From assembly GCA_964035545.1 (NCBI GenBank), contig OZ037773.1:1145751-1209750 (forward strand): 64,000 nucleotides of DNA. The letters are read 5' to 3'. Positions 1 to 64,000 of the stretch are shown here, in pieces. The position numbers and the translations under genes were made by a program. Positions within the stretch are counted from its first letter, which is position 1. Each line of letters opens with the position of its first letter. The DNA is from Bugula neritina (taxonomy: Eukaryota > Animalia > Bryozoa). The notes under the pieces were generated by a model, which was given only the letters and a program-made list of their open reading frames with translations, had not been told where the DNA came from and ran no database searches.

Positions 1-817
1 CCTTTAGGGATAACTCCAGCTTCTCTCTCTCACCATTATCAGCACTGAGCAGTTTCACTTGAGAAGACAACTACCACAATGTTTTTTTCATTGCTGGATA
101 ATAATGTAAAGTCATTAAGTTTTTTACAAAACTGTACAAGAGCCTGTGTATACAGGTTTCCAAATCACAACACTAACATGTGAGCTGCTTTAACATATAG
201 CCATTATGATACTTCCAGTTTGCTCTCAAACTATCAGCAAATTAACAGAAAATCTTTGCTGCTGATTACACTTTTTTCACCATTTCACACCTAATATCTT
301 TAGACCCTGGCTGCCGAACAAATAACTGATTTAGATAGCCGCTTATGGATTGGATTGGATTGAGTCATTTGAATAATCTACAACTGTTTGGCCAGGTAGA
401 AACGTGTCTACACAAGTGAATTCACTCCAGCAGTATTACAATAGCAAAACTCAAAGCATTTGTACAGACCTTTAGGGATAACTCCAGCTTGTCTCCCTCA
501 CCAACCATTAGAGCGCTGAAGAGTTTCACTTGAGAAGACAACTACCACAATGTTTTTTCATTGCTGAATAATAATGTAAAGTTAATAAGTTTATTACAAA
601 ATTGTACAAGAGCCTATGTATACAGGTTTCCAAATCACAACACCAACATGTGAAGTGCTTTAACAAATAGCCATTATGATACTTCCAGTTTGCTCTCAAA
701 CGATCAGCAAATTAACAGAAAACCTTTGCTGCTGATTATACTTTTTTCATCATTTCACACTTCATATCTTTAGACCATGACTGCTGGACAAATAGCCGAT
801 TTAGATAACAGCTTATG
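1..817. repeat. Tandem duplication of a ~468-bp unit; the second copy is truncated and the array may continue left of the window
   Basis: cctttagggataactccagctt occurs at 1 and 469. The two copies stay alignable until about 348 and 817. Confidence 0.9.
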
Positions 818-1817
818 CAAGGAAAATTTAGCCTTTTGTTCGAAAGGTCAAAAGTTCACTCAAATTGTTTTATCTAATATGCTCATATAAAGTCTCTAAC
901 CATTGCTCTTTCTTATGTGTTTACAAAAAGCTTTCAACACTCTTAAATTTAACATTGAAAGAATATAGTGCATATAACAAAAGTTACGCAATGATTTTTC
1001 AGAAGCATGCATTTTGCACTTGAACTTGCAAACTCTTTTATAAGTAGCAGATGACAGATGATGAAGTTGATTCACACCTCTGATTGGCTAAGTTCCACAT
1101 GGCCTAATGACAATGTAAATTGTCTCTAAGTTATTATAAAGCAATTATTCATTCATTACACTTGCACAAAATGTCATATGAAAATATAACAAGCAACAAA
1201 GCTATTATTCGATACCAAGCCCTTAAAATGTTCATAGTTTAGTTTGTCTTGAGCCTAAAGACATGTAGATAAACTTCTTTGGTAGGCTTGTTTCTACGGC
1301 AACCAACACTTTTCCTATCAAAGTGTTATCAGCAACAAAAAGTATATCGGGAATAGTAAAGTTCTTATATCTGTAGCAAAAGCACAACTGCAATAAATGT
1401 TATTTTCCAACAACCTAAAATTGTTAAAGATGAAGTGCCATCTGCCACATGCAAAGCCATAATCATGCAAGACAAAATGATATCTGCAGCAAAAATTTAG
1501 AAATTAGAATAGTCTATTGTCTCAGGCAGTAACAAATGCAACAATGACAAAAGTTTTATAATATATTAATGCAGGCCCTAAACCTGTGAACGGAAAGAGT
1601 CAAGACAATTTTATTCATATTCTTTTACCTTCTAGCTCAACACAATGTTTTGGAAATCAAAATTATTTATTTTTCACATTTTTTAAGTGCTCCCTTTGTG
1701 ACCTCACCTGATCTCAAACCACATCTTCCAATGCGTGCTTCCTCAGTGGATCTTACTCCAGCAGCACTACAGTCATCTAATGCAGTCTAATTGTCATGGC
1801 AGCGTATAAACAGTCAG

Positions 1818-1831
1818 GTTGTCATGGCAAC
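1818..1831. promoter_or_regulatory. Candidate RFX X-box GTTGTCATGGCAAC; weaker copies at 1290-1303 and 1790-1803
   Basis: Near-palindromic match to the GTTNCCATGGCAAC-type X-box consensus. Confidence 0.4.
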
Positions 1832-2851
1832 TCATGCGCAGCCATTATAGGGGAGAAGGCAAGAGAGACAATCTCCTCCTTAGGTGAATCCTCTAAGAAG
1901 TCTTGACGCCACTGAGAGAAACCAAGCCCATCACCATGCCACCACAACTACACAACATTTCATTTAGTATAACCATAGGCAATGTCTGCCAATTGTCAGT
2001 AAGAAGTAGCTCTTGGGTGTCATGATGCGAGATTTGACATTGTTGGTTTGAATCTAGAACGTCAAGAAACAACCAGATCATCTACTGCAATTTTCACCAA
2101 CAAGTAGACATGGTATGTAGGAAGATAACTGCCAACTTTTTTTCAAGAAAATTAGTTGGGAAAAGTTGTACTTGAATACTATCTTAACTCTTACAGTACC
2201 AATGTTCAACTACTGATTGTTCATTTATGCCATTTCAAAATATCTATAATCATTGAGTAAAAAAATATCAAAATCAAATAAAACGAACCAAAAAACTGAT
2301 AAATTGGTATCTTCATTTTAGAAAACGTTTTCACTTTTTTTTCATTTTAGCCAATGGCTGAACAGTAAGAAACATTTTAATATAAAATCTTTTGAGATGC
2401 AGAGCTAGGATGGTAACTGAATAAGTGGGAAGTAAATGGCCAGGCATCTTTATGCCTATATTATTTACCAGCCCAGCACTGCACTTTCAAACAGATATAC
2501 AGTACATGGTTGATAGCAAGCAGCCTGCACTTCCATTGAGATTCTTAGTTGTATAACTGACATCTAAGAAGGCTAACTATAGATGATAGCTATTTCTGCT
2601 CAATTGGAAGTCATTAATTAAACTGGGCCCTACTCTTCATTTTATTGGACTAGTTAAGAAGTTCTGCACACCCACCCTCAATCAGTTAGCGTAGTGGTTG
2701 TGACACCAACTAGTTGTGAGCTATGCTAATGGTTGTAGTTACCAGTTAAGAAGTGAACTGTATTTTGTATATAAGTTGCAACACTTTGTATACAGAAACA
2801 GTCATTAGCTGGTTTATCTATGGAACATCTGCTGGTGGGGTACTAGACATC

Positions 2852-4565
2852 ATGGAGAAATACTCAGTTCAGGTAGACCTACACAGAAGCAGAGTGAAAG
2901 CTCTTACTGCCATGCTAGCTTTCACTTGGGTGGTATTACTAAGTTTGATAGCTTGCAATGTCATCTTCTGGCAGGCTGGCCGACTGGGCACTTGCTCTCC
3001 TGTGTCATCCTCAATAGCCAATAACACTGCAGCTGTAAGTATCTGGTAACTGGACAAATCTTAATTATTTATTAACTATTTGAATAATTAATGACTCAGG
3101 GCAAATGATGATCATTTCTTAAGCTTGACTTCAAATTTGAAATAATTTTAACATGCATATATCTTATTTCAAATGTTCTAAGAGATCTAAATTTATGCAA
3201 ATTTTTTTTGTTTTGCCATCCTACAAAATATTATATTTTTATGACTGTATTGGAATCGCTATAATAATTACTATAGGGCCTATTAAGTTGCGATTACATA
3301 TGTTTAAATGTGATTAAAAATTTTTTTTTTCTTTTTATTGCTTTAGAATGTTGAATTAGGGCAACAACTCCAGATAAAGGCAGAAGTGATAAGCAGGGTA
3401 AAGAGGGGAGATGACGATGATGACCGAGAAGTAAATACCTATATAGATTACTTTCTATTTCACGCTTTAAGCTTTCTCTTTCTTTTGCGTAATCGCTTTA
3501 AATTCTAATGAGATTTAAAAATTCTGAAACATTAATTGCAGTGTTGTTACTCAATTCCAGGGCACCTGTTAACTGAACTAAAATACTAATGTTGACATGA
3601 TTAATTTGCACATTCTTATAAGGACACTGAATAGTCCTGAGATATTATTAATTGACCTCCATTATTCAAAGAAGAAAAACCATTAAGAAAATTATTCTGT
3701 AGTAATATGGGTTGGCCTATATAGTGTCAACATGCTGGAATTTTAATTGTTATGTTGAAAGATCGCATTACACTAATGTATTATGATATTTATATACTAA
3801 TATGTAATTTTTTATTGGCAGATGACACACCTTTATTTTGAATGCTAGCTGTTTGAATACAACTTAAAAAACTGTTTTACAAGCATTATTTTGTTTTAAT
3901 TACATTAAGCTGCGCATAGCATTACTCATAGCAGTGGGTGCATCACTCCAGCCTGTGCTCTCAAAAAACCTTTCAGCAACTGAGGTCTGCAAGCAAGTTT
4001 GACTCAAAAATTGACAATAAGGCCCCAGGCTATGCCAATGATCATTATATGGCAGCTAGAGAGGAATTTAGATTGGAGAGGAATTCATCATGCAGCTGAT
4101 GTACTTGTACAACCACTTGGCATAACTTCCATGTGCCGCCCTGTAAACCTTGGAAGATATATTCAACATGTCAACATAACGCTTTCTGGCCCATGAATAA
4201 ATTAGTCATTTTTTTGCCTTCACTTGAAATTTTCTTCCATTCAGCTAAAAATTAGAATCAGTTTTTATTCACATTGTATTTCTCATAAGATAGATATACT
4301 ACTAGAGCAAAGGGAGTAGCTTTTATTTGTGTCTGGTAACTGTTCAAGATATTTTCTTTAGATCTTTGGAACTCATGGGTTTTGTCGAATTGTCCAACAC
4401 ACTTCCTGTAGTCTCTTCAGAAGAAAGAGATCTGAAGATGACAGAAAGGTATATGTATGCACTCCGTATGTCAATGAAAAATCTGCCGCAGGAGCTATGA
4501 AAGTTGGAAATGGAGTTGGGGGAGTGAGCTGCTACCCCCGTGCTATGATTGTTTGCGGAGAATAA
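2852..4565 (+). CDS. Uncharacterised type II membrane-anchored/secreted cysteine-peptide precursor, copy A (156 aa; exons 2852-3034, 3347-3430, 4362-4565)
   Basis: Canonical GT/AG phase-0 introns. Hydrophobic anchor ALTAMLAFTWVVLLSLIACNVIFW, then RVKR|GDDDDDRE, CRIVQHTSC, RRKR, VYVC and CYPRAMIVCGE*. Homologous to copies B and C. Confidence 0.8.
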
Positions 4566-5038
4566 GAATAGGGCAGCAGCTGACAGTTGCTTTTTATATG
4601 ACTGAATATTATTTATAAATAGCTGATTTCTCCTCTTTTTATACATAGGTTATTTTTTCTATTTTTGCCGATTTCCATGTTTCCTAAACTTTTTGTTTTG
4701 TTAAATAAATAGCCTCAAAAATTTAACCATATTATTTTGCAGTATCTCTACACTATATCTCTTTTCTATCTCTATTTTATATATCACTATTTCACATCTA
4801 TCCTATAACTTATGTCCCATTTCTGTTCTACACTATATCTATATCAAATAGCTATTCTATTTATATTATTTCTATATCTATTCTATCTCTATTCTGTATC
4901 TAAATCATATATTTGTTTTATTCTATTAGCACATACAACTTCATTTCTTGAGTTAAAACGTTTCACAAGGTGAGGCAACTGCTATAATTCAGACTCTACA
5001 CACTAATTAAAGGTTTCAAAATCTTCTAATTAAAAACA

Positions 5039-5260
5039 CTCACGAAAGTTTATAGTCGTTATCTCTGTGAGAAATCCCTGATGGATAGGGTTTTTGTTAA
5101 AGCAAGATAAGGACTTAATTTAAATGAGGCACAGGAGCAACTATGACTGGATGCTCTTCCTAACATCACCAATGGCCTTTGTCCGGGCTCGAACCTATGA
5201 CCCCGTGTTTACTAGGCAAACTCGCTCTAACCCCTAGGGCCTAGACCATGACAGCTCCCT
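5039..5260 (-). mobile_element. tRNA-derived SINE
   Basis: The reverse complement aligns with 10741-10951. B-box-like ggttcgagcc and a ggaagagcatcc core are present. Confidence 0.8.
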
Positions 5261-5660
5261 CTTCAACATCTTCTAATTAGATAAGTTTTTAAAGAAATAG
5301 ACAGCTCATTCTCAAATTAATGATTTCCAACTCAACTCACTTCGTTCTAACTGTAAAACAGCTAGACAAAACATCTAGTAAAAAAGGTATGCAAAACATA
5401 GAGCTGAGAGCATAACTCCTAATCAATATGTAGTGTAGTAAGTTAATAGTTATCTTTTTATAGCACTAGTGTGAGTTGAGTGTGTAACTTCAAGTTAAGG
5501 CTGTGTTTTGAACTTGAAGATATATAGCAAAATAAATGCAATATCATGAGATGAACCCATATTTGTTATGTAAATTTATTTGCTTATCACAAACAATAGC
5601 ATCAGCAAAACAACATGCACCTTAGCATTAAACCTGATGCAAGAAGGCTGTTTATATATT

Positions 5661-6044
<384 letters not shown>

Positions 6045-6262
6045 CAAAGTCAGTATGTCCAACTAAATCAAACCTGCGGAAAATTTATAAAAATAGCTCA
6101 AAAATGAAAAACCCTGTCATTGAATTATATTTAATCGACTGCGAAAAATTCTATTCAGTTATATGAGAGTTAATGTCTTTCAAAAAATAATTATAGTAGC
6201 ACTTTTGTACTGCTATAAATGAATGAATAGAATTAAAAAAATTAGTATAAAAGCCTATAATT

Positions 6263-8481
6263 CTACGCAGCACATGTAACTACAGCTCGGGGTATGCAGG
6301 CCCCACCCCCAACTATGTTGTTATTTTCAGTGTCATAGTTTACTGTCAACTTTTCGTCATTGTCCGCTAGAGATAAAGAAGGGCTGCAGGTAAACACTTC
6401 CTCTGGATCATCACTCTTCTGATCAGTAGATCTCCTTTTTCTGTATCCACACGCTGTTTCATAAACAACTCGGCAGGAGCGGAATGAGTTTGCCGTCTGC
6501 ATAAAAAAAGAAAAGTTTTGGCTTTCACAATACCTACTTCAATTAAGATTAGAAAGAGGTTACGAGCCAATAGTTTTCTGACATGTTAGTCTGCGGTAGT
6601 ACAAGTTCAAGGTAAAGAAGTTTTCCAAACTAAATCCAAGCAAAGTGCAGTGTAATATAAATAACAATCTATAAAATATAATTTCAAACGTAAGTTTACT
6701 CTTTACAACAACCGAAACAAGCATTTAAACTTGACACTGATAGTTAAATTAACAACACACGCAACTCCAAACTTCAAATGTCACATTATGATTGAACTGG
6801 TGCAATTTAAAAACAGACAATTTTCATTTTAAGATCAAATTTCATTGAAAATAGTTTTCAAGAAAACTGCAAGTTGACTTTTAAAAGCGTTAATCGTAAG
6901 ATGTGATATCAGAGTTTAGTTTTTGCCAGACAACTTCTGCATTATACATGTATTTCATATATACTATAAGGAATCTCACTCACCCCCCTGTCATCTTTAT
7001 CATCTCCTCTCTTTACTCTTTCCAGTATCCTTTGACCTTCTTCAAACTTATTTCTCAATTCATCTTTCTAAAAAATTGAAACCAATTCAAAAATCTTGAG
7101 AAACACATGATAATTGTAAGAATTAGATTATATGGCTGTAGCATACTAATATTATAATTGAAGAATGACTGCTTTTACCTGCAACATACTATAGTTGCAT
7201 ACTTGCTGCTTTTACCTACAGCATAGCAGTTTTAGTCTTTGCAGTAACGCTATTGTGCAAAGTATGCAAATAAAATGAGACATAAGTGCAGTTTGCCCTT
7301 ATTTTCTTTAAATATTGCCAGTTTTCTATCAACAGTATTATATTGCAGTGGTCAAATTTAGGGGGTTATAAAGGGTAGCCCTTTCTTTTTTCCTTGAGGT
7401 GCCATAAATTTAACAGTATACCCTCACCATACTACCCCACTGCATTCAATAATATATGTGGAATAAGTTATTAAATGGTGAAACTCTATGTAATGTCAAA
7501 AGCCAAAGCACACAGGCTATTATAGCCAATGCCATTAAATTCACTTTAACAGCTTCACAAATAAACAGTTTCTCCATAAACTCACCAAGTTAATTTTTTG
7601 GTTCTATGTGTGTCATTCATGCTTGCTCAGTTTGTAAAAATGTGAAGTTGTAACACAATTAATTATTTTCACCAAATGAGTATCAATACAATAATTCATT
7701 TTCTTTGTAAAAGGACTCAACAATAAACCATTTATTGCTTATAGAGATGCAATACAAACTAACTATATTTATGTTTCGTATTTTAGAACTGTCACTTATT
7801 CACTTGATCCTATTCATTTTTCTAGTTGAGTTTAGCCCTACACTTTATTAAAATTGCATGCAGTCTGAAATAAGTGACAAATTCAAATAACATGTGATTG
7901 CCCAGGAAGGTAATTTACTTTCCCCACACCCTACTTCATTTGATTGAGGAACATGTCTCCAATGCCATCTTAAGTACTAGGGTGATTATCTATTTTATTT
8001 TCAAGATTCCTCCATCATTCTTTCTAGACTCTGACCACATAATAGAGTGATAAATCTTATTCAAAGAATTTAGAGCCCAGGCTAAGCCTAAACAACCAGG
8101 TGTTGGTTTGCGGTAAATAAAATCCCCATTTTTTGCAACTTATTCTGAAGGCAACTTAAATTTCCTAATATTTTATTAAATTCATTAGAACAATGCAAAA
8201 TATTAAAAACTTAGTTTACAGAGATTGCTATCACTAACATACGAGTAGTCCACAGGAATGTGTGCTACTGTATTCTACACCATACTCACAGCTTTGTTGG
8301 TGACCAGTCTCGTTGGTGCTAGAGATATTTCCTGGCTGGAATTTGTCAAGCGCCAGTACAAATGTATGTTGAAGCCTACTAGGCAAAGTAAAGCTATCCA
8401 AGTAGCAGCTAATGCTAAATTAAGTCTTTTGACTTTCTGTTTATAGGCTTCAATTTGTGCAGAGTCTTTCTCCAAGTCCAT
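6263..8481 (-). CDS. Uncharacterised cysteine-peptide precursor, copy B (169 aa; exons 8481-8290, 7067-6984, 6496-6263)
   Basis: Same three-exon, phase-0 structure and same 84-nt middle exon as copy A. Anchor LNLALAATWIALLCLVGFNIHLYW, then RVKR|GDDKDDRG, CRVVYETAC, RKRR, VFTC and CIPRAVVTCAA*. Confidence 0.8.
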
Positions 8482-9189
8482 CCTCTGTTCTTTGATCTCT
8501 GTATGGACTGACTCCAGAGATATGAAGCTATGCTATTGCAGCCTTTCAACTTTTATTTGCAGTCATATACCTTTCAGTTTAGGACATCATTATCATTATT
8601 TTTACATACTAATTGCAGTGATCTAGGGGTGGAGGTAACCACTAGTAGTAGCTAAAGCTATCTAGCTAGTTTAATGGGCGACGGCACACCTTAATTGATT
8701 GCTTCCAATCTAGCTACAGATTTTAATAGGCAATGTAAAGACACGCAGTAGTATTGCATTGTCACAGCACTTGGAGTGCTATAATTAGTTGCCAAAGGCT
8801 ATAATTAACACAATAAAACTAATAGTATGACCTCAAATATATACAGTAGCTATTAACAACTTTTCAGCTGTATACTTGAATTTGTTTTGCCAAAAGTAAT
8901 ACCAGAAGTAATAACTTAAATCTTCTTCTATTCAATTGGTGCACGTATTATGTTGTTTTAAGATTTGCATTCGGTCTGCTTGCAATGTAACAGAACAGTC
9001 ACTGAGGATCAATATGACAAAACAGAATATGCATAAGCTGTTAGACCTTTGGCCAGCCAACAAACTGAGGAGATGCAAGCAGAGCCTGGCATATGGTGGC
9101 CGCATGTATGGTATAGAGTTAATTGGCAAAGAAAGAAATTTAAGCAAGTGATGTGAAGACTTGATAGATCCCTCAACAACTTGAATGTT

Positions 9190-9375
9190 TTGTGTTCATT
9201 TAAAATCTTCATCTTTGTGTTAGGAATTCTCAAGTGAGCCGAGAAGTATGTTGTGGCACAGAAACAATTGTGACCAGCTGCTCTTCCTGACATCATTACT
9301 AGCCCTGCCAAGATTCGAACTCTTGACCTGAGCTCTAACCAATTGACTGTTCCTATAAGAGCCATCTGCGCTCAA
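9190..9375 (-). mobile_element. Diverged tRNA-derived SINE of a related subfamily
   Basis: The minus strand reads ggttagagc...gagttcgaatc...gatgtcaggaagagcagc, sharing the head and core of the 10741 element. Confidence 0.55.
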
Positions 9376-9779
9376 ATGAAAAAATTGCAAAAACTGTCAT
9401 TAATTGAGATCATGTTAGTTTTAGCAATTCAGTTTGTTTGTCTAGGCTTATATACTTGTATATGCTCCAAAAATACCTCCATGTGCTATATACATCAATC
9501 ATATATATGTTATATATTTTTAATATGTAATATATTATGCTTTCATATCATATATTTTATGCATATAATATGTGTAATATACTATATACTTTCATATGTT
9601 CTATTCTATGACATTTTATGTTATATAGTATATGCATAATATTATAATAATTGTTTGAACTACAAGTCATTATTAAAACACTCATGCTCAGGTTTTACTA
9701 CAGTAAGACTTTCTTTAGATTCCATAATATAGTTAATTTTAATAAAGTCTAAAGTAATTATGTGCAGTTAACAGTATGC

Positions 9780-10365
9780 AGGGTGTAGTGTGCAGTGTTT
9801 AACATGCAGTGTGTAAAAGTGTACTTTGTAGAGTCTATAATGTGTAGCCTGTAGTGTTTAGCGTATATTGTGTAGTGTGTAGTGTATAGTGTGTAGTGTA
9901 TAGTGTGTAGTGTGTAGTGTGTAGTGTGTAGTGTGTAATGTGTAGTGTGTAGTGTGTAGTGTGTAGTGTGTAGCGTGTAGTGTGTAGTGTGTAGCCTGTA
10001 GTGTGTAGCGTGTAGGGTGTAGTGTGTAGTGTGTAGTGTGTAGTGTGTAGTGTGTAGTGTGTAGTGTGTAGTGTGTAGTGTGTAGTGTGTAGTGTGTAGT
10101 GTGTAGTGTGTAGTGTGTAGTGTGTAGTGTGTAGTGTGTAGTGTGTAGTGTGTAGTGTCCGGTGTGTAGTGTCCGGTGTGTAGTGTGCAGTGTTTAACAT
10201 GCAGTGTGTAGTGTGTACTTTGTAGAGTCTATAATGTGCAGCCTGTAGTGTGTAGTGTGCAATGTTTACTGTACAGTGTTTAGTGTGTACTAGGTAGTGT
10301 ATAATGTGTAGCCTGTAGTGTGTACTTGGAGGTGTTTAACATGCAGTGTGTAGTGTGTAGGCTGT
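9780..10365. repeat. (TGTAGTG)n heptamer satellite with degenerate flanks
   Basis: Read directly from the sequence. It accounts for the HTTHYTL ORF. Confidence 0.95.
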
Positions 10366-10740
10366 AGATAATCAAAGTTTTATGATATCATGAGTGACTA
10401 AAGATTTCTAAAATGATAAAGCCTCTCTATTTGAAAGCGTTGAGCAACTTTTATATGCATCTAATAAAGTCGCAGGATGCTTGTGTCTCAAGTATTCAAA
10501 GCTTCATGTAAAAAAATTAAAACAATAATAAATATTTAATATACAATAACTATGGTTTTCACATTTAAATAATTATAAAGTGACTAGCTACGGAATAGAG
10601 TTGCACTCAAAAATGAGATTTAGAAAGTTGATTGAATGCACCCACAAGTTTATCCATGACCCCTAGCAACTTATACCATGATAGCTACCAGTTGCTAGAT
10701 TAAATCTAAGTTATTAAATTCATTAATTACCACTAATAGA

Positions 10741-10951
10741 GGGAGCAGTCGTGGTCTAGGGGTTAGAGCTTTTGCTTTGGAAGGAGAAAGTCATGGGTTC
10801 GAGCCCAACAAAAACTGTTGGTGATGTTAGGAAGAGCATCCAGTCATAGTTTCTCTTGTGCCCCATCTGAATAAGTCCTTAGCCAGATTTAACAAAAATC
10901 CTTTTCTATCAGGGGTTTCTCATAGAGATAGGGACTATAAATTTTCATGAG
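10741..10951 (+). mobile_element. tRNA-derived SINE
   Basis: A-box-like tggtctaggggttag and B-box ggttcgagccc. Three clear copies occur in the window. Confidence 0.8.
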
Positions 10952-11283
10952 GTTTTGAGTTACTACAAGTAACTGTTTTCCTCACTATATAGCTACTGTG
11001 TGCTACATTATATACTCCCGTACTAAAGATCCGTTGTCAGTAACACCTGAAGTATATTAGATGTTGTGAAATTAAAATAAAGAGCATCAAGAACAGTTTG
11101 TTTTGACAATTTTTATTGTAGCACCTTTCAAAGCTTTAAAACATATTTTGAAAGTATATTTCGTAGAAAGAAAATATAAAAAAGTTACAGCTACAAAAAC
11201 TATCTGGCTAAAAAATATAAAAAATAATGTAAGTATGTAGGGCATGTGTTAGAGCTCAACCCTGCTAATTGGTAGACCTAAAG

Positions 11284-13692
11284 CTAGAGATTAGTGTTCT
11301 GTAATTTGTTGAGGTAAATGAAGGCAATCATTGCAAAAATATACATAGTAGAGCCTATGTCAAAAAACAGGCCTGGTGCTACAGGTAAAGTGGCGGTGTA
11401 TAGGTATTTATATATTACAGTGACTACTGCACCAGTTATAGTCTGTAGTATAGCGACGTAGGAAAACACATTCCCAAGTTCACTTTTGTCTACCAGACTT
11501 ATTTGTATGGAACGGTTGACTGCAAAAAATACTGATTGCATCCCATAAAAAGTGGCACCAATCCAAATACTGTAAGGTATGGAGTCAATCGGTATAATTA
11601 ACAGTGCAATGGACATGCTGGCAGATGCCACAAGACCTAAGCGGGGCTGGTCTAGTTTTAAGAATTTTTTGAAAACCCAAATAATAATTGGCCCCCCAAC
11701 TACTTTTATCACATATCCATATGTATTGTACAGAGAGTAAAGAGTCAACGACATTTCTTTCTCTTTTATGAAATACAGGAAGCCAAGAGAATGAGGTCCG
11801 CTGACAGCTGTGAAAGCCAACAAGTAAATTACAAAACATAAGTTTAAGGAGAGGCGCGCGTTTCCCTCTCGCTTTCTAAAAACACATTTAATGGCATCTA
11901 GCATATGATTGAGGCCAATCACATCGCGCCATGTGTACTTCCTGTCTGATTTCACGGTGATGTCAGTGACACATATTAATACAACAGGAAGAGGAAGTAG
12001 TGTAAGTGCCGAGCTGATGTACATCATATTAGCTAAACCTAAGTTGTCTATGATTGGTCCATTAATCAAATATCCTATCATAGCGCCAGCAAGAAATGTT
12101 CCTTCGGTAATGGCCATCGACATGGTCCGGTTTTCTGCTGTTGAAGTGAGTGCGATGTAGCTAAAACTTGACATCAGAACCTGTAGTGCAGGAACTCAGA
12201 ATTACAACATGGTCTAATCGTAACTTTGACTTTGTTCAATATAACTAATCAAAAAACAATTAGCTGCACCTGGAATAACATCTAGACCAACTCAAATTTG
12301 GTCTTAGCATAGTATCTAATAAAATACCCTAATCTCACTAATTTACTCCAATCAGATTTAGCCCAATCGTTTGAAGGACAAACAATTAAATTGGCAGAAA
12401 TTGTTTTTAAGCTTTGGAATATGTTAAAATCGTAGGAATTGATATAATTTTTTTTATCAACCTTTAAAGAAATTTTTTTGTAAATAAGCTATAGCTATAT
12501 TTGTTTTTCTACTTTTTAAAAAAGAATATATAATAATTTATTTCAAACAATAATAAATCTCACATACTTAGTTTTAAGATGGTTTAAAAAATAATTTAAA
12601 CATATATACCTACTAACCATAGAATATGAGCCAAGAAAACTTAGAAGAACAGAGTATCCAAGTACTGAGATCATTGGCCAGTCAACAAACTGAGGAGTTG
12701 CAAGCAGAGCCAGGTATATGGTGGCAACAGCACTACCAACACATGGCAGCATGTATGGTAGCTTATGACCAATCCTGTCACAGTAAGAACTTAGCATGAG
12801 GTTCACTATCACACAGAGTGGAAGGTAGGTGAGGACGTGATAGTTACCCCAAACAGCTACCTGGTCCTAAATTGCAAAACCATAAATATTGCATATAGTT
12901 TATATTTCTTATATACGAAAGATTTCTAAGATCTACAAAATTAAATCATATTTTATTTGCAATAATCTTACTCTGAGATTTTCTAAGAGTGATTCAAATA
13001 AGGATTGTCATGATTTATAAGTACTGATCTGAGTCAGTATAGTCATGAGTTATAAGTTGTAATGTGGGTCAGTATAGTCATGAGTCATAAGTACTAATGT
13101 GGGTCAGTATAGTCATGAGTCATAAGTACTAATGCGAGTCAGTATAGTCATGAGTCATAAGTACTAATCTGAGTCAGTATTGTCATGAGTCATAAGTACT
13201 AATGCGAGTCAGTATAGTCATGAGTCATAGGTACTCAGTTTGTATGAGAACTAAGCACAATAAAGTTTATCATGACGCTGGCTGGTTTGATTGACACATA
13301 TGAAATCTATTATGGTTAATGTGTTTTTGTGAGTTTCTGCTGCATAAACATGCCAATTGAAGAACTAACGCTGTGTAACGACAAACCTGCAGTTCTGGAT
13401 GAAGGACAGAGAAATCAGGATCCGCACACTGCGTCTGGTTTTTGTACTGGAGGTAGCATATCTTGTTGAAAAGCACAGCATCCAAACATATCAAGTTTAC
13501 AGCATATGGGATGAAGAAGAGCAGGTTGCAGACGTACACAGGATACGGAGATGGAGAGAAATTACAGAACAGACTTTTACCCACTGTATACTGTGTCCCT
13601 TCAAACTCTATGATGCTTTCCATGTTACTAGATAGTTTGTTGTTATAATCTACTTTTACCAGTTTTTCATTTGCTGGTTTCTGAGCAGACAT
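11284..13692 (-). CDS. SLC46-family (PCFT-like) MFS transporter, paralog 1 (~483 aa; exons 13692-13387, 12866-12618, 12180-11284)
   Basis: Multiple hydrophobic helices, a Cys pair in loop 1 (KICYLQYKNQTQC), the loop 2-3 motif SYCDRIGHKLP, RTMSMAITEG and RSIQISLVDKSELG. Splicing is in frame. Confidence 0.85.
13018..13237. repeat. 35-bp minisatellite, about 6 copies, intronic
   Basis: gagtcagtatagtcatgagtcataagtactaatgc recurs at 13031, 13066, 13101, 13136, 13171 and 13206. Confidence 0.92.
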
Positions 13693-14961
13693 TGCTAAAA
13701 TGTAGGGCAATGAAACAATAAGCATTGGACAAACTATGTATGCTTTCCTATATGCTAAAAACAGTGAAAACAGACAATTTAGCAAATTAGTCAAGAGCTT
13801 ATAGTTATAGCTCTTACCATATATTGTATGATGCAAGATGTCTTAAAAATAAACTCACATGACCAAAAGTTGAAAGTCGATTTGCACCAACTAGCAAAGT
13901 TCAAACGAAAGAATGACAGAACTTACTGGCAGGGTGACTACACGTTGCTTATTCGTCTTTCTGTAGCAAAAGCTAACCAAATATCCATGCAAGTATTTGC
14001 AGCTACTTATAGTGTTTTATATATATGATGAAATAATTTAGAAAAGATGCTTGCAAGAAGCTGAGTAAGTCAAAGCAGCTAGTTTCTAACTAAAATATAT
14101 CACCATTATAATCAGCTTCTGTATAACTAAAGGCTGCTACTGCCTGATAAAGTTTCATGTTATAAACTTTGATATTGGTTGCTGATGATAACACAAGATA
14201 AACACTTTAATCATCATTGTAATGTGAGGGGAGCTTTTATTGAATAAAATAGGCAACATTTCATCCTGGTTTGCTATATATAAATCGCAATTATTTTGCT
14301 AGAAATTTCAAAAAAACTGACTAAAACAATATTAAATTTGTCTAAAGTTTTAGTAAGGTAAAGTTCTTGTTTGACCCAAACATGGAAGCTCAATACGTTT
14401 TGCAAGATTAGAAGATTTTAACTTACTAATTCTAATAAACATAGTGCTTTGTAACGGGTAAAAAATAAAGCTGTTCTACTTGCAGGCTCTGTAAGTTAAC
14501 TAAAAACAAAGGCTAACTTGAATTGAGAACTAACTAAAACCATGAAAACTAAAAGCTCAAAATGTGTTGAACAGAAAGAGCTTAAACTCAATAAAAAATC
14601 TGAAGTTACCAAATGCTTTTAGTTTATACATAGCCTTTTTATTTGAACATCAACAGTAAATTTGCAATTGCTATCATAAATATCATAGTTACAGACCAAG
14701 TACTATATTGTAAATTAGTAGGCCATTTTAAATTTAAGATTAAACACCGAAACCTTGATGATGCATAACATAATAAAATGACAATATAGCTGCATTTCGT
14801 ACAATTTGTTATACCATATTCTAGATAAAGTAGCTGGTAATATATCCTAAGTAGCATAAAATGTCGAAAAGAAATAGTTGTGCTTCGGAAATTTAATTGT
14901 CGGTTGTATGGTTATCTACAAGTTTATATCTTGAATAATTTTTAATATAATATCATGTTTA

Positions 14962-15102
14962 TGTGTGTGTTTTGTGTGTGTTTTGTGTGTGTTGTGTGTG
15001 TTGTGTGTGTTGTGTGTGCGCGTGTGTGCGCTTGTGTTGCGTGTGTGCGCGTGTGTGCGCGTGTGTGCGCGTGTGTGTGCGTGTGTGCGTGTGTGTGCGT
15101 GT
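14962..15102. repeat. Interrupted (GT)/(GCGT) microsatellite
   Basis: Read directly from the sequence. Confidence 0.9.
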
Positions 15103-15429
15103 AATATGATGATGAGGATATGTTCTGCAGCAAATCAAAATATTTGTTCTCTCATACCAAATAATTAGGCCTTCAATTAAAATGTGTCCAAAGTTTGTCG
15201 GTTGATAATTTGAATTTATACTTTTAGTGCAAAAAAAGGGCACAGTTGGCATTTAAAATTTATTTTCGTTTTTTAAAGTATAGTCATAGCAAAAATAATT
15301 CTCTATTATAAGTAGTAAAACATATTTAAAAAATAATGATGTATTACAAAATTGACAGAAAAAAGTTATTAGCATTGAAATATTTCAAAACCTATAAAAC
15401 CAAGAGAATACCGTGTAAGGAGGCTAGGG

Positions 15430-17383
15430 TCAAGCACATGTATTTTTCAACCTCATTAAACACAAAAAGACTATCATGACTAACACGAACAGTGCCGAGC
15501 AGACGTCTAAATACAGTCCCGACGAAAAGGTCACAGTTGCGGCATAAAAAGATCTGAAAGCAATTGTGGCAATGGCACCAACAACCGTTTCGAGAATTGC
15601 ATCCACCCCAAAAAGTTTTCCTAACTCATCCTTATTCACAAAACTTATCTGTAAAGATCGGGTGATAGCAAAAAATACTGATTGAAACCCCCAAAATGTA
15701 GCACCAATCCAAATGCTGTATGGTATAGCGTCAATGGGGATGATCAAATACGCTATAGACATCTCGCTTGCAGCTACAAGGCCTAAAGTCAAGTGGTTTG
15801 GCTTGAAAAATTTTTCAATAACCCAAACAAGAAGTGGCCCTCCAAAAACTTTCATGGCAAGTCCATAAGTGTTAAACACAGAGTAAAGTGTCAAACTCAA
15901 CTCTTTCTCTTTAACAAAATAAAGGAAACCAAGAGTGAGTACGCCAGAAATTGCCGAAAAGCCTAGAATGTAGATGACAAAACATAAGTTTAAAGCAAGC
16001 CGACTGTTTCCTTTTCGCTTTCGAAAAGCACACTTGAATGAGTCCGTCAGATGGCTGAGGCCAATCACATCGCGCCATGTGTATTTCCTGTCTGATTTCA
16101 CGGTGATGTCAGTGAAACATATTAATACAACAGGAAGAGGAAGTAGTGTGAGTGCTGAATTAATGTACATCATGTTAGCTAAACCTAAGTTGTCTATGAT
16201 TGGTCCATTGATCAAGCTTCCTATCATAGCGCCAGCAAGAAATGTTCCTTCAGTAATGGCCATTGATATGGTCCGCTTCTCTTTTGTAGATGCTAATCCA
16301 ACGTAGCTGAAACTTGACATCAGAACCTAAATGAGAAAATAAATTGGCAGGTTAGTGCAAAGGCCAATGAATGTATACAGCATTATTTTGTCAGTGAGTA
16401 AAAGATAACATCCATAATAGTTGCACAGTATGCAAACACTTACCATTGCATATGATCCAAAAATGCTGTATAAAACAGAGTATCCAAGTACTGTAGTCAT
16501 TGGCCAGTTAATAAACCGAGGAGTTGCAAGCAGAGCCAGGAATATAGTCGCAACAGCATTACCAACACATGGCAGCATGTATGGTAGCTTATGACCAATC
16601 CTGTCACAGTAGGAACTTAGCATGAGGTTCACTATCACACAGAGTGGAAGGTAGGTGAGGACGTGATAGTTACCCCAAACAGCTACCTGGTCCTATAAAC
16701 AAAATTGTTCCATAAAAAGTGATACAGGGTTGATAAAATTTTCTAACTCAACTTTACTGCTATGCTAAGCTAAACCAAAGCAAAATTGGCATCTTATGTT
16801 TTGCACCATTAAATGAAGACATAATTTTGCTTCAAATTGAACTTTTTTATATCATTTGATTTTAAAATAATTCTCGTTTCATATCATTAACAATAGAAAC
16901 TGTAACTCAGACCAAATTCTAAAAGTTGAATCAATACTAGGCTTCAGCAATACTAGAGCCAAGACTTGCGTCACAACAAACCTGCAGTTCTGGATGAAGG
17001 ACAGAGAAATCAGGATCTGCACACTGCGTCTGGTTTTTGTACTGGAAGTAGCATATCTTGTTGAAAAGCACAGCATCCAAACATATCAAGTTTACAGCAC
17101 AAGGAAGGAAGAAGAGCAAGTTGCAGACATACACAGGATATGGAGATGGAGAGAAGTTACAGAACAGACTTTTACCCACTGTATACTGCGTCCCTTCAAA
17201 CTCTATGATGTTTTCGTCATCTTCAGTTGTACTCGAGTCAGCTTCCACTTTTCCCATTGCTTCTCTGTTTGCTACCTGAAGTGTCTCTCGGTCTGCTACC
17301 TGAACTGTGTTTACGTCTGCTACCTGAACTGTGTTTACGTCTGCTACCTGAACCTTGTTTACGTCTGCTACTTGGACCGACAT
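15430..17383 (-). CDS. SLC46-family (PCFT-like) MFS transporter, paralog 2 (~515 aa; exons 17383-16982, 16692-16444, 16326-15430)
   Basis: Same 249-nt and 897-nt exons and motifs as paralog 1. N-terminal VQVADVNT repeats. Confidence 0.85.
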
Positions 17384-18841
17384 CTGATGCAGCCGTTGAG
17401 TCTCTTAACAATCAAGCACCAATAAAATTATCTGCCGAACCATGATTTCACCAGGAAATGCCAACATCTGATAAGGTTTGTTGAAGACAGTGTAAAATGA
17501 TGTCGTGCGGTCTTGCAATGACATATCTACCCTTAGCCTCTTTAGAACTCTTACTGTATTTTCTCAACATGTAACTTAATGCGTCATTTTTTATATTATC
17601 CTGAAAGAGTTGATAACCATCTCAATATCCCACAGCATTGATCATGTGTTTATTTAGAGAATGATTTCAAATTAAACAAACTGATACTTCCTGCTAGTTT
17701 TGAATTTTTAGCATTGTTCAAACAATAAAATAATATAAAGTTTTGAAAAAGCATTATGAATAAATAAAGTAACATGCAGAATGCTTTTTAGCTAAACAAG
17801 TAGATATTTCACATTTCAAGTGTAAAACAGAACTTAATTCGTACTCACTTTTTCATGCACCAGGTGTGAAGTGGAAATTTTTTTCTGGCTAATCAGTAAC
17901 CAGGATACAACAGAGTATGTGCAGCTACTGTCTTAATGTGACTTCTTAAACACCCATGATGAAGAGATACCAGGTACACTTGTATATCCACTATGAAACG
18001 CGCAGCATAGCACAAGGCAGGCAGTGTGTCCTTGAGGTTGCATACATAGGCTAAATTCCTATATCCATGATACCATCGGAAGTAACTCACACCATTCCAC
18101 AATATGGAATGAAAGGAAGTAGAATGTAGTATATCTCCGTATCTATTATTGCTAACTTATCAAAACCTTCAAATAGTGGCCATGCATTATTATGTATGTT
18201 ATCTTACTAGATGGATGTTTATATAACGTTGAGATAAGATGAGTTTGCTATCTCCTCTACCCTCTGCATAGGACTTCACATTCATACACATAATGTTGTT
18301 GCTCAGGCTAAATTTATTCATACTATTCTATCACTGGTAATTTACAAAGAAATAATTGAACCTACATTGCATCTAGGAACACATTTTGTAAAGCAGAAAT
18401 ACTTGTAGTTACTTGAGAAAATTATATCAGCATTGCATAGGTTTTATTAGTGTTTTAGACAAATAACTATAATATATTAAAATGTGCACCAATAACATAA
18501 TGATGCATTTCCCTAATTGTATCACTACAAACATAGCATGTTATCGGCTAGGTACTTACTGCACTACCTTCGTGTGAACAGAAGTCTAACCTACAATTTA
18601 GTCTCAAGTAATTATTTGCTCACAAAACAGATGCACAGGAGATTAATGAGATTTTGCAGTGAATGTACATTAGGGTGTGAATATGGAATAGAGATTATAT
18701 CCCGGGATTAAATGGATTAACAACCATTAAATACCCAAGTTCTGCCAGCCACAAGTTGTGGATTCAGTCATTCACAGAGGCATGTTTACATAACATAGGA
18801 GGCAGTGGTTACTCTAGGAAATGTAAATAGAAAAGACAAAA

Positions 18842-20853
18842 ATGGGAGAGGAGCAGCAAAATAAACTGAGTTCTGTAAATAGCAATGTTGAGAAGTTGAA
18901 ATATGCTGCAGCAGTTAGTTGCATGCTACTAACTCTATCAGTAGCACTAAATATTACACTGCTGATAAATGTTTATGGCGGATACAGCTGGGATCAGGTG
19001 AGTGAGGCTCTGTTCTATTTCAGAAATCAAGATTTTCACAAAAAAGTCAATTATGGATTTGGAAGTAGAAACCAGCCAGTAAAGCGTCGAGTTAATCCGT
19101 GACTTATATGAGAGGATAATTCTAACATCGTAGAAAGTGGTCTAGTTGGAACCCTGCTCCTGTATAACGTGTAAAGTTACATTATTAGTTCGAAAAGCAT
19201 GTAACTGCAACCCTGTAGTTACAGTTGTAGGTGGTATGATGCTTGCTAATACGGTGGTCATGATATGATCATGCTATGCATATATTATTATGATTACGAT
19301 GGAATGGAGTAGTACAGGAATGCCATTACATCAAATGAAAACCAGCATGTTCTTATAATGGTTGCTGTTTCATTCAATTAACACTGTTCCTATTGGTCGA
19401 ATGAGAAATCCATTCCCATAATGCAAAGCATGGAGACTGTTCTCAGAACAGCCTCAACAAATTTGGACCTTGCTGTAATAATGCTGCAGTGGTGAAATGC
19501 ATCAAGCAAATGAATTAAACTTATCAAATATATTATTGAAAACCATTTTTTCAGATGCAAACATGTGACAACGCTCAAGGAGATGTACCACACTTTCAGA
19601 TGTGTGCAAGAGAGAAACGAAGCACAGACAGGCTCCAGAAAAAACTTAAGTCTAGCAAAGACCTGCTTTCCTTAGAGGTTAGACTTTGTACTCCTGTCCA
19701 CCATATGTTCTCATACTGTTGAGGTAAAAAGCTGACACTAACAAGTTATATTAAAGGAATACTGTAAACAGCTGGTTGTCCAGGTTTGTCTTGCAGTGTT
19801 AATCATCTGCTCCACGAACTAAATATATGACACTCAGTAATGCGTATTTAGGCATAGACACTTTTTATTATGTTAAGTACATGCAGCTAAAATTACTCAT
19901 CATTGACTCAGGAAGTCGAATAGAAGCTCATTGGTCACAGTCCAGGTGGTGCCAGTATAGCAGCTGACTAACTGACCTAGGTAGCAGTTTAGTAGCTAAA
20001 TAACTGACCTAGGTGTCAGTATAGCAACTGACTAACTGGCCTAGGTGTCAGTATAGCAACTGACTAACTGGCCTAGGTGTCAGTATAGTAGCTGACTAAC
20101 TGACCTAGGTGTCAGTATAGTAGCTGATTAACTTAGCTAAGCCCTGGTAATAAAGACAAACAGAATTTTGTGAAAACTCTGTAAAGCAAGTAGAAATGGT
20201 AACTGCCAATGTATTTCAATTATATTACCTAATTAGAAAAAGACTCGCCCATTTTTAAATCATAAATTTGGTTAGTGCTGCTAAATTGCTGTTTAAATTT
20301 CTGAAATCTGATAATGAATAAAAAGGTCAAACTTTTGTCAACTTTTTAAAAAACTTCAGTAAACCAGGTGTAGGCACTAAACAAATATCAGATAAGCACT
20401 AAAACTTGTCCTTTTTGCATTTCCTAAAATCCAACTGTCTCACTGAAATTATTGCAGGGTGAAGCCATTAAAAGCATTGTTTGTGTAGTGAAAGTTAAAA
20501 AAGATGGATCCGGGAGGAATGATGGCCGCCGAAGAGGTAGAGGTGGAGGCGAAGTATCAACACAACTTCGAAATTGTCGACGAGTCTTTGAAATTGTCTG
20601 TGATAGCTCAAGGAATTGGCATCATCGAATGAGAGGTAAAAAACGACGAAGAAATCAGCCAATTAAAAGAGGTCTTCCAGATAATAGCCAGAATGTAAGT
20701 AACGACGATATGGTGTGTAGAAAAGTTAGTGAGGACGTTACGACACTCAATCAAAGCATTTCTGCAAGTCAAAGTAGTTCTGTGAGCAGCAGATCGAGAG
20801 CGTCGACAAGAGGTGCCACCTGCAGAAGGGTCCCCAGAGTAATTTGTGGGTAG
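18842..20853 (+). CDS. Uncharacterised cysteine-peptide precursor, divergent copy C (~183 aa; exons 18842-18997, 20458-20853)
   Basis: Anchor AAAVSCMLLTLSVALNITLLINVY, a CAG|gtgagt donor and a ttgcag| acceptor in phase 0. Motifs CRRVFEIVC, KKRRR, MVC and CRRVPRVICG*. Confidence 0.7.
19943..20135. repeat. 32-bp minisatellite, about 6 copies, intronic
   Basis: The unit ctaggtgtcagtatagcaactgactaactgac is repeated. Confidence 0.9.
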
Positions 20854-21976
20854 GCAAAGCAAATGTTTCCTCAATATTTCTAAAATTAATGAAGATTAAT
20901 AGCCTTGGATTGAGTACGTTACGTCACACAGTCTAAGGGTGGGACTGACTGTAGACTTGAAGTTTGCTAATCCCTATTTGATCATTCAAGCATACTGTAT
21001 TTAGATGATCCATCTAACAGTTTATTCTGGTACTTTACTTCTTTATAGTTCTCTGTATATATCGTGTTTAAATAAAGATGCTATAATTAATCTTGAAAAT
21101 TAAGATCAGTGTGCAAGTTGTTTAATTCCTCTGACATTATTGTTACCCAGCAAAGTATATTGGCTACAGATATGTGCTAAATGTTTATTATAGAACCCAC
21201 TGCCTGTTTCAAAAGACAATATAGTCATACAATATATATCAAACCAGAAAAAGTTCATCAATGTATTTTTAGGGGTCAGCAACAAAACTGCAAGGAAAAT
21301 TTCGCTTTAATTGCCAACAATTATATTATCTGCTATAATATCAACAAGCCAAGTTGACACTAATAATAAATGAATATAAACGACTAATACTGAAGTCATC
21401 ACGAAATTCTCCTGTATTTTGCTAGAAAAGCTGAGATTGATTAAATCGACATGGCGCAATGATCTCAGGAAAACCTTAAACGATGAGGTGAGGCAAGAGA
21501 CTGAGAACAGTTATTGTATCTTTTAGTTCGAACAGAGAGAGGGAGAGATAAACCTCAACTCTTTCTGGCTGTGGTTTTCATAAGTTATACAGAGAGCTAA
21601 ACTTTATAGCAGTGAGCTTTACTTAGAAAAAGCATCAGCATTGGTTAGCAGCCCTCATTTCTAAGTTTGAAAGTTAAAGAACTAAGGCAATTAGTTTGAG
21701 GAGAAAACCAAATAAACTGAAGCATACTACTTATTGAAGTCCAGCTAACCGAACAGGACAAAGCGGAGATAGGTGAGCTGAAGATACCTTTTATTGAAGC
21801 GTAGCTAAAGGCAAGCAATAATTGATATAAATAACAATCAAGGGAATAGAAATTGGATGTAAAAACTGTATGATTAGTTAAAAAATACAATAAGCATAGG
21901 TTTAGCACCACTAACTATAAAAACCTACAGCTTTGTGTATAAATGTGATTGAACAGTTTAAGGAAAAGAGTCACAG

Positions 21977-24900
21977 TCATAGCAGCATAGCATCAATAAC
22001 TGTACTAGCCGTTACCATGGTGACCTTCTCACTCCTAGGAGGTAGAATAACGAGAGCTTGCGCAGAGCACACGCTCAGCAGACGACTACTTATCTGATTT
22101 CCTGTGATGGTAGCGGAGGGCAGATGGTCACCTTCTTTCCAAGAGAGGAGAGCTCGTTGGTACTCAGGCCGTGGGTCAAGGTTTTTTATATCGGATGAAA
22201 GCTGCAACATACATTTGGTTGTCAGACCGGAGATCTCAATACTGATTATTAAGACGCTCTGAGGGAATTTTCACCAACAAAAACTAATAAATAGGGTCAT
22301 GTAAGAATACTCACCTTGACTTTCCAAAGGTCAGGCATCGGCTTGGGGTCACCCGACATGGCCCGCAGAGCAGGCAGCACAAAGAGGTTACAGGTCACAG
22401 TGGCTGACACTGGGTTGCCTGGTAACCCGAAGAACAGCTTCTTTTTCCCTTCATACACGAGAGTAGCGAATGTTGTGGGTTTCCTGTGAATTAGAGGAAA
22501 TCTAAGGTACAATTGAGAGTAAGGAGAAAGCATACAGTGCAGAGGGTATCTGCAGCTTATTGGAATAAAAGGTGTGAGTAACAGAGAGACTATCGGAATC
22601 TTCTGCAGATTGCCACACGTTATACAAACACAAGGAAATATAAATATACATGCACAGTGGAATAATGTGAACACAGGCGGGGAGAAAAACAAGTGAATGG
22701 ACAAATGTTACATGCAGACTTACAGACAGACAGGCAGACACAGTTACAAACAGATGGACAGTACAGACAGACAAACGGAAAAACAAACAGACAGATGATT
22801 GTTACCCAGGTTTCATGAAGACTCTCCCAAAATGAATGTTTGCATTGAAATCAGTCTGAAGGACTCCTTTGATTAAATCCTGTAAAATACAGATACCCTC
22901 GATAACTACAAATATCTTCAAGGCGCCAGGGGGAGCTGTTGGACAGGAAATGGAGGCTATAATGTTGACAATGTCAACTGATACTTATTTAAATTTATAA
23001 CAGTTTACAGAATTATGGCACATTGTGAACTACTTATAGAGCTACTCCATGCTGGCAAGGGTTTAATGCTTCAAAAGCCTGAATCATATGACAGACAAAA
23101 ATTCTGGCAGGTTTGAGAAAAACAACTACCCTAAATTTAAAAATGGCATTGGAATTGTTTACACGCATGAAAAGTGCTGCCATAGTTACTGATACAAATA
23201 ATGGGTGTGAAAGTGATATTCAGTTGTAAAATTATGCTTTCTTGAAATAACCCAACAAAAACACAACCCACAAGTAAAAAAAAATTAATTAAATCACAGG
23301 TTATCAGGGAAGATACAAAGTTACATCAGCCCTTCTAAAAAAAATATCAATACCCACTGGATTAGATAATCTAGCAATGTAGTTCTAGAAATTAAATTGT
23401 AATTATACTGTATTTCACTTTCATGTCAAAAACATAAAAAGTGCAGTTATTAGCATAAATATGTATATTATACCACCTTCTCTCCCATAGACACGCCCCC
23501 AGATGTCACAATAACATCACTTCCTGTGAACGCCTTGTGGAGAAGCTGCCTCAAGTCTTCTACACTGAGAGTATATACACCACATGATCATTCTTATGCG
23601 GTGGGATAGTGACATGATGTAGTAACTTTAAGGGTGAACAAACTGCCCTTCCCTTGTGCTAATTGCAGCTGTGTGAAAACTACCACTTCAGGTGTATACG
23701 TAAACCACACATGTATTTCATATTATAGGCGCAGCTTTTTCCAATAATCATTAATTTTGCGATTTAGGTTCAAAACTTTCAACTACACAGAAAATAGTAA
23801 GATTTGAGACCTTATCACTCAAATTTTGAACAGCCCTTTCAATTGAAGAATATAGTATAAGACATTTGATGAGATTTATTTATGGTAATTTATACTTATT
23901 TATAACTTGTGATGGCATGTGAATAATATAATTAACATTTTCTTACTCTTCCCCTAACGGTGCTAATGTACAAGTGAGCTCCATCAGAACTAAACAAGGA
24001 GGAGAAAACTCCTGCACAGTAAAACAACTATAGCTTACTTGTCTCTAGCAATACCGAGATCTTCAACTGGTAGCCCGTGCTCCTCCAGGAGGGTTATGAG
24101 GGTCACTCGATTACTGTCCCGTATTTTGCCGTCACCCAGTCGGCTAGCTTCTGGCTCTAGCAACTGAGAAAAAAAGAAAACAGAAATTAGGAAAATAACT
24201 ATAATTAAAATAATTTATGTTATATCTATAAAACAAATAACTTTTTTAAGCAAATTTCTGACACTATGAAACCAGGATCTCTCCATACACTACCATGTAT
24301 TGTAGCTACATGATTCCTTCTTAACAGCTATACAAATTCCTATACATAGATAATTTTTAATTATATACTAATTCACAATAATCCTTTGTAAATTACTTTA
24401 AAAAGCAGAAAATCTAATTATTGGTAATTAGTAATTAATTGGTATTATTTAGTAATTACTAAAATATACTACTCTACCACGAGTTACATATACTACTCTA
24501 CCACGAGTTACATATACTACTCTACCACGAGTTACATATACTACTCTACTACGAGTTACATCTACTACTCTACCACGAGTTACATATACTACTCTACCAC
24601 GAGTTACATATACTACGAGTTACATATACTACGAGTTACATATACTACTCTACCACGAGTTACACATACTACTCTACTACGAGTTACATATACTACTCTA
24701 CTAGGAGTTACATATACTACTCTACTACGAGTTACACATACTACTCTACTATGTGTTACATATACTACTCTACCACGAGTTACATCTACTGCTCTACCAC
24801 GAGTTACATATGCCATTCTATCAATGAGTTAGATTTACAACTCATATTGTCTGCAACCTTACTCACCTCATTTCCTGTAGACATCACGCCCACTTTGGGT

Positions 24901-27900
24901 AATCTGTAGCAGTGGACAGTTGTAACTCCTGCGGTTGCTAGGATACCAACTTCTGCAGCCTTGACCTTCATACCAGGAGAAAGAACTTGTTGACCTTTCG
25001 CAATGTCAGAACCAACAGGTCTATGAGATGTAATAGAATGACAGTGAGGCAACGTGAGAAACAATGAGAAATAGTGTGATGAAGTGAGATAAAATGAGAA
25101 ATAGTGAGATAAAGCAAGATGTAATAGAATAGTGAGAAATAGTGAGATAAAATGAGAAATAGTGAGATGCTGTGAGAAAAGACACAATAATATTAGAGCC
25201 AATGAAATACAGAGAAAAAAGGGAATTCTTGAATTTCAATATTAACTCAATTATTTTATTGTTTAATTCAATTCAATGGTGTGGACTTACAGGGTTACTG
25301 CTAATACATCACTAAAATGTGTAGTAATGAAACACCAGCTCTACAGTGCTTATCTTATACGTATGCCATTACACAACGACTCCTATAGCTTCTGAAACTT
25401 GCGGTGCAACAAAAACAGAGCTAACAAAATAGATTGAATATGTGACACTACAATATCAGTCCTACTATATACCGTATATCAAGGCCTTTACTTGGAGCTT
25501 TAAGTATTTCAACCTGCAGCTCTACTTTCCCATCTTCACTAGATTTTATTAGCTTAGTATCTTCAACCTGCACCACCGAGTCTGCACCATCAGGTAGTGC
25601 CGCCCCTGTATTTATCCTCATGCACTCTCCGCTACTCAGTCTATGACTGGGCTGAACAGACAATTGAATACGAGGCAGTCATTGCAGAGAAATGATAACT
25701 CCAAGTTATGCTAGATGTGCTCAAGTCATAACAAATACTTCTACAGTGTGAATGCAAATAAGTATTATAGCATTTAATATGTAATGAGTTACTAAGCATA
25801 TATCTTCTTCCTGGTTTCTCGTCTACAAGAGACATACTCAGTGCTTTCTGCAGAATTACGTTTGTAACTGAAGTGTATGTGACAAATGCTATGGATAGTT
25901 TCATTAAAAACTGAAATAACTGTGAAGTTGATAAACATTATAGCCTGAGAACCTGAGATACTTACCAAATCACCAGTGACAGAGCTGTCTACCACCTTCC
26001 GAACACCTGCACCATCTGAGGCTACAGGAAATAAGATACAACAAAGAACTGCTTAGAGATAAATTCAAGTTCTTGGGATAGCCGTAGAGTGGAAACAGTG
26101 TAAGACAACTACCAAAGTATATAATAAAACAGACTAAATAAATTATAGTATAGCCCTAGACTTAGTAGGTTTTAGATAAGCTGTTGGTTTGGGTCTAGCA
26201 AAGCTGAAAATAACTCTAAATACAATAGAAACTTATTAAACACTATAATCATGGCTCCACAAATTCTTTGCGTAATTTAAACAAAAACAATTTTATTAAT
26301 TTGAAAAATATTCTTGAAAATGGCAACTATATCGGTGTGTGATGAAGCAAAGGTAAACAACTTTTTACCAATAACAGCATATCCATCTTTAATCGAGGCG
26401 GGAAAAGGGGGAAGAGGCTCCGGAGCGAACACAGACTGTGATAAGATTCGTCCTCTGGCAGCTTTGTACGACAGCAACTCACTGTCGCACACTTCTGATT
26501 GGTCGAGGATGATAGATACAGCTTCCTCTACGGCAAGCATAGGCCATGGTGAGTGTCTGTGTCTCCTAGCAACCAGGTCAGGGTCAATGTTCCTAGCTAC
26601 ACCACTGTCAACTACAATACAGACCTAGCTACACCACTATCAACTACAATACAGATCTAGCTACACCACTGTCAACTACAATACAGAGCTAGCTACACCA
26701 CTGTCAACTAAATGTTTAGCTACACTACGTCAGCTACAAAACAAGGAAAGAAATAACTCTTAATCATAACACGATTCTCACACCAACAGGTAGAAAATTC
26801 TCATAGGCAACTCTGACACTAGTTTTGCTTTTGAACAGATTTGCAAATATACACTCAATTATGAGACTGCATAACATCTGTCAACAGGAGATCAGATGCA
26901 GACAACATGTCACATGACAATGTGATATATTGTCATTGGACACGCTGATGCGTAAGATATTGCCATGTGTCACATGACACTTGACATGTTGTCAAGTGAC
27001 ATACTGTCATGTGACATATCACATGTGAGATACTGTCAAATGTCACGCGATAAAATGACACTTGACATATGACAACACAGCTTATCACTAACTTGCAGGA
27101 GAATGCAGGGGGCAGACATGCCCTTGGGTGGTCTGAGTGACACTGGCATTAGGAGGAAGTGAGGCAGATGAGGCAGGTGCTTGCAAGGCTTGATGTGTCA
27201 ATTTCACTTGTGACTTAGCATCCAAAAGCACATGCAGTGCGTGTGGCAATACAGGCAAAAGGAAGGTGAAACACTCCTATACAGACATATATTATTGGTT
27301 GATAACACAAACTTTTTGCTATTTTAACAGATTGCTTGAAGAGAAAAACTTCAGTAGGACGAAGGATGAATAATGTTGTATGAAAAGTACCAATCTTATT
27401 TGCATATCTATGAAAATTTATTAAATATTCATATTTGTCAAATACTTCTCTTACTTCTGAGCCTTTTTTACTTCCTGGTAAGTTAACTATAAGAGTTTCA
27501 CCACGGACTCCACAGACGGCTCTACAAAGTTTAACATTACCTTCAGAAGACAAAGACTCAAGTTGCGTTTATACCTTCACGATTTTCAGTCGGAAAGTTA
27601 ATTTGGCCGAGTTGGAATTTCTCCGAGTTGCATTACATTGCAAAAGCCACTCGTAAAAATTTTGTATCGTAATAACTTAATCGAAGATTTCGGAATATTA
27701 CTCAAAAGCAATAAAACTCCTTGTAAACATCGTTATTTAGTTATGACTTTGACGATTAGATGGCGTACTTATATGTTAATAACTTTATTGCCTACACCTT
27801 CTCAATTATCGCTTTTATGCTGTCAAGTTCACTAATTCACGACGTTTACAAAGCGCATCAAATAGCGATTAGGCGAGTCAGACTTCACTTTTAGAAAGTA

Positions 27901-30900
27901 AGCTTCCGCATCAATATGATTTCAACGATTTTCAGTTTGACTATAAAGGGGTACCCGGACAAGCGTTAATAACTGAAACTCGGTACTTTTTTCAGCAGAG
28001 GTATAAACGCAACTTTAGACTGGTAATACACATATAAAAACATGGGAGAGGGTGAGATGAGCCCAGCCATAGTAACATACCCATGATGGACAGTAGAGTT
28101 ACAAGAGTTACAGGCAATACAAAAACTTGAGATTATAGCAACTGCAGTTGTGAGTTCGCTGGTAAATTGAGGTTTCAACTTGTATAATAAAACAACAGTA
28201 GAGCAAATATCTGCTCAGCCTCAAACAATTACAAACAGCAATGGTTTTCTGATGTGATGATAAAAAGACAGTGAATACAAGTATATATAATAGATTGTGG
28301 AATCAACATTTACCTGGAAAGAGCAGCTAAAGGTGTGACTTCTAAAGATTTTAATAACATTAAAGAACTGAGGCTAGGGGCTTCTTTCTCTATAACCATC
28401 TTTGTAGCCTGTGATAAGTCAAATATAACATAACAGTCTCAAATTAAATGCATGGCGGCAAGTATCACACGTACTGGAAAATCGTTATCTGTGTTAATAA
28501 CCCGACTTTTTAGCTTCGCGAGTCAAACTTTATTCAGTTCAACAGAGCTTGCCTAATCGCTATAGCCTGAGACTAACTTACAGCATCTCCTAAATTTAAA
28601 TCTAACTTAAAGACAATCCTAAACTAAACATGAAACAAAAAATGACTTGATAAAACAAGTATAATAAATATAAGGTAGAGCTTACTTGATTTTTTATGAA
28701 TCAAGTTGTATAACATATAAATAGACTAGATGATATGGTGGGTTAACAGGAAACAATGAGATTTACCTCGGGGGTGACATCCCGGGCACTGAAGCCTGTA
28801 CCCCCAGTAGTGAGGATTAGGTTCACGTAGTCTTGGATACACCACTGCAGCAGTTTAGTCTACAACACATATAATATGAGTGACCGATAAATTAGCAACC
28901 AAAGAAGAGAGACTACTGGATTAGCGTTCGACATTCACTAAGTTTATAATTCACTCAATGGAAACCACCACTCGAACAGGTGAAAATTGGTTCAATAGAT
29001 TTTTTTGGATAGAATAGCTCTTTGCCTCCATATGGAAAGTGGTCATCTGATTATAGTTGATTGAGTTCGTCTGTTATGGGAATAAGAATCAGCAACTGTG
29101 TCAGCAAACGTAACAAACAACTATATCTTTCATAAACTGGCTGAATTTTAATAAAAAACAATAATTTAATTACCTAATGTTATAGCTGCTACAAAGCATT
29201 TTGGAGCATTACAAGACATAGAATAAATGTATGACTATTTCACTGTGCAAACTGCCAATAAGGTTTTACTTTTAAGCATCATAAAATAACTTCACTTGCA
29301 ATATTGCGCTAGTCTTTTTAAATTGTAGAAATGTAGCAAAAACCAGAGCAGAGTGAGTGGAGTGAAAACACCATGTATCATCTGAACCAACATCAACCAT
29401 GTCTGTTTACACTATGAGGTGGCAATACTGATTGCATTTATGACTATTATAGGGCTGAGTAACTTGGAGTTGTCTTTTCAAAAAGAGGCAAACTCAGTAC
29501 AAATTGACGAGGGGAGCATGTGGTGTATGATACTGTTGAAGGAAAGTCAATTTAATACAATACAACATAAAATATTGCATATAGCATAATAAATATTGCT
29601 CAGTGTAGACATATTATTGTTGAATTAAAGAGAATTGAGTAAAATGTATAACTACCTGAATGAGTGTTGAATCATCAGGAACTGTTGTGTATACTATATC
29701 TTCATCCAGAGTGAGGCCCTTCAACCTGTAGTATAACAAAGTAACTTAGATTCCCAAAGATGAATACAGAGTAAAAAATAGATTGCATGACAAAATAATT
29801 TGCTAAAAAATATGACTTGTATTAGAAAAAAATTAATAGGTCTTTTTTGACATAATATTTATTTTCAAAGCTTTCCATAACCCACAACTTACCACTACAT
29901 AAGTAAGAAGTATGGACAAGTTTCAGTAGAAAATTTGCATCTTATTCATCAAACTTTATGAGTACAGTAAAAGTCACAAATAAAAAGTTGCATAAAGATA
30001 TCTTTTAAAATATAAAAAAGCAACCTAGCAAAACTTTTACCTTTGAGGGAACTCAGACAAGACCAGTTGTACAAGATTTGGCCCTGATGTGTCAGTTGCT
30101 TGTCCATTATAGCAGCTATCACTGACTACAATATGCAAACTTTAGATTACTTCCTGGTGTGGCTGTATACAGTAACTACAGTAAACAGGTTCAATAAACT
30201 AGCTTTCTAGGTAACTTAAGTTAAGGAAATGGGCCAATTTTCTTAATTTAATAAAAAATTGTGGGAAGTAGTGGTCAAAATGATTGTGCAAAAAACATAA
30301 ACTCAAAATATTTATAAAATAATCATTGTAATTTGATCCCTAAATATCTAAAATTTAATATGTTTATAGTTTGGGATAATATTCACCTTGGTATTTACAA
30401 AACAAAGTTTGCTAGTTTTTTGATTGAGTGTTGGTTAAGTTGCATGCTGATATAGTTATTATATTGGTATCATCACCATGTTCCTTTTTGCAGCTGAGTT
30501 GTTGCTAATTACAAGGTTTCTTTTTCAAATTACAAAAATAATCACTTCTAAATAGTCTATTAATACAAAAAACCTTCTTTAAACACAGTGTATGCCTGAG
30601 TGCTATTACAGGTACAATTTTATCTTGCATAAACATTCAAACAACAACTAAATAAAGTTGAGTGATGAGTCACTGTCTCAACAAAACAGGAAGCGCAACT
30701 GAGCTTATTCAAATGACTAATTTATGAGAGATAATACACAAGAGAATACACACATCAGCAACTTGGTCTTTAACAGATCAATCTCCCTAATTTGCAATGT
30801 CAAATTAAATCCATCAGCACTTGCCTTTTTCTGGTACTATTACTTGTAGCAAAGGTGGGGGAGAGGGCTACTGCTAACAGCCTCCTTTTCCTAATACATA

Positions 30901-31634
30901 CTTTGCTGAGACCACTAGGCTTAAACCGTCCCCCTCTCCCCTTGAACTTAAATCAGCTTTTGGGCTTGCATCAGCCTTAAATCAGGAGGCGTAGCACAGC
31001 AGCCAATGAACTGACTTAAGTGGCTTGACCTTGAAATTGCAGTTTGTATTTTTATTTTAGGTTGAACATAACAATATTGATAATTATAATATAGACATGG
31101 TCTTTTCTAGTTTGTCATTATTATTGATGTTATGATTATGAATAAGGATATAATCAAATTCAAATTGAAATTTTATATCACTGCCAACGTCATAGACTCA
31201 TAGTGATACTCAATGAGTTAATCTCATAGTATTAGTCATACTCATAGTGATAGACAAGTACCAACGGATTAATAATGCAATGATACTAATACTAATAGTA
31301 ATAGTGATAGTAATACTCATACTTACACTAACCCTAACTCTAAATGATACTCATAATGATTATCAGTATCACCATCGCTATCAGTATGAGCATAATACTA
31401 ATACTCATAGTCATAGTGATAGTCATAGTCATAGTGTCATACTCATACTCATACTGACTACTGATGAGACTTGGTTTGCAATATAGGATTTTCAACTCAC
31501 AAAAACATAGCTAACACTAAAAAAAACTCAACTACAAATAGTCTGCTAAAAATGTGCTCGTATTTAAAAAAAGTAATATAAGCAATAAGTACAGCTAAGT
31601 TCAAACCCGTTAGCACTCCCACTCTGAGCTTCAT
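21977..31634 (-). CDS. GPHN: Gephyrin (MogA-like G domain plus MoeA-like E domain; molybdenum cofactor biosynthesis), 16 coding exons
   Basis: The spliced translation gives [14 protein letters not shown]...[114 protein letters not shown] and LDPRPEY...[10 protein letters not shown]. Confidence 0.95.
24466..24812. repeat. 24-bp minisatellite (tactactctaccacgagttacata)n in a gephyrin intron
   Basis: About 14 copies, including shortened units near 24612-24640. Confidence 0.95.
26593..26735. repeat. 32-bp tandem repeat spanning a gephyrin intron/exon boundary
   Basis: ctagctacaccactgtcaactacaatacagac occurs 3-4 times, plus a degenerate copy. Confidence 0.9.
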
Positions 31635-31943
31635 CCTTATCTTGCAGAACTTATCGGGATTTTACCAACATATGTGACGCAGCAATGTTACTTTTTATCT
31701 TACTGTGGAGACGTTTTTGCGACGTTATTCGCTCGTACAGAGTATGCAAACACCAGGGCTACTCCGGCAGTAATTACGTACGCATAAAGCGACAAACTGT
31801 TATAGCGTAACAGTTGCAGACATCTCTAATTTGGACATGCGCCGTGCACGTACACCTAGAATATAATATAATTAATATTATAGTTATACTCTAATGAGAA
31901 TATTTTTCAATTTTATTTCTAGCAAACAAATATCGGTGTTTCA

Positions 31944-34481
31944 ATGGAGCTTTTTATGTATTATAAGTTTATGTTGTTGGTTTGCTTTGCTCAAGAAACG
32001 GTGATGCAGTCAGGTATGATATTTTAATCATCTCATTTTTAACTATTTCAAAAATGGTGACATTATGATTATTGATTATCATTATCATTATCATTATGGT
32101 TATGATTATTATTATATCACATTCAGTTTCACTATATGATTATGATATTGATAATCATAATGATAATGATATATTATCTAATATAACATTATGATTATCA
32201 TATAAGTATTAAAAATAAACTAAAAGTAAAACTTGACAATGACTATATGACTATTAGTATTAGTATTACTATTACTATTAGTGTATAAACTATGAGTATG
32301 ACTTATCATATGACTATATTGACTACTAAGAGTAAGTAATAACTACAATAAATGAATAATACCATCAATATTATTTATATTCAATTATTCAATGGAGTAC
32401 AAATAGAAGTGGTTTTGGCAATGGTTTTGATTATAATTTACTTTATGAGTTTATTAGTATTACTATAACTATAGTTATAGTTTATAAGTTAATAAGTAAT
32501 GAAGTATTATTATTAACAATATGTTATTATTATATATTGACATATATTCATATTCTTATAAAATTAAATTTTCCTTGACTTTCTAGAATATCTATAAGTA
32601 ACGTATAGACTCTAGACAGTCAAGGAATTTATATCAATATGAATTGTGATTTTTACAGTAAAGTTGGTATTGAAGCCATTTAAAGCTTAAAAATGGAAGA
32701 TGCTGAAAGAATTCATATTATATTTTATGATGCTAAGGGTAACATATGTAAATATCTTTATATAAACATAGTCAGAGTACATAAAATCAGAATTTAGCAA
32801 TAAAAAATTATACTGTTTATATGAGCTATTTATTTAAACAAGGATTGTTTTGAAATTAATGTACTTGTGATATATTCATTATACACATTTTTTAAATCAA
32901 TGAATGTAGTACATGTATGTAACATAAAACTTACAATTGAAGGATAACTTGATTACAAAAAATATTGATTGAAATGAGTCAAAAATATAATTTTTATTAC
33001 CCTGGATTTGTTAAAATTCTCTGAGATAGCAAAAATTCTCATTTTAATAACAAAAATATAGAAGGTCACCAAACGACGCATTGCTTTTTGTAGTAATCTT
33101 GCTATTGGTAAAAAGTGCAACTGTTCAGAAAGTTTGAAATGAATGCAGCTCTAGCTGTAAAACCAATTCCTTGCTGGCTGTTTTAAGCGTATATAAATTA
33201 TAGAAGGTTAGGTTTAGATGCCATGAGCTACTATTTTTGTTGCATGATATTTTTTTATCCTCAAATCTAAACAAATAGAAAAATTTTTAAAACCGTTTTC
33301 CATACGGTGTATTATTTTAGTTGAATTAACAACAAAGTCATCAGCTGAACACGCACCTAACTTGTATAAAATGGCATCGCAAAACTCAGCAGAAGCTTTC
33401 TAATTTACTATATGCCACTTTTGGGCATTTTCCCTAAATGGTATTTACAAGTAAACAATTTTACTTTGGTTTTTAAGAAGTTTATTTGCACTCGGTTCTA
33501 AGCAAACTAAAATCACTAAACTTACTTTGCAGGATGCCAAAACAATGCCTGCATTTAATATAGTTTTTAATAGAGACTTGAGCTGTCATTAAGTGTGTTA
33601 TTGACACTAGGTTATAACAAAAACATGTGATAGAGTGTTTTAACTTTTATTATTGATTGAATAATAAATCAGATGATTCCTATGTATATTTTTTGCAGAA
33701 ATGAAATGTTACACTTGTAACTATGATCTACAAACTGATCAAGTTTCGAACAAAAAGCAGGTTGGAAAAGACCATCTTGCTCCTCTGATGAAAGAAAACT
33801 GTGCTAAAGAGAGCAACCTGAAAAATTGTGCAAATGGTGTTTCAACTTGCCTCGTAGTTGCAACTGAAATAAAGTTTCGCACTACTAAAGACATTAAGTA
33901 TTTAGACAATGGTACGTAATGCTAAAATATTATAGATGTTCACGTGATAATGCCTGGATTTGTTGCTACCCTTGTCCCTATAGAAATCCTATAATTCCAA
34001 GTTATTTATGGATAGTTACTTAAGCCTTTCTGAGAGAGTTGCATTGCAAGATGCTGGCTTATACTTTGCAAACTTTGTGCAAAACCTTGAAACTTACTTG
34101 AATCTAAGTTTGTAAGCTGTCAACTTGTCTATAGACTATCTTTCTTGTTTTGCAGGAATTATTAAATTCTCTCATCAGTGTGGAAGCTCTGACGATACAG
34201 ACAAAGGGTGTCATGAGTTTTTGACTATCAGTGGAGGTGAGGATTGCTAATGCTTAGGAATTAGTTTAAATGAGTTATGATGTTGAAATTGAGGAATTTG
34301 TTTACAATATAATGCTTACTATAACACCTGATGTACACATTTTGTAGGGTATCATGCAAGATGCATTTGTGGCAATTCTGGATGCAATTCTCAACTCAAT
34401 GATGCAATTCCCCTGATGGCAAATGTCTTTCAACAGATTCTGCTTTTACTTTGTTGTCTTAGCTTAACCTTCTTGAGTTAA
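31944..34481 (+). CDS. Ly6/uPAR three-finger (quiver/sleepless-like) GPI-anchored protein (~165 aa; exons 31944-32013, 33699-33911, 34156-34236, 34348-34481)
   Basis: Signal-peptide-like exon 1, then MKCYTC ... CICGNSGCN and a hydrophobic C-terminal tail. All introns are phase 1, as is typical of this fold. The exon 1 assignment is less certain. Confidence 0.78.
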
Positions 34482-34907
34482 CATTTCAGTAAACAAATTA
34501 AAATTTTTATTTACAATAAATATTAACATGAATGCATGCTGTTAATTACGTTACATCTGAGTTGACACTCAAAAATAATAATTTTGTTAGTCATCATTTA
34601 TGTTTTGGTTTTAACCAATGTATGTGATTCCACTGATGCTGATACTCAATATGTTAAATAAATAAGTCATTTTATGAATAAATACATTATTTTATGAGCA
34701 ATGAAAAAATATGGTAAACCAATGGTTATCCATAATCTGTTTAGATGCAACAGTTCACTAAAAATAATTAAATGAATTCAAATAGCAAATAATTTTAAAT
34801 TATGTCACAATCTTACTTCACGAGTGAATCTTCTAATTATATTAATTACATTAAAATGTTGCATCAGTTTGCAAGCTAGGCTGGTAGCTGTTGACACATG
34901 TTACATG

Positions 34908-37900
34908 TTAATATGTTTGTTCTGTGTTAACACCGGTGTCATGGCGGGCTTGAGAAGATGGTGATAAAGAGAAATTCAACTCAGACGAAGACTTCTCACT
35001 GAGTCCACTCGTTTCACGAGCTACTTTGATAATTTTGTTCACAGTGATGGCTGCTAGAAGTTCTATGGCAACCTATGAGACATAAATGTTTACATGGCAT
35101 ACTCCAGATATTCATTTTTAGCTTTAAATCTATTGATTATACAAGTAAAATAATTTTCACAGCTATGTTAGTTCACCAGTTGAATAATGCTCCCATGTCC
35201 ATTCAGAAATCCTAAGTGTTAAATATATGCATATTTTTCTCTTTCCTCCCCCTCCCCTTTCTTTTATGTGTATATTCATAGGTACGCATAAATGCATATA
35301 TACCTATACACACATGTCTGTATAGGTATATAAATTATACATATGGCCTATAGGTATTTGTGTTCTTTCATGCTTGAAAATATAATTTATAAGTAACAAT
35401 GTTCACTAGAACTCCAATCATCATTCTATAGCTTTTACACACAAACCTCTTCATAACCATACTCCTGAGCAACTTGTAAAATGGCGTGCCACTGACTAGT
35501 TGAAGTCATGTGATCATTATACACAGCTTGCTTCAGCCCGTTGCCTTCTTGTCCAGTTTCATCAGCACATTTTAAGTACATTTTTTGCAGAATTTGCATA
35601 GCAATATCTTCTGCCCCTGCAGAGATTAACTCCCTAAAATAAAATATTTAAAAACTACCAACAGCTGTAGGGCATTCAATACAACTAGAGAAGTTGACAA
35701 ATTGAGTCTAAAAACAATTTCATTGTTTATTTAGCAATAAAAAAACACATGGCACTTTAGTTTGATGAGAGAATTGAAAATTTTTAAAATTTAAACTAAT
35801 GTGGCTGATTTCTTTACATTCTAATGAGCGAACTAGCCTTAATTTTGCTCCCATGTCAATAAAATTTTCGGGTGTTTGCTCTTTTATGCCACTTCAGCTG
35901 AGCATTATAATAATTTTTTGATATTCAAATGGAATTTGGTGATTTTACTCATGTTAGTATACACTACATTTTGGCCTTTCTTATGTAAATTGATGGCTGC
36001 AAAATTACATTTTTTTCCTAAAATTAATTTTATCAAATTAAACCAATTAATTGAATGTTTTTTTCTTTTTGCATGTATATTTTTCACAGCTTTCAATACA
36101 TTTTTAGCCAAAAACATAGGCTTTCATAATGTTTTTGCACCGTGGTTAGTGAGCATTATTTAATTATCAAAGAGTGATAATTTTGTAAAATTTATTAATT
36201 TATATTCTACAAATATTACAGCTATTACAACTTTTCAAATAAGATACAAAATATACAATGTTTTCATTTAATAGCCAAAATTTAGGGCAACTAGCTTTTA
36301 AGGGTAGCGGATTCACAGCCACAATCAACAACATGGTAATTATTAAAAAGTGTTTTGTTGTTGCAGGATTCTCTCTCAGCATTTTTTCCTATAGGTACAT
36401 ATTTGTAATCAGCATAAAAATACTGCCACTTGTATTAATACTTTTATCACTTGAGAAATATAAATGCTTGGTCTTACTTTGCTGGTGTACTACATAATGT
36501 AAAATGTGACCTAATTCATGCTCTTAATTAGGTCATAATATTTCTGCAAAATATAATATAATAAGTACTACCTGGTAATCATTCCAACTGGAATAACTGC
36601 AGACGTGTTAGAATCATTCCTCATCTCACAGAGAGCATAACCCAACTGGTAGCTTGGGTATGCAGTCAGAATTTCTAATAGAAGAAACACAGAATTTTTA
36701 GAACAAAATTTTACCAATTAGAAAAATTCAAGTGGAAAAATAACATTTTACATTGCGTACTTGTGTTGGGTATGTCATGTATCAAACCAAACATGCTGCC
36801 TATTACTCAAATAGCTCAGCGAAGTTTTTAGTTATAACTTTTTTACTGTATTTTCCCACAGGAATCATAGCATTTCAGTAACATTTGAAATACTTGTCAC
36901 TCTGCATACCCATATAGTCAGATGTAGTGAAGTCTTTATCTGTGGCATATTGCAGAGCTCTCTGATATAGACCTTGTCTCACCATCACGTTTACCACCTT
37001 ACGGTGCGCTAAGCAGTTGCGGTAAATAGTTTCAGCCATGTCTAAATATGTCCTGTTCTTCCCCTTGCATTTCTCAGCTATTAAATCTCCTAACTTTTCA
37101 GTCACTGTCAATCTTGTAAAATGAAACAACCTAATGACTAAATTTTGAGTATAGTAAGATACTGTTATAATATAATGTGTATAGTAAGATAGTGTTATAA
37201 TATAAGGTGTATAATATAATGCATATAATAGTATAATGGTATAATATAATGTGTATAGTAAGATAATTCTATTATATAATGTGTATAGTAAGATAGTGTT
37301 ATAATATAATGTGTATATAGTGAGATGAGGTTATTATATATTGTGTATATAGTGAGATGATACGGACAGCAATGAAGTAAAGCACAATAGAAAGTTACTA
37401 GAACCGTGAAAATACAAAAGTTTACTTGTATCAAGATAAAAACATGAGTTACCTGTCTTGCGCTATCCAATGAGAAAGCAGGTCGAGTCTATTTTCCTTT
37501 AGAACACAGGCTACACACTCCAATGACATAGTGTCGCTGGGCTTCACTCCTAGAGCCAACACTGAGGACATTATTGCATCACAAAATGCCAACCATGGAG
37601 AGCGGCCGTCTTTATTTGCTTCAACACCTGAACAAAATTGAATTGTCGGTGATAACTTTATTCAATTCAATATGAATACGTATGTATGTAGGTTTTTAAC
37701 ATCAACTACTATATAGATTTAAAAATTGCACAAATTATAAACATGCCTCGGTCTTTCATATTGTAATTTATACAAATGGACAGATATAAAACTTGCATTT
37801 GAATCTGGACATTGTTTCCATGGAGCGAAGGATGCCTTTGGGACTGTTAGCTGCATGGATAGCAGCTTCTTCATACCTCCCATCTTCAAAGAGCTCATTA

Positions 37901-40900
37901 AATTTTTCTATATACTCTAAAATCATCTCCGCTTCTTTTTCTTTAGTAGGATCATCATCTTCGACATTTGTGGTACTCAGATGGTGGTCTCTGGGCAACA
38001 GATGGTGAGGATCCACTGGAGAAATATTTTTATAATATATAAGGCTTGTAACTTCTAGGGTCACTTGAGCACTCTGACTTGAGTTTACACACCTTATAAA
38101 TATTCTTAGTAGAAACATAGGTTTCTTCTAGTATAGGCTGTGGAACTGGGTCATTTTATGTACTTAATTCACTACACATTCGAGAAAATCTCTGGTTTTC
38201 GGCTATTTTTCACAAACTAGCTGCTAATGTTTATGGGTATTTTGCCCGAAAGTAACAAATACAACAATTTATTAATCAATATTTTTCTAACTGTGCATTA
38301 TTTTTATGTTTTTTCCTAACGTTTTAGTAAATTGGGATACACATGGACCTATACTGATGATTTGTTTATCACAGTCCATGGGAAGTTCAATTCTATGCTA
38401 ACCCTGAAGAGCTGCTGTACACAGATTGAGGTATATTCTACAGATATCTGTAACTCTGTTTGGTTGGTAAGAAGCTATTATGTGGATTACTTATGAAATG
38501 GTGGCTGTAGTTCAGAAATTCAAGAGCAAACAGGCGAGTATGTCTCTCATTTATCAGAAAACAGGAATAATATTAAAGCAATGCGCTGTTGGTATTTTAT
38601 ATTCACGGAAAACATAAATACATCAGTTCACCTCAGCTTAGTAATGCATGGTGCTTGCAGTTTAGAATGAAACAACTCATAGAAACTTTGGACTAGTAAT
38701 GTGATTCTATCATAGAACAGTTTGTAAGCACACTGCTAAGATGAGCATGTAGATTTACCTGCTGCTGTTTTACTTTTGGCCAAGGCCATAATTATGACAT
38801 CAGCAATCGTTCTGTACTGTGACTCTTTACTACCCACATAGGTCATAGCGGCATCATGGGCTACCTGTTTATACAGAAAAGTCAGTACATGATTAACAAT
38901 TAAATTGAAAAATCTGCAGTAACTTTATTTTAATTAAAAAAATTAAATTTTCAGTAACTTGATTTTAATTGAAAAAGTTAAATTGACAGCAGTTGAACTT
39001 AAATTGACAAATTAAATAATTAAACATCCCAATAGCTGACTCAACGAGACTAAGTTAGATGCAGAGACAAATAACTGTTGAAGAAAAAACTGTCAGCAGA
39101 TCCGTCAAGAAAAACTCAACTCACTTTCAGTCTTTTCTGTTTGGCAATTAGCCAAGTGTTCCTTTGCAGTAACAGATCTCGCTCAGTAACTTTCTTCATA
39201 AGTTTGTCCTGTTGAACACAACCACATATAAATATGTCATATATACCAGTAACTCTATTGATTTACGATATTCAGTTATAATACAATAATAGTCAGCATA
39301 ATTAACAAAATACTCTCATAATAAAAATAAATGATATGAAGAAAATTGAACAGGCAGCAAAATTTGGTAGGTTTTGTATATTTCTTTATTAATTTTCTCT
39401 CAATAAATTGTAGCCTTCCTATGTCATTTGTCATATTTATATATAACTTTTTGTTTCAATGAGTTTAGCTATCACATGATTGGTCATTTCCTGTGTATCC
39501 CAGTTACTATAATACAGCTTAGCAGTATAACATTAAGTACTTCATTATATCTTATATCTAGCATATGACTGCCATTTGAATACCTTCAGTTCTTCTTTGT
39601 GATCTCGATCGACAAATTTTGACTTTTTGCTTTCGGAGAGCTCTTTGATTGTCGCCTCAACTTTCTGAAGCTCCCGTTGCAGGGTTGACATGTCTGTGCT
39701 TTCTTGCAGTGTTAATCCTATTGTATAACACGATAGATTACTGAATGATCATGATATATCTCCAACAACATCATAAAAATTGAATGATCATTCAACAAAT
39801 TACTTTCAACTTCCTCAAACTTGTTAAACTTTGGTGTTACTTACTTTTTGTAACTAAGCAACAAGCCCACAGAGTAAGCAATACAACAATTATGAATTAG
39901 TCGACATTGAAGGAAATATAGTTACTAAGCTCTTTGATGTTTAAGGAAGGAAAGGCAGTGCAAAATGACATTGGCATTGACAACAGTTAACATTGATAAA
40001 AAGTTTTTCTGCCTAACAAACTTAGTAGATTGAATTTCTGCTATCAATCTCACAAATTCCGAGAAACAAAACTTTCTTTTAATCTTTTCATAAAATGGAG
40101 CTAATAAGATTTAGCTGACAGATGCAACAACTCATGCCAAAAGATTGTGCGCAGAAATTCAGCTGGTGCTAAACACAGGTGACAAGTGTTGACAGGTGTT
40201 AGTAACAAACATAGTAGAGTGGCAATAACCATGATCTGCTACCTTGTACAAACTTAGATTTGGGTCGTCTCTTCTTTGCTAGGGAAGGTAAGAACTATTA
40301 ATCAAACATTGCCATACATATGCAAAGATTAAACAATATTGTTTTGGCAGACAATGATTCAACATCTCTAGAATTTCCCGAAATTGGGATTTAGGCATTT
40401 TTATAGTAAGAGGGTTTAAATTATAAATTTATGTCTGGGAATTTAACAATATTGCTTTGGCAAACATTGATTCAAACTCACTAGACTGCAACGAAATTGG
40501 AATTTAGGCATTTTCATAGTAGAAGGGGTTTAAAATATGACGAGCTGATATACCTGGTATGACTCGGGAGTCTTTCTTCGGCTGTTTTTTCTGTACTTTG
40601 ATTGGCTGTTCAGATGCTAAGAGAGCAGCTTGCCTTGCATTGCTGTACTCTTTTAGTTCTTCTCTAAGACGCTGATTGTCGGCTTTGATTACCTCAATTC
40701 TACAGAATAAAACTCCTAACGTATAACAGGAAAATAGTTTACATGTAACTTCACAATATTATTCTTGCAATGTTGATCAGCTATAAAGTTTAGACCTAAA
40801 TAAAAAATATTTACAGAAAAATTATATAGATACATGTGGAAGCATTAATATCTATAAAAATTTGCAAATGACTATGTTAAACTCTTACAGAATTAACAGA

Positions 40901-41791
40901 GAACGATATTCATTTCAAACCAGAACTAAATGATGCAAAAATAACAGTACTTTGTTTACTGTTTATTGTTTCGAAAAAGTTATAATAATTTAATAATAAA
41001 ACAGCTGCCCAAAATAAAGGCAAAGTTAAATATTGAGTTGGACAGAAGAGATTTAAGAAAAGCACGAACCTTCTGGCCAGTTCATCATGTCTACGCCTGT
41101 AGTTCCTGAGAGTGCTGGGCTCTTGAGCCATAGTCTGTATCTGGTCGTTCAGGTAACCGGCTTCAGACTTGCCTCGCTCTATCTTGTTTATAACGTCTTC
41201 ATACTCCTTCTTAATTCTAGTCAGCAGTGGCTTGTAGGCATGCACGTGGTCAATCAACTGCAAGATATTATATAAGGCAAGATAACTTGTGTGTTGTGCA
41301 AATGCCTCACTGGTAGGTTAGATACTATAAATTCAAAATATTAGTAGTGGAATCGTCACACTTTAGTTCAGCTCTGTTTATTTTGCTTTAGCATAAAACA
41401 CAAAGCGAAGTCACTTTGCAGCTAATCAAGAAACTGGGTTTTTGGTTGAAATTGAATGGAACAACTTTGCTAAATCAGCCTTTATTGGCTAATCACTATG
41501 TAGGTCATAATACCTAGTAGTCATATAGATAATATTAACTAGTAGTTATGTAGGTTATAATAACTAGTCATTATGTAGGCTCTTCTAACTTTTCGAAAGT
41601 TTTACCTTACTGAAGGCAGCATTGTGGATGATGTAACGCTGTTTTATGTCAGACGAGTCAATTTGGCTCATCTCGCCATCCATATATTGCTGCAGCTCTC
41701 TCAGAAACACTCGGTCCACTTCATTCTTTACAACAGGGGGCAGCACAGAGTACCTGTTGCTAGGCGACGGAGGGGAACTGCTCCGACTCAT
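34908..41791 (-). CDS. CLHC1: Clathrin heavy chain linker domain-containing protein 1, multi-exon
   Basis: N-terminal [32 protein letters not shown] and the clathrin-linker-like [32 protein letters not shown]; also [23 protein letters not shown]. Confidence 0.85.
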
Positions 41792-43788
41792 GGCTAAAAC
41801 TAAGTTAATGTAACGGCAGAATGTAAACTTAGTTATATTCCTATCATTTGTCAGTGTTTATCATAATAAAATATAAATACAAAGTGCAATTTTATCCACC
41901 ATAATAGTTTTAGAAAGAAAAAAAAACAAAAAAGTGATACAAACAAAAATAGTGACGGGCTATCATATAACATTTAACGATTTTAGATAGCAATAAAATA
42001 GCCTAGATTTTTCTTGACATCCAGGTACGACTTTTGTAAGAAAAATAGTCAAAATAAAATAGAGTAAAAAAAATTTGAATGATGCCAGAAAATCAGTAGC
42101 ATAGACTAAGCAAGGATTATTTGGACTAGTAGTACAAGGACCCGTGAGAGACTCAGTGTCTGAGGCTACAATAGTTTGTCATATGAAAACACGTCCTGAA
42201 ACTTTTTGGACAATTAACTTCATTAAAAAAACTCAGAGTCAACTGTTTAACAAAGTACAAAATTCAGATAATATATATGCTCTCAATAAACTGTAACATA
42301 TTACTTTTTTGTATTTGAAAAGGAGTATTCATTATGACTTTGAGAACAAAATTCAGGTAGCAAAGTATCTTTGGATGATTGGTGTTAGATCCTTACTTGA
42401 CTTTTACCAAACCGAGCAGGCAACATTAATTGTAATTACAAAATTAATAGTTTAAAAGCAGATATTATGAGCTAGTGAGTAGAAAAAAATCCAATACAAG
42501 AAAAAATTAATTTAGAATTTGAAGGAATTTTAAAGAAAGATGAACTATCTTCTTGGTTGGACCAAAATTTTAACCTTTATATCCTAAATAACTCAGTACT
42601 TTTGTGAGGATAGCATTTTGTTATAGTAAAGAGTCAAACAAGAGTAAAGCATCAAACTTCTGTTTGCACAACTTATTGACAGCCTTGCTTTTCATTATAG
42701 CCAGATACATATGCAAAACGCATAATAGTATTTAAAGAAAAGATGTAGAGTAACAATGCCATAAGTTTTTGTAGTGCTAACTTGAAAACAGAGAGCGCAA
42801 TATTGATGTTACAACACAGGTCAACATTGGCAATGCACCTACAGCTACCATAATCATTAAGACATTACATCAAATATGTTTAAAACAATCATTCAGAAGT
42901 GTTCAAGTTGGTTCACACATAGAAATAATATGTCGGTGGCATTGACACTTCAATAGAGAGTCAATAAATAACAAAGAAACTTATCATGGATACATAAACT
43001 TTTCGAGAAAAATGTTACTATGCTTAGGCCATTTTTGAGGAAAGTGAAAAGAGTAATCACAAATTCAAATCTTACTGAAATATTAACATTCCAATTCACT
43101 TAATTAGAAAAATAATGCGTTTACGACTTCTTTGTGGTACCATTCTCTTCCCCTTTGCTAACCAAAATCCCCATAAAAACAACATCAGTAGACAACTTAT
43201 ATCTATAGTTTATTTTGTTGAGTAAAAAAAACAGAAACAAATTCCTTTTTTTCTCAAGTTAGACCTGGTCATCCCCACAAATTTCAGACATTTTAAAGAA
43301 GAGTTGAATAAGAATAACATATTGCCAGGCACTGGTTAATTACCCAAAATTCAAAGCTAATACAGAGGTGAGAGATGGGAGAAACACAAAGTAAGATACA
43401 AAACTGCAGTATAAAACCATATATGCTGCTGGTCTCTGCATCTTTCTCTCTCTGTTATATTAATATACTGCTTCTATTGTCCCAAGTAATGTTTTATATA
43501 GCTTTCTGCTTCACAATATATTTATGTATTGTTTGGCAGTCCAGATGCCTGCCACAGTTTTACAATTGCATAGCATAATTTTGAAAACTTTTGACTTAGG
43601 TAAATTTTCGCCATAGAAGTCAGTGTGGAACATGCGACTATTAATTTAAGTCAAATGTAAATTAACATGTTCATGCTTCAAATTGAATTATATTACAGAA
43701 TGTATTTTACTGCGCCTACCGTAATACTTATAACAACTTAACATGCCATTTATTTCCACCACTCCACACAGTCATATACCGTATATGG

Positions 43789-44021
43789 CAGGGGTGGGCA
43801 ACTGAGGGTCCCAGGGCCACCTGTGGCTTGTTGCTCATCTCTAGTGGCCTCTTTAATTTTTAAGATAAGCAAAAATTTTATATGCATTTTGATTAGCCCA
43901 ACATAAATTTGGTGACAAACTACTTCATTATAATAAAATTTAATACGTGTAAAATCATGTGGCCCCTTGCGTTGGCTGACTTCTGAACTTGGCCCTTGGG
44001 CAAAAAAATTGTCTACCCCTG
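43789..44021. mobile_element. Non-autonomous hAT-type MITE
   Basis: TIRs caggggtgggcaa / ttgtctacccctg. The 8-bp TSD reads gtatatgg / gtatacgg (one mismatch). Confidence 0.8.
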
Positions 44022-44665
44022 GTATACGGTATAGTTTAAGTTTTATATCATATTCATATTGATTTACTGTTACAACTATCATTATTCTTAGTCTTACGGT
44101 TATTAGTTCTACACAGGCCACTGAATGTGTGTGATTACTATTTATTATTCTATTTTATAATTTATCAATTTGATTCATCTTATTATTATGATTTATTAGT
44201 ATGAGTATCACTATCACTTTGACTATCACTATCAGTATTACTATGATCGTCAGTATGAGTATCACTCTCACAGTTACAGTATCAGTGACTGAGTGAGTGA
44301 GTTTTAGTATGAGTATCACTTTACAGATTTTTAGTTTTAACTTTTGTGAAATTAATTTGTATTTAATAACTAAATACTTGGCTTAAATTTAGTTTTAATA
44401 ATCTATACCTCCTAATGATAATTAGAACGATTATTGCATGAAATTCACATGGTCATAATGAATCTCAAACGATATTTCACGCCATATTGCTGTTGACATA
44501 AATCATTAGCAACATAGTCGTTGATGTCTAAATGAAATCTATACAATTCCGTTTGAGTTACGTATACTAGCGCTCATTGTAGCGCTAGTACTTTTATTTT
44601 GCACTAATTATCGAAATTAATTATCGGGGCCACATGTTTGGCTATCGCTCTTGTCTTGCATATTA

Positions 44666-45734
44666 TAGCTTATTCACACACGACGTTTTTTAGTTCGTTG
44701 GGTTCGACGAATGCCCAACTAACAATCATCGCACCTCTTTGTCGCGCCAGCTGCAATAGTGGTGTATAGTTGCTTAGCAACAGTGCTTTTACTAGTAAAG
44801 TTTTGACTAGTTAAATTTAGCGATAACTAAGTAAAAATTTTGCGTTAATACAATAATTATAATCAAATATGAAACATTTAAATTATGACAAATTTATTAG
44901 CTAAACAAAAGTTAAAGATTTAGTAGATTTATGTTTAACAACAGTTAGACTGTGAAAAGGAAATGAAAATGACACGTAAAACTGCAATGCCCTGGTCGTG
45001 CTTTTATATCAAACTCAAACTGATTACTTATGTTTTTTGTAGCCTTTCATTACTCATTCTACTTATATTTTTTATTGTTGCAAAATAAAAAATTTAAATG
45101 ACCTGTTTTATAGTAGTTTTTCTATGAAAGAACTATAGCTAAGATGTTTCAGCTGTAACAATTATAAAATAAAATAGAAGTTGGTAGTGTCTACTTTAGG
45201 TGAAATGATTCAGTTGCATCAGTTTCAATTTAACTACATTTTAACTTTTTTTCAAGTCACTGCTACTCATTGTGCACATCGACTCAGTTGCTTACGTGCA
45301 TCTTTGTATTCAGGATCACAAAGAGCATGCAGCTGGTCAAGCTATGATAATTTCTATAAAAAACGTACTTCCGTCATGAAAACTGCTTGAAATAATTTTA
45401 AGATGCTGCTGACTAGCAAAATAATATGCTTCCTACAAATCTGCTTATTTTAATTAATTAATATTTATTATTATTAATATTACTAAAATATTGATTATTT
45501 AATTTAGTTACAATGCCGCAATGTTTGCCATGTGAATTATGCCCGCGCTTTTTGCTTTTTGAAATAAGCCAATGGAGTGCAATCAGAAAAAAATCGTCAG
45601 CTGAAACCTAGCTGGGTCAGGTTCCAACGAAACTGTGAAAAGTCGATCACGTGATCCAAAACTAACAAAATTCGTATTCGTCGTGCCATTTTGGTCCGCT
45701 ATTCGTCCAATTCGTTGATCGTGTGAATAAGCTA
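44666..45734. mobile_element. Non-autonomous PIF/Harbinger-like element
   Basis: Perfect 14-bp TIRs tagcttattcacac / gtgtgaataagcta, flanked by TTA on both sides. Confidence 0.65.
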
Positions 45735-45797
45735 TTAACGTTTTTCGAGCCACCATGGCCAAAGTGGAGGTAATAATTATTGAAGTGGCATACTGGT

Positions 45798-45956
45798 AGT
45801 TGTCCTATAAGCAGCCCCGAGTTCGGGGTGACTGAGTACAGTAGTTTGGAGTTAGGGGTTCAAGTCCGAACTTAGAACCCGACCCATCTTTAAACTCGAG
45901 AATCTTCAAGTGTTGCATCCAGTCACTCCCACCTTGGAGCTGCTTATAGAATAATT
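45798..45956. mobile_element. Short fold-back MITE-like element
   Basis: Imperfect inverted repeats of about 40 bp (ctataagcagccccgag...gtgactg / cagtcac...cttggagctgcttatag). Confidence 0.55.
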
Positions 45957-46855
45957 CTCACCCTTTTAAGTAGGCGTGTGCTTATAAACAAAATTCTTGC
46001 TCTGCAACGTTATTCCTGTAAATAGAAGCAGTCGGCATGTCAGTTTAGTTACTTTGAGAGAGAAAATAGTCTATAATAGCACATCTATTATATTTTTATA
46101 TTGTTTGATGCTATTTCAATAAACATGTTTTCTAATTTTATTAATTGTAAAATCTAGTAATACTGTTTAATGTTTTAACTAGTATTAGTAATATTAATAC
46201 AGTAATAGTAATTGTGAATTTAGTTATGATTATGACCATAAGTATGAGTATCAGTTTGAGTTACTGCTAGCTTAATTAATGTAATAACGTAATCAAGTAG
46301 TAATTTAATCATTTTTTATTTTTATATAATTCTAATGGTAGATAACTAACTATTTTTTAAGTTTATTAGTTTTATAACTAAGTTAGTTTTAGCTTAAAAG
46401 CTACCAGAACAATATAATATTCTAACATTTCCTGCATTAGCCTAAGCCGAAGGGCTAAGGCTAATGATTGTTATATAGGTCTAAACGTTGTTTCCAAGTA
46501 AAAATAATTTTACATGTATGTTTTATTAAAAATATTTCACATATATACTTATTGTTCTGTTGCTTTAAAATTTTATTGACATACTTGCTAGTTTCATTAT
46601 TATCATAAATAAATAATATTTATGAGAATTCTTATAATTTTTCAGTCTTAGTTTTTAAGTTAGCTAAATTATGCAAATAAACAGGCCATTCCTTTAAGCA
46701 TAGATAGAAGTCTATCGGATATCTTGCTCATCTTATTTCTTGCTATTTATAGATTTCTACTACTTAAGAGTTACTTGGTCAATACTGCAGTATCTACTCT
46801 TTCTTGTGTTGAACCAATATGAATTTCTAAGAACACTTTGCCTTTAGATTCAAAG

Positions 46856-49800
46856 ATGGAGAAGAAGTTGCTAGGAGATAGTGATTTGAGTGTATCGCCC
46901 ATCTGTGTCGGCTGTTGGCAGTTCAACGATGGCGAGATGTCAGGAGATCGGACCTGGAATGGTCAGCCATATGCCATGTCAAAGTCCATCGTGGACACAG
47001 CATTGGAACTTGGCATCAACTTCTTTGATACAGCAGAAGTAAGAAACTCATAGTTGTAAACTTTGTATATAACACAAGAAGTTTGTCTTATAGTTCTGAG
47101 ACTTTATAATCTTAACTGTAACACATCTAACAATATTATAGCTTATCCAGGAGAGCACTGCTTGTATAAAACAGTGGTATTTATATGTATGTTGATAAAT
47201 GATGCAACTACTATAAATTTGCATAAGCATAATGATTGATTCACTAGCATAAGGAAATTGTAATTAATGACAAATCAAAAGCTGGCATCACAAGAGTAAA
47301 AATGAACACGTTTACCTATTAGCCAACACATGACAATAGTTAGATTACAATAGTCCTTGATTCTGTATGCAGAGCCTGTGTTGATGTGCTAGCAACTACT
47401 CACCACAAACTGTGTACAAGATTTAGCTATTTTTGGAAAGTCTTACAACTTATTTCTCCCACAGTAAAAATATAGTTTCAAAGTTCTAGAAGTTGCTTTG
47501 GTTTGTTAGTATTGTGTGAAGTTCTGATTGATAGTGCAAATCAGTGTGCAAGAGCTACTGAACTCAGATAACATTTGCTTACTATATTCTTCAATTTTCA
47601 TACTTGCACTTTAATAAATTTGGAAAGGGGATATATTGCTGCCTGTGTATCATTTTCCCAGGCCTACCTTAATTCAGAAGGTGTGGTAGGAAGACTATTT
47701 GAAGGGCGGAGACAGGGCGTGGTCTTGGCCAGTAAGTTTGGTTACGGTGCCAATAAGAAGACGGGTTACGCTGCCGTAGACGTTGAACAGGCACTTACAG
47801 CCAGTCTACAGCGTCTGAGGACAGATTACCTTGACCTCTATCAAGTGCATTGGCCTATAGTTATTGGTGAGTTTCAGCTAGCCAATGGGTGACTGGCTTC
47901 TATGCAAGAACGACAATAGTTTGTCTGCTCTTTATCCGCAAGCAACTAATTATTTTATTAAATGGAAGATACATTTCAATTTGGATTTTCAAAATTTTCA
48001 TTCACTCACTTAGCAAGGCCTCCAAACGGAGTCTAAACTTTGGTCTTTGCGTTCAGCATGTGCTGCATGTGGCCTACATTTAATAAGGCGGCTTTTCTCC
48101 ATTGTTATAGTCTAACTAATAATTAATGACCCTAATTTCCAGTTTGACATGTCCCACATTCTGACCTTGACAGCTGGCATGATTTTTTTTGACAGGTCAG
48201 GTTATCTATGTTATGCCTGTAGCAGGCACCTTGCATCGCTTGCATCTACATGTCAAGCTGCAGGCAGACATTTGCAAATTTAGCAAACTGATCATGGGAT
48301 TGTAAACTTAAGTTGAAGTAGTGTAATTTTATTTGTATTATTTATCTGCATTTATCTGTATATGTGTTATTATGAATTATATTTATTGTAAAGAACTTAC
48401 TTAGAATTGAGCTAGAGATTTAGTTTTGAATTCAATGATATTTTAGTATGTCTTATTGCATGACATAGCAAACTTGAAAATATGTTAAACACAGCTTGTG
48501 GTAGTTATTGGTGTCCGCTAAAAATGGCACAGGTAAAAATCGCACAAATGGCAAAGTAGGTAAAAATGGCACATTTTCAATATTATTGTTTGGGGTTTAG
48601 AATGGGGGTTTAGGTTTGGGAATGGAGTTTGAATTTGGGGTTGGTGTTTAAGGGTTTGGGGTTCGAGAAAATTTAACATCTGTGCGGTTTTTACTTACGT
48701 TTTCATTTGTGCCATTATTACATGCGCCATTTTTACCTAAAATTGGTAGTTATTACTTTGAATAGATGGGCAGACAACTCTAACATTCTACAAAAAGTTG
48801 TCAGTTTTCCTTCCATTAGTGTCTTGTACACATCAATGCTTTAGATGAGAACATGGAAGAGGTTGTGAAAGAGTTGGAAAGACAAAAGTCACTTGGCCGA
48901 ATTCGGTATTACGGGGTCAGCAACTCTGGTAAGAATGACTTGGAGAAGTTCATTGCTGCTGGTGGAAAACCAATCACCAATCAGGTGACATAATATAAAG
49001 TTTTTACCAATCAAAACTTAGGGTTTCATTTATTTTGCAATAACGGAGTTAGTTTTTCATTCCTATCACTTCTACTTAGGTCTTAGAGATATAATATAGT
49101 ATTGTCAATTTCTTTGTGCAGTCATCACTTAGTATTGAGATGTATTGGTGGGTATTGAAAAGTATTGCAGTGTATCAATACGTATGGAATTAATGTATTG
49201 ATATGAATTGAGATGATGAAATAAACTAAAGGTATATTATTCAACATTTAATAAAAAGAATTGCCACTGAGTTTCAAGTATATATAAAAAAACTTAGCTC
49301 CTAAACAGTTTAAATTCTGAAATACACTTTTTATTTTCTATTATCATTGCAACATTTTTACCAAATGTGGTTGGTTTGAGGAAAATTGTAGGTTAAAATT
49401 TTCACTGACAGCTTTGAGAAAACTGTTCAGTTCTTAGTCATCAAGTGATTTAGGACGTCTTCACCAAGTGTAAGCACAAGCAAGCTGAATATAAAGTTTT
49501 TAGTAAAGGAATTTTTTGAAAGCCTTTGATATCTTCAATAGCTTTCTAAAATGAAGCTACAATTTTCAGCTTTGTATTCCAACTAACAATTTTAGGTTAA
49601 TGTGAGAACAACTCCTATGCACAACAAAACTGCAGATCTTCAGTTTTATGCGTATTGACCTATAATGTGTCATATAACACCAACTTAGCCAATGATGAGC
49701 TGGCTAGCAAATTGCCTTCCTTTGTAGGTGCTGTACAACCTATTAGCCAGAGGGTGCGAGTACGAAATGCTGCCTTATTCTGTGAAAAAGGGGATTTCCA

Positions 49801-51443
49801 TCCTGGCATACTCTCCTCTCCAGCAAGGTCTCCTGTCAGGCAAATACCTCAAGTCTGGTGAGTAACTAGTATGGCAGCGAGATGGCAGCGAGACGGCAGC
49901 GAGATGGTGTTCTATCACGTACTGTGTTATTTTATGACAATGTGCCGTATCTTCAAGTTGTTCTGATAGAAATGTGGTGTGAAATATTAGACCAACTGAA
50001 TGGTGTATTTCAGAGGATGTGCCTGAAGGACGACGTAGAAACCGTTTGTTTAGCTCTTCCTCGACTTCTCTGAGTCGTCATGGAGAAGATGGTTGTGAGA
50101 CAGAATTGTTTACGGCTATCGGGGAGTTGAAGGTAGTAACTACGTCCCCTTATATGAACTGTAAGCAGCTAGTTTGGATATATGAGTTGAGACACATAAA
50201 CTGTAGTCTAGTTTAATGTAACCATTCACTAAGTTGTGACATTGCCAGTTTGCTAATAACATGGATTGCTGAAATGTTTCACGGTATTGTCATAATTTTT
50301 GATGATGATGTTGCCAGGGGAGGGCAGTTGCTTGCTGTGCAAATCTATGTAATGTGTGGTCCATAGCTTAAACCTTTGCAGTTTTAACTGTTAGAATAGA
50401 GTAATACAATATTTTGTGTAGAATGTAGGACTAATATTTTGTTATATCACTAAATTTTACATTATTACTCGGGTTTATAGACTCTTTGTGATGAGAGGAA
50501 CATTTCCATGCCTTCTGTATCACTCTCTTGGCTACTCAAGCAGAAAGGATTGAGCAGTGTTATTGTGGGTAAGAGCTATACTGGCAAATTATGACTGTTA
50601 ATATAACACAGCTGGTATTACATCTGGTGCAGATGGTATTATGTTTAATGCAGACGGCTCATGACTGAGAAGCTAGTTACTAAAATCTCATAGGTCAAAG
50701 GTTAATCTCATTACTAACATTCTTAGTGCATTATTTTATTAGCCAGTTATTTTAGAAAAATATTCATAATAAAGATGTCTTTTGTTCATTGCTGCTGTGC
50801 CGTTATTTTGAGTTAAATTTTTGAAATAATGTTCAGTAATTTGAAGTTATTCTCTTTTCAAATTAGTAACCTCTGTTTTAAAGTAGCAGCTAAATTGCTA
50901 AAGAAAAGCTCTTTGAGCCTTGTATGTATTGTTGCAAAATAAAGAATCATCTGACAGGCATATTACTAATAAGTGACTATATTTTTGTGAATCCATCGTA
51001 GGTTGACTGCAGCCAATTCAAGATATAAATAGATTAAATATTGAACTTGATAGAACAGAGTAGGCTGACCCTGAAGACGTGCATTAGCTATTAAAAGTGC
51101 AAGTAGTGCAAGTATTGCTAGTAACTAGTGTTATCAGTATTTACTATACACAATGCAAATTATCGTTATCAACTGCCAACAGAGTTTGACTGTGTATTAA
51201 TTAACAAGACTGCAGTTGAACTGGGTGAGTAGCTACTGGTAATCATAAACTGAGATGTGATGTTACTAAATGTGCTTCTATGTTGCTGCAGGTGCTGCTT
51301 CGCCAGAACAAATCACAGCCAACACTAAGTTCACAGACATCTCTGCTGAGATGGACACTACACTGAAGGACATAACGGAGCCAATCAAAGTGGCCCTCGG
51401 AACCAACTGTGATCTATGGGCCGAGAAGTCCCGTCACAGCTAG
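46856..51443 (+). CDS. Aldo-keto reductase, IolS/Tas-like type (~338 aa; exons 46856-47038, 47662-47866, 48845-48984, 49728-49857, 50014-50132, 50481-50568, 51292-51443)
   Basis: GINFFDTAEAY, LASK, SLQRLRTDYLDLYQVHWP, GRIRYYGVSN, NQVLYNLL and AYSPLQQGLLSGKY. The D/Y/K/H catalytic tetrad is intact. Confidence 0.92.
48510..48743. mobile_element. Small non-autonomous insertion with subterminal inverted repeats and a G/T-rich core
   Basis: ggtaaaaatggcac arrays face gtgccatt/ttttacc arrays. The element is flanked by the 11-bp direct repeat tggtagttatt. Confidence 0.65.
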
Positions 51444-52242
51444 ACCAATCAAGTTACTTAATGCAATTGTAGGCCAATCATATCGCTTAATACAGCTTAT
51501 TCAAGAGCGTCATCTGATGTATATATTATGTTGACATCACAATGTTTCTACACTAATCAGCCAGCATTAACAATTTTCCTGATTAGGAACACAAGAGATG
51601 TGCTTTAGTCTAGTAGATTTTTGAACTAGTTTATGCAGCTGCATAAACTAGTTCAAAAATTTAGTCTCCATCAAATCATATAAACTGCTGTATGAAACTT
51701 AGACTCCGCTTTGCAGAAGAATTCTATTCTTTCATATGCAATCTGAATATAGTCTAACTTGAACTTGTGCATATCTTCTTACTGGCTATATTTTGCCTTA
51801 GGTAAAATAAATATATTGCTAGGTTGTAAAACCTGACACAAACTTGTCTCTTTCTCTTAAATACTCCATGCTGTGACCATCTAAAGCTACTTATTCGAGA
51901 GAAATAACTCCCTTTCATGAGGTAATGAAGTGGTAATCACTGATTTGTGTCCTAGGGGTTAATTATGCTTGAGAATTGTGTTGATAAATTAGAAAATTAA
52001 AAATGATGTTTGCCTTTTAGTAGTGCTAGATCTCCTAGATTAGTACATATTTTCTTCATTAAAGACTAAACGTTAGGTCAGTTTTGGCCTACAGTGCTAC
52101 TCAAATTCTAACCAGATGACAATGGACTTGGGCTGTTACACCTAGCTCTGTTGGCACCATGAGAGGATAACTACTAACTGATGATTGCATTTAGTTATTT
52201 AAGGAGTTATATTTTGTAATTGTAGTGTTGAATTAATCCAAC

Positions 52243-52316
52243 AGCCTCTCTGGTGTAATGGTCAGAACACTTGCTTGTAAGCCAGAGGTCTCCGGTTCAA
52301 ATATCCCAGCGAGGAC
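52243..52316 (+). pseudogene. Degenerate tRNA-like sequence (possibly Thr-TGT derived) or SINE head
   Basis: A-box tggtgtaatggtc, cttgtaa loop and ggttcaaat B-box. The stems are imperfect. Confidence 0.4.
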
Positions 52317-53414
52317 AAAGTTTTTTCATAGTAATTATCTCAACAGGTGTCATATAAATATGCTAGTGGCTGGAGTGAGACAATAGGAACAGAATGTGTG
52401 AAAGTACCTGTTGATCACATATTTTCATTAATAATTTAGAAAATCTTAGTTATAACTGTGTCCCATATACATAGTATTCTAAGAACAACACTCTGCTTCC
52501 ATCATATAATTTTTGTTGCCTAAATTCACAACAATATATGATTTCATTTATTGCTTTCAGATTGCTCTGTATTCCACAGAAATGCTATGGAACGTGTTTA
52601 TAAATTTATTACAAACAAAAGTATAACTCATTAAAAAATGCAGCTTTAATTAAAAAAAGTCTTTGGTACACGCCATGTGGTACAGAAACTGATAGGGAAA
52701 AATAGAAAGATTGCCAATAACACAAACAACACAAGTAACATGGGGGAAACCGAGGTTTTCTAAAAACTATCAAAGAAATAATTTGACAAAACCATTCACT
52801 CAGAAACATTAACATTATAAAACATTAGATACATACATTATAAGTGGCGATTAGTACAAAATATAAGATCACTTTTGCCTAATCTAAAGCTGCATGAAAC
52901 AGCAACTCTATTGGTAGGACAACTTCTGAATTGTAAGGAATGTAAATATTTACAAGTAGGTAATCTGCAATATTTACTATTTCATCATATAGCAAGTTTA
53001 GAAAGTATTAATAAAGACAACTAATAGAAATCAGGTGGTAAATATTTGATATTAAAATGTTAAAGCATAGTCCCAAAAACAGGTATCAACAAATTTTCTA
53101 GTTTATAACCTAAGTTCAAATAAATGTGTATAATTTTGCAATAAATAGCTATTTCATACCCATTAAAATATAATAGTTGGAATTTTATAATATAAAAATT
53201 TCAGACTGCCAGACTTTTTGAGATTGATTAGAATATAAAAGATAATTATTAGATTTGAGAAAATACTACTAGTCTAAAATCAGTCTGAGTTTATATGAAA
53301 ACTTTCTCAAGATTTATTTGATATAATATCACCATCAGTTTCAGAGCAGGCAAATCTAAACTAGAAATGGTTAGAATAGAGACGGAAAAAAGTGTCTTCG
53401 TAGAAGACAGGAAA

Positions 53415-55061
53415 TCAGTCTAAATGACGACGCACCTTCCAATCATAACCGTTACCGTCGGGCGCGGCATAAAATGGCAGCAGCCAGCGTATCCAATAGT
53501 AACAACCCCATGCTGCCCGCACGTTAGCCACCACGCTGCCTCTGTTGAAAGTCTTAATTCCTTTACTTCCCTCATGGAAAGTCACATTATCAGTGGCAGC
53601 ATAAGTGGACATGAGTAGATAGAAAGTGCAGATAGCAAGGTTCAGTACTGCACAGGTTGCCATGACAACAAACAGGAAGTTGAACCACGGCTGTGAGCCG
53701 GTCAAGGACATCCACAGGGAGGTTGGGGGAAAGAGTGAGAACCAAGAGAGAGATTCAGCCTTGACATAGACGAAAGTGCAGTAGAGCACGACTAGCTGAC
53801 CAATCACCAGCCACAGACATAAAGTGACAAAGTAAAAGGTGGTGAATTGACCAATACATCCTGCAGCAAAGAAACAGTGGTGGTCTTGGCGAAGGATGCA
53901 CGCCTTGCAGATCTTACAATGGAAGGAACGGGGCGGGGCATAATACTGACAAATATGGCAGAGTCTCCACCCCACATTCTCTGACTTGTCAGCGTCCTCT
54001 TCTCTCTACCAGCAGAGTAACAACAGCGCCAGTTAAGAGCGCATAACTTCTATAGTTTAGCCAGTCTTACTGACTACATATTAGTATAAGGTACTATAAC
54101 AAGACTGCATGTGATTGAATATACTTGTCATCATAACTGAGAATATTATATTGTAAAATGTAAAGTATTGTATGCACTTATGGCTTTTGGCCTATAGCAT
54201 AAGGTGCATTCAACAACAAATAATTTGTTAAATTGACAGAAAATATAGATAATATGTTGCCATCAGTAGTACTTTAGTGTATTACAATAGCAATCTATAA
54301 CAAATTAGGAGTGGAAATATATTATCTATATCAGCATTCTAAAACAATTTTACATCTATAGCATGTTACACTATACAATGATGTTACATCTATAGCATGC
54401 TAGCATTCTACAGTAATGTGATATCTATAGCATTTTAGCATTCTAAAATATATTTACATCTATAGCATGCTGGCATTCTAGAATAAGTTTATATCTATAG
54501 CGTGCTAGTACTCTAAGTCTGCTAAATATCACATGAATTTATAGCATTACCTTCAATGCTTGGTTGACGTATTTCCGACAGCATTGGAACCAATTATAGA
54601 AGGTCTGGAAGACAATGAGAGAGGAAAAGAGTCTCCAATACAAGAGTTCAGAATCGGGTATAATACTCGGCATAATCTTAAAGCTATAAACTGTAAAACA
54701 AATATAATCTGCATCAAAACTGATTATTTCAAACTTGAGCAAAGAGATTAGTAAATAAATTCAAAGTAACATTCGTTTAGAAAGTTCGCTATTATTCAAA
54801 CTAATGTGATATTATTCGTGCTAGTCTTAGCCAATCATGATACATGAAACATCAGTCAGTTATAGTGAATTACTAACCGTAATATTGAAGAAACATAGAA
54901 ACAAGAAAGTAGACAACTCCGTATCTATTGGCAACATCCTTCTTTACTGTAAAATCAGGAGGATTGTCTCGATAGAGCTTTGAGAACCTCTCTCTTATAG
55001 ATAAATTCTCATAATCTTCTGTCCATGCTTTAGGTGTAGCTCTTTGCCTTAAATCTGACAT
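53415..55061 (-). CDS. DHHC-type palmitoyltransferase, ZDHHC22/24-like (~304 aa; exons 55061-54878, 54690-54551, 54005-53415)
   Basis: CHICQYYAPPRSFHCKICKACILRQDHHCFFAAGCIG with flanking transmembrane helices. Splicing is in frame. Confidence 0.9.
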
Positions 55062-55399
55062 CTGCAGCACAAGCACTCACACTGATACTACTATTAAATA
55101 CAAGTATTTGTAATAGTATTAATATCAGTTTTACTATAAGTATTAGTATAAGTATTAGTATAAGTATTACAACTATTATTAGTATTACTTTTACTGAATA
55201 AATACCATGCAGAAAGAAGAACTAGTGAAATTAAATGGAAACGAAAAAAATAACATCTAGTAGAAAAATTATGCACATCACTTCAAATAAGTGATTATAA
55301 ACCTTTATACAAGCACATCAAAGATATCAGGGCAATCAACGATTTCCGTATAAGGTTAATCAGTTTATACAAAAAATTTTTTGAAGAAGCAACGGAGTG

Positions 55400-55890
55400 T
55401 GCAAAAACTCTCAACAAATACTATAAAAATCAATTCTGTAAAGACCAGCAACTCCCAAACATTCTTTAACTAGAAAAAACTGCTGCAGTCCCTATAAAGA
55501 TAGCTAGTGAAGGTCTTATTAAATTAAATAGTTTATCAAATGGAAAGTCTTCAATGACCAGGACCGGATGAAATCTGCAAATCAGATCTACTTGTGGATG
55601 CCATCATGTCAGCCGTGTGCCTAAAACAGGTTTTCCAAGCCTCAATGGACTCGAGAAAGTTACCTACCCAGTTGAAGCTTGCATATGTCACCCTATTGCA
55701 CAAAGGCGGAGATAAGCTGGCAGCAAGTAATTATCGCCCCATACCACTTACTAGTATTCCATGCAAAATGATGGAACACATTGTACTTCATTATTTGAAC
55801 CAAAAGCTGAATGATTTCCTCTACATCAGACAACATTAATTCAGTAAAGGCATGTCTTGTGAAACACAACTCTGCGTCACATACCATGAA
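55400..55890 (+). mobile_element. Decayed non-LTR (CR1/Jockey-like) reverse-transcriptase fragment
   Basis: HKGGDKLAASNYRPIPLTSIPCKMMEHI...QH*F.KGMSCETQL, with stops and frameshifts. Confidence 0.85.
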
Positions 55891-58432
55891 TATATGGGAT
55901 TTATACCATTAAGTGTAGAATTCTACATTATCTAAAGATATTAAGTCTCTGGAAATGCTGCAGCACAGGGCGGTTAGGTTTATTGCTGAATTTAAAAGAC
56001 GAGAAAGTGTCACCGAGGCATGGTCTTAGCTTGGCCTTCAGTCTCTCAAACAGAAACGCAGGACTCACCAACTAAATCTCCTCATGAAGATTATGTAAGA
56101 AGAAGAACAACACTCAATATTGGGGTTTATTATCATTACTAATAGTAATACTAATAGTAATACTAATAGTAATACTATTATTAATAGCATTACTATTAGT
56201 ATTGTTATTAGTATAACTATAACTATAACATTAACTTAAATAAACTAATACTATTACTATTAGTATTAGTATTAGTATTACTATTACTATTAGTATTAGT
56301 ATAAGTATTAGTATTACAGATTCAGAGTACTTACTATTATTAGTATTATCGTCAGTATGAGAGCAACAATAACAATAAAAATACCAATTTTCAATTGATT
56401 ATTATTATAAATAATGCAATGATGGCCTTACGTTCAGTTTTGTTGAATTCAATTTAGTTTTACGTTCAATGGCTCAACATGTCCTTAGCAATAGAAATAC
56501 AACTTTCATTTTCAAATAAACAGAGTTTAAAGCGAAAATCTACAACATTTACCGAAGTTCTAAGCTTTATAACGGGGGTGTGCAAAAATACTTTCGTCAA
56601 TGTATATTATATTACGAAAATATTATTGTGTAGAAATCTGCAGAAAGTAAAAATCCTTGACTCGGTTGAGTTTATGTTCTTCTTTAGGTTTCAAAGCAAA
56701 TCTTGTCCAAGTCCAAGGCCAAGTCCGATGAAGAGCAACAAAATACGTCGTGATTGTAAAACTAAAAGTAAATGTTATACTAATACTAATAGTATTACTA
56801 TTAGTAATACCAATTATATATTATAATTATTACTAATTTACCATGTCTAATATTAATAGTAAAAGACAGAGTGAAGGACGGGGCTAGTTTATAATACTAA
56901 TAGTAATACTAATAGCATAAAATAAAAATATTAATAATTTTTCTGCAACAAAATGAACATAAAATTAAATAATGTGTTTATCATTATGATTATGATAATC
57001 GTTACGCCGTTACGATTATAATTATCAACTAATACTATTTTCACTTTGACTTTCGCTTTGGTAGAACTAGAAACTCAATCTAGAGTTGTAGAAAGCTATA
57101 GCATATACTATTACTTAATACTTATACTTATAGTTATACAGTATAACTTATACTTATACTAAACTTATAGTAAATCACTAAATGTAAGTTAATAAATGTA
57201 ATACTAATACTAATAGTTATAGTAATACTAATAGACGTAGTATTACTATTAGTTATAAAATTTATTATTAAAGTTTAAGTTATACTATCACTTAATCTTA
57301 TACTCAATCTCACACTTCAAGTTTATAGTCATACGGGTATAAAATTAAATACTCATGTCTCATAGTCATACTCATAATCATACTCATAGTGATACTAACA
57401 CAGTCACACTGTTAGACTTAGTGATACAATACCCTCAACTTATAGTGATACTCATAGTCATAGCGACAAACTCATACTGATACTGGTACTCGTGCTGATA
57501 CTGATTGTCATAAGCCACAATGACAATCATGAATCATAAGACTTAAATTTAAAATAACTCTAAGTTTAAGTCATACTGATACTCTCAATCAAACTTAATC
57601 ACAATGTCATACTAAGAGTAATACTTCATAGTCATAGTGATACTAATCTGATACTCTAATAGTCGTACTGCGCTGCAGCTGACAGTAGCTGAGTTACTCT
57701 AAGTTTCAACTTTATTTTTAATCCCTTAAATTTTAAGTCAATCTAGTGGCTAGTAGTAATAGTAGTAGTAGTAACACTAACTCACTGCATTATGATTTAT
57801 TTATTTTCAAATTATATACTTATAGTGACACTAATGTTCTACTAAAATACTTAGACCTATAGACCAGGCCTAGCAGTATTACTAATAAGCAGTACGAGAA
57901 GCTATTTTAAGTTATACCAATACAGACAATACTATAATATAAAAAATAATATCATCATCATAGATAATTATTAGTTAAGTATATACTCTAATTATAGTTG
58001 GTAGCTATAAGAATAAATTGTTGAACAAAAATTATTTTGTAAAATAGTTTTTTTTTTAAATTTGCAGAACCAGCTTACTCAGTTCAGTGCATAGTAAAAA
58101 ACTACCTCAAGCTTAGCAGGTGTAGGCAAAAATTACAAAATTAAATTAAAGCATTGCATAATGATAATAAGCTGCAGGGCATAGGAATTATGGGAGACAA
58201 TAACATAGGGTAACTAGTTTGAACAAATTATACACATATTGCAATTAGCAAAATGTGAACTAGCAAGTAATTTTAATATAAATTTGTAAAGTTGAACTTG
58301 TAGCCTAAATTAGTAACCACAGGCTAAGCTTTACAGTTGTAGATGTTTAATATGAATGTCAGTATGAAACTGACATCTCAGTGACTAGTACTATCAGTAT
58401 CACTTTGAGTACCACAGCTACTCACTCACTCA

Positions 58433-58606
58433 CGTGAGAAATCCCTGATGAAAGGGTTTTTTGTTAAATCAGGCTAAGGACTTATTCACATAGGGCACAG
58501 CAGCAATTATGACTGAACGCTCTTCTTAACATTACCAATGCCCTTTACTAGCTTTCGAACCCATGGCTCCGTGTTAAGTAAGCCAAACCCTCTAACAGCT
58601 GCTTCC
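58433..58606 (-). mobile_element. tRNA-derived SINE
   Basis: Aligns with 5067-5260 (gtgagaaatccctgatg...taaggactta...ctcttc.taacat.accaatg). Confidence 0.8.
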
Positions 58607-59133
58607 TTTGACTATCACAGTTACTGCTGTTTGTATAAACACTTACTATTTTAGGGTTAATACTCTTTTTATGATAAAATTGATATCACTTGCTCATAAC
58701 TATAGTAATAATAGTGTGGCACTCTTTATTATATTATTACAAATAGTCAGAGTTGAAATCATGCTTTTGCTATGTGTATATATCAATACTAATCATTTAG
58801 TATAAAATAGTATGAAATAGCCTATATTACAAACACTAAAAATCTTTTAGTATAATTACAGTGAGTTGCCGTTTAAAATTTCGGACATGTTGTACTGCAA
58901 TAGCTTGTAAATTCTAGAGACTAATGATATTTAAATTTTATATAAACTTAGGTGAAAGGTAATTAAAATTTTTTGAATAATACAAATAGTAATTCAAATT
59001 TCTGTTTCATCTACTTCATATAAGTATCTGCTTGAATTTGCAACTCTATATTATGTGTTTGTATTTCACAGTGGAAGTAATTGAGAAAATTTTTCCTGTG
59101 TTTAATTTTAATTTTGAACTTGTAGAGTAAGAT

Positions 59134-60115
59134 ATGGCTCGGAAATCAGCCGCTTCTATCTCAGAAATGATCCGAAATATCAGACATACGCTAGCTGTCA
59201 CAAGGCATGTAAACCGCACACCTAAAGTTCACGTTGGAACAGATATAAATGGAAACAGATATTTTAAACAAGCCGGTAAATATTAATGTGTTGGCATGTT
59301 TATCTGCTCATAGAAAACTTGATAGGTCAAGTACAAGACTACTGGTTCAGCCAATGCATTGGAATGGACAAATTAAATATAAAAATTAATAACTTTGAAA
59401 TGATTTCTCACAACTTTTGCAAGCTGTTGCTGTTGATAGGATGCAATCTTACACTCTGATGACAATAAACATTTAGTATTTACATATGTAACACTGCTAA
59501 TACTAATAAACGCTCATACTAGTAATTGTCTTCTTTGTTATGTCTAATTATCAAGAGCGGATAACTTTCAATATGCTGTACTGATATTTTTATCAGAATA
59601 CCCACAATCCCTTTTCTGTTCCTTTTCCTGTTCTTTCTCTTATTCCTTATAAGTAAAACAAAATGGTCTTGTGAACTACAACTCTACTTATTTCATCCCA
59701 ATATTTAACATTAGTAAGATGGCATCAGCCTCCAGTTCAACAGTTGCATTGCAAACTCTAGTTTACAGACTTTCTACTTTTTTATCTGAATTCGGTAAGA
59801 TTATGTGTGTTTACAGGAAGTGATGTAATCGGGGTAAAAGAAAGAAGGTGGATAGACTCGGCTAATGCAGATTCATCATTTGTACCCAGGGTTCCTATTG
59901 AGTGGGACTCGTGGCTACGGGGACGCCGGAGTGACCCACCCACAGAGCAAGAAGCAGCTGCTGTTGCTCAAAGACTTGAAGTTGGCAGACGTATGGCTGA
60001 GCGAGAGGCAGAGAAGACATCTGACACCGGCTTCACAGACCCAACGAAGAAGGTGCCTTTCCCTCGCTATGGTGACATGAAAGTCAACTCATTTGGCCGA
60101 CATGAGACGGAGTGA
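59134..60115 (+). CDS. NDUFAF2: NADH dehydrogenase complex I assembly factor 2 (mimitin, NDUFA12 family; ~146 aa; exons 59134-59275, 59817-60115)
   Basis: VGTDINGNRYF and VPIEWDSWLRGRRSDPPTEQE motifs. The intron is phase 1. Confidence 0.88.
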
Positions 60116-60996
60116 AATGATTCAAATAAACTTTGTTTCCTCTTGTTTCTGCTCAGAGATGATTTGGGTGCTTTTGTATGTGATAGTAGTAACTGTTCAG
60201 GTTATATTACAACAATTTTGATACTTCCATTCACTTAGAAGCTAAATACGCTGTCAATAGAAATTTAAGCTTTCTAAGTTAGTTGGTTTTATAGTTTGTA
60301 TTATGAACTCTGTCAAGATAAAAAAAACTGAGACCACATCAGATGTGCACATTTACTTTTGTACGTGTAGCCATATCGTTGTTAATAATCTGTTAGAAAG
60401 CAGGACAAGTTTAGTAAACTTTTTGTTCATCTTGTCAACAAATTCTGAGTAAAGCGCGACATTGTCATTCTTACTAACTGATGACTCATGTACTGGGTTG
60501 GTGTTAGTCAATACTTTACTCTCATGTGTCAATTAGTGGAATGTTTTTAAATATATCAATTATGTAAGTTATTTTATTTTAAAGTTTCAATATATATTAC
60601 CACACACGCACACACATGCACGTACACATGAATATTATATTTACAACAGCTCGTGTTTGGTTCTTTCACGTAAATAATTTACAAAACATATATCTATAAT
60701 CATTCAAACATATTTAATGTAACATAAGTTATAATATGAGCTCAAAGCTTATCTTCAATGGATTTCTAAGGTTATCAAAATCCAAAAAGACACAGCAAAC
60801 AAATTGAAGATTTCATTTTATAGACTCTCAAGGTGCTTTCCCTGTTGGGGGGGGGGCAACCTGGTCCATTCTTGTATGTTATCTTTCTGCGGCATTTCAT
60901 CTGCTTCCCTCTCCTAATACAGTGCTTTTCATGATGGTCTTGTGGCATGCACTTACTGTTTCATGTTTTGTTAAAAATATTGAGGTCATGGCGGCG

Positions 60997-62520
60997 CTAA
61001 TAGCCCTACAAACACGACTTGGTTTGTTGTATAGTCTTTGAGCATAATACCAAATAAAAGTCTCGTTTCAAAGGTTTCCATTTGTCTTAATTTCCATGAT
61101 CCATATACAGCTGCCTATACCTGCTCATCAGCTAGAGGAAGCAAATCCTTGCCCAACCCTAATGAAACATACATGTAATTCAAAGCTGTTTTAAGAATGA
61201 TCCAGGAAATTAAATTATGCCTGCAGTTATTTTATTGGTTTCATCCCACTTAGATGATTCCCACTTGCGGAGGATTTTTTTTATTTTGGTACAATATATT
61301 ATATAGTAATATACAAATATAACTGTTGCATTTACTGCTAAACATGAAATAAGCTACCAAGCCAGCTATTTGCCTTAACTCAATACTAATTTAGCTACAG
61401 TTTATTTTATTCAGAATAACAGCTGGAATAACAGAATAAAATGCACAAATGCATTTCATGGTATATCACATGCTGCTATATTACAACTTTTTCTTATATA
61501 ATATTTTGTCTACCTTTTACCTTTAAGTTTAAGGTTTGTGCAAGATGGCTTCTTATAGAAGCTTTGTTACTGTAAGTGACTTGCTGGTGGCTTCTTTGTT
61601 TTCTATTATGTGCTAAATAGTAGAATAAAATACATATAATACACTAAAATCGATAAAAATCGTCTAAATAGGAATTGTTCAAGTGGAATGACACCATTTA
61701 ATTATACATGGCTTGTGCAATGCTCCAATACCATGTGTTATCTTGAGTGCAAGTTGCTCAGTCTAAAGTTTACATACACGTACAAGGAACATTTTTGCAA
61801 TGAACAGGTTAATAATAGAAGCTACTGTCAAAGATGATCTATAAGATATGTTTCATTAACAATTAGACAACAATTACTTGTCATCACTAGCTGTGAACTA
61901 ATAAATAATATGCAACGTTAATTAAGTGGGTTAGATAAAGAGTTGTGACTTGTTTGTAAAATCTCATCACACAGAATGTCTTATTCCACCTTGCCTGTCC
62001 ACAATTTCTGCTTCAAACTTTCAATAGTGTGCTGAATAGTTGGTACAGTATTCCTATGTTGATGGGGGGACAACTCTGAAACAGGAGCTGTACACTGCAG
62101 TAAATTAAGTTGCTTTTGCTGGATAAGGATATATGGTGATTATTGAGCTCTCTAGCTGCGACAATAAGTTAAACTGTCTGACATCACACAACTTAGAGAT
62201 ACTTAAGCACCAGGTTCAAATTCTCACTTATTGAATATGCTTTGGTATAAATACTAACGACTGCCATTGCAAAGTTGTGTTGATGAGGGGACAAACCTTG
62301 AATCAGCTGCTGCACTCAGATAGGAGAGATTGTGTGCGTACTACAACGTCACGAACACATATATAAATATTTGTATAATTCGGCAACCAGCAGGCTGACT
62401 GAACTATGCTGAATATCACTGAGTCACTAAGATACAAGACCTTATGTTTGGCAGCCTTTGCATTGTTTTGCATCAGATTGAAAGATTGTAGTTGTGGTTG
62501 AAAATTTGTGTGTGCCATAG
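60997..62520 (-). CDS. Possible 3' exons of an unidentified gene entering from the right
   Basis: Short phase-compatible AG/GT-bounded open segments near 62094-61994, 61612-61514 and 61158-61121 (..LGKDLLPLADEQ|GY*). No recognisable motif. Confidence 0.3.
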
Positions 62521-62689
62521 ATATGTGCTAATTTGGAAAATACACAAATGGGAATAAAAATAATTTATTTTCTGAAATTTCAAGAATTTTTCATAACCTA
62601 AAACTGTGGCAGTGCTGGAAGCGGGCTCAATGTTAAAATAAAAAGATTATTTTGTAATGGCAATCAATTTAACATCCATACTTGCAGGA

Positions 62690-63820
62690 CTATACTGTAC
62701 TATATACTAGACTATGCTATACTATGTTATACTATACTGTAATATACTATACTGTAATATACTATATACTATACTATACTATGCTATACTATACTATTCT
62801 ATACAACACTAATGCACATGTATTACACCATCTGGTATACTGTAATATACTAGACTATGCTATATACTATTCTATATACTATTCTACAGAATACTTACCA
62901 TGCTTACTATATTTCTTACTTGTACACACTTACTAGACAGTTAATTATGTTAAAGAGGAAAGCTGAACACTCTTTTTGTTGTATTGTGTTTTGGCCTATA
63001 TTTTAGGAGATAAAAGTTTCATTTCATCAAAAGTTATTTATACCTGAATGCTTTCTTTCTATTCTTTATGCTAACATGCAGAGAAGATTCTTCGTCAGCC
63101 ACCACTAACTATCCTCATACTTGTCCGCCTACAAATCTAAAAGGCTCATCCAATGCATAAGTTCCAGTTATTATTCAGTATAACCTCTGCTGGCGTACAT
63201 ACACTGCATATAATAATAAATTATATCTTTGCTGCTGGTACAGCTCTGTCACACAGCTCATGCTATACGGAGTATTGTTTATTGAAGAAATGTAAAGTAA
63301 GGGTAAGAGTACTTTTATTATGCTTTTAAGTTTGTTTTTATTTCAAGGTCAGGTTCTGCTTGTAACCTATGTATGTACTATACTTATACTTACTCTACCA
63401 TACTATACTGTGCTATACTGTGCTATACTGTGCTTGTAACCTATATGTATGTACTGTAATAGTGACTCAGCATACTATACTTATACTTATACTCTACCAT
63501 GCTATACTGTGCTATACTGTGCTATACTACACTATACTATACTACACTATACTACGCTATACTACGCTATACTACGCTATACTACGCTATACTACGCTAT
63601 ACTACGCTATACTACGCTACGCTACGCTACGCTACGCTACGCTACGCTACGCTACGCTATGCTATGCTATGCTATGCTATACTATGCTATACTATGCTAT
63701 ACTATGCTATACTATATTATATACTATACTATAGACTATGCTATACTATACTATAGACTATGCTATACTGTGCTATACTATACTATAGACTATGCTATGC
63801 TATACTCTGTTATACTATAT
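62690..63820. repeat. Pentamer satellites (TATAC/TACGC/TATGC) in two blocks, 62690-62890 and 63370-63820
   Basis: Read directly from the sequence. They account for the Y/T/L-rich ORFs. Confidence 0.93.
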
Positions 63821-64000
63821 AGGGGTAATGGGGCACAACGGGCCAATTTTTGAGTTTTTTGCTTTCCATCGGCTGTTTTTCAAGTTACTAGTTCAATAAT
63901 ATCTAGTCTAAATGCTGCATCTGTTGTCTATTACAAGTATCAGTTTGTTGTTTCTATCTCTCTCACAACTTTCAGAATAATGAACTTTTCATGACAAAAA

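Follow-up and report, generated by a model that had tools for sequence, protein, structure and literature searches.

The ITM2/BRI proteins, among them BRI2 (ITM2B), are type II BRICHOS proteins that are cut by furin near the C-terminus. They combine a short cytosolic tail and one N-terminal membrane span with a luminal R-x-K/R-R site and a disulfide loop of 16 residues, the last cysteine of which lies one or two residues from the C-terminus. TNF and ectodysplasin are shed ligands of type II layout as well; their furin site lies in the stalk. Disulfide-loop neuropeptides such as somatostatin/allatostatin-C, MCH, urotensin II and elevenin have loop spacings of 4, 6, 8 or 10. Precursors of this kind start with a short signal peptide. 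They have dibasic sites and variable spacers, and one of their short conserved cysteine loops sits at the very C-terminus. Bactenecin, a bovine cyclic dodecapeptide (RLCRIVVIRVCR), originates from a cathelicidin precursor.

In this work, we analyzed a 64,000-nt stretch of the Bugula neritina genome (the window), in which two genes, A and B, and a candidate third, C, encode small proteins that resemble these systems in part. Like ITM2/BRI, all three have the short tail, a predicted single span, basic sites in the putative luminal part and a loop that ends next to the C-terminus. In contrast, A and B lack a BRICHOS domain (Pfam, E up to 1), their stalk comprises only about 37 residues, and they have two basic sites and two loops of 7 residues; no sequence similarity to ITM2/BRI was found. 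The predicted type II layout and the putative furin site in the stalk are reminiscent of TNF/ectodysplasin ligands, but Pfam found no TNF homology domain in A and B, and their luminal part is shorter than 130 residues. With the disulfide-loop neuropeptide precursors, A and B share dibasic sites, conserved loops, variable spacers and the C-terminal loop position, whereas a long conserved tail and a span-length segment take the place of the short signal peptide. Moreover, their loop spacing is 7, and the searches revealed no homology. Their last loop is not adjacent to a basic site either: the nearest one precedes it by 33-44 residues, unlike in classical C-terminal loop peptides. Loop 1 of A is a C-x7-C starting with C-R-I-V as in bactenecin, and CRRVPRVIC of C is likewise cationic. 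However, the loops and predicted peptides of A and B are acidic to neutral, and the cathelicidin precursor is a feature of bactenecin; the resemblance, of few residues, is most likely due to chance. The cysteine positions also do not match the insulin/relaxin framework (B-chain C-x11-C, A-chain CC-x3-C-x8-C), and Pfam gave no insulin hit.

Gene models at the locus

Models rebuilt from the window encode 156 aa (A), 169 aa (B) and 224 aa (C), with the following features in window coordinates:

2852..3034, + strand: gene A exon 1; 20-aa basic N-tail, hydrophobic helix (2912-2971), start of the stalk
3347..3430, + strand: gene A exon 2, 84 nt; stalk, RVKR (3395-3406), acidic block GDDDDDRE (3407-3430)
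4362..4565, + strand: gene A exon 3; loop 1 CRIVQHTSC (4383-4409), RRKR (4419-4430), single Cys (4458-4460), loop 2 CYPRAMIVC (4530-4556), stop
8290..8481, - strand: gene B exon 1; N-tail, hydrophobic helix (8418-8353), stalk
6984..7067, - strand: gene B exon 2, 84 nt; variable stalk, RVKR (7019-7008), GDDKDDRG (7007-6984)
6263..6496, - strand: gene B exon 3; loop 1 CRVVYETAC (6475-6449), RKRR (6442-6431), single Cys (6388-6386), variable spacer, loop 2 CIPRAVVTC (6298-6272), stop
18842..18997, + strand: candidate gene C exon 1; N-tail, hydrophobic helix (18911-18976)
19555..19677, + strand: candidate gene C exon 2, 123 nt; REKR (19609-19620); weakest piece of the model
20458..20853, + strand: candidate gene C exon 3; RRRGR (20527-20541), loop 1 CRRVFEIVC (20575-20601), KKRRR (20638-20652), single Cys (20716-20718), loop 2 CRRVPRVIC (20821-20847), stop

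A preliminary description of this DNA had proposed three spliced genes with a common layout, and these models hold: each has three exons with GT-AG introns in phase 0. The basic sites and cysteine motifs quoted there were all found in place, with loop 2 ending one or two residues before the stop. Likewise, A and B both contain the 84-nt middle exon, and their introns cannot be aligned, since at the DNA level the two genes match in a single 30-nt segment, at the RVKRGDD block. Other points need to be amended. The basic site before loop 1, described for all three genes, is RVKR in A and B, but RRRGR of C does not correspond to R-x-K/R-R; the canonical REKR of C is located in exon 2. A lone odd cysteine is confined to B, because the luminal part, C-terminal to the helix, contains 5 cysteines there, as opposed to 6 in A and 8 in C. 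Furthermore, A and B are not unannotated; both are in GenBank as hypothetical proteins with identical splice junctions (A, EB796_002385, KAF6039316; B, EB796_002384, KAF6039315). The junctions of the GenBank model P0002 agree with gene A exon 2, P0006 is the gene B orthologue with 169 aa and the same gene model, and the JGI open reading frame P0001 corresponds to gene B exon 3. Each of the three genes is present once in the genome, which rules out that they are transposon cargo.

Constraint and distribution of A and B

The second B. neritina assembly in GenBank was compared with the window. Introns diverge by about 12% (range 8.5-13.5%) and contain many indels, whereas exons are indel-free and splice sites are conserved, in agreement with the earlier view of A and B as genuine spliced genes. 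Their relationship as paralogues is seen in exon 3 (BLASTP E 7e-11), in the basic N-tail of about 20 residues and in RVKRGDD-DD, the best conserved block between the two. Between the assemblies, dN/dS is 0.12 for A (binomial P 3e-5) and 0.27 for B (binomial P 5e-5), which supports the purifying selection suggested for both genes. In gene A, the ATG and the entire exon 1 are retained, the helix has no replacements, and exon 3 differs from its orthologue by one replacement and five synonymous changes. In gene B, 18 of the 21 replacements fall into the stalk and the spacer before loop 2 (Fisher P 4e-6). The exon 2 stalk has 13 replacements; helix, RVKRGDDKDDRG block, loop 1 with its flanks, RKRR and loop 2 have none. 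Both basic sites and both cysteine loops are invariant between the assemblies and between A and B, and the variation is found in stalk and spacer. A precursor from which peptides are processed would be expected to look like this, with conserved basic sites that flank conserved peptides and with variable spacers.

Low structure confidence might be taken as a sign that A and B are prediction artefacts. AlphaFold2 was confident only at the hydrophobic helix (whole model, mean pLDDT 51, below 50 from residue 72 on) and ESM Atlas models had pLDDT values of 0.42-0.52; the cysteine loops thus have no fold backing. The low dN/dS values, the indel-free exons amid indel-rich introns and the conserved splice sites nevertheless make an artefact highly improbable and this reading appears close to refuted. 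Judged from their sequences, A and B are real protein-coding paralogues under purifying selection.

Searches of Pfam, PDB sequences, protein collections (5.8 billion proteins, 1.84 billion cluster representatives) and the ESM Atlas returned B. neritina entries only, with no relative outside Bugula, and the statement that the family matches no described one therefore stands. The Pfam search covered the exon-3 peptides and full-length P0002 and P0006 with E up to 1. Profiles including C retrieved only A, B and C across the 216-Mb assembly, i.e., no further paralogues. The accessions of A and B were not mentioned in any paper that we found. A B. neritina neuropeptide survey reported 11 precursors found by homology (PMC4990251); the motifs of A, B and C are absent from this set, which, as it relied on homology, could not have picked them up. 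A and B have so far been found only in the B. neritina complex and, as far as these searches reach, form a lineage-restricted orphan family, with C if it belongs to them.

Candidate gene C

C probably represents a third, divergent copy. It has the same exon plan and motif layout, with three phase-0 exons, tail and helix, and exon 3 provides an open frame of 141 aa. C-R-x-V-x4-C occurs in 3 of 1967 six-frame open reading frames of the window, namely those of A, B and C, each of which also has C-x7-C at its end. For this joint motif, the chance expectation is about 1.4e-4 per window, yet C is found 10 kb from B. In addition, BLASTP of B and C gave an E of 0.004 over loop 1.

We regard it as doubtful, though clearly worth weighing, that C stands outside the family or is not a gene, so that the family would have two members and the layout of C would be a coincidence in an open frame. 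Such a reading agrees with the failure of A+B-only profiles to detect C (exon 1 with 3.8 bits and E 6 within the window, exon 3 unlisted) and with a nonsignificant A-C BLASTP. Protein searches found no GenBank model for C, and metagenome scans with a protein query and with a degenerate pattern for NCRRVFEIVCD found no orthologue; VXIV02000278.1 and two JGI contigs were followed only to window positions 16696 and 18353, before C. Haplotype SNPs, taken from one DNA read run, bear on both sides. In exon 2 all three are replacements, and one of them removes a cysteine (Cys56Arg). Exon 1 has four synonymous and three replacement SNPs, and over the whole gene five synonymous SNPs stand against six replacements, where about 77% replacements would be expected (P 0.085). 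Moreover, the sole exonic indel between the haplotypes is an in-frame AAG insertion of 3 nt in exon 2, in contrast to intronic indels of 1, 2 and 1 nt.

Proposed topology and processing of the putative precursors

We give a rough probability of 0.55 to the reading that A and B, and probably C, are membrane-anchored precursors from which a convertase releases small disulfide-loop peptides. These single-pass proteins of 156-224 aa would consist of a conserved basic tail of about 20 residues, a hydrophobic helix of 20-22 residues and a fast-evolving stalk that precedes the loops. The helix would most likely be an uncleaved signal anchor that leaves the N-terminus inside, in type II orientation. 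A furin-type convertase of the late secretory pathway might cut at RVKR and a second time at RRKR in A or RKRR in B. Two small peptides, predicted at 26-27 aa and 44-54 aa, with one C-x7-C disulfide loop each would be released and act outside the cell, more likely in signalling than as cationic antimicrobials. The net charge of the predicted A and B peptides, roughly -4 to 0 by hand count, speaks against cationic antimicrobials, and we rejected this role as the main reading for A and B; only C is basic. An enteropeptidase-like second cut after GDDDDDR was discarded as well, because this Arg is a Gln in A of the other assembly. The preliminary description put forward cleavage, a type II topology, a possible two-chain disulfide product, possible dimerization via a free cysteine and a role in signalling, in defence or as a toxin, all of which we regard as inference.

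The hydrophobic segment could instead serve as a signal peptide that is cleaved off, its n-region being unusually long. A and B would then be classical secreted prepropeptides, and the downstream convertase processing would remain the same. The UniProt label 'Secreted protein' for a model of A starting at Met21 points in this direction, as do the small residues after the hydrophobic core (...FWQAG in A, ...CLVG in B). But with 20-24 residues the hydrophobic run has the length of a membrane span, and it is invariant between the assemblies, which counts against a signal peptide, as signal peptides usually evolve fast. The 20-residue tail is conserved in the paralogues, and the second assembly retains the upstream ATG. 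Mean Kyte-Doolittle hydropathy reaches 1.9-2.3 in the best 19-residue window, and 4-5 Lys/Arg residues precede the helix while one follows it. Length and conservation of the segment favour a signal anchor, and we hold a secreted prepropeptide to be rather unlikely.

Similarly unlikely, in our estimate, are small type II membrane proteins that stay uncleaved, use basic and acidic blocks and cysteine loops for binding or sorting at the cell surface or in an organelle and release no peptide. Tail and helix are conserved to the same degree as the loops, and conservation of RVKRGDD-DD extends well past the four residues of a convertase site, as one might expect of such proteins. In addition, A, B and C have no amidation or other peptide-maturation signal in common. 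On the other hand, two R-x-K/R-R sites are retained in both paralogues and both assemblies, and the variable stretches sit exactly between these sites and the loops, which counts against uncleaved proteins.

If anchored precursors are cleaved, one may tentatively go further and speculate about bryozoan-restricted peptide signalling. A type II tethered prohormone would then give rise to two peptides by two cuts, with a previously undescribed C-x7-C framework, and tethering could control place and time of release. Few animal phyla have received as little study of their peptide signalling as Bryozoa. B. neritina is a major fouling animal and the host of the bryostatin symbiont. If no peptides are made, A and B would be one more lineage-restricted small-protein family among many. 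If they are made, the family would show that a small precursor can be membrane-anchored and yet lack a BRICHOS domain, and its peptides would join the candidates for regulating the physiology of zooids or larvae in this animal.

Gene models and their neighborhood

The three small spliced genes A, B and C, of which C is a candidate only, were rebuilt from sequence with GT-AG boundaries at every intron and phase 0 in every exon. They lie among ordinary animal genes; the window corresponds to C9:1145751-1209750 of the genome.

Rebuilt genes and neighboring genes in the window
2852-3034, 3347-3430, 4362-4565, + strand: gene A exons, 156 aa
8481-8290, 7067-6984, 6496-6263, - strand: gene B exons, 169 aa
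11284-13836, 15430-17383, - strand: two tandem MFS transporter genes between B and C (Pfam MFS_1 and BT1, folate-transporter-like)
18842-18997, 19555-19677, 20458-20853, + strand: gene C exons, 224 aa
22297-27553, - strand: MoeA/gephyrin-like gene exons
37768-38118, - strand: clathrin-H-link (clathrin-link) domain gene exon
40910-41263, - strand: TSNAXIP1-like gene exon
47575-47892, + strand: aldo-keto reductase gene exon
53415-53975, - strand: DHHC palmitoyltransferase gene exon
59807-60115, + strand: NDUFA12 gene exon

As read from the sequence, all three start codons carry a purine at -3 and G at +4, and a polyadenylation hexamer follows 128-218 nt past each stop. Every motif quoted in the preliminary description was found in place, including C-R-x-V-x4-C (loop 1), which has basic sites on either side, and the C-terminal C-x7-C (loop 2). 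A and B indeed share an 84-nt middle exon, and their introns are unalignable, as the only match at the DNA level is 30 nt across RVKRGDD. The basic site proposed for C had to be revised: RRRGR departs from the canonical R-x-K/R-R pattern, and REKR in exon 2 takes its place. An odd lone Cys was likewise proposed for all three proteins; with 6, 5 and 8 luminal Cys (C-terminal to the helix) in A, B and C, respectively, it holds for B only.

A perfect (GT)170 microsatellite (5703-6043) separates the converging A and B ends, and a 7/14/21-nt minisatellite occupies 9841-10367. The GenBank assembly seems to fuse parts of both MFS genes into one 499-aa model.

Selection and constraint in A and B

A and B are not new to databases, which corrects the preliminary description: GenBank holds them as hypothetical proteins KAF6039316 (EB796_002385; A, modeled from Met21) and KAF6039315 (EB796_002384; B, 169 aa). 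For comparison we used the public assembly GCA_010799875.2 from a Virginia sample, with gene predictions made by AUGUSTUS with transcriptome hints (PMC7576161). It also contains A and B, convergent as in the window and adjoining an MFS gene. Introns and flanks at this locus diverge by 8.5-13.5% between the assemblies, with numerous indels; the exons of both genes are free of indels, and all splice dinucleotides are kept. Synonymous and replacement changes number 13.0 and 6.0 in A and 21.5 and 22.5 in B, with dN/dS (Nei-Gojobori) of 0.12 and 0.27 and binomial P against neutrality of 3e-5 and 5e-5, respectively. The purifying selection proposed earlier is thus evident for both genes, with ratios clearly away from 1. 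In the second assembly, A retains its upstream ATG together with the 20 residues ahead of Met21, which align to the B tail; hence, the 156-aa form is the better model. From these comparisons, we regard A and B as a genuine, conserved and uncharacterized two-gene family, probably comprising three genes.

The 37-residue stalk of B takes up 13 replacements and its 29-residue spacer ahead of loop 2 another 5; the remaining 3 lie in the tail (two) and past the second basic site (one). The membrane helix, RVKRGDDKDDRG, loop 1 and its flanking residues, RKRR and loop 2 contain none, and in these same segments seven codons show synonymous change (Fisher P 4e-6 for stalk and spacer versus constrained segments). 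A, with fewer changes, tends in the same direction (P 0.011). The paralogs are identical at 54 of 170 aligned positions, invariant parts being the helix core, RVKRGDD-DD, C-R-x-V-x2-T-x-C, a single Cys-x-Pro and V-G-G-x2-C-x-P-R-A-x3-C. In peptide precursors, processing sites and short segments framed by Cys are conserved, and the spacers between them vary freely. The conservation pattern in A and B fits a convertase-processed, membrane-anchored peptide precursor and is the main support for this reading.

Genotype S was assigned to the Virginia sample; even so, intron divergence of ~12% between the B. neritina assemblies here (dS 0.13-0.22) is high for a single species, which points to deep lineages in the complex or very high local diversity.

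Relatives and the probable membership of gene C

That no described family matches was borne out by our searches. Neither Pfam nor PDB sequences gave a significant match; exon-3 and full-length profiles found no match beyond Bugula among 5.8 billion word-indexed proteins, and an exhaustive hmmsearch of 1.84 billion representatives returned two matches, both from Bugula. ESM Atlas queries peaked at a feature score of 0.77 or returned nothing usable. All database relatives are B. neritina proteins, the peptides are absent from a published B. neritina neuropeptide survey, and the A and B accessions are uncited in the literature searched. As these libraries contain few bryozoan proteomes, restriction to Bugula means not seen, rather than absent, elsewhere. 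Invertebrate genomes commonly encode small secreted orphan proteins. The nearest known layout is that of BRI2/ITM2B, a type II, furin-cut protein with a C-terminal disulfide-loop peptide; membership was rejected because its defining BRICHOS domain is absent.

Profiles including C matched A, B and C only in the genome (216,009,554 bases, 321 contigs). C was not recovered by profiles combining the A and B sequences of the two assemblies, and in a window-only search the A and B profile gave 3.8 bits for C exon 1 and did not list exon 3. Pairwise, B and C are similar across loop 1 (E 0.004), and A and C showed no significant similarity. In favor of membership for C, C-R-x-V-x4-C occurs in 3 of 1967 window ORFs, namely A, B and C, all ending in C-x7-C. 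About 1.4e-4 ORFs with the joint motif are expected per window, an estimate somewhat inflated by defining the motif with C in view, and 6 Mb of simulated sequence contained none. C has the same exon plan, tail and helix as A and B. The likeness of its own loops (CRRVFEIVC and CRRVPRVIC) hints that loops 1 and 2 may be an internal repeat. In a single DNA sequencing run with two haplotypes, SNPs in the C exons comprise 5 synonymous and 6 replacement changes (test against neutrality, P 0.085); all 3 in exon 2 are replacements, one abolishing a Cys. The sole exon indel is an in-frame AAG, and intron indels are 1, 2 and 1 nt. We consider it fairly likely that C is a true divergent family member, exon 2 being the least secure part of its model.

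The run resolved 18823-19961 into two haplotypes of ~58x each (SNP density ~2.7%) and 20122-20900 into one merged contig free of heterozygous sites. At 19393-19469 in the first intron of C, contig depth jumps to 938 versus ~120 elsewhere, with many loose ends, which is a short high-copy repeat. The second intron holds 5.8 tandem copies of a 32-nt unit (19948-20133). Run contigs and assembly differ at full depth at 19647 (AAG insertion) and 20703 (C>T); possible reasons are a different source individual for the run or consensus errors in the assembly.

Putative topology, processing and role

A, B and C each have one hydrophobic segment (run of 20-24 residues, best 19-residue window mean Kyte-Doolittle 1.9-2.3), in A and B 20-21 residues with 4-5 Lys/Arg ahead and one after. 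AlphaFold2 confidence is limited to this helix (pLDDT 82-89 over residues 11-40). Span length, complete invariance and the paralog-conserved tail favor a signal anchor that stays uncleaved and keeps the N-terminus inside; a long, cleaved signal peptide is possible. With either, the C-terminal part would reach the secretory pathway, the site of furin-type convertase activity. Processing, topology, disulfide pairing and function are all putative. Since A and B are predicted to yield acidic to neutral peptides, their role might, tentatively, be in signaling rather than antimicrobial.
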